From: Dehalococcoidales bacterium
GTDB lineage: Bacteria; Chloroflexota; Dehalococcoidia; Dehalococcoidales; RBG-16-60-22
DNA: 64,000 bases
Direction of reading: 5' to 3'
Assembly: GCA_034418415.1 (NCBI GenBank)
Contig: DAOULS010000080.1
Coordinates: forward strand, 8,513 to 72,512
Made by a program: the position numbers and the translations under genes. Position 1 is the stretch's first letter, and each line of letters opens with the position of its first letter. The notes under the pieces were generated by a model. The model searched no databases and was not told the DNA's origin. It worked only from the letters and a program-made list of their open reading frames with translations. Shown here piece by piece: positions 1 to 64,000 of the stretch.

Positions 1-117
1 TGGTTCAGCACGGCGTAATTACAGGAGGTGGAATCAACCGCCGGGAGAGGTATTTATAAGCTGAAGTGATTTCAATATCTACACATTATAGTAACAGGAT
101 GATGAAAGGAGAACAGC

Positions 118-2181
118 GTGGAACTGGCCGCCGGCATGACCCCGGAAGACCTTAATCTATTTACTCAAGAAGCCGACGAACAGCTGCAGCTACTTGACGA
201 AGACATTGTCCGGCTGGAGAAGGAGTCCGACAACCCGGACCTGATGCAGGAAATATTCCGGGCGGCACACACTCTAAAAGGCTCTTCGGCAATGGTAGGG
301 CATCAGCGTCTGTCTGACCTGGCCCATGCCATGGAGAATGTCCTCGACCAGGTGCGTAAAGGCGTGCTGGCAGTTAGCCCGCCGATTATCGACGCCTTGC
401 TGCACGGCCTCGATGTCATGAGGCTGCTCCGCAAGGAGATGGACTCTCCGGATGCCGAACCGACGGATATTACCGATGCCGTTGCCGAGCTTGCCGCCCT
501 CATAAAAACCAGTAAACAACCTGCAAAACAGGTCGTTGAGGAGCCCGGCACGCTTACTCCCGATGCCGAAGCGCAGGCCCGACTGGAAAAGGCCTGTCAG
601 GAAGGCAAGCAGGCTTATTTTATCAAGGTCTCATTCGATAAGCAGTCCAGCTGGACGGCGGTGCGGAGTTTCCAGGTTATCAACAGTCTTTCGGCGATTG
701 CTGAAATAATCGTATCTCTGCCGACGCCGCAGGAGATTGAAGAAGGCAAGGTCAATTATCTCTTCCAGACTCTGGTGGCCAGCAAGAATAGCGAAGAAGA
801 TATCAGTAAGCTGCTGACAGGGATTCCTGACACTGAAAACGTTGAAATTAACGCATATAAGAAGGACACTGCCGGAGAAGTCGCGAAAGCAGCCGGACCT
901 GATGCAGCTCCCTCTGCCAAGGAGGAAATTAAATTAAGCCACACGGTCAGGGTGGACGTAACCCGCCTCGATACTCTCATGGAACAGGTAGGTGAGCTGG
1001 TAATCAGTCGCAATCAAATCAGCCAGATCGGCAGGATGCTGGCGGAGAAATACCATGAAGATGAAATGATAAATACCTTCGGCGACAGCTTATCGCAGAT
1101 AGCCAAGATAATCAGTACCCTCCAGCAGGATGTCATGTCAATACGTTTGCTGCCTGTTGAAATCGTGTTCAATACCCTGCCGCGTCTGGTCAGAGACACA
1201 GCGCGTAAAGAAAATAAAAAGGTTGAGTTTATTATAGAAGGTCAGGAGACCGAGGTGGACCGCAGCGTCATCGAGCAGCTGCGCGACCCCCTCATCCATA
1301 TGCTGCGCAATTCGATAGACCACGGCATAGAGCTGCCGGAGAAACGTATTTCCGTCGGCAAGCCGGAAACAGGCACGGTACGCCTTACGGCAATGCATGA
1401 ACAGGACAATATTGTTATTACCGTGAAAGACGACGGCAAGGGAATCGACCCCAAGGTAATCAGAAAGTCGGCTATCGATAAAAAAATCGATACCAAGGAG
1501 AATATCTCGAAATTGACGGATTATGAAGCGGTTAATCTTATCTTTAACTCCGGTCTTTCAACCGCCACTGAAGTTACTGATGTGTCGGGCAGGGGAGTGG
1601 GGCTGGATGTGGTGAAAACCAACATCGAAAGCCTGGGCGGTTCGGTCAGCGTTGATTCAGTCCCCGGGCAGGGAACCACGTTCACGTTAACGCTGCCTCT
1701 GACGCTGGCTATTATCCCCGCGCTGCTGGTAAGTACCGGAGGCACGATTTGCGCAATACCTTTGTCGAGCATAGTCGAAGCGGACAAACTGGAAGTAAAG
1801 GAAATTCAGACCGTAAGAGGCAAAGAAGTGACGCTTTTCAGAGGCGATGTGCTGCCTCTCCTGCGACTCGATGAGGTATTCGGGTGGAGTGATGCAAAGA
1901 ACCGGAGTAATGAGGCCCTCCATGTTGTGGTGGTCAAGTATTCCGGTACCCGGGTGGGCTTTGTTGTCGAGGAATTACTGGAGCAGCAGGAGCTGGTGGT
2001 GAAATCACTCGACCATTTTGTCGGGGCGAGCAACGGCATCACCGGCGCCAGCATTCTGGGCGACGGCAGGGTGGTGCTGATTCTGGATGTCACTTCACTC
2101 ATAAGGGGCACTATTACACAACGCCAGAATGGCGTAAATATAAATGCAAAAACGTTAGCATCTAAATTGGGCAGTAAATAA
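118..2181 (+). CDS. cheA: Chemotaxis histidine kinase CheA
   Basis: GTG start with AGGAG about 8 nt upstream. Has an HPt motif (HTLKGSSAMVG), HATPase motifs (DDGKGID, GRGVGLD) and a C-terminal CheW-like domain. Confidence 0.93.
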   Translation: MELAAGMTPEDLNLFTQEADEQLQLLDEDIVRLEKESDNPDLMQEIFRAAHTLKGSSAMVGHQRLSDLAHAMENVLDQVRKGVLAVSPPIIDALLHGLDVMRLLRKEMDSPDAEPTDITDAVAELAALIKTSKQPAKQVVEEPGTLTPDAEAQARLEKACQEGKQAYFIKVSFDKQSSWTAVRSFQVINSLSAIAEIIVSLPTPQEIEEGKVNYLFQTLVASKNSEEDISKLLTGIPDTENVEINAYKKDTAGEVAKAAGPDAAPSAKEEIKLSHTVRVDVTRLDTLMEQVGELVISRNQISQIGRMLAEKYHEDEMINTFGDSLSQIAKIISTLQQDVMSIRLLPVEIVFNTLPRLVRDTARKENKKVEFIIEGQETEVDRSVIEQLRDPLIHMLRNSIDHGIELPEKRISVGKPETGTVRLTAMHEQDNIVITVKDDGKGIDPKVIRKSAIDKKIDTKENISKLTDYEAVNLIFNSGLSTATEVTDVSGRGVGLDVVKTNIESLGGSVSVDSVPGQGTTFTLTLPLTLAIIPALLVSTGGTICAIPLSSIVEADKLEVKEIQTVRGKEVTLFRGDVLPLLRLDEVFGWSDAKNRSNEALHVVVVKYSGTRVGFVVEELLEQQELVVKSLDHFVGASNGITGASILGDGRVVLILDVTSLIRGTITQRQNGVNINAKTLASKLGSK

Positions 2182-2196
2182 TAAGGAGAACAAAAA

Positions 2197-2793
2197 ATGG
2201 ACCTGAAAAAAGGGATTCAGGAAATAGACTTTGCCGACGTTAGTATGGCGGGTCTCTTCGGGGAGGGCGTGAACAACGCGATTGAAGGCCTTTCCCAGAT
2301 GGCTGGGCGGGAAGTGAAAGTGGTCAGCATGGATATCAAAAAAGTCCCGGTCAAGGATATACCGGACATGTTCGGCGGCCCCGAGGCTCTGATAATTGCC
2401 ATATATGTGGAAATATTCGGCAAAGCCAACGGGCACATGGTGGTGGTATATAAGCCGGAAGTGGCTTTCGGGCTGGTGGACCTATTGCTGGACCAGCCGG
2501 CCGGTACGACCACGGAACTAAACGATATGGAAAGCTCGACCCTGGGCGAAGTCGGCAACATCATGGGCTCCTTTTTCCTGAATTATCTATCCGACACCAC
2601 CGGTCAGCGACTTAAGCCGTCGCCGCCAGCGGTAATGATGGATATGGCCGGCGCTGTGCTGGACGCGACACTGGCGAATATCCTGGCTTACAGCGACGAA
2701 ACCTATATCGTCGATACGGTGTTCGGCACCAAGGACCGGCAGGTCTCGGGGACTTTCATGGTTATACCCAACCCGAATCTGGAGGCCGGTTAA
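2197..2793 (+). CDS. cheC: CheC-family CheY-P phosphatase
   Basis: ATG preceded by AAGGAG. Two E-x2-N CheC/FliY-type motifs (EGVNNAIEG, LGEVGNIMG). Lies between cheA and cheD. Confidence 0.8.
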   Translation: MDLKKGIQEIDFADVSMAGLFGEGVNNAIEGLSQMAGREVKVVSMDIKKVPVKDIPDMFGGPEALIIAIYVEIFGKANGHMVVVYKPEVAFGLVDLLLDQPAGTTTELNDMESSTLGEVGNIMGSFFLNYLSDTTGQRLKPSPPAVMMDMAGAVLDATLANILAYSDETYIVDTVFGTKDRQVSGTFMVIPNPNLEAG

Positions 2794-3311
2794 TGGCAGT
2801 AGTGTTTACCGAAACAGCCACACAAGAGCGGGAGCTGTATGTTGTGGGCATGGGCGAGATGGTAATAACGGACTCTCCCGATGCCGTGCTATCCTGCATC
2901 GGGCTGGGTTCTTGCGTTGCCGTGTGCGCCTATGATACACGCGAGAAAATCGGCGGTATGGCACACATCGTACTACCGCAGAATTACGGTATCCCCGGTA
3001 AAAGTGAGGCTAAATACGCCGATACTGCCGTGCCACTGCTGTTGAATGAAATGGCAAAGAAAGGCTGTATAAAAAGACGGCTGATTGTAAAAATCGCCGG
3101 CGGGGCCCAGATGACATTGGCCCCGGGGCTAAGAGATACCTTTAAAACCGGCGAGAGGAATCTGGAGCAAATAATGTCGGTGCTGCAGAAAGAAAATATT
3201 ACCCCGGCAGCGACCGATACGGGTGGAAGTATCGGGAGGACGGTAAAAATGTACGTGAGGACCGGGCGGGTTACGGTTAAGACCGCGTACGGCTCGGCCA
3301 AGGAAATTTAA
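2793..3311 (+). CDS. cheD: Chemoreceptor glutamine deamidase CheD
   Basis: TAATG overlap with cheC. CheD-like core GLGSCVAVC...GGMAHIVLP. Size of 172 aa is typical. Confidence 0.88.
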   Translation: MAVVFTETATQERELYVVGMGEMVITDSPDAVLSCIGLGSCVAVCAYDTREKIGGMAHIVLPQNYGIPGKSEAKYADTAVPLLLNEMAKKGCIKRRLIVKIAGGAQMTLAPGLRDTFKTGERNLEQIMSVLQKENITPAATDTGGSIGRTVKMYVRTGRVTVKTAYGSAKEI

Positions 3312-3363
3312 GAATGAATAATAATATCCCTAATAATATAACTACTGGGAAAAAGGAGATAAC

Positions 3364-3720
3364 ATGGCTACGGTAATGATTGTGGACGATGCAATGTTCA
3401 TGCGTAAAAAATGCGCGCAGGTTCTATCCCAAAACGGTTATGCCGTCGTCGAAGCTGCCAGCGGGGCGGAGGCACTAACAGCCTACCAGGAGGAAAAACC
3501 GGACTGCGTGCTGCTGGACATCACCATGCCGGATATGGACGGGATACAGGCGTTGAAAGAACTGCTTAAAGTCGACCCCAGCGCCAAGGTTTCAATGTGC
3601 AGTGCTATGGGACAGCAGGGTATTGTTATCGAAGCCTTAAAACTGGGGGCCAAGGATTTCGTCGTCAAACCGTTCGATGTTGCTAGGGTGATTGGTTCTG
3701 TTAAAAAGATGATAGGCTAA
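3364..3720 (+). CDS. cheY: Single-domain response regulator CheY
   Basis: 118-aa REC domain (IVDDA..., LLDITMPDMDG, VVKPF) with AAGGAG upstream, inside the che operon. Confidence 0.9.
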   Translation: MATVMIVDDAMFMRKKCAQVLSQNGYAVVEAASGAEALTAYQEEKPDCVLLDITMPDMDGIQALKELLKVDPSAKVSMCSAMGQQGIVIEALKLGAKDFVVKPFDVARVIGSVKKMIG

Positions 3721-3756
3721 TATCTCGGGATATTAAGGTTTTTGGGAGAAAAGCAG

Positions 3757-4803
3757 GTGCAGAAAAAAATACAAGTACTTGTTGTTGATGATTCCGGTTA
3801 CGTTATTACGGCAGTAACCAACCGACTTAATAGCGACCCGGATATTGAGGTTATCGACTCCGCCCGTAACGGTATCGAGGCCGTAGAAAAGGTCAAGAGC
3901 CTCAAGCCGGACGTGGTAACCATGGACGTCATCATGCCGGAGATGGACGGCATTGCCGCTTTGAAGGTAATTATGGAGGAATGCCCGACCCCGGTGGTAA
4001 TGCTTAGTGCGCTGACCAGCGAAAATGCAGAGACCACTCTGAAAGCGCTGGACATCGGCGCGGTTGATTTCTTTTTAAAACCTTCGGCTATCAATCCGGT
4101 GGCCGATGATACCCTGGCGGCAAAAATAAAGACGGCTGCCAGGAGTAAGCTCATCAAGAACGGACGTCACAAGGCGGACACTGATTCAAAGAAAAAGAGA
4201 ACAAGCCAGGAAAAAACTTCAACCTTTAAAAAGCTGGTGATTATCGGTGCTTCTACCGGTGGTCCCAGGTCATTAATGCAGATAGTTCCCGCAATTCCGG
4301 AAGACATTCCGGCGGCGTTTTTAATAGTCCAGCATCTTCCCCCCGTTTTCACACGGTCGCTGGCGGAGAGGCTGGACCAAGTATCTCAAATAGCGGTAGT
4401 AGAGGCGGAGGACGGGAGTGTTGCGCGTAAGGGCAGGATTTTGGTGGCTCCCGGTGATTACCATATGTTGATAGAAAGCGATGGCAGAATAAAGCTTGAC
4501 CAGGGCCCACATGTTCTGGGAGTACGGCCGGCGGTAGATGTAACCATGAAGTCGGCGGTGGCTAAATTCGGTGCGGCTGTCATCGGCGTTATCCTGACCG
4601 GCATGGGTATCGATGGGACCCAGGGGGCTTCTTATATCAAAGCCGCTGGCGGCAAGGTCATTGCCCAGGACGAAGCCACCAGCGCGGTGTACGGCATGCC
4701 GATGAGCGTGGCAAAGGCCGGTTTTACCGACCAGATATTGCCTTTAGAAAAAATAGCGGATGGGATAATTGATGCTTGCGTTGCCAGGGAGAAAGTCGCA
4801 TGA
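3757..4803 (+). CDS. cheB: Protein-glutamate methylesterase CheB (REC + esterase)
   Basis: REC domain plus CheB esterase domain (IGASTGGP...). The ORF track starts at TTG 3742. I prefer GTG 3757 because GGGAGAA lies 6 nt upstream. Confidence 0.9.
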   Translation: MQKKIQVLVVDDSGYVITAVTNRLNSDPDIEVIDSARNGIEAVEKVKSLKPDVVTMDVIMPEMDGIAALKVIMEECPTPVVMLSALTSENAETTLKALDIGAVDFFLKPSAINPVADDTLAAKIKTAARSKLIKNGRHKADTDSKKKRTSQEKTSTFKKLVIIGASTGGPRSLMQIVPAIPEDIPAAFLIVQHLPPVFTRSLAERLDQVSQIAVVEAEDGSVARKGRILVAPGDYHMLIESDGRIKLDQGPHVLGVRPAVDVTMKSAVAKFGAAVIGVILTGMGIDGTQGASYIKAAGGKVIAQDEATSAVYGMPMSVAKAGFTDQILPLEKIADGIIDACVAREKVA

Positions 4804-5633
4804 ATGCGGAAGAGTTCAATTATTTAAAAAAGAGAATACGCAAATTAACCCAGTTCGACCTTGATAATTACGGTCATAACCAGATGATTCGGCGTCTGGA
4901 CGGCTATATTATGCGGTTTAAAGTGCGGAATGTGGTGCAGTACTGCAAACTAATCGAGCGGGATAAACACGAACTGGAGAAGCTGAAGAAGTTTCTTACT
5001 ATAAACGTGTCCGAGTTTTTCCGGGATGCCGTTCAGTTTAGACTGCTGCAGGAAGAAATATTACCGTCGTTACTGAAGAAGAATCTCGGACTTAATATCT
5101 GGAGCGCCGGTTGTTCCAACGGGGCTGAAGCGTATTCGGTAGCCATGCTCCTGGACAGGCTGTCTCCCTACAGAAAGCACCGGATAATGGCAACGGACAT
5201 TGACAAGGTCATCCTGGACCATGCGGCAGCCGGCGGGCCTTACGGCGCAGCCGAGGTAAGGAATGTACCGCCGGCGCTGCTGGAGAAATATTTTACTCAA
5301 GATGACGGTGCTTTTCGGGTGGTTAGCCGGATTCGGGATAAAGTCAACTTCGGACTGCATGACCTGACACGCGACCGGTTCGAGAATGATTTCGACCTTA
5401 TAATATGCCGCAACGTGGTGATTTACTTCTCCGGTGAGACCAAGAAAATATTAAGGAAAAAATTCCTGGATTCTCTGAAAGAGAACGGGATACTTTTTAT
5501 CGGCGCCACCGAGACGATGCTGGATGCCAGGGACAATGGATTTCAGCGTCTCTCGGCGTGCTTTTACAGGAAAAAGTCGGGTGTGCCTGAAAAAATCGAG
5601 GCGCCGCTGGCCGTCAGCAGGGGTACAAAATGA
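4800..5633 (+). CDS. cheR: Chemotaxis protein methyltransferase CheR
   Basis: CheR N-terminal and SAM-binding regions (FFRD..., IWSAGCSNGAEAYS). ATG 4800 forms an ATGA overlap with the cheB stop. The track start at 4776 would overlap cheB. Confidence 0.92.
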   Translation: MNAEEFNYLKKRIRKLTQFDLDNYGHNQMIRRLDGYIMRFKVRNVVQYCKLIERDKHELEKLKKFLTINVSEFFRDAVQFRLLQEEILPSLLKKNLGLNIWSAGCSNGAEAYSVAMLLDRLSPYRKHRIMATDIDKVILDHAAAGGPYGAAEVRNVPPALLEKYFTQDDGAFRVVSRIRDKVNFGLHDLTRDRFENDFDLIICRNVVIYFSGETKKILRKKFLDSLKENGILFIGATETMLDARDNGFQRLSACFYRKKSGVPEKIEAPLAVSRGTK

Positions 5634-6703
5634 GGCGTATCACCATAAAATATGCCAAGCCGGGTATGGTCCTGGAGCAGCCTGTTTATGATGCCTTCGG
5701 GAATACGCTGGTGGATAAAGGCACGGAACTGGATGCCGGCCTGGTGGTCAGCATGAAGGAAAAGGGCGTAACGGAAATAGCTATCCGTGACTGGCGGGCT
5801 ATGGACGTTCTGGCCGCTCCTCTCTTTACGCCGCAAACCGAGGGTATACTGGCTAAGGCTTTCCGGCAGCTGCTGCTGGATAACGAGGGTAAACAGAGAA
5901 TCTCCGTTATCAACCTCAACCAGCTGCATATAGCCATGATTGCGATGATAAGGGAGATGAACCTGAATATGATTGGCGATATCAATGTATCGTGCAAGAT
6001 ATCGCCGCGGGACTACTTATATATGCAGCCTGTCAAGACCGCCGGACTTTCCCTGGCACTCGGTCACGGATTAAGGCTGTCCCCCGAAGAACTGGCCGGC
6101 CTTGGGATGGCGGCTATTCTTAAGGATATAGGCTTACCCGGTCAAGTAATTGAGAGCGTTGACTGGATGGCTGAAGGCAATTCGCCGCGTATGATTAATC
6201 ACCCGAATATCGGCTTTAAACTGCTTAATATGCATAAAATGACCTCTGGAGAAACGGCCAAAGCGGTGCAGCAGCACCACGAGTTCTGGAACGGCACGGG
6301 CTACCCGGATGGACTGAAGAGCAGGGATATTAATCTTTTCGCGCGCATTATTGCCGTAGCCGACTCCTTTGTCGATTTATTGACGGACCGACCGGGAAGG
6401 AGTAAAGTCCTGCCGCACCAGGCAATTGAATATATCATGGCGGGGGGCAACGACCAGTTCGACCCGGATATCGTCGAGTTACTGGTGAGGCGTGTTCCTT
6501 CGTATCCGGCTGGAATTTCAGTGAAGTTAAGTACCGGTGATACCGGCATTATTGCCAACCCCAAGCTCGGGTTCATTGCCAGACCCATTATCCGTATTTT
6601 TCACCGTCCGGCGAAGGGTAACCTGAAAAATCCCTTTGATATCGACCTGTCCAAACCGGACTTTCAGCGTTTACTGGTTACCGAAGTACTGGAGTATGAC
6701 TAA
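5630..6703 (+). CDS. HD-GYP domain protein (putative c-di-GMP phosphodiesterase) with an uncharacterised N-terminal domain
   Basis: HD-GYP signature HHEFWNGTGYPDGL. ATGA overlap with the cheR stop indicates co-translation with the che operon. Confidence 0.85.
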   Translation: MRRITIKYAKPGMVLEQPVYDAFGNTLVDKGTELDAGLVVSMKEKGVTEIAIRDWRAMDVLAAPLFTPQTEGILAKAFRQLLLDNEGKQRISVINLNQLHIAMIAMIREMNLNMIGDINVSCKISPRDYLYMQPVKTAGLSLALGHGLRLSPEELAGLGMAAILKDIGLPGQVIESVDWMAEGNSPRMINHPNIGFKLLNMHKMTSGETAKAVQQHHEFWNGTGYPDGLKSRDINLFARIIAVADSFVDLLTDRPGRSKVLPHQAIEYIMAGGNDQFDPDIVELLVRRVPSYPAGISVKLSTGDTGIIANPKLGFIARPIIRIFHRPAKGNLKNPFDIDLSKPDFQRLLVTEVLEYD

Positions 6704-7371
6704 TGCCACGTGAAGACAGAATATTATCTCAATCGGAAATAGACTCTCTGCTGAAAAAGATTGCACCGAGTGCGGGTGAACCGGCGGCTGAAGACGAGAC
6801 GGCACAGGTCGGACCCGAACCTGTGGAACCGACCGCTGCACCTGAAGAAACGACTGCCCCGAGTATGAAAACGGTATCGTTCAAGTCTATTGAATCAGGA
6901 GAGGTTGAAGAGTCGGCGCCGGATGGTCCGGTGACGGACTCGATAAAGATGAGTGAACGCAAAACCGAGGCGGCGAAACCGCCAGCATCCGTAGAGTCTC
7001 TGGAGATTGATGTGCAAAAACACACTTCCGGTGAGGTTGAAGAACCTCAAAAGAAGATAACGGAACCAACCGCCGAGATGAGCAAACTGACGGCCGCACT
7101 GCAGACAATCTCGCAACTGGAAGAGAGGGTCAGGCAGCTGGAAGCCGCCGTCAAGAATATACCGGAATCGACCCGGGCGCTCAAAGCCAGGGTGGATAAA
7201 ATCTCCGCCGCTATAAAAGCAGTCGAAGAGAACAAGTCCGATTATGGTTTCCTCGAGGCGTTCCGATGCAACCACTGCCATTCCATAGGCAATGTGGCTG
7301 TTTACGTTAAATGCACCAGCTGCGGCAAGGAAAACTGGATGGGCTGGTGGCCTGAAAAAGGAAAGAAATAA
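6703..7371 (+). CDS. Hypothetical protein: acidic/Pro-rich N-terminus, coiled coil, C-terminal CxxC...CxxC zinc ribbon
   Basis: TAATG overlap with the HD-GYP gene. C-terminus is CNHCHS...CTSCGKENWMGWW. I recognise no family. Confidence 0.6.
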   Translation: MPREDRILSQSEIDSLLKKIAPSAGEPAAEDETAQVGPEPVEPTAAPEETTAPSMKTVSFKSIESGEVEESAPDGPVTDSIKMSERKTEAAKPPASVESLEIDVQKHTSGEVEEPQKKITEPTAEMSKLTAALQTISQLEERVRQLEAAVKNIPESTRALKARVDKISAAIKAVEENKSDYGFLEAFRCNHCHSIGNVAVYVKCTSCGKENWMGWWPEKGKK

Positions 7372-7436
7372 GGTCGGCGCCGAATATCAAACGTCAGCTT
7401 AATCCTTTAGTTTATCATCCCCTTAAGTAAAGTCCG

Positions 7437-8294
7437 CTATTTTTCCGCCTGCTCCAGTTCACTCTGAATATCCGCGGTAAGGTCTATCTTATAGAAATCA
7501 CTCCCCATGCTGGGCAGTATCATCATGAAGTCCGGGGTATAGTCGATGAAAACATCCGCCTGCCCGATAGTGAACTCAAGCACATGGCCGCCGGCATCCT
7601 TATTTTGGGTCAGGAAATGCAGGTGGTAGCCCGGCATATTGAGACCGACGATAAAAGGCGGCGAGCGGAAACCGACCATAACGCCCTCTACCTCCTCGAA
7701 CTCAAAGATGGGCTGGTCTTTGGTGACTTCAACCAATGGAGGGTAGGGCTTTTGCTGGGCGGGCACGCTCCGCGTTTTCATGTAGGTAAACGTGCCCTCG
7801 ATTTTAATGGCGCAGAAGGTATTTACGCTGGGAATAATACTATCGATGTACTCCTGCAGTGACGCGTAATTAAGGCCCTGCGCCAGATTGCCTGAATAGT
7901 CGGTATCAAAGAAAGTTACCATCGCAAACGGGGTCTCCATATCGTCGGCAACATGGTAGGCGATGCCGTCGGCTTTGACCTGATAAAACTCGCCGTCGAA
8001 AGCCATCATCTCGCCGTCGAGGGCCTGGAAGGTACCGATACCGAAATCGCCGTACTCCTTCAGGACTCCGTAGGTCATCACGCCGTCATAAACGCCGTTG
8101 ACGATAGCGCCAAGCGTGGATATCTGCGTCATCGTTTCTCTGCCGGGGTATTCCGTGGAGCCGATTTGAGACGTAGTATCCGACTGGCCGCACGCCGTAA
8201 CGACAGTGCCCCCGATAACCAGAATGGCTAGGACTAAACAGACTAAAAACCGCAGGAGAATACTCTTCTTGCCCGTACTGAAAACTACTTTCAT
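7437..8294 (-). CDS. Alpha-acetolactate decarboxylase family protein with a lipoprotein-type signal peptide
   Basis: AlsD/BudA-like core (GTFQALDGEMMAFDGEFYQV, HLHFLT). N-terminus has a hydrophobic helix ending in the lipobox-like VVTAC-GQ. GAGG RBS. Confidence 0.8.
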   Translation of the reverse strand: MKVVFSTGKKSILLRFLVCLVLAILVIGGTVVTACGQSDTTSQIGSTEYPGRETMTQISTLGAIVNGVYDGVMTYGVLKEYGDFGIGTFQALDGEMMAFDGEFYQVKADGIAYHVADDMETPFAMVTFFDTDYSGNLAQGLNYASLQEYIDSIIPSVNTFCAIKIEGTFTYMKTRSVPAQQKPYPPLVEVTKDQPIFEFEEVEGVMVGFRSPPFIVGLNMPGYHLHFLTQNKDAGGHVLEFTIGQADVFIDYTPDFMMILPSMGSDFYKIDLTADIQSELEQAEK

Positions 8295-8431
8295 GATATA
8301 AAAACCTCAATGTTTATTTGATAGGTGAATCGGTAACGACCTCGTTAATAGTGTAATATATACCTGCTTGCCGTGTCCATGTAATTGACCGCCGCATATG
8401 TTCCGTAGCATAATACTGGCAAGAGGTTCAT

Positions 8432-9358
8432 ATGAAAAGAAAATTACTGTTTTCAATTCTGCTTCTGGCGGCGTTATTGTTATCGGTTTCAGGGTGTACC
8501 GTAGCGGCTAATCAGCATATGCCCCTGGTCCTGCTGACCGATTTCGGCACCGATGACTACCGCGTGCCCAGGCTCAAGGGTGTGATTTACGATACCTATC
8601 CCGATGCGCAGGTAATCGATGCTACTCACGGCATTGCGTCCTTTGATATCGCCGCCGGCGCCTATGTACTCGGGCTGACGGCCAAGGAGTTCCCGGGGGG
8701 ATTCGTGTTCATCGCCTCCGTCGGGGCCCACAGCACCGCCGAGGAAAAGTCGCTGGTATTGACCAATAACAAGGACCAGATTTTCGTGGCGCCGGATAAC
8801 GGACTGCTTACCTATATTATTAAAGAGATGGGCGTTAAGTCGGTATATGAGGTCTCCAACCAGGCGCTTTTCGACCAGCCCATTTCAACCCTGCCTTTCC
8901 ATTATTTGCTGGGCAAAGTCGGGGCGCTGATTGCCTCCGGCTATGATCCGGCGGATATCGGGCCGCCGGTTGCCTCTACGGTGATGCTGGACATTCAGGA
9001 AGGCGGTATTAGCGACGGCAAGGTAGTCGGCTCGGTGGTGTTTATCGACCATTTCGGCAACTGCCTGACCAACATACCCGGCGACACCTTAAGCGAATAC
9101 GGACTGAAAATCGGGGATACCGTTCAGATAATCATCGATGGCAATACCATCGCGGCGCAGTACGGCGGGAACTACAGCGACGTTCCCGTAGGGGAGTGCG
9201 TTATTATCGTAAATTCGCTGGGAACGGTGCAGCTTTCGATAAACAAGGGCAGTTTCGCCGACTCTTACGGAATCAAGACGGGGATAAAAATCGAGCTTGG
9301 GTGGCAATATAGTTTCTTGGTGATTACAAGTACCAATTCAATTTTTCGGGTACTTTAA
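8432..9358 (+). CDS. SAM hydroxide adenosyltransferase family (DUF62; fluorinase/chlorinase-like fold) with a lipoprotein-type signal peptide
   Basis: Family N-terminal motif LVLLTDFGTDDYRVPRLKGVIYD, preceded by MKRKLLFSILLLAALLLSVSG-C. AGAGG RBS. Confidence 0.8.
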   Translation: MKRKLLFSILLLAALLLSVSGCTVAANQHMPLVLLTDFGTDDYRVPRLKGVIYDTYPDAQVIDATHGIASFDIAAGAYVLGLTAKEFPGGFVFIASVGAHSTAEEKSLVLTNNKDQIFVAPDNGLLTYIIKEMGVKSVYEVSNQALFDQPISTLPFHYLLGKVGALIASGYDPADIGPPVASTVMLDIQEGGISDGKVVGSVVFIDHFGNCLTNIPGDTLSEYGLKIGDTVQIIIDGNTIAAQYGGNYSDVPVGECVIIVNSLGTVQLSINKGSFADSYGIKTGIKIELGWQYSFLVITSTNSIFRVL

Positions 9359-9451
9359 TACATGATGAAAAGTCGCTATTGATTTTTTTTTAGACACTTG
9401 GTATTATTATACAAAAGTCCCAATGTACCAATATACCTCGACCTTTAGTAC

Positions 9452-9934
9452 ATGTTTGATAATCAGAAAGATATACACGTAAGAATCCCGAAAGAACTCT
9501 ACACCAAGCTAAAGGTCAAATGTGCCTATAACGGCAGTTCCATGCAGGACTATATAATCAGGCTGATGAACCAGGACATCCAGAGTCCGTCGAGAAAAAA
9601 GTCCGTATTGATAGTCGATGATGAAAAGACCATGCGCGAAGGCCTCCGCGACTGGCTCAAGGACAGCTATAACGTGACTACAGCCGAAACGGGTGAAGAG
9701 ACCATCGATATGGTGAAAAACCAGGAATTCGATGCCATGATTATCGACGTTAGACTGACAGGCAGAAGCGGCATCGATGTCCTGAAAGAGGTCAAACAGA
9801 TACAACCTAATATTAATTCCATTGTCATGACTGCCTATCCTTCGGTGGATACGGCCGTCGAGGCAATGAAAGCAGGCGCTATAGAATTCATTGTGAAGCC
9901 TTTTGCTCCGAGTCAACTTGAAAGGCTAATCTGA
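9452..9934 (+). CDS. Response regulator with an N-terminal ribbon-helix-helix-like DNA-binding segment (RHH-REC)
   Basis: N-terminus VRIPKELYTKLKVKCAYNGSSMQDYIIRLM resembles CopG/Arc RHH. It is followed by a REC domain (VLIVDDE, MIIDVRLTG, IVKPF). Confidence 0.8.
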   Translation: MFDNQKDIHVRIPKELYTKLKVKCAYNGSSMQDYIIRLMNQDIQSPSRKKSVLIVDDEKTMREGLRDWLKDSYNVTTAETGEETIDMVKNQEFDAMIIDVRLTGRSGIDVLKEVKQIQPNINSIVMTAYPSVDTAVEAMKAGAIEFIVKPFAPSQLERLI

Positions 9935-10020
9935 AGGCTCCCCCTGAAGCAACAATGAAGAATGGCGGAAAAGAGTAAGGATGCGAATGCGCGCGAAAGC
10001 AGGGACAAAGTGGTAAAAAA

Positions 10021-10060
10021 AGAGGTGAGATATTTAGTTCTCTCGCCTCTTTTGTTTTTG
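10021..10060 (+). terminator. Rho-independent terminator candidate
   Basis: AGAGGTGAGA (10021-10030) pairs with TCTCGCCTCT (10041-10050) as a 10-bp stem with one G-U pair. It is followed by TTTGTTTTTG. Confidence 0.55.
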
Positions 10061-10117
10061 TCTTTTCTATATTTATATCAAAAAGTGTCTTACGTTTCTA
10101 ATGTTAGGAGGTAAAGC

Positions 10118-13100
10118 ATGGAACCGAAAATAGGTGTGTATATCTGTGATTGCGGTTCGAACATTCTGGGCAAGGTGGATGTTCCCAAGGTCGTGGAGTA
10201 TATCCAGGGCCTGCCGACGGTGACCATCGCCCGCGAGTACAGGTTCATGTGTTCCGGTCCGGGACAGGACATGATTGAGCAGGACATCAAGGAGATGGGA
10301 CTCAACCGTGTGGTCGTTGCCTCGTGTTCACCGCAGATGCACGAACCGACCTTCCGCCGCCTGATGCAGCGGGCCGGACTTAATCCCTACCTGTTTGAAA
10401 TGGCGAACATCCGCGAGCACGCCTCCTGGGTGACCGATGACCCCGATGCTGCCACGGAAAAAGCCAAAGCCTTGGTAAGCGCTGCGGTCAGGAGGGTGTA
10501 TTACCAGGAACCTCTGGAAACGAGGGAAGTGCCGGTCAATCCCGATACCATAGTTGTCGGCGGCGGTGTCGCCGGAATCCAGGCGGCACTGGAAATCGCC
10601 GATTCCGGGCATAAGGTTTACCTGGTGGAAAGGGAGCCGAGCATCGGCGGGCACATGATTCAGCTGGACAAGACCTTCCCCACCCTCGACTGCTCCGCCT
10701 GTATCCTTACGCCGAAGATGACCCTGGCCGGTTCCCATCCGTTTATCGAGCTGATGACCTACAGCGAGGTGACCGAGGTCTCCGGCTTCATCGGCAACTT
10801 TACCGTGAAGATACGTAAGAAGCCAAGGTACATTGATGTCAATGAGTGCAACGGCTGTTCCGACTGCGAAAAGGTATGCCCGGTGACCGTGCCGTCCGAA
10901 TTCAATATGAAGCTGGACACGCGCAAAGCCGCCTACCGTCCCTTCCCGCAGGCCGTCCCCAGCGCCTACGTCATTGATAAGCAGGGGAAGTCGCCGTGCT
11001 CGTTTACCTGCCCCGCCGGCGTCAATGCTCACGGCTATGTAGCGCTAATCTCGGAAGGCAAGTTCAAGGAAGCTATCGAAGTCCTGCGGCGCACCATGCC
11101 TTTTGCCGGGGTCTGCGGGCGGGTCTGCACCCATCCCTGCGAAGCCGAGTGCGAGCGGGGCAAAGTTGACGAGCCCATAGCAATAAGGGCTCTAAAGCGG
11201 TTCATGGCCGACTATGAAATGAAGAACGGACGTGAGAAAGCCGCGCCCGCGGAAATAACCAAGAAGGAAAAAATCGCCGTCGTCGGCTCCGGTCCCGCCG
11301 GGCTCGCCTGCGCTTACGACCTGGTGAAAGCCGGCTATCCGGTGACGGTCTTCGAGGCTGCTGATAAGGCCGGTGGTATGCTGCGCTACGGGATACCGGA
11401 ATACCGCCTGCCCAAGAGCATCCTCGATAGCGAGATTGACTATGTTAAAGAGCTTGGCGTTGAGATAAAGACTAAAACTGCTGTTACCGATATTGACGAG
11501 CTCAAGAAGCAGGGCTACAAGGCGGTGTTCCTGGCTAACGGCGCCTGGGTAAGTCAGAAGATGAACATCCCCGGCGAAGATGCCAAGGGAGTGATGCACG
11601 CCATCGAGTTCCTGAAACAGGCAAGCGAGGGCAAGAAAGTCGAACTCGGCAGCAAGGTTGCCGTGGTCGGCGGCGGTAATGCGGCCGTCGATGCCGCCCG
11701 TACGGCGTTGCGCCTGGGCGCTAAAGAGGTCAGCATTATTTACCGCCGTTCCCGGGCGGAAATGCCGGCTATTGCCAGTGAAATCGATGAAATGGAAGAG
11801 GAAGGCGTGACGATACGCTATCTGACCAATCCCGTTGAGGTAATCGCCGCCGACGGCAAGCTGAAAAAAGTCAAGTGCATCAAGATGGAGCTGGGCGAGC
11901 CGGATGCCTCCGGACGCCGTCGTCCGGTGCCGATTGAAGGGTCGGAATTTGAGTTGGAAATCGATACCCTGATTATGGCTATCGGCCAGGCGGTCAATAA
12001 ATCGATGCTGCCCGGTAATGTCCAATATTCCAAGTCCGGCACCGTTAACGCCGATGAGATAACCTTCGAGACCAGTGTCAAGGGGGTGTTCGCGGGTGGC
12101 GATGTCGTGGCCGGCCCGGCTACGGTTATCGAGGCGATTGCCGCCGGCAAGGAAGCCGCCATCTCCATCGACAGATACATACAGGGCGCCGATATGAAAG
12201 AAGGGCGACCCGAGGAAAAAGAGCGCGTCAAGGACGTAAACAAGGAGGGCGTCGCCAAGCAGCCGAGGGCGACCATGTCCAAGCTGCCTGTGGGCGAAAG
12301 GACAAAGTCGTTTAAGGAAGTGGAGGCGGGACTCGACGAGAAAGCGGCTATCGAAGAAGCCAGCCGCTGCCTTAACTGCGCCGTCTGCTCTGAATGCTTG
12401 CTGTGTGTCTCCGCCTGCGAGCGAAACGCCGTGAGGCACGACATGAAAGAGGAAATCGTCGAGGTCAACGTCGGCAACATCGTGCTGGCGACGGGGTACA
12501 AGGAGTTCGACCCCTCCGTGATACAGAATTACGGCTACGGGCGACTGGATAATGTCATTACCGGTCTGGAGTTCGAGCGTATGGTCAACTCCGCCGGTCC
12601 CACCAGCGGCAAGATACTGCTGAAGAACGGCGAGGAGCCGAAGAGCGTCGCCATTGTCCACTGTGTGGGCAGCCGCGATATCAATTACCACGAATACTGC
12701 TCGTCGGTCTGCTGTATGTACTCGCTCAAGTTTTCACACCTGCTTAGAGAGCACCTGCCCGAGGCGGAAATCTATGAGTTTTACATCGATATCCGCGCGC
12801 CGCGTAAGGGCTTCGAAGAGTTTTATAACCGCATCCTGAGGGAAGGAACGATTCTCTACCGCGGCCGTCCCGGTGAAATCACCGACGTACCGGAAACACC
12901 TTATGAGGAGGGTAAACTAATCGTCAAGTTTGAGAATACCCTCATCGGTGAAAAGGAGCGCCTGCCGGTCGATATGGTGATTCTTAGCTCCGCCCTGGAG
13001 CCCCATGAAGACTCCCGCGAGGTCGCTCGGATATTCAATATCAGCTGCGGCGAAGGAGACTTCTTCATCGAGAGGCATCCCAAGCTCGACCCGGTGGCGA

Positions 13101-13462
13101 CGATGACGGAAGGCGTTTTCATCGCCGGCTGCTGTGAAAGTCCCAAGGACATACGGGACAGCGTCGCCCAGGCTTCGGCCGCGGCGGCCAGGGTACTCGC
13201 CCTCATCAGCAAAGGCAAGGTGGAAACCGAAGCTACCATCGCGGAAATCGATGAGGAGCAGTGCTCCGGGTGCCGGGTTTGCAACCTGCTCTGTCCCTAT
13301 GGAGCGATAACCTACGACGAAGAAAAGAAGGTATCAAAAATCAACGACGCCATCTGTAAGGGCTGTGGGGCTTGTGTAGCCGCCTGCCCGAGTTCGGCCA
13401 TCAAGCATAAGCACTACACCACGCAAGAAATAATGGCGCAAATCGAGGGAATTCTGGTCTAG
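10118..13462 (+). CDS. hdrA: Giant HdrA-like flavoprotein with an inserted GltD/NfnB-like NAD(P)H module (HdrL-type)
   Basis: HdrA N-terminal domain (IGVYICDCGSNI), FAD site (VVGGGVAGIQAALE) and HdrA core (VAIVHCVGSRD, GVFIAGCC). C-terminal 2x[4Fe-4S] motifs (CSGCRVCNLLCP, CKGCGACVAACP). Between them lies a glutamate-synthase-small-subunit-like block (CGRVCTHPCEAECERG, VVGSGPAGLACAYDL, VVGGGNAAVDAAR, GVFAGGDVV). Confidence 0.9.
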   Translation: MEPKIGVYICDCGSNILGKVDVPKVVEYIQGLPTVTIAREYRFMCSGPGQDMIEQDIKEMGLNRVVVASCSPQMHEPTFRRLMQRAGLNPYLFEMANIREHASWVTDDPDAATEKAKALVSAAVRRVYYQEPLETREVPVNPDTIVVGGGVAGIQAALEIADSGHKVYLVEREPSIGGHMIQLDKTFPTLDCSACILTPKMTLAGSHPFIELMTYSEVTEVSGFIGNFTVKIRKKPRYIDVNECNGCSDCEKVCPVTVPSEFNMKLDTRKAAYRPFPQAVPSAYVIDKQGKSPCSFTCPAGVNAHGYVALISEGKFKEAIEVLRRTMPFAGVCGRVCTHPCEAECERGKVDEPIAIRALKRFMADYEMKNGREKAAPAEITKKEKIAVVGSGPAGLACAYDLVKAGYPVTVFEAADKAGGMLRYGIPEYRLPKSILDSEIDYVKELGVEIKTKTAVTDIDELKKQGYKAVFLANGAWVSQKMNIPGEDAKGVMHAIEFLKQASEGKKVELGSKVAVVGGGNAAVDAARTALRLGAKEVSIIYRRSRAEMPAIASEIDEMEEEGVTIRYLTNPVEVIAADGKLKKVKCIKMELGEPDASGRRRPVPIEGSEFELEIDTLIMAIGQAVNKSMLPGNVQYSKSGTVNADEITFETSVKGVFAGGDVVAGPATVIEAIAAGKEAAISIDRYIQGADMKEGRPEEKERVKDVNKEGVAKQPRATMSKLPVGERTKSFKEVEAGLDEKAAIEEASRCLNCAVCSECLLCVSACERNAVRHDMKEEIVEVNVGNIVLATGYKEFDPSVIQNYGYGRLDNVITGLEFERMVNSAGPTSGKILLKNGEEPKSVAIVHCVGSRDINYHEYCSSVCCMYSLKFSHLLREHLPEAEIYEFYIDIRAPRKGFEEFYNRILREGTILYRGRPGEITDVPETPYEEGKLIVKFENTLIGEKERLPVDMVILSSALEPHEDSREVARIFNISCGEGDFFIERHPKLDPVATMTEGVFIAGCCESPKDIRDSVAQASAAAARVLALISKGKVETEATIAEIDEEQCSGCRVCNLLCPYGAITYDEEKKVSKINDAICKGCGACVAACPSSAIKHKHYTTQEIMAQIEGILV

Positions 13463-13494
13463 GTCCGGTGTAATAGACCTGGAAAGGGGAAAAT

Positions 13495-14073
13495 ATGGAA
13501 ACGGAAACCATCAAAGAAGCCAAGACATTCGTTGATGAAGTGGCCGCCGAGCCCGGCGGAGAAAAGATTAACGAATGTATCCAGTGCGGGGTATGCAGCG
13601 GCTCCTGCCCGACCGTAGAATGGTGGCAATACCCGCCGCGAAAAATCATCGCCATGATACGGGCCGGGAAGCGGGACATGGTGCTTTCCAGCACCTCCGC
13701 TTTTAACTGTGTCACCTGCTATTCCTGCACGGTACGCTGCCCCCGGAACATCAACCCCACCCAGCTGATTCATGCCGTCGAAGCCATCGCCGAGCGTGAG
13801 GGTTATAAGCCGAAAACCCCGACCCTGACGCTGCATCGGGGCTTACGTGACGCGATGAAGCAGGGGCGTGTCTGGGAATTAAGCCTGGCAATGCTTTTCT
13901 ACCTGAAAACCAGTTTGATAGAAGGGATGAAAATGCTGCCGGTAGCCTGGGACCTGATATCCCGCGGTCTGATGCCGATTTTACCGCCTAAACGGACCAG
14001 GAAAGGCGGCAAAGAGGTCACGGCTATCGTGAAGGCGGTCGAGGCAATGCAAAAGAGCGGAGGTGCCAAATGA
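13495..14073 (+). CDS. hdrC: Heterodisulfide reductase subunit C-like
   Basis: Two ferredoxin-type motifs, CIQCGVCSGSCP and CVTCYSCTVRCP. Typical size and position. Confidence 0.85.
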   Translation: METETIKEAKTFVDEVAAEPGGEKINECIQCGVCSGSCPTVEWWQYPPRKIIAMIRAGKRDMVLSSTSAFNCVTCYSCTVRCPRNINPTQLIHAVEAIAEREGYKPKTPTLTLHRGLRDAMKQGRVWELSLAMLFYLKTSLIEGMKMLPVAWDLISRGLMPILPPKRTRKGGKEVTAIVKAVEAMQKSGGAK

Positions 14074-14960
14074 AAGAATACACTTATTTCCCCGGCTGTG
14101 CCATGGCGAGCACCGGGAAGCCGATTCAGGCATCCATGGATGCGGTTTGTGAGGTGCTGGGTATAGAACTCAAGGAGCTCGATGACTGGACATGCTGCGG
14201 CTGCCCTGGTGAATCGATTAACGAGCTGGCGGCAGTCGCCATCGCCACACGCAATCTGGCACTGGCGGAAAAAAGCGGTCTCGATATGGTTACGGCTTGC
14301 AGCTGCTGCTACCGGAACCTGCTGGCCGCCCACGTGACCTATACCGAAGACCCCAGAATCAGGGAACAGGTCAAGAAAGCCCTGGCGGCAACCAACCTGG
14401 AATATAACGGCACTTTACGCGTCAGAAACTTGGTTGACGTATTCGTCAACGATATCGGTCTTGATGTGATTGCTTCAAAAGTCCAGAGGAAATTGACCGG
14501 CCTGAAGGTCGCCAGCTATTACGGCTGCCACCAGTCGCGCCCTTACGGTCCGGACGACCATGAATTCCCTGTCTGGCAGGACCAGATAGTCGAAGCCCTC
14601 GGCGCCGAAACGGTCTTCTTCCCCTTGAAGGCTCAATGCTGCGGAGGCACGCAGCTTTTCAGTAACAAAAAGATGATTTACAAGCTGCTCTATAAAATCC
14701 TCGATAACGTTGAAGAGCACGGCGGCGAGTGCATTTCCAGCACGCTGTGCCCGCTGTGTTTCACCAACCTGGACGCCAATCAGGGGCGGATTAATAACCG
14801 TGTGGGCAAGAAATTTGATATGCCGGTGCTGGCTTTGACGCAGCTCATGGGCATCGCTTTCGGCTTGAGTCCCAGCGAGCTCGGGTTTAACAAGAATATC
14901 TCCCCGGCCCTTAGAGCGGTTAAACCATATTTGAAGGTACCGGCACAGGAGGTATCGTAA
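14070..14960 (+). CDS. hdrB: Heterodisulfide reductase subunit B-like (two CCG domains)
   Basis: CCG-domain cysteines (WTCCGCPG..., CSCCY, QCCGG). ATGA overlap with hdrC. Confidence 0.88.
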
Positions 14961-15391
14961 TGAGTTGGGAACCGAAGATTGTAGGATTTTTGTGTAACTG
15001 GTGCTCTTATCGCGGCGCCGACCTGGCGGGTACATCGCGGATGCATTTCGCGCCCAACGTGAAAGTAATCAGGGTGCCCTGCAGTACCAGGGTGGAACCG
15101 TCTTTCGTGGTAAAAGCCTTTCAGTCGGGTGCCGACGGCGTGCTTATCCTGGGTTGCCATCCGGGGGACTGCCATTATATTGAAGGAAATTACAAGACAA
15201 TGCGGCGCATGCCGCTGTTAAAGAAAATGCTCAAGCAATTCGGCATTGAACCTGAAAGAGTCCGCCTGGACTGGGTATCCGCTTCTGAAGGTGAGAAATA
15301 CGCCAATGTCGTCAATGAAATGACGGAGAAGGTCAGGGAACTCGGACCGTTCAGGTCGAATAACGGGGAGGGTCAACATGGCAAAAATTAA
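14960..15391 (+). CDS. mvhD: Methyl-viologen-reducing hydrogenase delta subunit MvhD
   Basis: [15 protein letters not shown] ... GCHPGDCHY family signature. Start overlaps the hdrB stop (TAATG). Confidence 0.9.
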
Positions 15392-16337
15392 ACTGGCACT
15401 GTACTGGGCCTCCAGCTGCGGCGGTTGTGAAATCGCCCAGCTCCAGATAGGTGAAAAACTCTTGAAACTAATAGAGGTAGCCGATATCGTTTTCTGGCCG
15501 GTGGCTATCGACGTGAAGTATAAAGACGTGGAAGCCATGCCGGATAAAAGTATCGATGTCTGCCTGTTCAATGGCGCCATCCGCACCTCGGAGCAGGAGC
15601 ACATGGCAAAAATGCTGCGCGATAAGTCAAAAATAATGATTGCCTACGGCGCCTGCGCCACTTACGGAGGCATTCCGGGTCTGGGTAACCTGTATAACCG
15701 TGAGTTGATTTTCAACCGGGCTTATCTGGAAACGCAGTCCACGGATAATGAAAAGAAGGTGACTCCCCAGACCAGTATTGACGTACCGGAAGGGAAGCTC
15801 TCTCTCCCTGAATTTTTCGATACCGTGAGAAGTCTGCCGCAAACGGTGGACGTGGACTTCATCATCCCAGGCTGTCCGCCGGAAGAAAAGACCACCTGGC
15901 TTGCCCTGGAAGCGCTGATTCAAAACAAGCTGCCGCCCAAGGGCTCGATAATTTCTCATAACGTCAAAGCGGTGTGCGATGATTGCCCCCGCACCAAGAA
16001 CGAAAAGAAGGTCAAGAAATTCTACCGTCCGTTCCAGGTCGAGACGGACCCGGAGGTCTGTCTGCTGGAGCAGGGGGTACTCTGCGCCGGGGTAGCCACT
16101 GCCGGCGGCTGCGATGCCATGTGCCCGAAAGCCAACATGCCCTGCACCGGATGCTATGGTCCGGTTAAGGGAGTTACCGACCAGGGGGTGCATTTTTTGA
16201 GCGCGGTGGCGTCGATAATCGATTCCACCGACCCCGAAGAAATTAACAAGATAATCGAGGATATTGCTGACCCGGCCGGCACGTTTTACAGGTACTCGCT
16301 GCCGGAATCGCTGTTAAGGAGGGCCAAGATATCATGA
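15378..16337 (+). CDS. mvhG: [NiFe] hydrogenase small subunit, Mvh/F420-non-reducing type
   Basis: N-terminal SSCGGCE proximal-cluster motif and further Cys clusters ([12 protein letters not shown]). Overlaps the mvhD end. Confidence 0.88.
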
Positions 16338-17797
16338 AGAAGATAACGATAGACCCGATAACCCGTCTCGAAGGCCACGGTAAGATAGAGATATTTCTGG
16401 ATGACAAGGGCGGGGTCGCTAATTCATATTTCCAGGTGCCGGAATTGAGAGGCTTTGAGAAGTTCGCCGAAGGTCGCAATTCCGACGATATGCCACAGAT
16501 TACCGAGAGGATATGCGGCGTCTGCCCGGAAGCGCACCACCTGGCTTCGACCAAAACACTTGATGCCCTCTACCACGTCGACCCGCCCCCGACAGCTAGA
16601 AAACTACGTGAAATTTTCTACGATGCCTTCTATGTAACCGACCATACCACGCATTTCTACATCCTGGGCGGCCCGGACTTTGTCATGGGGCCCGATGCCC
16701 CGGTAGCCGAGCGCAATATTATCGGCGTTATCGGCAAGGTGGGGCTGGAACTGGGTGGGGCTGTTATCAAAGCCCGCATGCGGAATCACCATGTCATCGA
16801 GTTGATTGGCGGCAGGGGTGTTCACCCTGTCTTCGGTCTGCCCGGCGGCGTCAGCAAAAGCATTAATGAAGAAGAAAGAAAAGAAATCGAGGAAATTGCC
16901 AAGGAGTCGATAGAGTTCGGCAAGCTGTCGCTGAAGGTCTTCGATGATATTGTTCTCAAGAACAAAGCCTATGTAGATATGATTGTCAGCGATGCTTATA
17001 CCCACAAGACCTACTATATGGGACTTGTGGATGAGAACAACAAAGCCAACTATTATGACGGCAAGGTCAGGGTAGTTGACCCCGAAGGCAAGGAATTTGC
17101 GAAGTTTGCTCCCGCCGAGTATCTCGACCATGTCGCCGAGCATGTTGAGCCGTGGTCCTATATCAAGTTCCCCTTCCTGAAGAAGGTGGGGTGGAAGGGA
17201 TTTGTGGATGGCAAGGACAGCGGTGTCTTCCGCGTAGCGCCGCTCGCCAGGCTCAACGCCGCCGACGGTATGTCGACCCCGCTGGCACAGGAACACTACG
17301 AGAAATTCTACGAGACCCTCGGCGGTAAGCCGGTACACCATACGCTGGCGATGCACTGGGCACGCCTTATCGAGCTGCTTAATGCCGCAGAACACATGCT
17401 GGAGCTGATTCGCGACCCTGACATTACCAGTCCTGAAATACGCACTATCCCCGATAAGACTCCCGATGAAGGCGTAGGAATCGTGGAGGCGCCCCGGGGT
17501 ACGCTTATCCACCACTATATCACCGATGAAAAGGGCGTGATTCAAAAGGCAAACCTGATTGTAGCTACGGTCAACAACGGCGCCGCCGTCAATATGTCGA
17601 TAGGTAAAGCGGCCAAGGCGGTTATCCAGCCCGGTAAGGAAATCACCGAGGGCATCCTCAACCGGGTAGAGATGGCCTGGCGTCCCTACGACCTCTGCCT
17701 TGCCTGCGCTTCGCATGATTTGAATGGCCCTTCACCGGTGCCGATTTACGTGTACGACAGCCAGAAAAATCTGGTGAAGAAACTGGGTGGAGATTAA
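16334..17797 (+). CDS. mvhA: [NiFe] hydrogenase large subunit, Mvh type
   Basis: N-terminal RICGVCPEAHH and C-terminal DLCLACASH Ni-binding motifs, with a C-terminal tail after the His. ATGA overlap with mvhG. Confidence 0.92.
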   Translation: MKKITIDPITRLEGHGKIEIFLDDKGGVANSYFQVPELRGFEKFAEGRNSDDMPQITERICGVCPEAHHLASTKTLDALYHVDPPPTARKLREIFYDAFYVTDHTTHFYILGGPDFVMGPDAPVAERNIIGVIGKVGLELGGAVIKARMRNHHVIELIGGRGVHPVFGLPGGVSKSINEEERKEIEEIAKESIEFGKLSLKVFDDIVLKNKAYVDMIVSDAYTHKTYYMGLVDENNKANYYDGKVRVVDPEGKEFAKFAPAEYLDHVAEHVEPWSYIKFPFLKKVGWKGFVDGKDSGVFRVAPLARLNAADGMSTPLAQEHYEKFYETLGGKPVHHTLAMHWARLIELLNAAEHMLELIRDPDITSPEIRTIPDKTPDEGVGIVEAPRGTLIHHYITDEKGVIQKANLIVATVNNGAAVNMSIGKAAKAVIQPGKEITEGILNRVEMAWRPYDLCLACASHDLNGPSPVPIYVYDSQKNLVKKLGGD

Positions 17798-17872
17798 GTC
17801 GCTTTAAAAAGTTTATTAGCAATCATTGATGGTATATAATAGAGAATCAATATAACCTGCTATGCGGTTTAA

Positions 17873-19075
17873 ATGGTTGCTAATATGTATAGTCGCTGGC
17901 TGAAAACGCTAAAGAGCCCGCATTTATGGGTGGTTGTAGTCCTGTTTGCGGTGGGTATTATCCTTCACTACCCGCAGCAGATACTCGCGACGGATTCAAC
18001 CTCTCTGTTTTCCTTCCTCGGTCTTAGCCGCCACGCCGTAGAGCGCATTTTCCTATTATTGCCGATTGGCTATGCCGGATTCTTTATCGGTACGCGGGCG
18101 GGACTGGTAAGCCTGGTATTGACCGCCGCCATCATGCTGCCGCGTGTCTTCGTGATATCGCAGTTTTTTGCCGACGCTTTGTTCGAGACTATCGGGGTAA
18201 TCGTCATCGGCGCTCTCGTGGTTCTATGGATTTACTACGATAGAAAAGGAAAGGAACAAAAACAGCAGATTCTCGCAAACCTCGAGGAATCCAACAGTAA
18301 GCTGGAGGCGATGTTAAAGGCTCTGGAAACGAACCACCGGCGGCTTAAGGAGACTCAGGCGCAGGTAATCCAGGCGGAGAAACTTACGTCGCTGGGGCAG
18401 CTGGCGGCATCCATCGCTCACGAAATCAATAATCCTCTATCCGGTACACTGGTTTACACCCAGCTGCTGGCCAGGAAGGTCGAGAGAGGCGAAGCCGATA
18501 ATGAAGTTACCCTCGACTACCTGACCAAAATGGAATCCGAGCTTGTCCGTAGTACTAAACTGGTACAGAACCTGCTCAATTTTGCCCTCCAGTCGACGCC
18601 GGAATATCAGCCGGTTAACATGAATACCGTTGTCAATCATGCCCTGGACCTGGTATCGCACTCGGTTGAGGAGCAGGAGATACGGGTCTTCAATGAGCTC
18701 GACCCCTCATTGCCGGAAATCATGGCCGACCCCGGTCAGCTTCAGCAGGTCTGTCTTAGTCTGATAATCAATGCCGTTCAGGCCATGCCCCAGGGAGGCA
18801 GACTGACCTTGCGTACCTATGTCAGCAATTCCAAAGTCAAGCTGGAGGTGCAGGATACCGGAACGGGAATTCCTCCGGAAAATATCGGCAAGCTCTTTAC
18901 TCCCTTTTTCAGCACCAAGGCGGACGTAAAGGGGGTCGGGCTGGGGCTGGCGGTAGCCTACGGCATTATCCACCGGCATAAGGGCAGGATAGAAGCCCAC
19001 AGCAAACTGGGGGAGGGCTCAACATTTACGGTTACGATGCCACTGTCAGAGGGGTCGCTTGAAAAAGACGGCTAA
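17873..19075 (+). CDS. Membrane sensor histidine kinase
   Basis: About four N-terminal TM helices, a coiled coil, H-box SIAHEINNPL, and N/G boxes (LIINAVQAM, DTGTGI, GVGLGL). Confidence 0.88.
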   Translation: MVANMYSRWLKTLKSPHLWVVVVLFAVGIILHYPQQILATDSTSLFSFLGLSRHAVERIFLLLPIGYAGFFIGTRAGLVSLVLTAAIMLPRVFVISQFFADALFETIGVIVIGALVVLWIYYDRKGKEQKQQILANLEESNSKLEAMLKALETNHRRLKETQAQVIQAEKLTSLGQLAASIAHEINNPLSGTLVYTQLLARKVERGEADNEVTLDYLTKMESELVRSTKLVQNLLNFALQSTPEYQPVNMNTVVNHALDLVSHSVEEQEIRVFNELDPSLPEIMADPGQLQQVCLSLIINAVQAMPQGGRLTLRTYVSNSKVKLEVQDTGTGIPPENIGKLFTPFFSTKADVKGVGLGLAVAYGIIHRHKGRIEAHSKLGEGSTFTVTMPLSEGSLEKDG

Positions 19076-19222
19076 TCATGTATGTTCCGGTCCCGCCTGT
19101 AATTTATAGTTGAATATCTGTTAAAATATAGGGTTGAATAAACGCTATTGATGGTTTCTGGATATGCAGCTTGATTAATCCGGTTATTAAACGATGGAGA
19201 TAGCCGTCGGGAGGTTGAAATT

Positions 19223-20569
19223 ATGGAACAGACTTTTATAGGACTGACGATAAAGCAGATAATCATTGCCCTGGTCATAATCGTGGTTTTTTGCGGGCTG
19301 GCATGGTTTATACGGTTCGCATTAGAAAAATGGGGTAAAAGATTTACGGAAAAGACTCGCACTAAACTGGATGATGCCATTCTATCGGTGATGCGGAAAC
19401 CCGTTATCATCATTATCGTCCTGCTGGGCTTTTACATAGCGGTGGTGACTCTGCCGCAGAGTGAAGCTGTATGGTCGTACACATTGAAAGGACTGGCCAC
19501 GGCGCTTAGCCTGCTGGGTATTTTTTCCGCCGTCGCTTTACTCGATACCATCATCAGGTGGTACCGTCGTAGGGCTACCGCAGAAAAAACCGGTGTAGGT
19601 TTGAGTATGCGCCTGGTAACTCTCTGCTGGGTAGTAATGATACTGGCGGCTATCTGGCTGGCGGTGATGGCCGTATTGAGTATCTGGGGGATGAATGTCA
19701 GTATCGTAACCGGCTGGCTCGGTGAATACGGCTGGCGCATTGCGCTTATCGTCGGTATTGCCGTGCTGGCTATCATCAGTGTTGGAGAAATTATCCCGAG
19801 AGTGGTGGTACGGACCTTAACCCGCCGACCTGGAGAAAGAAAAGACGAGGTCAAAAAAAGAAGCGACACTCTGGCTAAGGTGCTAGTCAGTACCAGCCAG
19901 GTTTTTATAGTATTCATCGCTATCTTTATGATTCTTTCCGAGCTACAGATAGATATCGCGCCTATCCTGGCCGGTGCCGGCGTCGTGGGTATCGCTATCG
20001 GTTTTGGTGCTCAAGGCTTGATCAGGGACCTAGTAGCGGGCTTTTTTGTCATCATAGAAAACCAGTACCGTGTCGGTGACATTGTTAAAATCGCCGACGT
20101 CGGCGGTATCGTCGAAAGCATAAATCTAAGAAGGACTGTGCTTAGAGACCTCGACGGTGTTGTTCATGTTGTACCTAACGGTGAAATCCGGGTGGCTAAT
20201 AATATGACCAAAGAACTATCAAGGGTGAATTTTAACGTCAGTGTGGGGTATGGGGAAGATTTGGACCATGTGATTAGCGTAATCAACCGGGTTGGTCAAG
20301 AACTTGCTGAAGATCCTGAATGGAAGGAAGTTGTTCTTAGTGCGCCTAAGGTATTGAGAGTAGATAATTTTGGCGATTCAGGTATTGATATCAGGGTAGC
20401 TGGGGATACGCAGCCGATGCGCCAGTGGGATGTAGCCGGCCAGCTTCGGTTGAGATTGAAGAGAGAGTTCGATAAAGAGGGTATTGAAATCCCCTGGCCT
20501 CACACCAAGTTGTATTTCGGCAATGCGCTGCCGGCGCCTGATTCCGGGAAAAAAGCCAAAGATAAATAA
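19223..20569 (+). CDS. Mechanosensitive ion channel (MscS family)
   Basis: Multiple TM helices followed by the MscS beta-domain core (FFVIIENQYRVGDIVKI...G.VE.I.LR.T.LRDLDG...VPNG). Confidence 0.88.
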   Translation: MEQTFIGLTIKQIIIALVIIVVFCGLAWFIRFALEKWGKRFTEKTRTKLDDAILSVMRKPVIIIIVLLGFYIAVVTLPQSEAVWSYTLKGLATALSLLGIFSAVALLDTIIRWYRRRATAEKTGVGLSMRLVTLCWVVMILAAIWLAVMAVLSIWGMNVSIVTGWLGEYGWRIALIVGIAVLAIISVGEIIPRVVVRTLTRRPGERKDEVKKRSDTLAKVLVSTSQVFIVFIAIFMILSELQIDIAPILAGAGVVGIAIGFGAQGLIRDLVAGFFVIIENQYRVGDIVKIADVGGIVESINLRRTVLRDLDGVVHVVPNGEIRVANNMTKELSRVNFNVSVGYGEDLDHVISVINRVGQELAEDPEWKEVVLSAPKVLRVDNFGDSGIDIRVAGDTQPMRQWDVAGQLRLRLKREFDKEGIEIPWPHTKLYFGNALPAPDSGKKAKDK

Positions 20570-20591
20570 CGTCGGTCAAAGAGAGGCGAGT

Positions 20592-20708
20592 ATGAGAAAA
20601 TATGCCTCGTTCCTGGACTACGTGTCTGTTGCCTGTGGCACCAAAAATATTGAACTGAACCTTCTTTCAGGACTGCTCTCGGATGAGGCTAAATCTATTT
20701 CTGGGTGA
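20592..20708 (+). CDS. Possible 38-aa small protein
   Basis: ATG 20592 has AGAGAGG upstream. The track ORF from 20484 overlaps the MscS 3' end, so I trimmed it. No homology recognised. Confidence 0.3.
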   Translation: MRKYASFLDYVSVACGTKNIELNLLSGLLSDEAKSISG

Positions 20709-20714
20709 TGAGCG

Positions 20715-21014
20715 ATGGCTGACTTCAATGAAATAGAAGAGGCGAGAACGTTGCTGGGGCTTGGTAAGTCAGCGACACTGAAGGAGATAAAAAGGGCTTA
20801 TAGAAAGCTGGCGCATCGCCATCACCCCGATAAGCATGGTAGCGATAATATCGCCGAGAGCGAGACTATGAAACAACTAAACCGGGCATATAAGCTGCTT
20901 CTGGATTACTGTAATGATTACAAATATAGCTTCGGAGAGGAAGATGTTGCCCGTACCTATCCCCAGGAAGACTATTTAAGGACTTTCAAAGAAAAGTGGT
21001 ATGACAGTATATAG
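20715..21014 (+). CDS. Stand-alone J-domain protein
   Basis: J-domain with HPD motif (YRKLAHRHHPDKHG). No Gly/Phe or zinc-finger regions. Confidence 0.85.
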   Translation: MADFNEIEEARTLLGLGKSATLKEIKRAYRKLAHRHHPDKHGSDNIAESETMKQLNRAYKLLLDYCNDYKYSFGEEDVARTYPQEDYLRTFKEKWYDSI

Positions 21015-21045
21015 GTAAAAACGCAAACCGATTTGAGGGGGAGCC

Positions 21046-22392
21046 ATGAATAAAGTCGAAAAAGTCGTTGTTATAGGTTGTTCAGGCACCGGTGCACTGG
21101 CGGCGCGCATGCTAAAAAATCTTGCGCCCTCTGTGGATGTATCTATAATCAGGGAAGAGGAGGAGCCGGGCTTACTGACCAGATGCGCTACGCCGTATAT
21201 CTGTTTTGGGCATGTACTCACGGACCCTTCTTACAAAGATGATGGTATCTTCACCAAAGCCGGTATAAACCTGGTCAATATAAAAGCCGAAAAAATTGAT
21301 AGAAAACAGAAGATGGTAACCACTGCCGATGGTAAGGATTATTACTACGACAAACTGGTTCTGGCTACCGGGGCCAGGTCTGTAGTGCCTCCTATCCCGG
21401 GAGCCGAACTGCCCGGGGTTTTCACACTGCGTACGAGCGGTAGTGCCATTGATATTCTCCAGTGGTTGAATACCAAGCGGGTAAAGAGCCTGGTCCTGGT
21501 GGGCGGTGGTGCTATTAGTGTCGAGATTGCCTACCTGGCTAAACAGCATGGTATCAATGTGACAATGATAGAAATACTGGAGCATGTTCTATCAAAATCA
21601 TTGGACCCGGATATGAGCGAGGATGTGGAGAGCTACATGAAAGAGCAGGGTGTAGACCTGCGTTTAGGTGAACAGGTCAAGGAAATTAGCGGCAATGGAA
21701 AAGTCCAGGGCGTGTCACTGGCATCAGGTGAAAGAGTTAATGCGGATATGGTGATTATCTGTGTCGGGGCTGAACCTCGCAGTGAATTGGCTGAAAAAGC
21801 CGGGCTTGAAATGGGTGAACTGGGGTTGAAAGTCAACAAGTATCTGGGAACTTCCGACCCTGATATTTTTTCCGCAGGCGACCTTGTTCAGTATTCAAGT
21901 TTTATTACGGGTAAGCCGATAAGAGGACAGCTGCGACCTAACGCTGTAATTGGCGGCAGAATAATCGCTAAAAATATCCTCGGATACGGTATTGAATATC
22001 CTCCTCTCATTAACAGCTTCGCCACTAAATTCTTTGAGAAATCTATCGCCGGAACGGGCATCACCGAATCAGAGGCAGTAAATAACGGTATCAGTGCAGT
22101 CAGCTCAATACAGTCTTCGGCAAGTCAGCACTCTATGATGAGAAGCAGAAAACCCTATAAAATTAAGTTGATTTTCGATAAGGAAGATAAAAGAATTATC
22201 GGCGGACAGATTGTAAGCGATAGCGAATGCCCGATAAAGCATATTGATGCATTGGCCGTGGCTATAAGAGCGCGCTGGACTTCTCTCGATTTATCGACAT
22301 TGCGGTGCGCCGGCCAGCCGGAGTTATCCCCGGACCCGGGTATGGAACCGATAGCACTAGCTGCTGAAACCGTCGAAAAAATGTTAGGTTAG
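21046..22392 (+). CDS. FAD-dependent pyridine nucleotide-disulfide oxidoreductase (NADH oxidase / CoA-disulfide reductase-like)
   Basis: N-terminal dinucleotide fold (VVVIGCSGTGALAA), single redox Cys context (LTRCATPY), second Rossmann fold (LVGGGAISVE), and SAGD motif. Confidence 0.85.
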   Translation: MNKVEKVVVIGCSGTGALAARMLKNLAPSVDVSIIREEEEPGLLTRCATPYICFGHVLTDPSYKDDGIFTKAGINLVNIKAEKIDRKQKMVTTADGKDYYYDKLVLATGARSVVPPIPGAELPGVFTLRTSGSAIDILQWLNTKRVKSLVLVGGGAISVEIAYLAKQHGINVTMIEILEHVLSKSLDPDMSEDVESYMKEQGVDLRLGEQVKEISGNGKVQGVSLASGERVNADMVIICVGAEPRSELAEKAGLEMGELGLKVNKYLGTSDPDIFSAGDLVQYSSFITGKPIRGQLRPNAVIGGRIIAKNILGYGIEYPPLINSFATKFFEKSIAGTGITESEAVNNGISAVSSIQSSASQHSMMRSRKPYKIKLIFDKEDKRIIGGQIVSDSECPIKHIDALAVAIRARWTSLDLSTLRCAGQPELSPDPGMEPIALAAETVEKMLG

Positions 22393-22552
22393 AAATATAT
22401 ACGTAAGTGGTTTCAACTGGTAGTAGTCCCATTATTTCTACCGGGCATTTTTTACTCTGAATCTCGTCTGGCTTAACTAAATTGCTAGTACGCAATACTA
22501 TACTTCCTGCCGCCTAATTACTTGTTTATTAAAATGTATATGCGTATTCAAA

Positions 22553-22592
22553 TGTCATAATTTTGTAATATTTATCTCCTCCTTTTTATAAC
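22553..22592 (+). promoter_or_regulatory. Copy A of the conserved 40-nt promoter/operator module
   Basis: TGTCATAATTTTGTAATATTTATCTCCTCCTTTTTATAAC, that is TGTCA-N6-TGTAA then TATAAC exactly 16 nt after the 18-nt box. Lies about 30 nt upstream of the 22624 CDS. Confidence 0.55.
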
Positions 22593-22623
22593 TATTCCAC
22601 CATAGAACCTCTAAAATTGCGGA

Positions 22624-22908
22624 GTGATGAAAACAAACGGAACTCCAATAATATCAGAAGAACCGGGACAATCGGGTTCCGGTGTTAGAGCAAACGTAGC
22701 CAGAATCTTACTTGAACATGCCAGGAATGGCCACAATATGCAGGGCAATCTTTCCCAGAGAGAAATAGCGACGATTTTGGGTGTAAACATATATCAAGTC
22801 TATTCGTCAATCCAGTCTTTGTATCATGAAGGACTAATCGGCCTTGAGTGCCGTCGCATTATAATCAAAAAGAAGTTACTCCAAAAATTAGCCAATACGT
22901 CCCGATAA
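22624..22908 (+). CDS. Small winged-helix/HTH protein (hypothetical regulator)
   Basis: LSQREIATILGVNIYQVYSSIQSLYHEGLI resembles a Crp/MarR-type wHTH. GGAG RBS. Start is GTG 22624 or ATG 22627. Confidence 0.6.
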   Translation: MMKTNGTPIISEEPGQSGSGVRANVARILLEHARNGHNMQGNLSQREIATILGVNIYQVYSSIQSLYHEGLIGLECRRIIIKKKLLQKLANTSR

Positions 22909-23033
22909 AAAAGAGTACGGGAACGTATAACAGCACTATCAACAAAATATGAGATGGCTACTTGCAGGGGTAATGAGCCCATCTTCAGCTCGTGGACTTA
23001 AGATAGACTGGCCGCTGGAGCTTCCGTTCAAAG

Positions 23034-24944
23034 TTATGGTTTAAGTTTTTCCAGCAACTCGTTGAGTCGAACTGTAGCTACGGCAGTGACTTTATCCGCG
23101 CCACCATAGTAGAGGTGCAGGGTATTCTCAATTACAGCGGCGCCGCAGGAGAAAACGGCATTATTAACAATACCGTTTCTCTCATAATCCGTTTCAGGTT
23201 CCAGGATAGCTGTATAAGTACGTCCGATAATACGCATGGGGTCGTTCAGGTTTAATAGTGCCGCTTTAATTTCGTAATAAGCATGGTTAATGGTCACCCC
23301 ATGATAAAGCAAAAGCCAGCCGTGTGGTGTTTCAATAGGCGGTCCGGCGATGCCGATTTTCTGGTGGACACGCGGCATAGGCCTGGGTGTCATGAGAACC
23401 TGCCCGTAAATCCACCTGTTGCCGTCAAAGTCCAGGTCATCAACAAAATCCACCCAGATGCTGTCACCGAGGCGGTGTAAAATTACATATTTACCCTCTA
23501 TTTTCTTGGGAAATATCGCGGCATCTTTATCAGCTAAATCAGGGGGAGAAATCAATACCGGTTCGGCCCAGTCCCATTGTTTTGCTAAAAAATCATCCAG
23601 TTTGATGTGTGTAAGTGCTACTCTAGGAGGATTTTTGCCGCTGAAGGCGGTATAACACATGTATAGATTATCTCCTATTCGGGTTAATCGGGGGTCTTCA
23701 CAGCCGGAGTTGCCCCCCGCTACCTGCTTCATCTCGAAGTCCTTTCGCGGTACGTATACAGGGTCAGGTAGCCGTTCAGTAATCCGCGTGCCGTCGGCGC
23801 TGGAAGCATACCCCAGAACGGAGGTATTATCATTCGACATAGCCCGGTAAAGAAGGTGAACCCTGCCTTTTTCATAAATAACCCCCGGATTAAAAGTTGC
23901 CTGGGCTTCCCAAGGATTTTGGTCGTTGGGTGTGAGGATAGGATTATCAAAAAAGCGTTTGAGTTTTACAGTATTAACTTCAATTCCCAGTATTTCACGT
24001 ACCATCTGGTCTAAATTGATGGTCGCCGCGGCACAGGTGGTATCCGCCGCGCCGTAATACATATACAGCTCTTTACCCCTGACAACAGCACCGGTTGGGA
24101 AAACGATGTTCGGGACGCGTCCGTATTTTTCATATTCCTGTCGCGGTACCAGGAGAGGTTTCTTGGTACGGCCGAGCACCTCGGTGGGGTTATATAAACT
24201 CAATAATGCGGCTTCTACGCCGAAAACAGGTGGCGGATTGAAGTAGTTCTGAATATGACTGTAGAGTAAAAGCCAACCGTATTTGGTCTTAATGGGAGGC
24301 GCCCCGACCTCAATCTGGTCTTGGTCTTGCCGTTCCAGAGGAATGGTGCGTGAATTTAGCGATTCGTACCACTTGTCCCAGTAATTTTGCGACCAGATTT
24401 CAGTTTCGTCATCAAAATAGGCAACGGCGATTTTAGCTGGAGGATTGTCCGTGTTTGCCGTGAGCACGGCGGCAATTTTCCCATTGATTCTTTCGGGAAA
24501 AAGCGCCATAGCCTTGGCGTTGAAAGTAGTAACAGGATGTTTGGCTTCAATCTGTTTAAAATCACTGGTAATAGCTACCCCGACTCTAATACCATCGGCA
24601 GTGAAGGGATATTTAGATAGAGCCGTGTAAAAAATATAGTATTTACCATCCAGGCCGGTAACGCGCGGGTCCTCGCAGCCGAACTGCTCCCACTCCTCCT
24701 CCGGTCTGATAAGCTGGTAACGGTCATTAAAGTGAATACCGTCACTACTCGAAGCACAGCCAATGGACGAGACATTCCTGTGAGGTCCTCCGTTGCTTAA
24801 AGCCGATGATTCAGCGCGATACAAGAGATATATCTTACCCTTATGCTTGACAGGGCAACCGTTAAAGGTCGCCTCTCCCTCCCAGTTGTTATCAGGGTCG
24901 GGTATTAAAACTGGGTTCTCGTCAGAGCGTTTAAAGCGAATCAT
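23034..24944 (-). CDS. Tandem double GH130-family (PH1107/DUF377-type) glycoside phosphorylase/hydrolase-like protein
   Basis: Two complete five-bladed-propeller-type halves. Each has FN(G/P)..., LLYRA, GCEDPR(V/L)T and YYG(A/G)AD motifs. ATG 24944 is preferred (AAGGA 8 nt upstream); the track uses TTG 24950. Confidence 0.85.
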   Translation of the reverse strand: MIRFKRSDENPVLIPDPDNNWEGEATFNGCPVKHKGKIYLLYRAESSALSNGGPHRNVSSIGCASSSDGIHFNDRYQLIRPEEEWEQFGCEDPRVTGLDGKYYIFYTALSKYPFTADGIRVGVAITSDFKQIEAKHPVTTFNAKAMALFPERINGKIAAVLTANTDNPPAKIAVAYFDDETEIWSQNYWDKWYESLNSRTIPLERQDQDQIEVGAPPIKTKYGWLLLYSHIQNYFNPPPVFGVEAALLSLYNPTEVLGRTKKPLLVPRQEYEKYGRVPNIVFPTGAVVRGKELYMYYGAADTTCAAATINLDQMVREILGIEVNTVKLKRFFDNPILTPNDQNPWEAQATFNPGVIYEKGRVHLLYRAMSNDNTSVLGYASSADGTRITERLPDPVYVPRKDFEMKQVAGGNSGCEDPRLTRIGDNLYMCYTAFSGKNPPRVALTHIKLDDFLAKQWDWAEPVLISPPDLADKDAAIFPKKIEGKYVILHRLGDSIWVDFVDDLDFDGNRWIYGQVLMTPRPMPRVHQKIGIAGPPIETPHGWLLLYHGVTINHAYYEIKAALLNLNDPMRIIGRTYTAILEPETDYERNGIVNNAVFSCGAAVIENTLHLYYGGADKVTAVATVRLNELLEKLKP

Positions 24945-24978
24945 GCCCAAAATCCTTTCTCTTTTTTTACAGACTTTC

Positions 24979-26256
24979 CTAAATACGCAGGGTAGATTTT
25001 ACAAATTTCAGCATGTTTTTCCCGCACTGCGGACACACACCCTTGATAGCATGCCTCATGTTTTTGAAAACTACACGACGCGGGTTTTTAATAACCCGCT
25101 TTTGCCGGCATTTAAGGCAGAATCCATCTACACGTTTCATTGTCTTATCTGCATCAGAAGAAGGCGGTACGCTTATGCTCCGGCCGGTCGACTCTTTATG
25201 GTTTGCGGCGAGCTCCTCGACAAAGCCGTTTAGTTTTACCGAGGCAACGCCGACTATCTTATCAGCCCCTCCATAGTATACAAACAAGCGTTTGTTAATT
25301 ATGGCAGCCCCGCAGGGATAAACCACGCCGGCTTTCCAGCCTTCGTTTTCATACCAGGCGTTAGGCTCAAGAATAGGTTTCCTGCTTCGAGCCAGCACCT
25401 TGGTCGGGTCTTTCAGGTCCAGCAGCATCGCCCCGATTTTATAACGGTAGCCGTCATTCTTACCAACCGCCTGATAAACAAGCAGCCAGCCATATTTAGT
25501 TTTTAATGGTGGCGGTCCTGCCCCAACCTTGTGGCTGTCCCACTCTGAACTCGAGGTCCTTATAGGTATTTCATACTGTCCGGTCAGCCACTTTGTTCTG
25601 CCGTCAAAGTCCAGGTCGTCAACGAAGTCAATAAGTATATTCGGATAAATCCGATGAAAAATAACGTATTTCCCATTTATTTTTTCCGGGAAAATACAGG
25701 CATTCTTGTCCACGATGTGGGGGGGAGAGATAAGGACGGGTTTTTTCCAGTCCCACCGCCGGGCAAGAAAGTCATCAACATGAATCGAGGTCAATGCCAC
25801 GCGGGGGGGATTGCGCCCGTCATAAGCGACATAGGTCATATATACACGTTCATTAATTCTGGTCAGGCGCGGGTCTTCACAGCCCCCCATACCCCCGCCT
25901 CCCGAAACATAGATACCCGAAGTCCCTGTACCAGGCTGGTAAACCGGGTTGATTCCTTCGAATGGTTCTCTAGGGGAGTACACCGGCTTATCGAGGCGTT
26001 CCTGAATATGCATCCCATCCGTGCTGGAGGCGTAGCCTAACATGGAGACATCCGTTTCACCAATTGCCCGGTAAAGAATATGTACCTTGCCGCCTTCATA
26101 AATAGCGGCGGGATTAAAGGTGGCTTTTGTCTCCCACCAGCTATCGGGTCTGGGGGTCAAAATAGGATTACCTTTATACCTTTCCAGTACCAATGGAATG
26201 TTTTTTACTAATTGTTTCGTCATTATTCCGTGTTGTTTTGTCATTATCCCGGCCAT
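24979..26256 (-). CDS. GH130-family protein fused to a C-terminal CxxC...CxxC zinc ribbon (DUF5679-like)
   Basis: GH130 motifs (FNPAAIY, ILYRA, GGCEDPRLT, YYGGAD) and a close paralog of the second half of the 23034 gene. C-terminal tail is FCLKCRQKRVIKNPRRVVFKNMRHAIKGVCPQCGKNMLKFV. GGGGGTGG RBS. Confidence 0.85.
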   Translation of the reverse strand: MAGIMTKQHGIMTKQLVKNIPLVLERYKGNPILTPRPDSWWETKATFNPAAIYEGGKVHILYRAIGETDVSMLGYASSTDGMHIQERLDKPVYSPREPFEGINPVYQPGTGTSGIYVSGGGGMGGCEDPRLTRINERVYMTYVAYDGRNPPRVALTSIHVDDFLARRWDWKKPVLISPPHIVDKNACIFPEKINGKYVIFHRIYPNILIDFVDDLDFDGRTKWLTGQYEIPIRTSSSEWDSHKVGAGPPPLKTKYGWLLVYQAVGKNDGYRYKIGAMLLDLKDPTKVLARSRKPILEPNAWYENEGWKAGVVYPCGAAIINKRLFVYYGGADKIVGVASVKLNGFVEELAANHKESTGRSISVPPSSDADKTMKRVDGFCLKCRQKRVIKNPRRVVFKNMRHAIKGVCPQCGKNMLKFVKSTLRI

Positions 26257-26311
26257 TTTCTTCCACCCCCTTTGTCAGCGACTTGTGTTTACCGGTTATT
26301 CAGTATTTTTA

Positions 26312-26788
26312 TTAAGTAAGTTCTTCGTTTAGTTCATCCAGCCGAGCCAGGACTTGTTTATTAGGAGGAATATCACTCATGGATGCCCCATGATGTTCCA
26401 GGCGTATCATGCCGTTTTTATCAATCACAAATAGAGCTGGCATCCTGCCCATTTTCAGGAGATTAACCTCCTGCCCGAACTTTTTAGCAATTGTGTGGGC
26501 GGGGTCAGGTATGCCAATAAAAGGTATCTTTTTGCTGCGCCAGTAGTCCGAGAGCTGTTTAGTGTTTTCAGGTCCTACAGCAATGACTTCTGCATCACGG
26601 TCAATGAATTGCTGATAATCCTGACGCAACTGCGCCATATGCTCCCGGCAGTATGGTCAGCCCAAACCCCGATTGAATACCAGCACCACATGCTTCTTGC
26701 CTTTATAATCCGCCAGCCTTATTAATCTTCCATGTGTATCGTTAGCAAAAAAGTCCTTTGCAGAAGCAGCGGTTTTAGTATTTGTCAT
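26312..26788 (-). CDS. Peroxiredoxin/thioredoxin-fold (AhpC/TSA-redoxin) selenoprotein; in-frame TGA at 26659..26657 read as Sec (residue 44, U-P-Y-C motif)
   Basis: The track ORF (26312..26638) is only the C-terminal two-thirds. The same frame upstream reads MTNTKTAASAKDFFANDTHGRLIRLADYKGKKHVVLVFNRGLG-TGA-PYCREH-MAQL..., with ATG 26788 preceded by GGGGAGG. A hairpin follows the TGA. Confidence 0.8.
26622..26637 (-). promoter_or_regulatory. Candidate bacterial SECIS hairpin
   Basis: mRNA sequence UGGCGC-AGUU-GCGUCA, a 6-bp stem including one G-U pair with a tetraloop that has G at its second position. Starts 23 nt after the U of UGA. Confidence 0.5.
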
Positions 26789-26939
26789 TACAATGGCCTC
26801 CCCTAAGAGTAATTACCTCTGGATATGGCTGGTAAAGAAGCGGTAATATCATGCACCTAAATCTTGGAAGTGGGGCTCTAGAAGGCATTACAGTCTTGCT
26901 TATGTCCCTTAAAAATTTTAGATTACGGCCAGTGGAAAA

Positions 26940-26979
26940 GTTATAAAACCAGCGGGAAAAACGTTACAAAATCGTGACA
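26940..26979 (-). promoter_or_regulatory. Copy B of the conserved 40-nt promoter/operator module (faces the selenoprotein-GH130 operon)
   Basis: Minus-strand read is TGTCACGATTTTGTAACGTTTTTCCCGCTGGTTTTATAAC, in the same register as copy A. Confidence 0.55.
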
Positions 26980-27046
26980 TTTCCTGGCTGGGTTTAAAAT
27001 CAGGGAAGGCGGTATTTGTGAATCGGGGATGGTTTTATGAAAAAAA

Positions 27047-27086
27047 TGACATATTTTTGTAATTATTCCGGGGCCTATTTTATGAC
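27047..27086 (+). promoter_or_regulatory. Copy C of the conserved 40-nt promoter/operator module
   Basis: TGACATATTTTTGTAATTATTCCGGGGCCTATTTTATGAC, in the same register. Lies about 57 nt upstream of the 27143 CDS. Confidence 0.55.
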
Positions 27087-27142
27087 TTTTCCATCAGTAG
27101 CTATATAAAATCTCTAAATCAGGCAGTCTGGAGGGACGGGTA

Positions 27143-27364
27143 ATGACACTAACGCTAATAAAAGAAGAGAGGATTTTAAAAAATAGGGCAGGGGATGATT
27201 CATTAAGGACCGAAGAGGTCATGGCGTTTTGCCCCCGGTGTAAAGCCCTCCAGACAGTCTGGCTTCAAGGGAATATTATGATGCCGACACGCAAATTTAG
27301 TCAGGCAGGGGGCCGGATTTATCATAATTGTGGCTCAAATCAACCGTGCATTCTATATTCTTAA
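27143..27364 (+). CDS. Small hypothetical zinc-ribbon protein
   Basis: GGAGGG RBS 8 nt upstream. CPRC...HNCG cysteine/histidine pairs. No family recognised. Confidence 0.45.
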   Translation: MTLTLIKEERILKNRAGDDSLRTEEVMAFCPRCKALQTVWLQGNIMMPTRKFSQAGGRIYHNCGSNQPCILYS

Positions 27365-27451
27365 TGTTTAATATAACCCACAGATTGACGATATATAGTC
27401 TTTAAAAGGAAAGCTAACTCCCACGGGAAAGTGTGCCGTTATGAGGTCTGG

Positions 27452-28150
27452 TTAATTTTCGGTCTCGTCGATAATGTACCCGGTCTTGGGCACGGTACGA
27501 ATAAGGGCGGGATTATCCGGGTCTCTTTCCATCTTGTGTCTAAGTCGACTAATCCAGGTTCTTAATATCTGAACATCATCACGATATTCCGGCCCCCAGA
27601 CTCTTGTTAGCAGGTCCCCGTAAAGCATGAGTTTGCCTCGGTTGCGGGCAAGCTCACTCAATAGCAGCCACTCGATACGGGTTAGTTGAATTTCCTGGTC
27701 GTCAACAACGACCATACGGTTTCTTAAATTGATGGTTAAGTTTCCCAGAGTTATTGATTCAATGATTTTTCGGTCTTCCGCGGGTGCCAGACGCCGCCTG
27801 ACGGCTTCAATACGGGCGACCAGCTCATCGGGATTAAAGGGTTTGGCCAGATAATCATCAGCGCCCATTTTCAAACCCTTGACCTTATCAACATTGGTTT
27901 CCTTGGCGCTTAAAATAATAACCGGCACCGGGGATACTGCCCGGATCTGCTTTAGAGTTTCAAAGCCGTCCATACCAGGCATAACAACATCGAGTACAAG
28001 CAGGTCCGGTTCCTGTGTCTGAACCTGGGCTAAAGCCTCCGAGCCGTTATTGGCGGATAGCACTTCATACCCCGAAGCCGTGAGTTTCACCTGAAGGAAC
28101 TGGAGTATATGCGGCTCATCATCAACTATCAGTACGCGAAACTGCTTCAT
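27452..28150 (-). CDS. OmpR/PhoB-family response regulator (REC + winged-helix)
   Basis: REC domain (VLIVDDEP, LLVLDVVMPGMDG, LAKPF) and trans_reg_C (LTRIEWLLLSELARNRGKLMLYGDLLTRVWG...TVPKTGY). Confidence 0.92.
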   Translation of the reverse strand: MKQFRVLIVDDEPHILQFLQVKLTASGYEVLSANNGSEALAQVQTQEPDLLVLDVVMPGMDGFETLKQIRAVSPVPVIILSAKETNVDKVKGLKMGADDYLAKPFNPDELVARIEAVRRRLAPAEDRKIIESITLGNLTINLRNRMVVVDDQEIQLTRIEWLLLSELARNRGKLMLYGDLLTRVWGPEYRDDVQILRTWISRLRHKMERDPDNPALIRTVPKTGYIIDETEN

Positions 28151-28273
28151 TATTCCATCCTGTAAGTATAAGCTGCAAACAAATGATAATCAGTGGTTTG
28201 GCAAAATGTCAAATACTATTGATTTTTCCAACCTGTCATCTCCACTAACCTGATAAAGTCGATACAAGTAAAA

Positions 28274-28313
28274 TGTCATAAAACTGTTATATTTTTTATA
28301 TGATATTTATGAC
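28274..28313 (+). promoter_or_regulatory. Copy E+ of the conserved 40-nt module (faces the REC gene at 28403)
   Basis: TGTCATAAAACTGTTATATTTTTTATATGATATTTATGAC. The first 17 nt nearly equal the E. coli Pho-box consensus CTGTCATA(A/T)A(A/T)CTGTCA(C/T). Confidence 0.55.
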
Positions 28314-28314
28314 A
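28275..28314 (-). promoter_or_regulatory. Copy E- of the module (faces the RR gene at 28150), mirror-overlapping copy E+
   Basis: Minus-strand read is TGTCATAAATATCATATAAAAAATATAACAGTTTTATGAC. Its TATGAC is the complement of the TGTCATA box of E+, and vice versa. Confidence 0.5.
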
Positions 28315-28402
28315 CTTTCATAACGTATAACGTATAATAGGTATAATCTACTACCAGACACCAGTAGTAAATTTTATAGCGCCAGAAGACTGGTGGATAC
28401 CT

Positions 28403-28768
28403 ATGAATGCAACAGTAAAGAAGAAACTCGTGCTTGTGGTGGATGATGAGCCCGGGGTTCTTACTTTCATTGAAATAGACTTAAAGCTCCGTGGTTTTAG
28501 TGTTATCACGACGGTTTCCGGCGAGAAGGCACTGGAGTTGGTTACATCAAAGAAACCAGATATATTATTGCTGGATATGATAATGCCGGAGATAGACGGT
28601 TTTGAGGTGTTGAACAGGCTGCGGGCTTTTTCAGATTTACCGGTAATTGCTTTTAGCGCCAGCCCGGGGAATCAGGACCCGGCAATACTTGCGGGCGCCA
28701 ACGATTTCATTCACAAACCGTTCGATCCCGACGAGGTTGAACAGAAGATTACTGTTCTCTTGGAATAA
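28403..28768 (+). CDS. Single-domain response regulator (REC only)
   Basis: VLVVDDEP, LLLDMIMPEIDG and IHKPF receiver motifs in 121 aa. Confidence 0.88.
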   Translation: MNATVKKKLVLVVDDEPGVLTFIEIDLKLRGFSVITTVSGEKALELVTSKKPDILLLDMIMPEIDGFEVLNRLRAFSDLPVIAFSASPGNQDPAILAGANDFIHKPFDPDEVEQKITVLLE

Positions 28769-28783
28769 AAAAGACTGAAAAGC

Positions 28784-30964
28784 TTATTTAGTTTTCACAC
28801 GTGTAGGTAGAGAAAAGGAAAAGACAGAACCTTTATCCGACTCCGATTCCACCCAGATTTGCCCGCCCTGTGCCTCCACCAGTCGTTTGCATACCACTAA
28901 TCCCAACCCGAGACCCTGGCGTGGTTTACCACCTCTTTCCAGCCGTTCAAAGGGTTCAAATATTTTTTCAAGGTCTTCCGGAGGTATACCCATGCTGTTA
29001 TCGGCTATTCTGGTGATGACCTTGCCATTCTCTTTCCGCGCTGATACTTTTATTTCACTATCTTCATGGGAATATTTGTTGGCGTTCTCGAGGAGATTAT
29101 AGAGAATTCTCTCCACTCTTATCGGGTCGGCTTCAACGGTAGGTAAATCGGTTGGAAAATCTATCAGAAATCGACGTTCGCCCCGGGCTTTCAATCGACT
29201 TATAACAGTCTCTGTGATACTTGGTATATCAACCGTCTCACGATGAAGCTGGAGACGCCCGGCCTGATACCTTGAAAGCTCCAGCAGGTTTTCCAGAATG
29301 GTGGCCAGTGAACCAGCACCCTCGATGGCATTTTCCAGGAGGATGCGTTTGTTTTTGGTGGATATACCTGCGGACATAGCTGTCCTTAAAGAACCTGTAA
29401 TCACCGTCATGGGAGTGCGGAGTTCGTGTGAAACAAGGCCGATAAACTCATCTTTGAGTTGTTCCGCTTTTTTACGTTCCGTAATGTCCTGCCCCTGCGC
29501 GATGGTGGCAATAACCGTTTTGCCATCTTCGGCGTATAGGTTAGCGGAATTCCACAAAAGGATATAAACAGCGCCGTCCTTGTGCTTGATGGGAATTTCT
29601 ACTACTTCCCACCGTACTCCTGAAGTGGCTTTGTGGATGTGCTTCATGGACTTGTCACGGCTGTCATCCGGGAAGAGGATGTCCAGAGTATTACCTAATA
29701 CTTCTTTAGCGGTACGCCCTGTGAGTCGTTCAAAGGCATGGTTAAACCTGGTAATTTTAAAGTCCGGGTTCCAGACGATAATCGGGGCGTTGGCGTAATT
29801 AATAAGATTATCCAGATAGTCGCGTGTTTCACGGAGTTCTTTGGTACGTTCTTCAACACGTGTCTCCAATTCGACACGAGCTTTATTTAATTCTTCCTGC
29901 GCCTGCTTGTGTTCAGAAATTTCTGCCTGTAAAGCTATATTAACTTCAGCCAGTTCTTTAGTACGCTCTTGGATGCGTATCTCCAGTTCCTCCCGGATTT
30001 TACGCAGAGCCTCCTCGGTTTTTTTACGCTCGGTTATATCATGAACCATGCCTAAAGAGCGGACAATCTTACCTTGTTTATTCTTTACATGGTTGCATTT
30101 TTCATGGACGAAGCGTACTTCGCCGGTGTCTTTCCTGATAATTCTATGCTCAATCTCATAACCGTCCTTCCCCTCGCTTACGGAACTGGAGTAAGCGTTA
30201 TCCACGGCAGCACGGTCATCAGGGTGAACGGACTCCAGGAAAGCCTCATATGTAGCGTTGAATTCCTGCGGTTTTAAACCAAAAATGCGGTACACCTCAT
30301 CAGACCAGGTCAGGGTATTCCCGGCAAGGTCAAACTCCCAGCTGCCCAGACTTGCTATTTCCTGTGACCGTTTTAACATGTCCTCGCTTTGCAGCAGCCT
30401 TTTCTCCACGCTTCTGTGCTCGTTAATCTCTTTTTTAAGGTCGAGGTTGACCTCTTCTAATTGGGCGGTGCGTTGTTTCACCAATTCTTCAAGGTGTTCC
30501 CGATAAGTGATAAGCTCCGTTTCATGTTGCTGGCGTGTAACCAGTTCTTTATTAGCTTCCTGGGTTTTTTTACGAAGGCTGGAAGATAGGTAGCTGATAA
30601 CAATACCAACAAATAAAAATATCAGAGCAATTGGTACTTCGAAGATATGGAACGATAAGAAACTGTGGAGCGGCGGTAAGAAATAATAATCGAAAGCTAT
30701 CACACTGATGATACAGCATAAAATTGACGGACCTAACCCGAAGAAAAATGCGGTCACTACGATAGCCAGAATGTAAGTAATGGGTACATTGGCAGGAATG
30801 ATATCCGGTTGTGCCAATTGCTTAAACCAGGTAGCTAAGGCAACGACTCCTACCGCGAAGGTGTAGCCGAACCAATGATGATAAATGAATTTGCCTATTT
30901 TTCTTAATATACTCATGGTTGATAATTTGTTCATATATTTTATATCTGATTTCAATATTAGCAT
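28784..30964 (-). CDS. Sensor histidine kinase: KdpD-type DUF4118 membrane module, coiled coils, two PAS domains, HisKA, HATPase
   Basis: N-terminal 4-TM segment resembles DUF4118 (ILAIVVTAFFFGLGPSILCCIISVIAFDYYFLPP). H-box VSHELRTP, plus N/G boxes. The exact start is uncertain, with several Met codons in the first 20 codons. Confidence 0.9.
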   Translation of the reverse strand: MLILKSDIKYMNKLSTMSILRKIGKFIYHHWFGYTFAVGVVALATWFKQLAQPDIIPANVPITYILAIVVTAFFFGLGPSILCCIISVIAFDYYFLPPLHSFLSFHIFEVPIALIFLFVGIVISYLSSSLRKKTQEANKELVTRQQHETELITYREHLEELVKQRTAQLEEVNLDLKKEINEHRSVEKRLLQSEDMLKRSQEIASLGSWEFDLAGNTLTWSDEVYRIFGLKPQEFNATYEAFLESVHPDDRAAVDNAYSSSVSEGKDGYEIEHRIIRKDTGEVRFVHEKCNHVKNKQGKIVRSLGMVHDITERKKTEEALRKIREELEIRIQERTKELAEVNIALQAEISEHKQAQEELNKARVELETRVEERTKELRETRDYLDNLINYANAPIIVWNPDFKITRFNHAFERLTGRTAKEVLGNTLDILFPDDSRDKSMKHIHKATSGVRWEVVEIPIKHKDGAVYILLWNSANLYAEDGKTVIATIAQGQDITERKKAEQLKDEFIGLVSHELRTPMTVITGSLRTAMSAGISTKNKRILLENAIEGAGSLATILENLLELSRYQAGRLQLHRETVDIPSITETVISRLKARGERRFLIDFPTDLPTVEADPIRVERILYNLLENANKYSHEDSEIKVSARKENGKVITRIADNSMGIPPEDLEKIFEPFERLERGGKPRQGLGLGLVVCKRLVEAQGGQIWVESESDKGSVFSFSLPTRVKTK

Positions 30965-31059
30965 TATTCATTCGCAGAGACAATCAGAGAGTCTTTGTTT
31001 TTCTGCACTCATGGGTAATGGGTGTATGGTTGATAGTCAATAGGTGTTTAGCCAACAAA

Positions 31060-31099
31060 TGCTATAAATTTGTAACACTTTTACTAGTCGCGATATAAC
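31060..31099 (+). promoter_or_regulatory. Copy F of the conserved 40-nt module (faces the USP-HEAT-ATPase genes)
   Basis: TGCTATAAATTTGTAACACTTTTACTAGTCGCGATATAAC, in the same register (TGnnA-N6-TGTAA, N16, TATAAC). Confidence 0.5.
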
Positions 31100-31207
31100 T
31101 ATTTAACCCGGGGAAGGCTAAAATGCTCTTGAGAGGCAGATTTGTTATATCCATACGCAAGATTTCTTTTAATGCCCCGGATATTAAAAAATTAAGGAGA
31201 GACTTTA

Positions 31208-32149
31208 GTGTTTAAAAGGTTGCTGGTGCCACTGGACACTTCAGAACTGGCGGAAATAGCGCTACCCTACGCGAGGGAGTTAGCCATAAAATTGGGGGCG
31301 GAGGTTATCCTGATGCATGTGAGAACGCTGGCCGATACTCCAGACAAGCCGGACCATAAGGCTTATATGAGTAAAACGGCGGCGGAAACAGAGCAGATAA
31401 TTAGAAAATCTGGTTCGCTGCCCGCGGGAGAAAAAATTAAGGTAGCAACGGCGATTGTCGGTCCGCCGAGCCTGATAAACCATCCTGCCGAGGGAATAGT
31501 AGATTATGCCGAGAAAGTAAATGCCAGTATGATTGTGATGGCCACGCACGGCCGGTCCGGCATCAGCAGGTGGGCTCTGGGAAGTACGGCTGATAAGATA
31601 GTACGGGTTTCCAAATGCCCGATATTGCTTATCAGGAAAAACCTTGAAGTAACCGGGGAAGTCAGTTTGGAGAAAATACTGGTTCCAATCGACGGGTCTA
31701 AAGCCAGTGAAGAGACGCTGCACTATATTGCGAACCTCATTCCCAAGTTAAAGGCCAAGGTTAATCTTTTAACCGTTGTTGAACCGTTGTACCATCTTTA
31801 CCCTTGGTCTGATGGATTCAGTTTTTATGGTGCAGCAGGAATTATACGAATACCTTACTCTAAAAAAGAGATGGGACCTTATAAAGAGATTGCTGATAAA
31901 TTTATCGGGGACGTGAGTGATAAGCTTAAAGAAAAAGGTGTCGATGTCAATTATGAAGTACGACTGGGTCCGGTTAGTGACGAGATAATCGAGGCGGAGG
32001 AAGAAATAAATCCTGACATAGTCATCATGTCAACACACGGTCATTCAGGGTTCGGCCGCTGGGACCACGGCAATGTCACTGATAAAGTTCTACATGCCGG
32101 GAGCAAACCGCTATTGCTGGTCAGACCGCAGCTATCGCAGTCTACTTAA
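31208..32149 (+). CDS. Tandem universal stress protein (2 x UspA domain)
   Basis: Two Usp repeats, each ending in an ATP-binding-type motif (MATHGRSGISRWALGSTA; MSTHGHSGFGRWDHGNVT). GTG start after AAGGAGAG. Confidence 0.88.
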   Translation: MFKRLLVPLDTSELAEIALPYARELAIKLGAEVILMHVRTLADTPDKPDHKAYMSKTAAETEQIIRKSGSLPAGEKIKVATAIVGPPSLINHPAEGIVDYAEKVNASMIVMATHGRSGISRWALGSTADKIVRVSKCPILLIRKNLEVTGEVSLEKILVPIDGSKASEETLHYIANLIPKLKAKVNLLTVVEPLYHLYPWSDGFSFYGAAGIIRIPYSKKEMGPYKEIADKFIGDVSDKLKEKGVDVNYEVRLGPVSDEIIEAEEEINPDIVIMSTHGHSGFGRWDHGNVTDKVLHAGSKPLLLVRPQLSQST

Positions 32150-32192
32150 GTAATATTGTTGGTACAAATTTGAATAAGTTAAGGAGAAATTA

Positions 32193-32732
32193 ATGATAGC
32201 AAATAAAACAAAACAACGTGCGCCGGCTACGGTTAAAAAAGCAGCAACAGCAACTATAAGAACGCTGGTTAACGACCTGTGCAGCGAGGACGGGCTGGTA
32301 AGAGTGCGGGCGCGCAAGCGTCTGGTAGCGCTGGGGAATCAATCCGTGAGACCGCTGAAAAAACTTCTGGGAAGTAAAAGAGAATGGGTACGCTGGGAGG
32401 CAGCTAAAGCACTCGGGCAAATCGGCGACCCCGCGGCAGCTCAAGCGCTGATAAAAGCTCTGGAAGACAACATGTTTGATGTTCGCTGGCTCGCGGCAGA
32501 AGGGCTGATTTATATGGGGAAAAGTGCCCTCGTTCCCTTGTTGCAGGCGATAAGGGAACGTCCTGACTCTTTCTGGCTTAGAGAAGGCGTGCACCATGTA
32601 CTGCACGATGTAAATAACGGAAAAATTGTTGAGATAATACGACCGGTAATCATCGCCTTGGAAAGTTTTGAACCATCGGTGGAGGCACCTCCGGCTATCG
32701 AGAGAGCCCTAGAGGTGTTAAACAAAAAGTAA
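32193..32732 (+). CDS. HEAT-repeat (PBS-lyase-type) protein
   Basis: Repeated VRxxAAxALGxIGDPxA units (VRWEAAKALGQIGDPAAAQALIKALEDNMFDVRWLAAEGL). Confidence 0.75.
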   Translation: MIANKTKQRAPATVKKAATATIRTLVNDLCSEDGLVRVRARKRLVALGNQSVRPLKKLLGSKREWVRWEAAKALGQIGDPAAAQALIKALEDNMFDVRWLAAEGLIYMGKSALVPLLQAIRERPDSFWLREGVHHVLHDVNNGKIVEIIRPVIIALESFEPSVEAPPAIERALEVLNKK

Positions 32733-32798
32733 GATTCAAGCAGTTACGGTGGATGAATATCACCGGGCGAAAAATTCAAGCGACCGCATTGGAGTAAA

Positions 32799-35246
32799 GT
32801 GGTTGAAACGTCCCAGCGGCAACTGAAGGACTTAAGCGTTGCCGAAATACAAAAGCATTTACAGACTTCCGCAAATGGTCTTAGTAAGACAGAGGCGGAG
32901 CACAGGCTGGCGCAGTACGGCTATAATGAGCTTCCAGAAAAGAAAGTCAACACTTTTTTAAAATTCCTTTCATATTTCTGGGGGCCAATCCCTATTATGA
33001 TAATAATAGCGGCGGTCCTCTCCGGAGCGTTGCAACGCTGGCCGGACCTTGGCGTTATTTTAGCGCTGCTGTGTCTAAATGCTATCGTAGGTTTCCGCGA
33101 GGAATACCAGGCGGGCAACGCCGTAGCTGCGCTTAAGGCGAAACTGGCAATCCAGGCTAATGTCAGGCGAGACGGTAAATGGTCCGGCATACCGGCGCGG
33201 GAACTCGTTCCCGGTGATATCATTCGTCTGCGTATCGGCAACATAATACCTGCGGACGCCAAGCTCCTAGAAGGAGACCCGGTACAGGTAGACCAGTCTG
33301 CCCTGACCGGTGAATCACTGCCGGTTGAGCACAAAACTGGAGACACCGTTTATTCCGGTTCTATCCTGAAGCAGGGCGAAATCGACGCTATAGTATATGC
33401 TACGGGCAAGGACACTTATTACGGCAAGACCGCCCAGTTGGTAGAGACGGCTGAAACACGCAGTCATTTACAACGTGCCGTTCTTAAGATTGCCGACTAT
33501 CTTATTGTCATTGCCGTAGGATTGGCGATATTGATATTAGGCGTTGCCTTTTTCCGCCACGACCCGATACTCCAGGTACTGCAATTCGCGCTGGTTCTGA
33601 CTATCGCGGCTGTCCCGGTAGCTATGCCGGCGGTGCTTTCGGTAACCATGGCGCTGGGGTCCAAAGTACTGGCGGCCAAGCAGGCTATCGTTACTAAGCT
33701 AACCTCTATCGAGGAAGTAGCCGGTGTCGATGTTCTCTGTTCCGATAAGACAGGTACGCTAACACAAAGCAAACTAACCATAGGAGACCCTTTCACCGTT
33801 AGAGGCACTGCTCCGGAACAGGTGATATTAAACGGGGCCCTGGCATCAAGGGAGGAAGATAAGGACCCCATCGACCTGGCTGTATTAAGTGGCTTAAAAG
33901 ACGTGAAGCAACTGGAGTTATATAAGATAGGTCACTTCCAACCCTTTGACCCGGTACATAAGCGTACCGAAGCGACTGTAAAAGATGAAAATGGTCATGA
34001 ATTTAAAGTCGCCAAAGGCGCTCCACAGGTAATTCTGGCGCTCGACCCTGATGCCGCTGAAATACAGTCCCGGGTCGATAAGGCGGTCAACGAATTTGCT
34101 GTGCACGGCTTCCGCTCGCTCGGAGTGGCGCGGACCAATGAGGAAGGTCAATGGCAGCTCCAGGGGATTATCCCAATGTTTGACCCGCTGCGGGAGGACT
34201 CCAAAACCACGATTGATGCTACTAAAGATATGGGGTTGAATATAAAAATGCTGACCGGTGACCAGGTAGCTATAGCCAGGGAAATAGGGCAGCAGCTGGA
34301 CCTGGGTACAAATATTATGGATGCCAGTATTTTCGAAAGTACCAGGCAACATGAAACCGGGCAGATGGCGGAAGCAATCGAAAAAGCCGACGGCTTTGCA
34401 CAGGTTTTCCCCGAACATAAATATCATATAGTTGATGTGCTACAGAAAAGCGGGCATATCGTGGGTATGACCGGCGACGGTGTTAACGATGCTCCGGCTT
34501 TAAAGAAGGCCGATGCCGGTATCGCCGTTGCCGGTGCTACTGATGCCGCACGAGCTGCTGCTGATATCGTGCTTTTAACTCCCGGACTTTCGGTCATTGT
34601 CGATGCAATCAAAGAAAGCCGTAAAATATTCCAGCGTATGATTAACTACTCGACCTACCGTATCGCCGAGACTGTCCGGGTCTTATTGCTGATGACCCTG
34701 TCTATCATGGTCTTCAATTTCTATCCGGTAACGGCGATTATGATCGTACTTCTGGCAATATTGAATGACGGGGCTATCCTGTCAATCGCCTATGATAATA
34801 CGTGTTATTCTGATAAACCAGAGGTCTGGAATATGCGAACGGTTTTGGGCGTGGCAACGTCTTTGGGTCTGATAGGGGTAATTGCGTCCTTCGGGCTTTT
34901 TTACCTGGGTGAAAACGTCTTCAATCTAAGCAGAGACTCAATCCAGACCTTAATGTATCTGAAGCTATCGGTGGCCGGTCATCTTACGGTATTTGTTACC
35001 CGCACCCGGGGGCCTTTCTGGACTATCAAGCCGGCCCGCATATTACTGCTGGCGGTAATAGGCACGCAAATGGTAGCTACCTTAATTGCAGTTTACGGGC
35101 TGGGAATGACCCCCATCGGATGGGGGTGGGCCGGGGTGGTATGGGGATACGCTCTAGCCTGGTTCCTGGTGAATGACATGGTGAAGCTATTGGCATATAG
35201 ATTGTTTGACCGGCAGCATACCAGCTTATTGGTAAAAAAATGCTGA
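32799..35246 (+). CDS. P-type ATPase, plasma-membrane H+-ATPase-like (type IIIA)
   Basis: DKTGTLT, TGES, MTGDGVNDAPALKKA and an N-terminal region collinear with plant/fungal/archaeal P3A pumps (GLS..EA..RL..YGYNELPEKK...FLKFL.YFWGPIP). Confidence 0.9.
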   Translation: MVETSQRQLKDLSVAEIQKHLQTSANGLSKTEAEHRLAQYGYNELPEKKVNTFLKFLSYFWGPIPIMIIIAAVLSGALQRWPDLGVILALLCLNAIVGFREEYQAGNAVAALKAKLAIQANVRRDGKWSGIPARELVPGDIIRLRIGNIIPADAKLLEGDPVQVDQSALTGESLPVEHKTGDTVYSGSILKQGEIDAIVYATGKDTYYGKTAQLVETAETRSHLQRAVLKIADYLIVIAVGLAILILGVAFFRHDPILQVLQFALVLTIAAVPVAMPAVLSVTMALGSKVLAAKQAIVTKLTSIEEVAGVDVLCSDKTGTLTQSKLTIGDPFTVRGTAPEQVILNGALASREEDKDPIDLAVLSGLKDVKQLELYKIGHFQPFDPVHKRTEATVKDENGHEFKVAKGAPQVILALDPDAAEIQSRVDKAVNEFAVHGFRSLGVARTNEEGQWQLQGIIPMFDPLREDSKTTIDATKDMGLNIKMLTGDQVAIAREIGQQLDLGTNIMDASIFESTRQHETGQMAEAIEKADGFAQVFPEHKYHIVDVLQKSGHIVGMTGDGVNDAPALKKADAGIAVAGATDAARAAADIVLLTPGLSVIVDAIKESRKIFQRMINYSTYRIAETVRVLLLMTLSIMVFNFYPVTAIMIVLLAILNDGAILSIAYDNTCYSDKPEVWNMRTVLGVATSLGLIGVIASFGLFYLGENVFNLSRDSIQTLMYLKLSVAGHLTVFVTRTRGPFWTIKPARILLLAVIGTQMVATLIAVYGLGMTPIGWGWAGVVWGYALAWFLVNDMVKLLAYRLFDRQHTSLLVKKC

Positions 35247-35288
35247 AAATAGAAGGAAATACAGGCTGGCAGTAGCCAATAAAGCTGG

Positions 35289-36497
35289 TTAGTATTTAGA
35301 ACTAACATAAGAAGCTGTTTGATTTAGTATTCCTGGGAAGCCTTCTTGGATTACCATCCGGTATAACTCAATTCGGCTTTTAACCCCCAGTTTTCTATAA
35401 ATATTCTTGATATGTGTATGTACCGTCTGCCGGCTAATATAAAGTTTTTCGCCAATCTCATTATCAGACATGCCCCCAATTAAGTAGTGGATGACATCAA
35501 GTTCTCTTCTACTCAGCTTGAATCTTGTTTGCAAACTGGTCTCTAGTCTATTTTCGTCGCTGAGGTCAGATAGAACAACGATGAAACTAGGCGCAGAACT
35601 TATTTGGCCCACCGTCCAAACCAGTGAGCATTCTATGCGGATTCTTTGGCCATTTTCAGTGGATACTATCCTTTCTTTGGGCAACAGGATAGTCTGTCCT
35701 TTTGCTTTTACTAAATTAAGGAGGCTGGAACAATCTCTAATAACACAGGATGGTATGGGAAACTCACCCTTTTCAAGACTAAAGATATTAGGCTGCCCGT
35801 TGGATAGCTGCAGACAGATATCTCTCGCCTTGGCATTGAAAAAGGAGGGATTGAATTTATGGTCTAAACAAAGAAACCCTTCACCATCAGTCTCATTGGG
35901 AGACAAGGAATGACTTTTCTGGTTATTAATTTGTGAGATCACACAGATATTATGTATGGCGACCCCAAGATGAGTAGCAAGCCTCGCTGCTTTGAGAACT
36001 TCCCTATCTTCATAATCCGGCTGGTTCTTGGGACGCCATAGTGTAATCATGCCTTCCAGATTGTTTTTCCAGCGCAGGGTCAGGAATAATTCCCAATATA
36101 GATGCTGTGGTTGTATGAAATCACTATATAAAACTGACCTCTCCCAGTCTCTAAAAGAAATAGATTCCCCAATTTTCAATACATTTTTTGATGATGAAAG
36201 CGCTTCTTTTAACAGGGGAGAATGCTGGTAGAAAGAACCTTTATATAGCGGGCAGTAATAATTATCTTCATAAAGATTGTGGTTATCGAACTTGAAAGAC
36301 CGGGACTCACCTATATTTATATTCTTTGGATACCCCTGGACGAGATGAAAAGTTGCACATTCGACACGGAACGCCCCCATTATGGAGGGGAATAACGCAT
36401 TAACAAAACTTTCCACATCTCCACACCGGTTAGCGAGATAGATCAGATTTAGTATTTCGCGGTAATCTTTGTTGGTCAGCCTAGCCATTTGCACCAT
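35289..36497 (-). CDS. LuxR-family transcriptional regulator with a large uncharacterised N-terminal sensor region
   Basis: C-terminal HTH LSRRELDVIHYLIGGMSDNEIGEKLYISRQTVHTHIKNIYRKLGV. The N-terminal 330 aa are unassigned. Confidence 0.85.
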   Translation of the reverse strand: MVQMARLTNKDYREILNLIYLANRCGDVESFVNALFPSIMGAFRVECATFHLVQGYPKNINIGESRSFKFDNHNLYEDNYYCPLYKGSFYQHSPLLKEALSSSKNVLKIGESISFRDWERSVLYSDFIQPQHLYWELFLTLRWKNNLEGMITLWRPKNQPDYEDREVLKAARLATHLGVAIHNICVISQINNQKSHSLSPNETDGEGFLCLDHKFNPSFFNAKARDICLQLSNGQPNIFSLEKGEFPIPSCVIRDCSSLLNLVKAKGQTILLPKERIVSTENGQRIRIECSLVWTVGQISSAPSFIVVLSDLSDENRLETSLQTRFKLSRRELDVIHYLIGGMSDNEIGEKLYISRQTVHTHIKNIYRKLGVKSRIELYRMVIQEGFPGILNQTASYVSSKY

Positions 36498-36526
36498 TTA
36501 TAGCACCTTTTATTTCCGCTGTCAAA

Positions 36527-36546
36527 AATACCCTTTTTAGGGTATT
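36527..36546. promoter_or_regulatory. Perfect palindrome AATACCCT-TTTT-AGGGTATT in the luxR/livG divergent intergenic region
   Basis: 8-bp arms read directly. The core TACCCTT-TT-TAGGGTA has the 7-2-7 layout of NarL/LuxR-type heptamer pairs (TACYYMT). Confidence 0.5.
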
Positions 36547-36632
36547 GCTTTTACGGATATATATATTAGGATGAAAACAGCAAAACTGATTAAAAACAGG
36601 TGAGTGTGATATTAAACAGGGGACTGTGCTAA

Positions 36633-37445
36633 ATGGCAGTCGAGAGTCAAGTTAAATTACGTATTGATAACCTCTCCCTTAACTTCGGCGGAGTCAAAGC
36701 CCTCACTGACTTAAGCCTGGATATCAGAAACAATGAGATACTGGCGATTATCGGACCTAACGGCGCTGGTAAGACGGCTTTACTCAACTGTATAAACGGT
36801 TTCTATAAGCCGCAAAAGGGCGAGATTTATTACGATGGTCAAAGAATCACCCGCATGCGTCCGGATAAACTGGCTAAACTCGGTATCGCCAGGACTTTTC
36901 AGAACATCGAGCTTTATACCGGACTTAGCACTCAAGATAACATTATGGCTGCCCGCCATGTATTGATGAAGCAGAACTTCATCGCTGGTGCTTTATACTT
37001 TGGCTGGGCTCACAAGGAAGAAATCGAACATCGCAGGACGGTAGAAGATATCATTGATTTCCTGGAAATCGAGCCACTCCGGAAGAGGATAGTGGCGGTT
37101 CTGCCCTACGGAATGCGAAAGAGAGTCGAGCTAGGAAGGGCCCTGGCTCTGGAACCAAAAATCCTGCTCCTCGATGAGCCGATGGCCGGGATGAATCTGG
37201 AGGAAAAGGAGGATATCGCCCGGTTTATCATCGATGTATTCGAAGGCCAGGGAGATACGTATCCCGATACACCCGTTTTGAGAGATGGTATTAAATGCAT
37301 CATCCTTGTTGAACATGACATGGGAGTTGTTATGGACCTTGCGGATAGGATTATCGTCCTCGATTTCGGACGTAAAATTGCCGAGGGTACCCCGGCTGAA
37401 ATTAAGGCCAATCCTGAGGTTATCAAGGCCTACCTCGGACAGTAA
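36633..37445 (+). CDS. livG: ABC transporter ATP-binding protein (LivG-like)
   Basis: Walker A GPNGAGKT, signature and Walker B LLLDEPMAG, and the LivG-type C-terminal extension. Confidence 0.9.
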   Translation: MAVESQVKLRIDNLSLNFGGVKALTDLSLDIRNNEILAIIGPNGAGKTALLNCINGFYKPQKGEIYYDGQRITRMRPDKLAKLGIARTFQNIELYTGLSTQDNIMAARHVLMKQNFIAGALYFGWAHKEEIEHRRTVEDIIDFLEIEPLRKRIVAVLPYGMRKRVELGRALALEPKILLLDEPMAGMNLEEKEDIARFIIDVFEGQGDTYPDTPVLRDGIKCIILVEHDMGVVMDLADRIIVLDFGRKIAEGTPAEIKANPEVIKAYLGQ

Positions 37446-37474
37446 ATATAAATTAATACTTCTTGAGAGAGAAA

Positions 37475-38269
37475 ATGCTTCAAGTCAACAACATTGAAGT
37501 TACCTACATGAATATTATTCAGGTACTGCGGGGCGTATCGCTGGAAGTAGGTGACGGCAAAATCGTTGCCCTACTCGGGGCTAACGGCGCGGGAAAGACC
37601 TCCACACTAAAAGCAATATCCGGAATGTTAAAGACGGAGGAGGGGGAAGTAACTGACGGCAGTATCATTTTCAATGGTAAGAGGATAGACCGGCTTAGTG
37701 CAGCAGATATTGCAGCCTTGGGTATAAGCCAAGTCATGGAAGGGCGAAGGGTTCTGGAACATCTTAGTGTTGAGGAGAACCTGCTGGTATTTGCCCTTAA
37801 TCGTAGAGACCGGAAAGAAGTAAAGAAGGATATGGAGATGGTTTTTACATACTTCCCCAAAGTAAAGGACCTTCGGCGGCAGACGAGCGGTTATTTATCC
37901 GGTGGTGAACAGCAGATGTTAGTGATAGGGCGGGCGCTCATGGCCAGTCCTAAGCTTATGCTTTTGGATGAACCCTCACTGGGCCTGGCTCCTCTTCTAG
38001 TACAAGAAATCTATGAAATTATCAAGAGAATCAATGCTGAACAAAAAATGGCCATACTCCTCGTGGAGCAGAATGCCAGGGCTGCCCTTGATATCGCTGA
38101 TTATAGTTACGTTATGGAGAACGGCAGGGTAGTTATGAGCGGTCCGGCGGCGATGTTAAAGGATAATGAAGATGTCAAGGAATTTTATATGGGGTTATCT
38201 GCGTTGGGCTCTCAGAAGAGCTATCGTGAAGTCAAGCACTACCGACGAAGGAAGAGATGGTTGGCCTAA
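37475..38269 (+). CDS. livF: ABC transporter ATP-binding protein (LivF-like)
   Basis: Walker A GANGAGKTS, LSGGEQQM, LMLLDEPSLGL. ATG 37475 is preferred over the track's TTG 37463. Confidence 0.9.
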   Translation: MLQVNNIEVTYMNIIQVLRGVSLEVGDGKIVALLGANGAGKTSTLKAISGMLKTEEGEVTDGSIIFNGKRIDRLSAADIAALGISQVMEGRRVLEHLSVEENLLVFALNRRDRKEVKKDMEMVFTYFPKVKDLRRQTSGYLSGGEQQMLVIGRALMASPKLMLLDEPSLGLAPLLVQEIYEIIKRINAEQKMAILLVEQNARAALDIADYSYVMENGRVVMSGPAAMLKDNEDVKEFYMGLSALGSQKSYREVKHYRRRKRWLA

Positions 38270-40227
38270 AGGCACGGGTAGAAACAATGACTGTTGAGGC
38301 AGGGCTGGTCTACAAAGAAAAGGGCGATACATGGCCCAAGATATTGAAATACAACTACGAAAAGTATGGCGATAGCAGTATTGCGATGCGGCATAAAAAA
38401 CACGGCGTCTGGCAGCATTATAGCTGGAAGGACTACTACTTCAATGTTAGCTATCTGGCACTTGGTTTAATAGCCATTGGCTTTAAAGCCGGAGATAAGT
38501 TGCTGATTATTGGCGATAATGCCCCCCAGTGGTACTATGCTGAATTGGCGGCTCAGGCTGACCATGGGGCTTCAGTAGGAGTGTTTTCAGAGCTACTCCC
38601 ATCAGAAATAAAATATATCGCCAAAAATTCTGAAGCCAGATTTGCTGTCGTTCAGGACCAGGAGCAGGTTGATAAGCTCCTCCAGATTAAGAGCGACCTT
38701 CCCAACCTCGAAAAAATTATCTTCTGGAATTATAAGGGACTGGCTCATTACGATGATAATAAACTGATGGAATACGGACGAGTGCTGGAGTTAGGAAAAG
38801 CGTATGGGCAGGAACAGCCAGGAACATTCGAGCACAATATTGAAAGTGGCAAGGCTGACGATGTTTGTGCCATTGTTTACACATCGGGAACCACCGGGGC
38901 AGTACCCAAGGGAGCTGTCCACAGCTACAGGACGATGAGGGCCGGGGCCGACTATTATCTGCGCCTCGACCCCTGGCATAGGAACGATAATATTGTTCCC
39001 TACTTGTCACCAGCTAGCATGACCGAGCAGTGGTTCGGGATTGGATGCCACCTCCTCTCAGGCTGTATTCAGAACTTTGCTGAAGAGCCGGAAACCCTAC
39101 GTGAGGATTTTAGAGAAATAGGACCTAGTGTAGTACTCTATGGGGCCCGGACGTGGGAGACCCAGGCGAGCAGGGTTCAGGCCCGTATCCGAGAGGCCGA
39201 TATCTTAAAGAGAAATGTCTACCGCCTGTTAATGCCTATCGGGTATAAAATAGCCGAACTTAAGTATAAAAAACAAAGGCCGAATCTGTTCTGGAGGATG
39301 CTTTATGCCGTTGCCAATATCGCCCTTTTTAGACCAATACGAGATAACCTTGGTCTGCCCAACGCCAGGATTTGTTATTCCACCGGAGCAATACTAAGTC
39401 CCGAAGCCTTCAGATTCTACCATGCGCTGGGTCTCCCCGCAAAAAGCCTGTATGGGTCAACGGAGGGAGGTGCTCTGACTGGCGCGAAGAATGAAGACAT
39501 CTGTCTAGAGACGGTAGGTCCCGTTTTCCCGGGAGCCGAGGTGAAAGTAAACGATAATGGCGAGATTACGTGTCGGCAGCCCGGTGTTTTCCTTGGCTAC
39601 CATAATGACCCGGATAAAACTGCCCAGGTGCTGAAAGAAGGTTGGTTTCATAGTGGTGACAGCGGTTTTATTAATGAGGACGGACATCTTGTCCTTCTGG
39701 ACAGGGTAGAAGATATAGTTGAACTGGCCAGTGGTGATAAACTGGCTCCCCAACTTATTGAGAGCCGGCTTAGGTTCAGTCCTTATATCAGGGACGCTTG
39801 GGTTCTCGGTGGTCCGAATGGAGCCTATACCTCGGCAATCCTCATCATTGACTACGATAGAGTCGGCAGGTGGGCCGGAAAGAAGAAAGTGGCTTACAAT
39901 AACTTCACCGAGCTTTCTCAGAAGCCGGAGGTTTACCAGTTGGTGAGGCAAGATATTGATCGAGTAAATGAGACTTTACCTCCGGGCACCAGGATCAGGA
40001 AATACGTCAACCTGCATAAAGAATTTGACCCTGACGAGGCCGAGCTAACCAGAGACAGGAAGTTGAGGAAGGCATTTATGCAGGAGCGCTATCGCGATCT
40101 TATCAATGCCATTTATAGTGACAAGACCGAGGTGCCCGTGGAGGCCCAGGTCAGATACCGGGACGGTCGAGTGGGGGCAATAAAGACCACAATTATGATC
40201 CAGGCTGTTAAAGGAGCTGACAGGTGA
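38257..40227 (+). CDS. AMP-dependent synthetase/ligase (acyl-CoA synthetase-like) embedded in the ABC operon
   Basis: AMP-binding motif IVYTSGTTGAVPKGA, YGSTEGG and GWFHSGDSG. Overlaps the livF end and the livH start. Confidence 0.85.
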   Translation: MVGLKARVETMTVEAGLVYKEKGDTWPKILKYNYEKYGDSSIAMRHKKHGVWQHYSWKDYYFNVSYLALGLIAIGFKAGDKLLIIGDNAPQWYYAELAAQADHGASVGVFSELLPSEIKYIAKNSEARFAVVQDQEQVDKLLQIKSDLPNLEKIIFWNYKGLAHYDDNKLMEYGRVLELGKAYGQEQPGTFEHNIESGKADDVCAIVYTSGTTGAVPKGAVHSYRTMRAGADYYLRLDPWHRNDNIVPYLSPASMTEQWFGIGCHLLSGCIQNFAEEPETLREDFREIGPSVVLYGARTWETQASRVQARIREADILKRNVYRLLMPIGYKIAELKYKKQRPNLFWRMLYAVANIALFRPIRDNLGLPNARICYSTGAILSPEAFRFYHALGLPAKSLYGSTEGGALTGAKNEDICLETVGPVFPGAEVKVNDNGEITCRQPGVFLGYHNDPDKTAQVLKEGWFHSGDSGFINEDGHLVLLDRVEDIVELASGDKLAPQLIESRLRFSPYIRDAWVLGGPNGAYTSAILIIDYDRVGRWAGKKKVAYNNFTELSQKPEVYQLVRQDIDRVNETLPPGTRIRKYVNLHKEFDPDEAELTRDRKLRKAFMQERYRDLINAIYSDKTEVPVEAQVRYRDGRVGAIKTTIMIQAVKGADR

Positions 40228-41111
40228 CTTTTCTGCAGTTAGTGATAAGCGGTTTTACCCTGGGGATGGTCTATGCCCTGATCGCTATAGGCTTTGTGAT
40301 TATTCTTAAGTGCTCCAAGGCGTTCAACATTGCCCAGGGTCAGTTTGTCATGATTGGCGGGTACCTGGGATTTACTTTTCTGGTAACCTTCCATATGCCG
40401 ATATGGGCCAGCCTGCTGGCAGCGATAGCCGTGGCTATTGTGATGGGCTTGTTAGTAGAACGTTTAGCCCTGCGTCCTCTGGTGGGTCAACCAGTATTAG
40501 CGGTCATCATGATGACCATAGGCCTAGCTACGGTGCTAGAAGGGCTGGCCACTCTGATTTGGGGTGGTGAATATAAGACCTACCATGGAGTACTGCCGAA
40601 ACTAACCCTGAAAATGGGTGAGATATCCATACCATCAGAGATGATAATTGGAGTAATAGTTTCTGTTTTAGCGGTAGTCATACTCATGATTATCTTCCGC
40701 TACACTAAAAGCGGACTGGCAATGAGAGCCACCGCCGAGGATGAGCAAGTGGTTCAGAGCGCCGGTATCAAGGTAACCACTATTTATGCCCTCTCGTGGG
40801 CAATTGCCGGTGTCGTCGGCGTCATCAGCGGTATTATTTTGGGCGGTGTATCCGGTGTCATGGTAGGGATGTCACAGGTCGGTCTGAAGGCTTTCGCCGT
40901 GGTGCTGCTGGGAGGGGTAAACTCATTTGGCGGAGCCATTATCGCGGGTATAATAATCGGTGTTCTAGAAAACGTAGCTGCCGGCTACCTGGACCCACTC
41001 TTACCTGCTGGGGGTGGGCTGGCTAACGTCTTCCCGTTTATCGTTATTATAATCGTGTTAATCTTCAGGCCCTATGGCCTGTTTGGTCTGGCTGAGATAG
41101 AAAGGATTTAG
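40224..41111 (+). CDS. livH: Branched-chain-type ABC permease (LivH-like)
   Basis: Polytopic membrane protein with the LivH-family N-terminus (GLxLGxxYALIAIGFVI). GTG start after AAAGGAG. Confidence 0.88.
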   Translation: MTFLQLVISGFTLGMVYALIAIGFVIILKCSKAFNIAQGQFVMIGGYLGFTFLVTFHMPIWASLLAAIAVAIVMGLLVERLALRPLVGQPVLAVIMMTIGLATVLEGLATLIWGGEYKTYHGVLPKLTLKMGEISIPSEMIIGVIVSVLAVVILMIIFRYTKSGLAMRATAEDEQVVQSAGIKVTTIYALSWAIAGVVGVISGIILGGVSGVMVGMSQVGLKAFAVVLLGGVNSFGGAIIAGIIIGVLENVAAGYLDPLLPAGGGLANVFPFIVIIIVLIFRPYGLFGLAEIERI

Positions 41112-42158
41112 TTGATGGATCTTCCCTCCGGGACATTTAACCAAAGCTATGGTCAGGATATGGCCTTCTTCCGCACCCGGACGCAATGGCTATTGCTGCT
41201 TGCCTTTCTTGCCGTTCTCTTCACCTGCCCCCTTTATTTTGGTGACCGAATACTGACCATCATGACCATAATGGGTATTACCATCATCAGTGTTCTAGGG
41301 CTTAGTATTCTAACTGGATACTGTAATCAAATCTCCATAGGTCATGCTGGTTTTATGGCCGTAGGAGCCTATACTTCGGGTATCCTTTGTGCCAAGCTGG
41401 GATGGCCATTCTGGGGAGCCCTGCCCTGTGCTGCACTGGTGGCGGGACTGGTGGGTATTTTATTTGGTTTGCCATCACTGAAGATTAAGGGCTTCTACCT
41501 GATTATGGCGACCATAGCCGCCCAGTATATTATCATATGGTTTATTCTTCAATTCAGTAATATCACCGGTGGTGGTGATGGCTTGGCCGTGCCAAGACCG
41601 GAAATATTTGGCTATGTTTTAAAGTCCAAAGCTAGCTACTTTTACCTGGTGATGATAATTGCCTGTCTGGCGACTTTCGCGGCTAAAAACATCGTCAGGA
41701 CCAGGGCAGGCAGAGCCTTTATTGCTATCAGAGATAATGAGCTGGCGGCCGAAGTCATGGGAATCAATCTGTGGGTTTATAAGCTAATGGCGTTCTTCAT
41801 CGGTTGTGTCTATGCCGGTGTGGCTGGCGCACTTCTGGTTCACTATGTTGCCTTCGCCACTGTTGATCAGTTTCCCTTTATGAATTCGGTGTGGTATCTG
41901 GGTATGTTAATTGTTGGTGGTATGGGCAGCACCCTCGGGGCAATCCTGGGCGCCGTATCATTCAAGCTACTGGATGAACTGGTTACTGTTGTAGGGCCGA
42001 TGCTCTCGGTAGCAGTTGCTCCCCAGGCAGCCGCTTCACTCAGTCTCATAATGCGTGGTTTGATCATTATCATCTTCCTCATTTTTGAGCCCAGGGGGCT
42101 GGCTCATCGGTGGCAGATCGTTAAAGCATACTACCGGTTATGGCCTTTCTCACATTAA
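41112..42158 (+). CDS. livM: Branched-chain-type ABC permease (LivM-like)
   Basis: Polytopic. LivM-type motif GQISIGHAGFMAVGAY. Confidence 0.88.
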   Translation: MMDLPSGTFNQSYGQDMAFFRTRTQWLLLLAFLAVLFTCPLYFGDRILTIMTIMGITIISVLGLSILTGYCNQISIGHAGFMAVGAYTSGILCAKLGWPFWGALPCAALVAGLVGILFGLPSLKIKGFYLIMATIAAQYIIIWFILQFSNITGGGDGLAVPRPEIFGYVLKSKASYFYLVMIIACLATFAAKNIVRTRAGRAFIAIRDNELAAEVMGINLWVYKLMAFFIGCVYAGVAGALLVHYVAFATVDQFPFMNSVWYLGMLIVGGMGSTLGAILGAVSFKLLDELVTVVGPMLSVAVAPQAAASLSLIMRGLIIIIFLIFEPRGLAHRWQIVKAYYRLWPFSH

Positions 42159-42244
42159 AAATACTTGCTAAAAAGGGGGTGATAAAATTCAGAAAACGGA
42201 ATACTTAAAGTATAAGCAAAACCATAAACTAGAGAGGAGGAGAG

Positions 42245-43570
42245 ATGACGAAGACTAAATGGGTACTGATGACTTCCCTTACTATTATCATACTGTTGGC
42301 ATTACCTCTCTTGAGTGCCTGTGGCGAGGAGGAAGCAACGACGACCCCGGCAGCAACGACGCCTGCGACAACCACAGCGGCACCAGTTAACTACACGGTG
42401 TATGTTGGTGGTTGTTTTGCCCTCACTGGTGCCTATGCCGAGGATATGGCGGCGGACCTGGCCGGATACGAGGACTACATCAAATGGGTAAATGAAAACA
42501 AGAAAGTAGCTCCGTGGTATCCGGATAAGACAATCCCCGATAACGTTACCTTTGAGGTGCTATGGCGAGACGATGAGCTCAACGTAGAGAAGGTGCTTTC
42601 GATCTACGAAGAGCTTAAAGACACAGGACTTCTGGTCGAAAGAATATCAGGTTCACCGCAAGCGCTGGCACTAATGGACTTGATGAACGAGGACCGCATC
42701 GGTGCCACCAGTGCAGCTGCCGGGCCGTATCTCCTGTCGCCGCCGAAGACCATCTTCACCAACTACCCTATCTATACCGACGACTGCGCTGCCTTCGCTG
42801 ACTGGTTCATGGAAAACTGGAATGAGACCAGGGCACCGAGGTTTGCCTTCCTTACCGCCGATAATTCCATGGGCAGGTCGCTAGTGACTGATGAAATGAA
42901 GGACTATCTGGAGAGCGCCGGGTTTGAATTAGTCGGCGAACAGTATGTGCCTTTAGTTCCCACGGCGCCCCCAACCACCCAGCTGGTATGGCTGAAGGAC
43001 AATCAAGTTGATGCCTGCTTCGGCGTCATGATCAATCCCGGTTCCCAGCCAACGGTAAAGGAAATGAACAACCTGAATATGGGACCCGGTAAGGACTACG
43101 AGATAACCTTCGGCTGCGCCACGCCCAGTCACCTTCAGGTGTTCCTTCCGGCGATGGGTCAAGAGGGTAATGGTTTTGTCGTTGGCGGCGGCTATGCCTC
43201 TTGGGACGACCCTGGTGAAGGAATGACTTTCGCCAACCAGCTGTTAGCGGCATACCGTCCTGACAGTGTTGGAGCTATGCACATCATGTATGCCGGTGGC
43301 ATAGTTGAATGCATGACCCAGGTTGAGGCGTTCAGGCTGGCCTTATTAAATACCGGCAAATCTCCTGACCAGCTAACCTCGGCCGATGTCCTGGAGTACG
43401 GCTTCTACAAGATAAAGGACCTGGACACCGGAGGTATAACCGGTTCATTCCTGACCTATGGTCCGGGTGACGTTGAAGGCTGTGATGAGGTGCGTATCCA
43501 GCAGGTGCAGAATGGGAAGATTGTAGACCTGGGCGCATACCCGGTCCACCACATCTACAAGCACGAATAG
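42245..43570 (+). CDS. ABC substrate-binding lipoprotein (type-I periplasmic binding fold)
   Basis: Signal peptide with lipobox LLSAC-GEEE and a Thr/Ala/Pro linker. Position completes the Liv-type transporter. Strong GGAGGAG RBS. Confidence 0.8.
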   Translation: MTKTKWVLMTSLTIIILLALPLLSACGEEEATTTPAATTPATTTAAPVNYTVYVGGCFALTGAYAEDMAADLAGYEDYIKWVNENKKVAPWYPDKTIPDNVTFEVLWRDDELNVEKVLSIYEELKDTGLLVERISGSPQALALMDLMNEDRIGATSAAAGPYLLSPPKTIFTNYPIYTDDCAAFADWFMENWNETRAPRFAFLTADNSMGRSLVTDEMKDYLESAGFELVGEQYVPLVPTAPPTTQLVWLKDNQVDACFGVMINPGSQPTVKEMNNLNMGPGKDYEITFGCATPSHLQVFLPAMGQEGNGFVVGGGYASWDDPGEGMTFANQLLAAYRPDSVGAMHIMYAGGIVECMTQVEAFRLALLNTGKSPDQLTSADVLEYGFYKIKDLDTGGITGSFLTYGPGDVEGCDEVRIQQVQNGKIVDLGAYPVHHIYKHE

Positions 43571-43576
43571 CTAATG

Positions 43577-43610
43577 TTCCGGGAGCTCTATTCCAACAGA
43601 GCTCCCGGAA
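43577..43610 (+). terminator. Strong hairpin (13-bp perfect stem) downstream of the SBP gene
   Basis: TTCCGGGAGCTCT-attccaac-AGAGCTCCCGGAA. There is no U-tract, so this is an atypical terminator or a stabiliser. Confidence 0.5.
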
Positions 43611-43616
43611 GTTACC

Positions 43617-43781
43617 GCTATCTCTAGTGCTGGAGCTATACATGTAAGCAGAACCGTGGCTGCCAATATACCGGATATTCTGGCGGTCGGTGACTGTGCT
43701 GAGACGTGGCATCATATTCTTAAAAGCAAAATGTACATGCCTCTAGGTACCACAACTCATAAACAAGGACTGGTAGCTGGC
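43617..43781 (+). pseudogene. Remnant (about 55 codons) of a pyridine nucleotide-disulfide oxidoreductase gene
   Basis: Translation GAIHVSRTVAANIPDILAVGDCAETWHHILKSKMYMPLGTTTHKQGLVAG matches only the third FAD-binding motif region (xGDCA...PLG..A.KQG) of Nox/CoADR-type enzymes. No N- or C-terminal parts are present. Confidence 0.6.
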
Positions 43782-44229
43782 TTACCAGTCCTTACTGTGA
43801 TAGACTTGGCGAGTCCGAAGGTGGTACGGCAATATGTGGATGACCTGCGTCAGTTTATTGATAATGGCGAACTCACGGAAAGAAGAGTTGGGAGTTCTGC
43901 CTATTGTACGTTACAGTGGGTGGTGGTGTACAAAAGGTAGAACTTTTGCCCTAGCGTTTACAATTACATTCTAATAGGACTCACACCATAATTCAAACAA
44001 TCGACATTTAAATTAACAAAATGGACGATTGTTTAGCATTGCCGACTTCAGATAATGACTCGTATCCCAAGCTGCCAGGGGAACGAACGACCTCTACAGG
44101 ATCTAGCTAGCCAAAGAGAGCGCCAGAATGGTAAAAAACTGAAGCAGATGATATACTATCGTTAAGATTTCGCATGCTAGTAAAAAATTATTGGTATACT
44201 ACATTACATTAGATGAGGAAGGAGGATAA

Positions 44230-45909
44230 ATGGCAACAGTATATGGAGTAACACGTTTTGAGTTTGATGAAAAAAATGACCTCGAGAACTACACTGTGTG
44301 GCTAGCTGACGTTGTCCACGCCACGCCACCTTGGCGTCCTCTTTTCTTCATGGAGAGCTGGGGGCGGTGGGCTTATCGCTCTATACAACGAACCGCCGAG
44401 CAACTGTCCCTGCCCACAACCAAGGGTTGGGATGTGAGATACATAGATGGTTATCCTTATCCTACCGTGATTGAGACTTCGGAGCAAGAGACGAGGGAGC
44501 GCGAACCGGTATTCAGAGAGAGGATAAGACCTTATATTGAGGACTTCGATGGGCTCTGGGAAAAAAGCAAGGCGGACTTAATGAACACCTACCAAGAGCT
44601 CAGGAAAAAGTATGGATTGGGGAAATATGAGGACATCAAGAAGCTGAGTAATATTGACCTTCTGGATCTTTTTGACGATTTTATGCAGGTAGATAGGAAA
44701 CAGTGGGATGTGCACATGGGGTTTATGGTTCCGGCATTTTATCTCTTCGGTCTATTTGAACAGATGTGCCGGGAGCTTATTGGATTCGGCCATACCGATC
44801 CCCTGTTCGCCAAGCTGATGTCTGGCTTTGACAGCATGGTATTCAGGTTCAATAAAGAGGTCTGGCGACTGGCTAATCGAGCAGTTGAACTTGGGCTTAC
44901 TGAACCTTTCCAGACTATCGAAAACAATGACGCCCTGCTCGCTAAGCTGGAAAAGAGCAAGAACGGGAGGAAGTGGCTTGCGGAATACCAGGATTTCCTG
45001 GAGGTTCATGGCTGGCGAAATGAGCGTATGCTCGACTGGGCAACCCCCAACTGGTTAGAGAAGCCGAGTCTGGGGATATTTGCAATAAAGGTAGCGATGA
45101 CTACCGGGGGGGCTTATACCATTGATGAGAGGCGGGAACAGGCTGTAATGGAAAGAAAGCAGGCGGAGAGGGAAGCCTTGGCCAGGGTGCCGACCGAGCA
45201 CAGGGAGTGGTTTGAGGCCCTAATGAAAGCCGCCCAGATGGCTGGTTACTGGAGCGAAGACCACACTTATTATACCGACCTTTACTGCCACGCAATAGGG
45301 CGCTGGATAACAAGAGAAATTGGGCAGCGCTTCGCCCAGGTCGATGTTATCAATAAGCCTGAAGATGTCTATTTCCTAATCGCTGATGAGATAGAGAAAG
45401 CATTAATCCCGATGGGGAAAGTCAAACTGCACAGCTACGTTGACAGGCGGAAGAAGGAATGGGAAGAATACCTCAAGCTTACTCCTAAGCCCTACTACGG
45501 GAATATCGAGCTTGTGCAGGAAATGGTAAGAAAGGACTCTGTGATCACTGTCTCCACTTCAGCCCCAGTAGTCAGGGAAGGGTCGGATGCTGACCTCTTT
45601 GGTACTGCTTCAGCCCCCGGGGTAGTAGAAGGGATTGCTCGCGTTATAATGATTGAGGAGAAATTAGCTGAGGTTCAGCCCGGGGAGATCCTGGTAGCAC
45701 CTGGAACAAGTGCACCATGGACTCCTGTTTTTGAGATAATAAAGGGCCTCATCACCGATGGCGGCGGTGCCCTGGCTCACGCTGTGATTGTAGCCCGAGA
45801 ATACGGCATTCCTGCCGTTATCGGTTGTCTTGAGGCAACCAAGAAGATCAAGACTGGCGACAGGGTAAGGGTTGATGGTAACTTTGGGGTCGTCTATATA
45901 CTGAAGTGA
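44230..45909 (+). CDS. PEP-utilising-enzyme mobile-domain protein (phenylphosphate synthase PpsA-like / PEP synthase central part)
   Basis: C-terminal swivelling phosphohistidine domain (GTASAPGVVEGIARVI...ILVAPGTSAPWTPVF...GGALAHAVIVAREYGIPAV) after a 430-aa unassigned N-terminal region. Strong GGAGG RBS. Confidence 0.8.
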   Translation: MATVYGVTRFEFDEKNDLENYTVWLADVVHATPPWRPLFFMESWGRWAYRSIQRTAEQLSLPTTKGWDVRYIDGYPYPTVIETSEQETREREPVFRERIRPYIEDFDGLWEKSKADLMNTYQELRKKYGLGKYEDIKKLSNIDLLDLFDDFMQVDRKQWDVHMGFMVPAFYLFGLFEQMCRELIGFGHTDPLFAKLMSGFDSMVFRFNKEVWRLANRAVELGLTEPFQTIENNDALLAKLEKSKNGRKWLAEYQDFLEVHGWRNERMLDWATPNWLEKPSLGIFAIKVAMTTGGAYTIDERREQAVMERKQAEREALARVPTEHREWFEALMKAAQMAGYWSEDHTYYTDLYCHAIGRWITREIGQRFAQVDVINKPEDVYFLIADEIEKALIPMGKVKLHSYVDRRKKEWEEYLKLTPKPYYGNIELVQEMVRKDSVITVSTSAPVVREGSDADLFGTASAPGVVEGIARVIMIEEKLAEVQPGEILVAPGTSAPWTPVFEIIKGLITDGGGALAHAVIVAREYGIPAVIGCLEATKKIKTGDRVRVDGNFGVVYILK

Positions 45910-45999
45910 TTGTGACTCTCGACCTATGGAAATGCAAGCTGGGTACCATGTACAGAAAATGACTTTGGTTACCAATCCCGCTCTGGTGAGGGGTTTGAG

Positions 46000-46695
46000 G
46001 TGAGTAAGGGGCAAGTAATCCTCCAGGCCGAGCCAAAACCCATCGAAATAGATTTTTTAAAGACCGCTGTGCTCGTGGTAGACATGCAGAATGCTTTTGT
46101 ACGCCGCGGTGGATATTTGGACCAGCTTGGTATTGACATTTCCGCCACCGAAAAAATCATCGAGCCCTGCCGTAAAATTGTTAATACGGCACGTGAGAAG
46201 GGAATCAAGGTTATATATTTGCAGATGGCTTATAGTACCGACTTGTTAGATAAGGGAGGTTCAGAATCTCCGGTCTTGTACAAATCGAGGGGGTTAGCTT
46301 TTATTGAGCAATATCCCGAAATGAAGGATAGGATTTATATTCATGGCACCTGGGGAGCCGATATTATAGAGGAGTTGAAACAACAGCCGGGTGATTTAAT
46401 AATTCGGAAGCAAAAGTACGATGGATTTATCGGCACTAATTTAAATACAGTTTTAAAGACTGGCAACATAAAATACCTTATATTTATAGGAACAGCAACC
46501 AACGTCTGCGTTGAAACTACGCTCAGGCATGCTTTCTCCTTAGATTACTTTCCGATTCTCGTATCTGATGCTGTAAGTCAACTGGGTCCCGCAATAACCC
46601 AGGAAGCGACTATTTATAACGTACGAACCACTTTCGGCTGGGTGACGACCTCGGAAGAGTTTTTGAATATAATGAGAAGTGTAGACAATAATTGA
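46000..46695 (+). CDS. Isochorismatase-family cysteine hydrolase
   Basis: TAVLVVDMQNAF..., K...DGF and GTATNVCVETT (catalytic Cys context). Confidence 0.85.
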   Translation: MSKGQVILQAEPKPIEIDFLKTAVLVVDMQNAFVRRGGYLDQLGIDISATEKIIEPCRKIVNTAREKGIKVIYLQMAYSTDLLDKGGSESPVLYKSRGLAFIEQYPEMKDRIYIHGTWGADIIEELKQQPGDLIIRKQKYDGFIGTNLNTVLKTGNIKYLIFIGTATNVCVETTLRHAFSLDYFPILVSDAVSQLGPAITQEATIYNVRTTFGWVTTSEEFLNIMRSVDNN

Positions 46696-46733
46696 CTTGA
46701 TAATAGCCACCATGAGAGGGAAGGTGATAATCA

Positions 46734-47786
46734 GTGTCCAAGAGTTGGGTTTTTTGGCTTGAAGAATTAGGACGGGAGCATAAAGACCTGGTGGGTAATA
46801 AGTGCGCCAACCTGGGGGAGATGTGCAGATTAGGGTTGAGAGTCCCCCCTGGATTTGCTCTTTCCATCAAAGCTTATAAGGACTTTATGGAAATGACAGG
46901 TAACCTCCGGGAGATACAGGGATTGCTGAATAAATCGGCCAACAAAGACCTGAACTTGGACCAAATCAACGAGGCTAGCTCTCATATACGCCAGCTCGTT
47001 GAGTCAAAAGCCATGCCTGAGGAAATGGAGGAGATGATTATCTCGTGCTACAGGGAGCTGTGCCGAAGGTGCCATGTCACTAAAGTTGCTGTGTCAACAC
47101 GCTCCGCCGGGCCTGTAAGTCAGCCGGGGCAGTACGAGACTTACCTTAACATAGTCGGGGAGTCAGATGTGATAGGCGCCATCAAGAAGGTGTGGGCGAG
47201 CACGTTCAATCCCCGTTCCCTGGCCTCCCGTAGCAAAAAGGGAATGCCGCTGTCGAGCGACCCTATTGGTGTAGCTGTGTTAAAAATGGTGAACGCTCGG
47301 GCTGCAGGAATCATTTTCACCGCTGACCCCAATACCGGCGACACTAATAGGATGATAGTCGAGGCAAACTGGGGATTAGGAGAGAGCGTTGTAGCCGGTA
47401 AAATAATCCCCGACGTTTATATCTTGGATAAGAAGAGTTTAGAAATACGTGAGAGGAAACTGGGACAGAAATCAGAATACGTGGTTTGCAGAGAAGCAGG
47501 AGTAGCCGACGAGGAGACTCCGCTGGATAAAAGGTCTAATTTTTGTTTAGGTGACAGTGAGATAAGGGAAATAGGCAGAATGGGCAAGCTGTTGGAGGAG
47601 CATTTCGGTGTGCCTCAGGACGTGGAATGGGCTATAGACCAAGGTCTCTCATTCCCTGATAGCGTTATTCTGCTCCAAACTCGCTCTGCGGTTATAGCAC
47701 AGAGAAAAAAGCCTGTTGACAAGATTATAGACTTAGCGGTAAGTCGGTTTTCAAGAGGAGGATTTGGAGGAATGAAAAAGATGTAG
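46734..47786 (+). CDS. PPDK_N-type ATP-grasp nucleotide-binding protein (phenylphosphate synthase PpsB-like / PEP synthase N-terminal part)
   Basis: VGNKCANLGEM...GLRVPPGFALS, VAVSTRSAG and QDVEWAI motifs of the pyruvate,water-dikinase ATP-binding domain. It lacks His and PEP domains. Confidence 0.85.
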   Translation: MSKSWVFWLEELGREHKDLVGNKCANLGEMCRLGLRVPPGFALSIKAYKDFMEMTGNLREIQGLLNKSANKDLNLDQINEASSHIRQLVESKAMPEEMEEMIISCYRELCRRCHVTKVAVSTRSAGPVSQPGQYETYLNIVGESDVIGAIKKVWASTFNPRSLASRSKKGMPLSSDPIGVAVLKMVNARAAGIIFTADPNTGDTNRMIVEANWGLGESVVAGKIIPDVYILDKKSLEIRERKLGQKSEYVVCREAGVADEETPLDKRSNFCLGDSEIREIGRMGKLLEEHFGVPQDVEWAIDQGLSFPDSVILLQTRSAVIAQRKKPVDKIIDLAVSRFSRGGFGGMKKM

Positions 47787-47858
47787 CGGTTGGTAAAAGT
47801 AATGATACCGACGTAATTTTTACACCCGGCCAAGCAGGATAGAGGGGAGTTTAGAACA

Positions 47859-49214
47859 ATGCAGGACAAGGTGGTCAATTTTATCGATGAGTCCGTAAGA
47901 GATGGCAACCAAAGCCTCTGGGATGCTACGGGGATAACAACCCCTATGATACTTTCAATCGCACCTGTTATGAACCGGGTCGGTTTTAAATCCGTAGTTC
48001 TTACAGCCTCTACACTCATGAGGTTGCAAATTCGCGTGCACCATGAAAATCCCTGGGAGGGCATCCGGCTCGTTGCCAAAGCGCTAAAAGATACCCCTTT
48101 AACCTTCCTGACGACGGGCAGACGTTTCCTGACCTTCACCGTGACGCCTCTCTCCGTTATGTCCCTGGCGATAAAGGTGATGATTGCCAACGGGATAAGG
48201 CGCATTTGGATACTGGAAACTTCACACGAACCTGAATCCACCTACCGAACCGCAAGAATAGCTAAGGAAGCAGGGGCGGAGGAGGTTGTAGCCTCATTGA
48301 TATATTCGATTTCCCCTGTGCATACCAATGAATTCTATGTCCAAAAAGCTAGAGAGTTAGCGAAGTGCCCTGATATTGACGCCATAATGATGGAAGATGT
48401 TGGGGGCCTGCTGACGCCGGAGAGCACTCGAACTCTGATGCCGCTCATTCTACAGAATATCGGCAGTTTGCCGATGGAGCTCCACGCGCACTGTAATACC
48501 GGGCTTGCCCCCATTTGCTATCTTGAAGCTATCAAACAAGGCGTCTCGACGGTCTCGACCTGTATCTCAACTCTTGCCAACGGCAGTTCACTCCCATCCA
48601 CGGAAAACGTCTTGAGTAACATTCAGCGTCTGGGTTATTCGGCGAACTTAGACAAGGAAGCGCTGGAAGCTATGGCCACTCATTTCCGCGGCATTGCCGA
48701 AAGGGAAGGTCGACCGTGTGGCGCACCAGCTGAGTATGATGTTTATTACTACGAGCATCAGATTCCTGGCGGGATGGTAGCGACCCTTAAGCGTCAGCTT
48801 TCCGAGATGGGAGTAGAACACCGGCTGGATGAGATTTTAAAGGAAGCAATCCAGGTCCGTAAGGAGCTTGGTTACCCTATTATGGTTACTCCCTTTTCGC
48901 AGTTTGTGATGGCCCAGGCAACCAACAATGTCATCACGGGCGAGCGGTACAAAGTAGTGCCTGAAGGAATAATCCAATATGTAGCGGGGTGGTTTGGTAA
49001 GCCTCCAGCTCGTTTAGACCAGAATGTTCTGGATAAAATAAGTAGCTTACACCAGGCTAAAAATATTATAGGTAAAGAGCCTCTGGAACCATCTATAGAA
49101 GAGTTGCGTCGCAAAATTGGGGGGAGACTCCCTGATGAGGAATTCTTGCTTCGACTTGCATTGAGGGAGGAGGAAATGAAGGGCGTACGCCCGATCAAGA
49201 CTCAGTACCCGTAG
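47859..49214 (+). CDS. HMGL-like carboxyltransferase domain protein (oxaloacetate decarboxylase alpha / transcarboxylase 5S-like) without a biotinyl domain
   Basis: N-terminal FIDESVRDGNQSLW (compare D-T-x-x-RD-x-xQS), HAHCNTGLA metal-site context and the conserved C-terminal carboxyltransferase extension. It ends at 451 aa with no AMKM-type biotin motif. Confidence 0.8.
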   Translation: MQDKVVNFIDESVRDGNQSLWDATGITTPMILSIAPVMNRVGFKSVVLTASTLMRLQIRVHHENPWEGIRLVAKALKDTPLTFLTTGRRFLTFTVTPLSVMSLAIKVMIANGIRRIWILETSHEPESTYRTARIAKEAGAEEVVASLIYSISPVHTNEFYVQKARELAKCPDIDAIMMEDVGGLLTPESTRTLMPLILQNIGSLPMELHAHCNTGLAPICYLEAIKQGVSTVSTCISTLANGSSLPSTENVLSNIQRLGYSANLDKEALEAMATHFRGIAEREGRPCGAPAEYDVYYYEHQIPGGMVATLKRQLSEMGVEHRLDEILKEAIQVRKELGYPIMVTPFSQFVMAQATNNVITGERYKVVPEGIIQYVAGWFGKPPARLDQNVLDKISSLHQAKNIIGKEPLEPSIEELRRKIGGRLPDEEFLLRLALREEEMKGVRPIKTQYP

Positions 49215-49280
49215 CAACTTATTATCCGGGACGGATATATATCACAAGTATGCCATAAGGGTATTAACTTGGAGATAGTT

Positions 49281-50507
49281 ATGAAGAAGATAATCATCAT
49301 TGCTACTTTGGATAATAGAGACCAGGAGGTCAGCTACCTGAAGGAACTTATCTTGCAGAGGAGACAGCAACCTCTGATCATTGATATTGGCTTTAGAGGG
49401 GAGCCGAGGCTAGCGGCAGACATTACTGCTGCAGAAGTAGCCAAAGCCGCCGGCGCCAAAATAGAGGAGTTACGGAAACCCGAGGGAAGGAAGAGAACGA
49501 CTGAGTTAATGATTCAGGGGGCAATAGTGAAACTGGACGCTCTATGTCGGGCGGGTGAGGTATCGGGCATGATTGCCATTGGTGGCATGACCACTTTGGT
49601 CATGGCCTCCGGCATCATGAGAGAAATGCCTTACCAAATTCCCAAGCTCATCGTTTCCAGTACTGCCTCGTCGCCCGGTGTCAACCGCCTTTTCGGTGCC
49701 GCGGGAATAACCTTAATGCATTCGCTGATCGACGTGAGAGGCCTTAATAGCCTGCTTAAAACCCAATTGAGTAGAGCGGCCGCAGCTATTTGCGGTATGG
49801 TGGAAGCTGAAATTCCACCTCCTTATCCTGAGAAAGGAAAACCAAGGATAGCCATGACTACCTACGGATACATAGATAACTGCGCCCGTTATATTAGAGA
49901 GTCGTTGGGAGAAAAATATGAGCTCATCGGCTTCCATGCCACCGGAATGCCGGAAGTGGCCATGGAGAAGCTCATCGAGGAGGGCTTCTTCAGCGGTGTT
50001 ATTGACCTGGTGCCGTCCAGCATAACTAATGAGAAGTTCAGCGGCTCGCGAATCTCCTGGTCCAGGCGGCTGGAAGTAGCCGGGGAGAAAGGCCTCCCCC
50101 AGGTAGTGGCACCAGCGGGAGTAGATACTATTTCTCGAACCGGACTTACCTCCGAAGAGTTAGCCCCCGAACTCAAAATACGAAAACATTACTTTATGGA
50201 TGAACAACGGGTGACGGTGTTCTTGAATGAGGATGAATTAAGGAACATCGCCTCGGTTTACGCTGAAAAACTTAATATGGCGAAAGGCCCAACTAAGTTT
50301 CTCATCCCAAAGCGAGGGTGGCTTTCGATAGAAAAGGAAGGTGGCGAGTTTTACTCCCCTCAAGGCATTCAGTCGTTTGTTGATGGACTTAAGGAGAAGT
50401 TAAAGCCGGGGATTGAGATAAGGGAGGTGGACGCAAATATTGACGAGCCGGCTTTTGCTCGCGAGGTGGTTAATGCATTTGAGGAAGTAATGATAAAGCA
50501 GTTTTGA
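49281..50507 (+). CDS. UPF0261 / Tm-1-like ATP-binding domain protein
   Basis: MKKIIIIATLDNRDQEVSYLKE... N-terminus, with length and collinearity typical of UPF0261. ATG 49281 (GGAGAT RBS) is preferred over the track's TTG 49269. Confidence 0.7.
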   Translation: MKKIIIIATLDNRDQEVSYLKELILQRRQQPLIIDIGFRGEPRLAADITAAEVAKAAGAKIEELRKPEGRKRTTELMIQGAIVKLDALCRAGEVSGMIAIGGMTTLVMASGIMREMPYQIPKLIVSSTASSPGVNRLFGAAGITLMHSLIDVRGLNSLLKTQLSRAAAAICGMVEAEIPPPYPEKGKPRIAMTTYGYIDNCARYIRESLGEKYELIGFHATGMPEVAMEKLIEEGFFSGVIDLVPSSITNEKFSGSRISWSRRLEVAGEKGLPQVVAPAGVDTISRTGLTSEELAPELKIRKHYFMDEQRVTVFLNEDELRNIASVYAEKLNMAKGPTKFLIPKRGWLSIEKEGGEFYSPQGIQSFVDGLKEKLKPGIEIREVDANIDEPAFAREVVNAFEEVMIKQF

Positions 50508-50577
50508 ATTATATGATGCCTGTAATACCGGATAAGTTAACTATCGAAAGAGATGAAGTTCTACCTTCTGTACATTA

Positions 50578-50654
50578 TGGTGGGCGGTAGAGGACTTGAA
50601 CCACTGACCTCCGCGATGTCAACGCGGCGCTCTAACCAACTGAGCTAACCGCCC
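50578..50654 (-). tRNA. tRNA-Val (anticodon GAC), CCA encoded
   Basis: I folded it by hand. Acceptor GGGCGGT/ACCGCCC, D stem GCTC/GAGC, anticodon stem CCGCG/CGCGG with loop TTGACAT, T arm AGTGG-TTCAAGT-CCTCT (one U-U mismatch), and 3' ACCA. Confidence 0.9.
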
Positions 50655-50842
50655 TTAATACAATTCAATTCTACTAAATGCCCCCTTTTAACGTCAACCT
50701 GTATTGCCTTCAGGATGTATTTTAGTATAGGATATGTTAAAATCTATGCACGGTATTGAAACGTTATATTAATTTAGGGAGCGGCTTATATATTTATAGC
50801 TGGACTCTTCTGAAAAGCTGCGGGAAGGTACAGGTATAAAAG

Positions 50843-51931
50843 ATGGGTATCTTAAGAGGTCTTGCCACAAGTATTCTAAGCTTTATACTGTTCCTGACAC
50901 TGATGGTTTTCAGCATTGCCTTCATGCTTAAGGGCACCGTCCTGAACTATGATTTTGTTTCTGACCAGGTGGATAAGGTGCCGATAACCGATATCGCCCG
51001 CGATTTAGGCGATGAGCTAATCACCTCACAATTAACTCAAGATATGCCTTTTGCAAAAGACGTAGCATTGAATGTCCTGGAACAAAAGGAACCGTGGATT
51101 AAAGATACATTAAAAGAAGCCATGGACAGCGGTTATGACTATATACTGGGTGAGACGGATACGCTGTACATCGTGCTTCCGTTATCCGAACTGAAGGCGG
51201 ACCTCCAGAGTACGCTGTGGGATGAAGCCAGGTCTTATCTCCGTCAGGAGCTTGTCGGGAAGTCCGAAGCAGAAATATCAGTATACCTCCAGGATATAGT
51301 GCGGCAGATTCCCACCGACTTGATGCCCCCGGAGCTGGCCGCTTTGCCTCAAAACGTGCGTAATCTTGCCGTCGAACAGTATTTGAGAGATTTTGCAGGG
51401 CTGAATTCCGTTGTCGGCCTGCCGCCGGAAGTAACCGCCTCGGTCGAGGATAGCGCCAGAGAGTATTTCGACGAATTTCTTGAGGACTTTATCGACGAAA
51501 TCCCGAATACCTACACCATTGACGAGAGTACTCTCGGGGCCGATACCATGAATGCGATATCTAACGCCAAGACGGCGATTGGGTATTTCCAGACCTACTA
51601 TCCCTGGATGATTGTCCTGATGATTGTCCTGGCGGCCCTGATTTTCGTGATTAACATGAACATAAGAGCCACCGCCAGAGCCCTGGGGACCAACCTGTGT
51701 ATTTACGGCGGTCTTAGCTTGATAGGAATCATCGTTGTTAAGGCTGTTTCACCGTTCCACTATATTACGGATGCCTTTGATGTCCCGTCTACGCTAACTA
51801 CCTGGGCGGAGGGTGTGGCTAACGACATAACCTCGGTAGGCCTGCCGTTATCTATAGGTCTGCTGGTGGCGGGTGTGGTTTTGCTGGTGGTGTCCTTTGT
51901 TATTAAACCCAAAGCCGCCCCGGAGGCGTGA
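50843..51931 (+). CDS. Hypothetical membrane protein (N-terminal TM, large extracytoplasmic acidic domain, C-terminal TM bundle)
   Basis: Long ORF with TM segments at both ends. No family recognised. Confidence 0.6.
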   Translation: MGILRGLATSILSFILFLTLMVFSIAFMLKGTVLNYDFVSDQVDKVPITDIARDLGDELITSQLTQDMPFAKDVALNVLEQKEPWIKDTLKEAMDSGYDYILGETDTLYIVLPLSELKADLQSTLWDEARSYLRQELVGKSEAEISVYLQDIVRQIPTDLMPPELAALPQNVRNLAVEQYLRDFAGLNSVVGLPPEVTASVEDSAREYFDEFLEDFIDEIPNTYTIDESTLGADTMNAISNAKTAIGYFQTYYPWMIVLMIVLAALIFVINMNIRATARALGTNLCIYGGLSLIGIIVVKAVSPFHYITDAFDVPSTLTTWAEGVANDITSVGLPLSIGLLVAGVVLLVVSFVIKPKAAPEA

Positions 51932-51934
51932 TAA

Positions 51935-52315
51935 TTGAAATATAAAATACCCGTATTTATCTTGATTTTGTTGCTGCTAGCGGTCTCCGGCTGTTCATTC
52001 CTGCAGGACACGGAAGGCCCGCCGAGGAAGGCGGAACTGGCTATTATCAAGCAGGAACTGACCAAGGACGAGGAAGGCAATGTAATCTATCTTGTGTCTG
52101 TTAAAAATATCAGTCAGGTGACCGTTGAGCTGGCCGAGGTCAAGGTAAGCTTCTACGACTCTCAAGATAATTTTATCGGCAGCACAACGGACAGCGTCCT
52201 GAACTTGAAACCGGACGATACCTGGGACTTTTACATACAATGCCAGGGGGACTGTCAGGACATTCAGCGCTGTGATGTTGAAGTAATGGTGGGGACAAGT
52301 AGCGGGGGATTGTAA
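51935..52315 (+). CDS. Small lipoprotein (FxLYD/DUF3426-like beta-sandwich guess)
   Basis: Signal peptide with lipobox LLAVSG-C. Starts 4 nt after the preceding gene's stop. Confidence 0.5.
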   Translation: MKYKIPVFILILLLLAVSGCSFLQDTEGPPRKAELAIIKQELTKDEEGNVIYLVSVKNISQVTVELAEVKVSFYDSQDNFIGSTTDSVLNLKPDDTWDFYIQCQGDCQDIQRCDVEVMVGTSSGGL

Positions 52316-52332
52316 ATTTCGTAAGTTATTAG

Positions 52333-53019
52333 TTAAACTGGTGCGTCTTTATATTTCCTCCACAGCCACCACCCCAGACCTCCCAGTATCAGGGCGGCGA
52401 CTACTTTAGCCACGGAGCAGTAGATAGCGGCGTCGAACCAGAAGCCCTCCGGGAAAAGCATTATCAGGTAGTCCGTCGCCGGGTTAAGCAGCCACAGGTC
52501 ATTGGCGAAGCTGATGATGTGGAACTGCCAGAACAGCCAGTGAAAATCGATGATGGCCGCCAGTCCCAGCGCCGCCATCAGCGCTATGGAAAGGCCACTG
52601 CCCCAGACCAGCCCCAGCCCTAACCTCCGTTTGTCCCCCCACCAGAAAAGGGCGATGCCGGCGTAAGCCAGAACGTAGATGCCCGTCCCCATCAGTAGCC
52701 TGTAAACCAGCTGGAATATCGCCTTGACGTCCTTAAGGTGCCCCACCTCCCGCTGGTTGAAGACGGTGAAGGGCTGTCCGTCCTTCATCACGGTGATATT
52801 GAAGGTCTCGTCACCGGAGTTCCAGTACCCGATTAGTCCTTGGGCTACCTTTTCCAGCTGTGACGACTCCAGTCCCGTCACCTGGACGACGTCGTATTTA
52901 TCGAAGCCGTACTCGTAGAGCCAGATGCAGTTGGCGGCCACGCTGACGCTGGCGGTAAAAAGCATCACCGGCAGGCACAAAACGAACAGCCACCAGGCTA
53001 TTAACCTCACTATTTTCAT
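52333..53019 (-). CDS. TIGR01906/DUF1461-family integral membrane protein (Lit-like)
   Basis: Motifs FNQREVGHLKDVKAIF and FHIISFANDLWLLNPATDYLIMLFPEGFW fit my recollection of the family pattern. Confidence 0.6.
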   Translation of the reverse strand: MKIVRLIAWWLFVLCLPVMLFTASVSVAANCIWLYEYGFDKYDVVQVTGLESSQLEKVAQGLIGYWNSGDETFNITVMKDGQPFTVFNQREVGHLKDVKAIFQLVYRLLMGTGIYVLAYAGIALFWWGDKRRLGLGLVWGSGLSIALMAALGLAAIIDFHWLFWQFHIISFANDLWLLNPATDYLIMLFPEGFWFDAAIYCSVAKVVAALILGGLGWWLWRKYKDAPV

Positions 53020-53108
53020 CTGTTAAATTTCTTCCCCTGCGTCTCTTAATAATACTCTAAAAAATGCGTCCTGTGCTATAATAATGAAGACCATTCTCGG
53101 GGGGCATC

Positions 53109-56100
53109 ATGTTTACCCATCTCCACGTTCACACTGAATACAGCCTGCTTGACGGGATGTGCTCTATCCCCAAGCTCGTCGCCCGCGCCAAAGAACTCGG
53201 TATGGATGCCCTGGCGATAACCGACCACGGCGTGATGTACGGCGTCATCGAGTTCTACCAGGCGGCTAAAGAGGCCGGTATCAAGCCCATTATCGGCTGC
53301 GAAATCTATATCGCCCCGGGGAGTCGTTTCAGCAAGAACGCCGTCGACAGGAACAATTACCACCTTGTCCTGCTGGCTAAAGACCAGACCGGCTACCAGA
53401 ACCTTATCCAGCTCATCACCAAAGCCCATCTGGAGGGATTTTACTACAAACCCAGGGTGGACAAAGAGCTGCTGGAGCAGCACAAGGACGGACTCATCGC
53501 CATGAGCGCCTGCAACTCCGGCGAGCTTAGCCAGTATATACTCAACGGGCGCTATGAGGACGCCAAACAAGCGGCCCTCTGGTACAAGGAGACTTTCAAG
53601 GACTATTACCTGGAAATCATGCGCCACCCCATCCCGGAGCTTGAAGCCGTTAACAAGTATCTGGTCGAGATGGGCAAGGAACTAGACATCCCCATCGTCG
53701 CCACCAACGATACCCACTACGTTAAAAAGGAAGACGCCTCCGCCCACGATATTCTGCTCTGCATCGGCACGAACACTACCATTCACGACGATAAGCGTAT
53801 GAAAATGGCGGGCGACTTTTTCTATCTCAAGGGGCCGGAAGAAATGGCGGAGCTTTATAAGGACATCCCGCAGGCGCTGGAAAATACCGAGCGCATCGCC
53901 GAGATGTGCAATCTGGAGATGGAGTTCGGGCGACTGCACCTGCCGGAAATCGGCATCCCCGAGGGCAAGACCCCCGACCAGTTTCTCGCCGACCTGTGCT
54001 ACGAAAACCTGGAGAAGTATTACCCCGACCCCACCCCGGAAATCAAAAAACGACTTGAGTACGAGCTTGAGGTCATCAAGACGACCGAGTTCGCCAATTA
54101 CATCCTGGTGGTCTGGGATATAATCTCTTTTACCAGGAGCAAGAACATCCTGTTCGGCGTGAGGGGCAGCGCTGCTTCAAGTCTCGTCCTTCACTGCCTC
54201 GGCATCACCCCCCTCGACCCCCTTGATTTTAATCTGGTGTTTGAGCGCTTCTTAAATATAGAGCGCAAGGAAATGCCGGATGTGGACATGGACTTCCAGG
54301 ACGACCGCCGTGACGAGGTGATTGCCTACGTTACCCAGAAATACGGTCAGGACCACGTCGCCCAGATTATCACCTTCGGCACGCTGGGCGCCAGGGCGGC
54401 GATTCGCGACGTCGGCAGGGCGCTGGGCATGTCTTACGGCGACGTTGACCGCGTGGCGCGGCTGGTGCCCGGCAATCCGGGCATGACGCTGGCGCGGGCG
54501 ATGGACGATAACCATGAGCTTAGAAAAATCTATGAGGAAGATGAAATCGTCCGTAACCTGGTGAATACCGCCCGCCGCGTCGAAGGGGTGTCCCGCCACG
54601 CCAGCACCCACGCCGCAGGGGTCGTTATCTCCAGGGAGCCCCTGACTAAATACGTGCCTCTTCAGCGTTCCTCCCGGACGGAAAACCAGGAAGCTGTCAT
54701 GACCCAGTTCTCCATGAACGATATCGCCCGCATCGGGCTGCTCAAGATGGACTTCTTGGGATTAGCCAATCTGACCATTTTAGGTAAAGCTAAGGATATC
54801 ATTAAAGAGAAACACGGTGTGGATATCGACTTATTTAATCTGCCCATGGACGATAAAAAGACCTACGACCTGCTGGCGGCAGGGGAAACGGCCGGCGTCT
54901 TTCAGCTGGAAGGCTCTGGCATGAGACGCTATATCAAGGAGCTCAAGCCTTCCGTTTTCAGCGATATCGCCGCTATGGTGGCGCTTTACCGTCCCGGTCC
55001 TATGGAGCACATTCCCCGCTTCATCGATGCCAAGCACGGGAAGATACCGATACGCTATCCCCACCCCGCCCTGGAAAGCATCCTCAAAGAGACCTACGGC
55101 GTCATCGTTTACCAGGAGCAGGTGTTGCTGATTGTCCAGGAGTTCGCTGGCTACAGTCTGGGTCAGGCGGACATCTTCCGCAAGGCGATGGGCAAAAAAA
55201 TCGCCGAAACGATGAAGAAGGAAAAGCGTGCCTTTATCAGCGGCGCTAAGAAAAAGGGCTTTACCACGGAAATCGCGGAGGAGGTCTTTGCCTTAATCGA
55301 GCCTTTTACCGGCTACGCGTTTAATAAAGCGCACGCCTGGTGCTACGCCCTGATTGCCTACCAGACGGCTTATCTCAAGGCTAATTACACGGCGGAGTAT
55401 ATCGACGCTTTTCTGACCATCCACGCCGGGGAATTGGAAAAGACCGCCGGCGCCATCGCCGAATGCCGCCGTCTCAATATCGAGGTCCTGCCGCCGGATA
55501 TCAACCGCAGTCAGCTTGATTTTTCTATCGAAAGCAACGGTGATGGCAGTCCAGCCATACGCTTCGGGCTTGCCGCCGTGAAAAACGTGGGCGGCGGAGC
55601 CATCGAACCTTTGATTAAGGAACGCAATAAGAACGGAATGTTCAAATCAATCGAGGACCTCTGCCGTCGCGCCAATCTGCAGTCGGTCAACCGGCGCGTC
55701 ATGGAAAGCTTGATAAAAGCCGGCGCGCTGGACAGCCTGGGGAACCGGGGGGCTCTGTTAAACAGCGTCTCACGTATTTTGTCGCTGGCGCAGCGGGAGC
55801 AACGACTCCGTGAAACGGGGCAGACCACCATGTTCGACCTTTTTGGAGAATCCACCGCGGTGCCCCTGCCGGAGCTTGAACTGGCACCCTCTGAAGTCAC
55901 CGATAGAGAAAAGGGGCTCTGGGAAAAGGAGCTGCTGGGCGTCAGCTTCTCGGAAAAGCCGTTCAGTCCCGTTTTCAGCAGTACCAATCCCGATACCAAG
56001 TTCTGCGAAGAGATAAACACGGAACTCAATGGGCAAAACGTGGTGCTGGCCGGACGGCTCGTCTCGGCGCGCTATCTGCTGACCAAGGACGGGCGGTCTT

Positions 56101-56615
56101 TCGCCAGCGCCGTTCTCGAGGACTTCAGCGGGCAGGTGGAGGTCATGGTCTGGCCCAAGGTCTATGCCGAGACCGATGAGCTCTGGATGGAAGGCAACGA
56201 GCTCGTCATCCAGGGTAAGGTCAGGGTGCGTGAGGACAGGGCACAGATAAGCTGTGATAACGTGCGCCTTTACCAGCCGCCCCGCGAAGGGGAAGAGACG
56301 GCAGCCCGCACGCTACCTGAAAAACAGGAAGCCCCGGCGGAAAAACCTGCCCCAACACCCGCCGCTAGGCGTCTATTGATAATCAACCTCCAGCAGACCG
56401 ACGATGAATCGGGCGATATCGCCCGGCTGGGGAAAATCGTGTCTGTGCTTAAGTCTTACGACGGCCGCGACGAGGTGCAGTTGAACGTTATTAACGGCAG
56501 CGGGGCCGTCCCGCTGAAGATGCCCGGTTTACAGACTGGCTATTGCCCCGAGCTGGAGCAGCGTCTGGTGGAACTGGTAGGGGAGGCGGGACTTAAAGTG
56601 GAACAGCTTAAGTGA
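53109..56615 (+). CDS. dnaE: DNA polymerase III alpha subunit
   Basis: PHP domain (FTHLHVHTEYSLLDG), polymerase core (MPDVDMDF, GLLKMDFLGL), an OB fold and a 1168-aa length. Confidence 0.96.
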   Translation: MFTHLHVHTEYSLLDGMCSIPKLVARAKELGMDALAITDHGVMYGVIEFYQAAKEAGIKPIIGCEIYIAPGSRFSKNAVDRNNYHLVLLAKDQTGYQNLIQLITKAHLEGFYYKPRVDKELLEQHKDGLIAMSACNSGELSQYILNGRYEDAKQAALWYKETFKDYYLEIMRHPIPELEAVNKYLVEMGKELDIPIVATNDTHYVKKEDASAHDILLCIGTNTTIHDDKRMKMAGDFFYLKGPEEMAELYKDIPQALENTERIAEMCNLEMEFGRLHLPEIGIPEGKTPDQFLADLCYENLEKYYPDPTPEIKKRLEYELEVIKTTEFANYILVVWDIISFTRSKNILFGVRGSAASSLVLHCLGITPLDPLDFNLVFERFLNIERKEMPDVDMDFQDDRRDEVIAYVTQKYGQDHVAQIITFGTLGARAAIRDVGRALGMSYGDVDRVARLVPGNPGMTLARAMDDNHELRKIYEEDEIVRNLVNTARRVEGVSRHASTHAAGVVISREPLTKYVPLQRSSRTENQEAVMTQFSMNDIARIGLLKMDFLGLANLTILGKAKDIIKEKHGVDIDLFNLPMDDKKTYDLLAAGETAGVFQLEGSGMRRYIKELKPSVFSDIAAMVALYRPGPMEHIPRFIDAKHGKIPIRYPHPALESILKETYGVIVYQEQVLLIVQEFAGYSLGQADIFRKAMGKKIAETMKKEKRAFISGAKKKGFTTEIAEEVFALIEPFTGYAFNKAHAWCYALIAYQTAYLKANYTAEYIDAFLTIHAGELEKTAGAIAECRRLNIEVLPPDINRSQLDFSIESNGDGSPAIRFGLAAVKNVGGGAIEPLIKERNKNGMFKSIEDLCRRANLQSVNRRVMESLIKAGALDSLGNRGALLNSVSRILSLAQREQRLRETGQTTMFDLFGESTAVPLPELELAPSEVTDREKGLWEKELLGVSFSEKPFSPVFSSTNPDTKFCEEINTELNGQNVVLAGRLVSARYLLTKDGRSFASAVLEDFSGQVEVMVWPKVYAETDELWMEGNELVIQGKVRVREDRAQISCDNVRLYQPPREGEETAARTLPEKQEAPAEKPAPTPAARRLLIINLQQTDDESGDIARLGKIVSVLKSYDGRDEVQLNVINGSGAVPLKMPGLQTGYCPELEQRLVELVGEAGLKVEQLK

Positions 56616-56642
56616 TATACTGGAATTAGCAGGGGTGTAACC

Positions 56643-57761
56643 GTGAAAGCTTCATTCAAGCTGTTTCGTATTTTCGGGATAACTATCGGCATTCACTATA
56701 CCTGGATATTCGCCATTATCTTTTTCAGCTGGACGCTGGCGATGGTCTATTTCCCTGGGTATTATCCCGGCTGGAGCACGGCAACCTACTGGATAACGGG
56801 CGTCATCGGGGCGCTGCTCATTTTCGTATCCGTACTCCTGCACGAAATGGCGCACTCGCTGGTCGCCAATGCCAGGGGCATCCCGGTACACAGCATTACG
56901 CTTTTCCTGCTCGGCGGCGCCAGCAACATGGAGGAAGAGCCGCAGAAGCCGGCCGCCGAGTTTGCCATGGCTATCGTGGGGCCTATCACCAGTCTTGTGC
57001 TCGCCGCCATTTTCTGGGGCTTTGCCAGACTGCCGTCGGACGCTGCTACCCCGCTGGCGGCGATGTTGAGCTACATGGCACTCATCAATATGTACCTGGG
57101 CATCTTCAATCTGCTGCCCGGGTTCCCCCTGGACGGAGGCCGCGTGCTCCGGTCGATTATCTGGGGCGCGACGGGCAGTATCACCCGGGCTACCGATATT
57201 GCCGGAATGGTCGGGCAGTTTTTCGGCTGGGCTTTTATCGGCCTGGGTATCTATCTGATGATATCCGTCAGCTTCGTCAGCGGACTCTGGATAGCGTTTA
57301 TCGGGTGGTTTCTCAACAGTTCCGCCGACGCCAGCCGCAAGGAAATCACGCTGCGCGAGCGCTTGAGTCACGTTAAGGTCAGGGAGTTGATGAATCCCGA
57401 TGTCAGCACCATCTCCCCCGAGGCGACCGTCGATGAGATGGTGAGGGACATTTTCCGCAAGCAGCAGGGCAGGGCGGTACCTGTCTGTAAGGATGATAAG
57501 CTGGTCGGCATCGCGACGATTAGCGATGTTAAAAAGGTTCCGCAGAATAAATGGGCGGAGACTACGGTCGGCAGTATTATGACCGGCGAACCGCTTTATT
57601 CGGTAACGCCGGACGATAATTTAAGCACGGCGCTGGTAATGATTGCCAAAAACGATATCAACCAAGTGCTGATTAACGATAACGGCAAGTGCGGCGGCCT
57701 GTTAAGCCGCGCCGACATCATACGTGTTATCCAGATGAACCGCGAGCTGGGCCTTCACTAA
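56643..57761 (+). CDS. Site-2 protease family (M50) metalloprotease with tandem CBS domains
   Basis: HEMAHS zinc motif in a TM helix, NLLPGFPLDGG, and a C-terminal CBS pair. GTG start. Confidence 0.9.
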   Translation: MKASFKLFRIFGITIGIHYTWIFAIIFFSWTLAMVYFPGYYPGWSTATYWITGVIGALLIFVSVLLHEMAHSLVANARGIPVHSITLFLLGGASNMEEEPQKPAAEFAMAIVGPITSLVLAAIFWGFARLPSDAATPLAAMLSYMALINMYLGIFNLLPGFPLDGGRVLRSIIWGATGSITRATDIAGMVGQFFGWAFIGLGIYLMISVSFVSGLWIAFIGWFLNSSADASRKEITLRERLSHVKVRELMNPDVSTISPEATVDEMVRDIFRKQQGRAVPVCKDDKLVGIATISDVKKVPQNKWAETTVGSIMTGEPLYSVTPDDNLSTALVMIAKNDINQVLINDNGKCGGLLSRADIIRVIQMNRELGLH

Positions 57762-57781
57762 AGCCTTTAAGCTGGCGACTG

Positions 57782-57997
57782 TTATTTACTCTCGTCCATG
57801 GCTTCGGTAATATCTTTGGCCATCTTAAGGAACAGCTTGCGCAGTCGTTTCATCACCTCTTGGGCGGCCTTTTCGCCGGCGGCTCTGGCATCCTCGGCGG
57901 CTTGCCTGGCGTCGGCCGCGGCATCCTGGATGTCATCGAGAATTTCGGGGAGAGGTTTGTTGAAAATCTGGTTCTTTTCGCTTACTTTGTCAGCCAT
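57782..57997 (-). CDS. Small Ala/Asp/Glu-rich helical hypothetical protein (71 aa)
   Basis: ATG 57997 is preceded by AAGGAG. The track's longer N-terminal extension (to 58117) lacks an RBS and overlaps the radC start. Confidence 0.5.
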   Translation of the reverse strand: MADKVSEKNQIFNKPLPEILDDIQDAAADARQAAEDARAAGEKAAQEVMKRLRKLFLKMAKDITEAMDESK

Positions 57998-58106
57998 ATA
58001 TGCTCCTTTATCTGTTCCCGGACCGCTCTTCAGAATAATTATAGCATAAAGTCTTCTGTGGAAATGACACGACTTTAGTGCTACAATACGGGCGAACAGG
58101 AAGAGA

Positions 58107-58910
58107 ATGACCGGCAAAAAGTCGAATCAGCCACCGGAAGAAGGGCATCGGGGACACCGCAAAAGACTAAGGGAGAAGTTCCTGAAGTCCGGCTTGAGCG
58201 GCTTCCACGACTACGAAATCGTGGAGCTGCTGTTGAGCCTGGGCACGCCGCGTAAAGACTGCAAGCAGTTGGCCAAGGAGGCTATCAGGAAGTTCCAGAC
58301 CCTGCGCGGTGTACTTGAAGCGCCGATAGATGAGCTGGAGAAGATTACCGGCATCGGCGCCCACAGCGCCTTCGGCATCAAGCTGGTGCAGGAGGTCGCC
58401 CGCGAATTTCTAAAAGCCAGGATACTCGATAAGCCTTTCTACCGCTCCTCGCAGGAGGTCTTCGATTATCTCTATCACTCCATGCGCGGACTGAAGAAAG
58501 AGGTCTTTAAGGTACTGTATTTAAGCAGCCAGAACCAGATTATCAATACGGTCGACCTTTCCGAGGGCACGGTTAACAGCAGCTCCGTCTCCCCCCGCGA
58601 GGTCATCGAGGGTGCCCTTAAGAGCAACGCCGCCGCCATTATATTCGTGCATAACCACCCCTCCGGCGCCGTCGAACCGAGCACCAGCGATAGGGGCCTT
58701 ACCCGGGAACTGGTCTATGCCGGCCGGATTATGCGACTTAAGGTGCTGGACCATATCATCATCGGCGAAAACAAGCATTACAGCTTCGCCAGCGAGGGCT
58801 TAATCGAGGAGTACGAGACGGATTTCCTGAACCAGATGCTGCGGGGAGCCGCCGAGGCCAGGAAAAGGTTTTATAAAGTCAATATTGCCGGGGAAAACAC
58901 TAAATACTAG
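58107..58910 (+). CDS. radC: RadC-family JAMM domain protein
   Basis: GHRKRLREKF N-terminus, HhH region and the JAMM motif HNHPSG. Confidence 0.9.
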   Translation: MTGKKSNQPPEEGHRGHRKRLREKFLKSGLSGFHDYEIVELLLSLGTPRKDCKQLAKEAIRKFQTLRGVLEAPIDELEKITGIGAHSAFGIKLVQEVAREFLKARILDKPFYRSSQEVFDYLYHSMRGLKKEVFKVLYLSSQNQIINTVDLSEGTVNSSSVSPREVIEGALKSNAAAIIFVHNHPSGAVEPSTSDRGLTRELVYAGRIMRLKVLDHIIIGENKHYSFASEGLIEEYETDFLNQMLRGAAEARKRFYKVNIAGENTKY

Positions 58911-59410
58911 CCCGACCCCTTTTCAAGGGCGAGCAGACGTTTTTTCATCGCCAGTCCGCCGGAAAATCCCCCCAGGCTGCCATCGCTGGCAATCACGCGG
59001 TGACAGGGTATGACTACCGGCAGCGGATTTTTCCCTAAAGCCTGCCCGACCGCTCGCGCCGCAGCCGGATTCCCGATTTGCCGGGCTATCCAGGCGTAGC
59101 TGCGGGTCTCGCCGCAGGGTATTTGCCGCGCTGCCTCCCAGACTTTTCGCTGGAAAGCGGTAGCCCCCTGTAAATCCAGTTTATCCGGGAAATCTACACG
59201 GTGTCCCATAAAGTAGTCTTTGAACCGCCTGACAAGGTCTTTAAAATGCTCTTGAGACAGGGTGGCTTGAACGGTATCGGTGCCGAGAGTGGCGGTTGCC
59301 TTTTCTCTGGAGGGCTGGGGCAGGGTAGTGCGTGTCAGTCCGGCGTCCGAACCCAGCAGGCCTACCCATCCCGCGGCTGTATTGAAGATGACATAATGTT
59401 TGGTTGGCAT
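58907..59410 (-). CDS. ogt: Methylated-DNA-protein-cysteine methyltransferase
   Basis: Active-site PCHRV and the upstream YAWIARQIG...ARAVG helix-turn-helix region. Confidence 0.9.
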   Translation of the reverse strand: MPTKHYVIFNTAAGWVGLLGSDAGLTRTTLPQPSREKATATLGTDTVQATLSQEHFKDLVRRFKDYFMGHRVDFPDKLDLQGATAFQRKVWEAARQIPCGETRSYAWIARQIGNPAAARAVGQALGKNPLPVVIPCHRVIASDGSLGGFSGGLAMKKRLLALEKGSG

Positions 59411-59958
59411 TATTTGAATTCCGGCTCGATGATGCCGTAGTTGCCGTCTTTACGCCGGTACAGCAGATGCACTTCGCTGGCATCTGAATCATAGAAGAGG
59501 AAAAAGTTATGCCCGAGGTGTTCCATCTCCGCGATGGCTTCTTCCTGCGTCATCGGCTCGATAATAAAACGCTTGGTCTTGACTACCTTCCTTGCAGTAC
59601 CCTCTGCTTCCGGTTGCTGGAATTTACCCCTTGCCAGAGGGTTGCCCCGTCCGCGGTCGTACAATTTACCCTTGTGCTTCTCTAGCTGCCGGGTCAGGAC
59701 GGCCGTTATCTTGTCGGTGGCTTTCATGATGTCTTCGGCCCTTTCTTCGCCGTGAAACACCGACTTTCCCACGCCGCTGTTGACCGTCGCCCGAATCAGG
59801 TAGCGCTGCTCCCGGGACTTGGTCTGTTCCTCGGACACCTCCACCTTGATGTCTATAATATCGGGGAGGTGTTTGTTCAGCTTATTAAACTTACGCTCGA
59901 TATATTTGTTTACGGCTGCCGTTATTTCCGTGTTCGTCCCGGTTATTTGAAGTTCCAT
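59410..59958 (-). CDS. hpf: Ribosome hibernation promoting factor, long form
   Basis: N-terminal S30AE/RaiA domain (MELQITGTN.EIT.A...YI..K..KL) plus a C-terminal dimerisation domain (KRF...PM..EEA...ME..GH.FF.F). Confidence 0.9.
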   Translation of the reverse strand: MELQITGTNTEITAAVNKYIERKFNKLNKHLPDIIDIKVEVSEEQTKSREQRYLIRATVNSGVGKSVFHGEERAEDIMKATDKITAVLTRQLEKHKGKLYDRGRGNPLARGKFQQPEAEGTARKVVKTKRFIIEPMTQEEAIAEMEHLGHNFFLFYDSDASEVHLLYRRKDGNYGIIEPEFK

Positions 59959-59999
59959 GTTTTCACGCTCCTGAAAGGATTATTTATACGTAGGTCGGT

Positions 60000-60716
60000 C
60001 TATATTTCCAGTGCCACCGTCAGTCCCCACACGCTGGCGGCGCCGGCTTCCTTCAGTATTTCCGCGCAGGTATTGAGAGTAGCCCCGGACGTGGATACGT
60101 CGTCGATTATTATCACCTGTTTACCTTTTAAACTCTCGCCGGAGCAGGCGAAGGCGCCGGCGATGTTCTTACGCCGTTCTGCGGCGCTGGCTGTCCTTAC
60201 CTGCGGCGGCGTGTTGATGCTTCTTGTAAGGCTGTCCTCGATGACAGGCAGTCCCTTCTTCCTGCCCAGCGCATGCGCTATCAGTGAGGACTGATTATAA
60301 CCGCGCTCGCGCAGACGTTTGGGGTGTATAGGCACCGGCACCAGGACATCGCCGGAGATGGGGTTCTCCAGGAGGTAGTCGTGCAGGAGACCGGCCAGCA
60401 GCGGCGCGATTGCCTTGAGATTGCGGTATTTGAACTCGTGAACCGCCTTGCGGATAACGCCGTGAAACAGGAAGGGAGCGCGGATGCCGTCGATGGTAAC
60501 CGGCTCTTCGATACAGCCGGGGCAGGTGTTTTGCTCCGTCAATGGTCGTCCACACGTGGCGCAGACCGGAGGTGAAATAAGGGGCAGCTTCTCGAGGCAG
60601 GCGCTGCAGATGTATCGACCCTCCCGCCCGCAGCCGATGCACCAGGGCGGGAAAAACAGGTCTAGTGCTACCCTCTTCAGATTCATTATTTGAGGAAGCA
60701 CGTTTGCCATCCGCAA
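60000..60716 (-). CDS. comF: ComF-family protein (N-terminal zinc finger + phosphoribosyltransferase domain)
   Basis: CxxC...CxxC N-terminus and the PRT motif VIIIDDVSTSGATL. Confidence 0.85.
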   Translation of the reverse strand: MRMANVLPQIMNLKRVALDLFFPPWCIGCGREGRYICSACLEKLPLISPPVCATCGRPLTEQNTCPGCIEEPVTIDGIRAPFLFHGVIRKAVHEFKYRNLKAIAPLLAGLLHDYLLENPISGDVLVPVPIHPKRLRERGYNQSSLIAHALGRKKGLPVIEDSLTRSINTPPQVRTASAAERRKNIAGAFACSGESLKGKQVIIIDDVSTSGATLNTCAEILKEAGAASVWGLTVALEI

Positions 60717-60747
60717 TTATCAGTCGGTCAAACGATTCGCCGGAATA

Positions 60748-60960
60748 CTATCTGGAGCGGGCATTATGCATCGCGCCGCTCATGATAGGTTCGTCTCGAT
60801 AGACGTCACCGTTCCTGATTTTCAAATTAAAGCCGCAATCGGGGTTAGTGCAAACCCAGGCTTTAAATTGTATGGATGCTCCCTGACTGCCGAAGTCGGA
60901 TAAAGGCACAAGGTCACCGGTATTACACTTCTGACATTTTGGAAAATTGAACTGTTCCAT
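60748..60960 (-). CDS. Small zinc-ribbon hypothetical protein (70 aa)
   Basis: CQKC...CTNPDC cysteine pairs. Strong GGGAGGAGG RBS. Confidence 0.5.
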   Translation of the reverse strand: MEQFNFPKCQKCNTGDLVPLSDFGSQGASIQFKAWVCTNPDCGFNLKIRNGDVYRDEPIMSGAMHNARSR

Positions 60961-61071
60961 GGGGTCCTCCTCCCAACCATAAAATAATATAGAATTAACC
61001 GTTTAAGTATACCTTGAAATCGTCCTCTTTGGCAAGTGGAATACCTGATAAGTCATTAATTTAATATTTAC

Positions 61072-61569
61072 TTAGTCTTTTTGTTTGCCGTCGGCGTTGA
61101 TGAAAATCATTTTATCCTGCATCTCTTTGGAGACGAGCTTTTTCAGGGAGGTCTCCTTCAGCTTGGGGGAATACTGGCATTGGATAAAGAGGAAAGGTCG
61201 CCGCACTTTCAAGATACGGAAAGGGCAATGTATGAATTTGGCCGGTATCCATATCATCGTGGACTCCGAGATAATATGGCTTTCCATTTCCGGCCCCATG
61301 CACATTTCCATGTCCGCCCCGAGGTCTTTGGGATTAGCCGGGTCGGTGCCCAGCGCTACCAGCAGTTCCGGGTCATCGTGTATGTGCGGCCCGTGTCCTG
61401 CTACCTTGGTTGCCTCCTCGCCCATGAGCATCACGGAAAAATACTTGCTGCCTTCGATGATGTCGTTATCGGTAAATGCCACCATCGACGGCATCCTGCC
61501 GAAGCCTTTTTTACGCTGCTCCTCCGGCAGCTCGTGGAGGAAGTATTTGCTGTATTTTAGTTCTGCCAT
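61072..61569 (-). CDS. Cupin-like hypothetical protein (paralog 1)
   Basis: HxH...E...H metal-site-like pattern (GHGPHIHDDPELLVALG ... IWIPAKFIHCPF). GGGGAGG RBS. Clear paralog of the 61896 gene. Confidence 0.6.
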   Translation of the reverse strand: MAELKYSKYFLHELPEEQRKKGFGRMPSMVAFTDNDIIEGSKYFSVMLMGEEATKVAGHGPHIHDDPELLVALGTDPANPKDLGADMEMCMGPEMESHIISESTMIWIPAKFIHCPFRILKVRRPFLFIQCQYSPKLKETSLKKLVSKEMQDKMIFINADGKQKD

Positions 61570-61637
61570 GTTTCAATGCCTCCCCAAACAGGGTTTACGT
61601 GATATACCTGTTGATTCTGCTGATTTTTGGGTTGCTT

Positions 61638-61853
61638 TTATCCCTTTATAATCGCTTTAGCCGGGCACCACCACTCGTGGGAAAAGCAGGTATCGCATTC
61701 CGTGCACTTATTCTCATCGATGATGACCGTGTAAAGTATCAAGCCGTCGTCCTCTTTTACCTTATCGGTTACCACAAAAGCGTCTTCGGGGCAGTCCTGG
61801 GTAACGCAGAGTCCGCATTTTAAACATTTCTTGGTATCTATCCTGTAAGCCAC
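61638..61853 (-). CDS. 2x[4Fe-4S] ferredoxin
   Basis: CLKCGLCVTQDCP and CTECDTCFSHEWWCP motifs. GTG start 5 nt after GGAGG. Confidence 0.8.
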   Translation of the reverse strand: MAYRIDTKKCLKCGLCVTQDCPEDAFVVTDKVKEDDGLILYTVIIDENKCTECDTCFSHEWWCPAKAIIKG

Positions 61854-61895
61854 TTTAGCCTCCGTAAGTGAATTTATCTGCCTGATTTATATCCT

Positions 61896-62414
61896 TTAAA
61901 CCATTATCTCCGGGTATTTATCATCGGGCCACATCGACCAGTCCATTCTGGCGCGCGCTTCTTTGGGCAGTATCTGGCGGTAAGACTTCTCCGTGTGCAC
62001 GGGACCCTGATTGAACTCCATGAATATCCAGGGTCGGTCGCACCTGACCGGTTTCCAGGGAGAGTGGATGAAATTCGGGGGTATCCAAATACAGCAGGTG
62101 CGGGTAATGTGGTGCTCCTCCAGCTCCGGCCCCAGGTACATGATTACCTCCGCCCCCAGGTCCATCGGGTTATTGGGGTCGGTGCCAATGTGGAAAAGCA
62201 GCTCGGCGTCTTTGTGGATGTGCGGCGGGTGCCCCGCGTAGGGGAAGTCCCATTCCGGCTGCATCCCGAAACCCGGCATTATCCAGTGTATCAGGTAGAA
62301 GTTGCTGCCTTTCGCCAGGTTGTTGTCCATATAAGCCATCACCGGGCGGCGCTCTTTGGGGAACATCTTGGGGTCGTACTCGTAGATGTATTTAGCGTAC
62401 TTCTTTTCGGCCAT
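61896..62414 (-). CDS. Cupin-like hypothetical protein (paralog 2)
   Basis: AGHPPHIHKDAELLFHIGTDPNNPMDLGAEV...IWIPPNFIHSPW is collinear with paralog 1. AAGGAGGG RBS. Confidence 0.6.
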   Translation of the reverse strand: MAEKKYAKYIYEYDPKMFPKERRPVMAYMDNNLAKGSNFYLIHWIMPGFGMQPEWDFPYAGHPPHIHKDAELLFHIGTDPNNPMDLGAEVIMYLGPELEEHHITRTCCIWIPPNFIHSPWKPVRCDRPWIFMEFNQGPVHTEKSYRQILPKEARARMDWSMWPDDKYPEIMV

Positions 62415-62486
62415 TATCAGCCCTCCTTACTTGTACTTGAAATTTAGTTTACCTTTAAATGGATGAAATTATCAAATTAAAAGCGT

Positions 62487-62515
62487 TTGACATTAGGGAT
62501 AGCTATATATAGACT
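62487..62515 (+). promoter_or_regulatory. Sigma-70-like promoter candidate for the ADH gene
   Basis: TTGACA (62487-62492), a 17-nt spacer, then TAGACT (62510-62515), about 43 nt upstream of the ATG. Confidence 0.3.
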
Positions 62516-62557
62516 ACATAATAAAAACTGCTTCGGCTGGTTTTTCAAGGAGGTCTC

Positions 62558-63649
62558 ATGAAAGCGGCTGTCTGCTATGAATTCGGCAAACCCCTGGTTA
62601 TAGAGGAAGTTACCCTGGACCCTCTGGGAAAAGGCGATGTGAAAGTGCGTATGGCGGCGTGTGCCATCTGCCATAGTGATATACATTCACTTAAAGGGGA
62701 GCATGGCACCCCTCCTCTGCCTATGATACCTGGCCATGAGCTTGCCGGTTACGTCGATGCGGTAGGGGAAGGTGTTACTTACGTTAAACCCGGCGACCGT
62801 GTTATCGGCAGTATTATTCCGGAAGGCTGCGGGCAGTGCTATTATTGTCGTATCGGTCTTTCCAGCCAGTGTACGACCAATCGACTTTATCTATACGGAA
62901 AGGGGAGGTTTACCAGTAAAAAAGGCCAGCGCATCGGGCAATATGCCGGCGCGGTGGCTGGCTTCGCCGAATACGCCGTCATTCCCGAGGTGAACCTGGT
63001 GAAAATACCGGATGACTTGCCCGTAGACCGGGCCTGTCTGCTTGCCTGCGGTGTTATATCCGGTTTTGGGGCGGTAATGAACCGCGCTAAGGTTACGGCT
63101 AATAGCAGCGTTGCCGTTATCGGCTGTGGGGGCGTCGGGCTTAACGCTATACAGGGTTCTTTGTTTGTAGGGGCTTACCCCATAATCGCTGTCGATGTTC
63201 GTGACGGCAAGCTGGCAACGGCTAAGGTTTTCGGCGCCACGCATACGGTAAATGCCAAAACAGAGAAAGACCCCATTAAAAAAGTGCAGGAGATTACTTA
63301 CGGACGGGGTGCGGACTACGTTATTGTGGCGGTGGCGGGCATCGATATCTTAAGACAGGGGTTCATGATGTCAGCCAGGGACGGCACAACCTGCATTATC
63401 GGTCACGGCTGGGGAGAGAAGCTGACTGATTTCACTCCGCTTGATTTCATGGCAGGTAAAAAACTGACCGGCAGTGCTATGGGGGCCGTCCGCTTAAGAA
63501 TTGATATCGCCAGGCTGATTGAGCTTTATAAGGCCGGCCGACTCAAGCTGGATGAGCTTGTTTCCGGTCACTATCCCTTTGAAAAGATTAATGAAGCGCT
63601 GGCGTCCTCGGAAAAAGGCGACGTGATACGCAACGTGATTATGTTTTAG
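62558..63649 (+). CDS. Zinc-dependent alcohol dehydrogenase (MDR family)
   Basis: Catalytic Zn site (CAICHSD, GHELAGYV), structural Zn cysteines (CGQCYYC...C) and the NAD fold VIGCGGVGL. Confidence 0.9.
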   Translation: MKAAVCYEFGKPLVIEEVTLDPLGKGDVKVRMAACAICHSDIHSLKGEHGTPPLPMIPGHELAGYVDAVGEGVTYVKPGDRVIGSIIPEGCGQCYYCRIGLSSQCTTNRLYLYGKGRFTSKKGQRIGQYAGAVAGFAEYAVIPEVNLVKIPDDLPVDRACLLACGVISGFGAVMNRAKVTANSSVAVIGCGGVGLNAIQGSLFVGAYPIIAVDVRDGKLATAKVFGATHTVNAKTEKDPIKKVQEITYGRGADYVIVAVAGIDILRQGFMMSARDGTTCIIGHGWGEKLTDFTPLDFMAGKKLTGSAMGAVRLRIDIARLIELYKAGRLKLDELVSGHYPFEKINEALASSEKGDVIRNVIMF

Positions 63650-63661
63650 TATGTACTGAAG

Positions 63662-64000
63662 TTATTTTAAATAAACATCGAAGTCGATACCCTTCATGGT
63701 GCCGTTGACCCAGGCTTCGACGATTATCTCGTTCTTTAACCTGAAAAGGAACATCAGATTTACGTCTACCTTACCCCCGGCGGGCGGCAACCCCGGCACT
63801 GTGCCGTTAGAAACATAATGAGCCTCGTATAAAAGCGCGAAGAGGTTGCCTTCCCCGGTGAGATATGTCCATTCCTGCTTGATATCGGAGTACGACGCCA
63901 GGGAGTCGAGGATTTGCTGCTTGTGCGCCTCGAAACCATCGACATCCGCGCCGAGCACGATAAAATGGTAAACGACTTTAGGGTCTTCGAGCGCCGCCAG
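63662..64000 (-). CDS. SnoaL-like/ester-cyclase-like protein, 5' end outside the window
   Basis: The reading frame stays open to the window edge, and the track's 'M' at 63958 is an internal GTG. C-terminal pattern ...MFLFRLKNEIIVEAWV... resembles NTF2/SnoaL folds. Confidence 0.5.
   Translation of the reverse strand: MAALEDPKVVYHFIVLGADVDGFEAHKQQILDSLASYSDIKQEWTYLTGEGNLFALLYEAHYVSNGTVPGLPPAGGKVDVNLMFLFRLKNEIIVEAWVNGTMKGIDFDVYLK

Follow-up and report, generated by a model that had tools for sequence, protein, structure and literature searches.

The window, a 64-kb stretch of DNA from a Dehalococcoidales bacterium, carries on its plus strand five intact open reading frames, here termed A to E, that appear from their sequences to encode a pared-down and reordered relative of recently described bacterial pathways in which aromatic ketones are first phosphorylated and then carboxylated. 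We put at roughly one in two the probability that these genes, which are separated by gaps of 38-90 bp, constitute one self-contained, horizontally mobile catabolic module, derived from and working like the Acv/Hpe/Xcc ketone carboxylation systems and their MarK variant. The genes, coordinates and domains listed in an earlier note on this DNA were all borne out by the open reading frame list and a domain search. The note did not, however, recognize the combination as a described pathway, and here it needs correcting, as a dikinase with a PycB-like carboxyltransferase (CT) is already the core of the Acv, Hpe and Xcc pathways (PMC9618137; bioRxiv 10.1101/2022.04.28.489975), and UPF0261 is the family of the aromatic kinase MarK, encoded in the marK-acvCDEF operon (PMC12624787).

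The hydroxyphenylethanone pathways Acv (Sphingobium SYK-6), Hpe (Rhodococcus rhodochrous GD02) and Xcc (Aromatoleum aromaticum EbN1) combine a two-component dikinase with a carboxylase of BCCP, biotin carboxylase (BC) and CT components and an HAD phosphatase. The module resembles them in its split dikinase, which is similar to rifampin phosphotransferase (RPH), the alpha subunit comprising the substrate domain and swivelling His and the beta subunit the ATP-grasp fold, and in a PycB-like CT that lacks a biotinyl domain. It differs in the addition of a UPF0261 kinase and a RutB-like amidohydrolase, in the absence of an HAD phosphatase and, in the window and most loci, of BC and BCCP, and in its carriers, which are all uncultured and comprise Dehalococcoidia and similar organisms that probably live anaerobically.

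The five families occur together within 10 kb in eight further loci (L006/L028, L007, L018, L021, L023, L044 and L046), in five gene orders and at least seven other independent lineages, which comprise Dehalococcoidia, Desulfobacterota-like organisms and unassigned MAGs or contigs. The earlier note had staked its proposal on such conserved co-occurrence, which is far beyond chance; its recurrence in many lineages and gene orders indicates that the association has been selected. B sits between A and C in ten loci, while D is next to, or nearly next to, E in all 12 loci that carry it and, among the loci examined, was never encountered without E; L042 and L043 are E-D pairs on their own. On two related contigs BCCP and BC genes directly follow those of the dikinase. 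The order in the longer one, L046, is C-A-BCCP-BC-E-D-isochorismatase, which parallels acvABCDEF, BCCP and BC included, and that in L047 is C-A-BCCP-BC-thiolase-DUF35.

The split dikinase

Genes A (44230..45909; 559 aa) and C (46734..47786; 350 aa), both on the plus strand, encode the putative alpha and beta subunits of the dikinase. In A an RPH-type substrate-binding domain (approximately residues 1-440) is followed by a C-terminal swivelling phosphohistidine domain (PF00391, residues 483-552), whose catalytic His517 lies within GGALAHAVIVAREYGIP, a motif already picked out in the earlier note, and is invariant in 47 homologues. The 430-aa N-terminal region had been regarded as unassigned, but precomputed annotation places PF27448 (Rph_4th) there, and structure and profile comparisons reveal an RPH fold over the whole length of A. 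Residues 239-558 align with residues 558-866 of rifampin phosphotransferase, the AlphaFold (AF2) model of A matches that enzyme over ~580 columns (Foldseek E = 2e-18, TM 0.67), and PRK08296 (PRK08296.1-5) covers the full length at 262 bits, under its cutoff of 578. A whole-length RPH fold has also been published for HpeH (PMC12167813). The only domain in C, PF01326 (PPDK_N, residues 18-327), identifies a stand-alone ATP-grasp nucleotide-binding protein, which matches the stand-alone 387-aa chain 9GOJ (187 bits) and the N-domains of PEP synthases.

The division of the dikinase architecture between two genes, one for the ATP-grasp protein and one for the substrate domain and swivelling His, as in PpsAB and its relatives, is thus confirmed. 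The label 'phenylphosphate-synthase-type' holds for this layout but not in the narrow sense of PpsAB. A and C are only 26-28% and 31-35% identical, respectively, to their counterparts in PpsAB, CreHI and AcvAB (28% and 35% for Azoarcus PpsA and PpsB of L036), systems that are 39-47% identical to one another, and the module contains neither a PpsC (CBS) subunit nor a UbiD/UbiX-type carboxylase. What it shares with PpsABC of Thauera/Azoarcus and with the phenylphosphoamidate synthase of Desulfatiglans anilini is the two-gene alpha/beta dikinase, a presumed His-phosphoryl relay and, in all likelihood, an anaerobic lifestyle, whereas its carboxylase component, a DRE-TIM CT, belongs to a different family from phenylphosphate carboxylase. 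Neither half falls in the PEP synthase group, the C clade being monophyletic in 100 of 100 NJ bootstraps, and against the RPH models both halves remain under the cutoff (135 and 196 bits versus 999). Together, the fold of A (substrate and His domains) and the ATP-grasp of C make up the three domains of RPH (PDB 5FBS/5HV1). Unlike RPH, however, they reside on two polypeptides, A is 18-20% identical to the enzyme, and the context is catabolic rather than one of antibiotic resistance. A and C thus appear to form a two-component, rifampin-phosphotransferase-like small-molecule dikinase. At 26-35% identity to PpsAB, CreHI and AcvAB, they make up a deep, separate clade, which is new.

Carboxyltransferase, kinase and amidohydrolase

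Gene D (47859..49214, plus strand; 451 aa; HMGL-like and PYC_OADA domains) encodes a predicted CT subunit of the Acv/Hpe/Xcc aryl-ketone carboxylase lineage. The protein is 43-49% identical to CTs of this type (43%, 395 bits, for that of L039, a textbook AcvA-AcvB-BCCP-BC-CT-HAD cluster), against ~204 bits for its best PycB match in the PDB, and conserves the motifs D..RDGNQS, HxH and VTPFSQ. The KD motif reads ED in the window's D, which, like the D' paralogues, has Glu at the position of the carbamylated Lys metal ligand. The domain search found no biotinyl domain in D, and neither BC nor BCCP is encoded in the 64-kb window or in ten of the 12 D-bearing loci, L042 and L043 among them. The earlier description of D as BCCP-less is thus accurate for the window but not for the lineage, as the L046 and L047 clusters contain both BCCP and BC, indicating that the CT lineage is biotin-dependent at least there. 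The absence of BC and BCCP from most loci, the window included, is new, as is that of an HAD phosphatase, which was found in no locus carrying B, D or E. Dephosphorylation is essential in the Acv and Hpe pathways.

Gene E (49281..50507, plus strand; PF06792 and PF23189) encodes a putative ATP-dependent kinase of the UPF0261 (Tm-1-like/MarK) family; in public annotation the gene begins with the ATG at 49281 (408 aa), whereas the longest open reading frame begins with a TTG at 49269. MarK (Saro_1862 of Novosphingobium aromaticivorans, PDB 9MPY) aligns with E from end to end (142 bits, ~30% overall identity). The basic ATP-site residue Arg17 of E corresponds to Lys16 of MarK (MarK E16K) and Lys20 of Tm-1, the acceptor-hydroxyl binders Gly195 and His219 are retained and, as with MarK, the gene adjoins that of an AcvE-type CT. 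In contrast, the residues of the acetovanillone pocket are all replaced in E, and across its clade T196 becomes Y/W, F283 T/V, I285 S, H304 M/I and H348 I/V/A. A pocket that differs from that of MarK at every specificity residue is new, and so is the presence together of both kinase types, E accompanying the dikinase rather than replacing it. Unlike marK-acvCDEF, the module operon lacks BCCP, BC and HAD genes.

Gene B (46000..46695, plus strand; 231 aa; PF00857) encodes a predicted RutB-like cysteine amidohydrolase of the isochorismatase superfamily, which aligns with E. coli RutB (8BKD) over its full length, without gaps, at ~45% identity. The Asp-Lys-Cys triad (D28/K137/C170) and the RutB pocket residues Y35, S92, W114 and Y136 are conserved, Y29, N72, W74, E80 and Q105 are changed, and the RutB model TIGR03614 scores B at 238.7 bits, under its cutoff of 378. 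Unlike RutB, B is encoded inside a dikinase operon, and its position between the dikinase genes is new; to our knowledge, no cysteine amidohydrolase has a role in the known phosphorylation-dependent ketone-carboxylation pathways. The window contains no rutA or rutC-G.

Proposed chemistry and competing readings

In the scheme we favour, A and C would act as an AMP-forming dikinase in which C binds ATP and His517 of A is first pyrophosphorylated and then phosphorylated, the phosphate passing from the histidine to a phenolic, heteroaryl or enolic hydroxyl of a small substrate held in the RPH-type domain. E, presumably acting next, would function as an ADP-forming, MarK-type kinase that targets either this hydroxyl or another one and provides the phosphorylated substrate required by D. 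The finding that HpeCBA carboxylates phosphorylated substrates only (PMC9618137) would explain the linkage of D to E. D would then move CO2 from carboxy-biotin onto the carbon beside a carbonyl group, generating a beta-keto acid; we infer carboxylation here rather than decarboxylation, with BC and BCCP probably supplied in trans from elsewhere in the genome or, in L046 and L047, from within the cluster. B, tied to the dikinase step by the location of its gene between those of A and C, may cut an amide, carbamoyl or lactam bond of the substrate or product. What can be read from the sequences themselves are the domain assignments, the intact catalytic residues, the relationship of D to AcvE and of E to MarK, and the recurrence of the gene set. 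Given how far the E pocket and the A/C clade have both diverged, acetovanillone and 4-hydroxyacetophenone themselves are unlikely substrates. It should be emphasized that the missing BC, BCCP and HAD proteins, an amidohydrolase of a kind without a role in the known pathways, the Glu in D and the divergence of A/C and E all speak against this favoured scheme.

It could be argued that the module instead mediates the catabolism of N-heterocyclic or ureido compounds (of the pyrimidine, hydroxypyridine or lactam type), which we consider unlikely. Phosphorylation by the kinases, at a lactim hydroxyl or one on the ring, would activate the ring. B would then cleave the ureido, enamide or lactam bond so produced, in the way that RutB hydrolyses ureidoacrylate, and D would carboxylate or decarboxylate the fragment, a beta-oxo acid such as one resembling malonate semialdehyde. 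This is consistent with the similarity of B to RutB, its intact triad and its best relatives in cultured organisms, all of them true RutB proteins (41-45%), and RutB has lactamase activity too (PMC12553813). The catabolism of 3-hydroxypyridine, moreover, genetically requires two-component dikinases (bioRxiv 10.1101/2020.01.08.898148), in a Thermomicrobium locus a dikinase pair is accompanied by a Mo-hydroxylase, a Liv ABC transporter and a Tm-1-like protein, Liv-type importers lie repeatedly beside the clade, and the cluster has pyrR/pyrB and related genes as neighbours in two phyla. In the Dehalococcoidia, however, this pyr adjacency looks like an insertion-site accident, as a tRNA-Trp gene and an integrase fragment stand between the pyr operon and the module. 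D is clearly of the aryl-ketone CT lineage, B misses the RutB cutoff and differs at several RutB positions, the isochorismatase-family protein of L046 is non-orthologous to B (33% identity), and SDR, thiolase/DUF35 and BKACE genes suggest beta-keto acid chemistry rather than ring hydrolysis.

Less probable still is that E and D form a biotin-independent, ATP-dependent carboxylase, for which we know of no biochemical precedent. The UPF0261 kinase would generate a phosphorylated enol or aryl compound, and the CT TIM barrel would couple release of the phosphate to incorporation of CO2, in the manner of PEP carboxylase, such that BC, BCCP and a phosphatase would be unneeded. The absence of BC and BCCP from most loci and of any phosphatase, the constant association of D with E, including the stand-alone pairs, and the Glu that replaces the carbamylated Lys in the window's D and in D' fit such an enzyme, and elsewhere, as in L035, UPF0261 genes are paired with a different TIM barrel of the enolate type, that of the PF09370 'PEP hydrolase' family. 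D nevertheless shares the catalytic Thr and VTPFSQ motif with the biotin-dependent AcvE, BC and BCCP lie right beside E-D in L046, and MarK acts on phenolics without a ketone, upstream of a genuine biotin enzyme (PMC12624787). A chance grouping of central-metabolism genes (a split PEP synthase with PycB or an oxaloacetate decarboxylase alpha subunit), or an antibiotic phosphotransferase, is effectively refuted. Although C finds its best NCBIfam and PDB matches in the N-domains of PEP synthases (269 and 226 bits), those of D in NCBIfam are PycB/OadA models and A aligns to RPH, every score is far under the family cutoffs. Furthermore, the domain search detected the PEP/pyruvate-binding domain PF02896 nowhere in the module, the N-domain of E. 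coli PpsA falls outside the C clade, the similarity of D to AcvE is roughly double that to PycB, the distant RPH relative A is parted from its ATP-grasp, and different phyla have conserved the five genes as a set while their order varies.

Boundaries and accessory genes

Upstream of the module lie a LuxR gene on the minus strand, two ABC ATPase genes and genes for an AMP-binding protein, two permeases and an SBP. The earlier note had this order right, but in calling the module LuxR-regulated and directly downstream it overstated the link. Directly after the SBP stop codon, inspection of the sequence revealed a hairpin with a perfect 13-bp stem and 8-nt loop (43577..43610, plus strand; -25.5 kcal/mol, z = -5.56; none of 200 shuffled sequences folded as stably), which the terminator scan missed because there is no T-run. 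The ABC-transporter operon probably ends at this hairpin, which would set it apart from the module, and a 660-bp spacer precedes gene A. The ABC/LuxR/CoA-ligase setting, previously offered as context for the module, is specific to this genome and not conserved among related loci. The downstream boundary is a tRNA-Val(GAC) gene (50578..50654, minus strand; ARAGORN; Rfam tRNA, 68.5 bits) 70 bp past E; most loci likewise have tRNA genes beside the module (L006/L028, L007, L018, L021 and L023).

Loci related to the module contain accessory genes of the SDR, thiolase and CoA-ligase types, as do the Acv/Hpe/Xcc systems. An SDR gene follows E-D in L007, L027 and L044, L021 has a thiolase and an SDR, and BKACE and SDR genes occur in Actinomycetota, a set that fits a scheme in which an alcohol is converted to a ketone, then to a beta-keto acid, and finally cleaved.

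The five-gene module and its variants

The module comprises five co-directional open reading frames (44230-50507, forward strand) separated by gaps of 38-90 bp, all of which lie where the earlier note had placed them. Gene A (44230-45909, 559 aa) encodes a dikinase alpha subunit with a PEP-utilizer swivel domain (PF00391, residues 483-552), B (46000-46695, 231 aa) a member of the isochorismatase family, and C (46734-47786, 350 aa) a dikinase beta subunit in which a PPDK_N ATP-grasp is the sole domain. D (47859-49214, 451 aa) is a carboxyltransferase (CT) with HMGL-like and PYC_OADA domains from which the biotinyl domain is absent, and E (49269/49281-50507) contains both UPF0261 domains (PF06792 and PF23189). 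The window sequence is identical to contig CAZSRM010000006.1 of the MAG GCA_964609685.1, and its closest named relatives are Dehalococcoidia MAGs.

Comparison loci were collected through A (26 genome loci), through diverged A homologues, through E homologues picked independently of A, and through a biotin carboxylase (BC). The co-occurrence on which the earlier note made its proposal depend is conserved: all five families lie within 10 kb of each other in seven further loci (L006/L028, L007, L018, L021, L023, L044 and L046), in the orders ABCDE, ABCED, DE/ABC, CBA/ED and C-A-BCCP-BC-E-D-B, where BCCP is the biotin carboxyl carrier protein. A and C are nearly always paired; they are direct neighbours in most loci, and B intervenes between them in ten (the type I arrangement). 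All 12 of the D-bearing loci, the stand-alone E-D pairs L042 and L043 included, have E next to D or nearly so, while in Thermoleophilia/Actinomycetota E stands beside A without D. A recurrent E-D-SDR-DUF169 (PF02596) unit is found in L007 (16214-17775), L027 (872-2439) and L044 (11630-13204); the window lacks it and has tRNA-Val after E instead.

Four loci (L008, L020, L024 and L030, for example L030 10001-14190) display a sister architecture, termed type II, in which A and C are followed by a HAD phosphatase, the family of AcvF and HpeD, and a 233-aa protein with no Pfam match. Their A proteins share 68-72% identity with that of the window, and their operons lack B, D and E, although in L020 a B-like gene lies several genes upstream on the opposite strand. 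HAD phosphatases, sought by tblastn with two HAD queries, were confined to these loci. One and the same dikinase clade is thus combined with no fewer than three different sets of downstream genes.

Flanking genes vary between loci, and where neighbours other than the five seemed conserved, this reflected housekeeping synteny within particular lineages (Macro, metallophosphoesterase, rhomboid, VTC and Na/H exchanger genes). The module adjoins tRNA-Val (50578-50654) in the window; tRNA genes of differing identities also lie beside it in L006/L028, L007, L018, L021 and L023, with an integrase or integrase fragment close by in L018 and L006/L028. Given these variable flanks and tRNA and integrase neighbours, the module seems to be a portable unit that travels flanked by tRNA genes, in keeping with the copies of about 75% identity carried by MAGs that bear the label Deltaproteobacteria/Desulfobacteraceae. 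Its carriers are uncultured lineages that are probably anaerobic. Past the tRNA-Val of the window (50843-52315) lie genes for a 362-aa probable membrane protein, with only a weak DUF2062 match, and a 126-aa protein, neither of which has a confident family or a counterpart in the related loci; next come Lit (lipoprotein intramolecular transacylase) and DnaE.

Properties of the encoded proteins

The reading of A and C as a split dikinase holds, and the N-terminal region of A, described in the earlier note as unassigned, can be assigned. A carries PF27448 (Rph_4th, in precomputed annotation) in addition to PF00391, its residues 239-558 align with residues 558-866 of rifampin phosphotransferase (RPH), and the NCBIfam PRK08296 models cover the whole protein, every score falling under the cutoff. 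The AlphaFold model of A (pLDDT 78, pTM 0.81) superposes on RPH over ~580 columns (Foldseek E = 2e-18, TM 0.67), with no competing fold. A therefore corresponds to the RPH substrate-binding domain joined to the His domain, with C, a separate beta subunit, supplying the ATP-grasp, which is exactly the architecture published for HpeH/HpeI (PMC12167813). The reaction that characterises these two-component dikinases (PpsAB/CreHI/HpeHI/AcvAB, a subfamily of the RPH-like enzymes) yields AMP, Pi and the phosphorylated substrate from ATP. The catalytic histidine motif of A, GGALAH517AVIVAREYGIP, lies within about 50 residues of the C-terminus and matches GGxxxH(A)xI/V; His517 is invariant among 47 homologues.

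The phenylphosphate-synthase label given to the pair survives for its two-gene architecture but not for its ancestry. The reference loci were Azoarcus ppsABC-ppcBDAG (L036), the Rhodococcus cre loci (L037/L038), a Rhizobium Acv-type cluster (L039), a 3hpd-like Thermomicrobium locus (L035) and E. coli ppsA (L041). A shares only 26-28% identity with PpsA, CreH and AcvA, which are 43-46% identical among themselves, and C shares 31-35% with PpsB, CreI and AcvB and 30-32% with the PEP synthase N-domain; across both subunits the reference phenolic dikinases show mutual identities of 39-47%. The C clade is monophyletic (100/100 NJ bootstraps) and lies outside the clade of characterised phenolic dikinases. 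These identities and the separate clade rule out a close relationship with phenylphosphate synthase. The PpsC subunit and UbiD-type PpcABCD carboxylase, present in the Azoarcus locus, are absent from the window and all related loci. Grouping of the two halves with PEP synthases or RPH, the outcome that the earlier note had set against its own proposal, was not observed: Pfam finds the PEP/pyruvate-binding domain PF02896 in neither protein, A and C score 87 and 262 bits against the PEP synthase model TIGR01418 (cutoff 740), and neither approaches the cutoff of any RPH or PEP synthase model, so that an ordinary PEP synthase or RPH is ruled out. Judged by sequence, A and C are a third, deep lineage of two-component dikinases. 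The lineage is abundant, with at least 120 clusters (90% identity level) containing proteins of at least 59% identity to A; the same lower bound holds for E.

Over its whole length E can be aligned with MarK (9MPY), which was the first UPF0261 protein shown to have an activity, namely the ADP-forming phosphorylation of acetovanillone and other aromatics (PMC12624787). Arg17 of E aligns with the basic ATP-site residue of MarK (K16) and Tm-1 (K20), a position that is K or R throughout the clade, and E retains the Gly195/His219 pair that in MarK binds the acceptor hydroxyl. All five residues of the acetovanillone pocket of MarK (T196, F283, I285, H304 and H348) are replaced in E, consistently across the clade.

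D shares 43% identity (395 bits) with the CT of the Rhizobium Acv-type cluster, and the L028 orthologue of D shares 49% with that CT; the best solved PycB (5KS8) reaches only 204 bits, and D falls under the cutoffs of the PycB and OadA models. Being closer to the Acv-type CT than to PycB, D can be placed in the lineage of aryl-ketone carboxylase CTs (AcvE/HpeB/XccA; PMC9618137, bioRxiv 10.1101/2022.04.28.489975). It keeps the Asp, His-x-His and VTPFSQ motifs, but the lysine that is normally carbamylated and bridges the metal in carboxyltransferases of the PC/OadA/5S type (KD) is glutamate (ED, within MEDVGG) at about residue 179. Most D orthologues retain the lysine; the same substitution has arisen independently in D', a separate paralogue lineage of D (L006/L028 8538-9956; L023 730-2073). 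Glutamate at this position might stand in permanently for the carbamate ligand.

The earlier note's description of D as a CT without a BCCP is true of the 64-kb window: neither BC nor BCCP was found by Pfam annotation of every large ORF, nor BCCP when the surroundings of the cluster were searched in all six frames for the biotinyl motif. Both are likewise absent from 10 of the 12 loci containing D. ORFs of ~150 aa adjoining D in L023 and L018 were considered as BCCP candidates and turned out to encode a VOC/glyoxalase protein, a Vsr endonuclease and a DNA methyltransferase. Both biotin partners are present in L046, where the order is C-A-BCCP(76 aa)-BC(455 aa)-E-D-isochorismatase-SSF-SDR and A, C, D and E share 54-64% identity with their counterparts in the window, and, independently, in L047 (C-A-BCCP-BC-thiolase-DUF35). 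This gene content suggests that the D lineage works with a genuine BC system in at least some organisms, and that the five-gene set of the window is a reduced form. The L046 cluster is arranged like acvA-acvB-acvC-acvD-acvE-acvF, except that E is added and the position of the HAD phosphatase is taken by a hydrolase of the isochorismatase family.

B is about 45% identical to E. coli RutB in a gap-free alignment, and its triad D28/K137/C170 corresponds to D24/K133/C166 of RutB, conserving Asp-Lys-Cys. It scores 238.7 bits against the RutB model TIGR03614, short of the cutoff of 377.95, and several RutB positions are changed, the pocket positions having been compared through the alignment. All the closest relatives of B from cultured organisms are true RutB proteins. 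Neither rutA nor rutC-G occurs among the annotated ORFs of the window, and a literature search for an anaerobic ATP-dependent uracil pathway found nothing relevant.

A candidate pathway and competing interpretations

We favour a scheme, with a probability of about one half, in which A+C and E would phosphorylate one or more hydroxyl groups of a small carbonyl-bearing substrate. D would then carboxylate the carbon adjoining the carbonyl of the phosphorylated intermediate, drawing carboxy-biotin from a BC/BCCP encoded elsewhere, and B, acting at a step linked to the dikinase, would break a bond of the amide, carbamoyl or lactam type in either the substrate or the product. What the analysis shows directly are the folds and homologies, the intactness of the catalytic residues and the conservation of the linkage; from these we infer the class of substrate, the order and direction of the steps, the part played by B and the supply of BCCP in trans. 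Accessory genes in other loci (SDR after E-D; thiolase with SDR; thiolase with DUF35; BKACE with SDR and ADP-forming acyl-CoA synthetase) fit, by analogy, a route from alcohol to ketone to beta-keto acid to cleavage, the logic of the published Xcc, Acv and Hpe aryl-ketone carboxylation pathways. As to the lack of a phosphatase, it is tempting to speculate that A could shift phosphate from product to fresh substrate, as suggested by the phosphotransfer activity of HpeH alone (PMC12167813).

Of the other interpretations, chance juxtaposition of central-metabolism genes is effectively refuted. An N-heterocyclic or ureido catabolic route is unlikely; it is prompted by the RutB affinity of B and by the finding that 3-hydroxypyridine catabolism genetically requires a dikinase pair (bioRxiv 10.1101/2020.01.08.898148). 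The Thermomicrobium locus and the adjacency of pyr genes in two phyla point the same way, but in the Dehalococcoidia (L006/L028) a tRNA-Trp and an integrase fragment separate the pyr genes from the module, which weakens the latter argument for that group. Less probable again is a biotin-independent, ATP-driven carboxylation by E and D, in which the kinase would make an enol or aryl phosphate whose loss of phosphate, in the DRE-TIM barrel, would drive C-C bond formation; the phosphate might be recycled by a phosphotransfer through A like that of HpeH, and the RutB-like enzyme would allow anaerobes short of energy to bring amides or N-heterocycles into the same chemistry. Consistent with this view, most loci, including the window and the stand-alone E-D pairs, lack BC, BCCP and phosphatase, while the BC/BCCP genes of L046 favour the biotin-dependent scheme. 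Were an E-D pair lacking BC and BCCP to carboxylate without biotin, the interest would be high.

The Thermomicrobium locus itself (L035; T. roseum megaplasmid NC_011961.1, 56118-73327), from a cultured member of the Chloroflexota, contains a distant dikinase pair amid Mo-hydroxylase subunits of the xanthine dehydrogenase family. Genes for a Liv-type ABC transporter and a GntR regulator lie nearby, as does a Tm-1-like/PEP-hydrolase pair. Its layout resembles the 3-hydroxypyridine (3hpd) cluster, and it would offer a tractable model for dikinase/UPF0261 co-function. Thermoleophilia/Actinomycetota loci (L033/L034 1064-21489 and L031/L032) carry a ~17-kb cluster containing two A paralogues, C, E, two BKACE genes, a glycyl-radical enzyme, an SDR, a PanB-like protein, a ferredoxin with an FAD flavoprotein, and a MerR/TetR regulator. 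In L033/L034 it is flanked by pyrR-pyrB and an amidohydrolase (Amidohydro_1) gene; L031/L032 additionally contain a Liv-type substrate-binding protein (SBP), an ADP-forming acyl-CoA synthetase and a PfkB kinase, with a dihydroorotase-like gene downstream.

The proposal of a new pathway stands in part. No description of this gene combination was found in the searchable literature, but four of the five families are building blocks of the Acv, Hpe, Xcc and MarK systems described in 2022-2025. By its genes, the module is not a categorically new pathway, but one that is real, conserved and uncharacterised. What is new, on the same grounds, is the deep dikinase clade, the remodelled pocket in a MarK-family kinase, the presence of both kinase types together, the lack of a phosphatase and usually of BC/BCCP, and the RutB-like amidohydrolase. 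To our knowledge, all descriptions of phosphorylation-dependent aromatic-ketone carboxylation date from 2022-2025 and concern aerobic or denitrifying isolates investigated with a view to lignin valorisation; the module would represent a deeply divergent version widespread in uncultured Dehalococcoidia, Desulfobacterota-like and actinobacterial lineages. It thereby provides candidates for new substrate specificities in two poorly explored kinase families and a natural test of whether an AcvE-type CT can do without a phosphatase or a BC/BCCP of its own; it is also a first indication that a small-molecule dikinase may be coupled to an amidohydrolase resembling RutB. Should its substrate be an aromatic or N-heterocycle that is common in sediments, the module may help to explain the carbon sources of subsurface Dehalococcoidia.

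Upstream transporter and other genes of the window

The LuxR/ABC/AMP-binding/SBP block upstream of the module, from which the earlier note had drawn its context of uptake and CoA ligation, is real, but its orthologues are absent from the other five-gene loci, and a hairpin and a spacer separate it from A. The hairpin, a perfect 13-bp stem after the SBP stop codon, has a free energy of -25.5 kcal/mol (z = -5.6); the spacer is a 660-bp AT-rich stretch, with a strong RBS upstream of A. Among the five-gene loci, Liv-type transporter genes lie beside A only in L023 and L044 and are unrelated or only distantly related to those of the window. A functional link between module and importer is nonetheless possible because Liv-type importers recur near the A/C clade. 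The sole PDB match of the window SBP is marginal (E = 1.5e-4) and gives no hint of a ligand. A 94-aa ORF in the spacer (43656-43940) was considered as a gene remnant and rejected (E = 0.16 against the window flavoprotein; no Pfam match). Searches for riboswitches or leader RNAs (Rfam at E <= 1 over 43400-51000; scans of seven related loci at the gathering threshold) turned up tRNAs and nothing else, and terminators and promoters inside the module were no more frequent than in shuffled sequence.

At the start of the window a complete chemotaxis operon (118-6703) encodes CheA (687 aa), CheC, CheD, CheB, CheR and an HD-domain (PF13487, HD_5) protein, with a separate response regulator at 9452-9934. 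Dehalococcoidia are usually regarded as non-motile, and the occurrence of such an operon in a Dehalococcoidia-like MAG is worth recording. An alpha-acetolactate decarboxylase gene (reverse strand) adjoins a gene for a SAM hydroxide adenosyltransferase of the fluorinase/chlorinase family (PF01887/PF20257; together 7437-9358). An Hdr/Mvh-like electron-bifurcation block (10118-17797) begins with a 1114-aa HdrA-like fusion with dihydropyrimidine-dehydrogenase domain II (Fer4_20) and C-terminal ferredoxin domains, and continues with HdrC-like, HdrB-like (CCG) and MvhD (FlpD) proteins and the small and large subunits of a NiFe hydrogenase. Two tandem genes of family GH130, which contains beta-1,4-mannooligosaccharide phosphorylases, lie on the reverse strand at 23034-26256; the first encodes 638 aa, including an N-terminal extension of ~340 aa to which Pfam assigns no family, and the second carries a C-terminal DUF5679.
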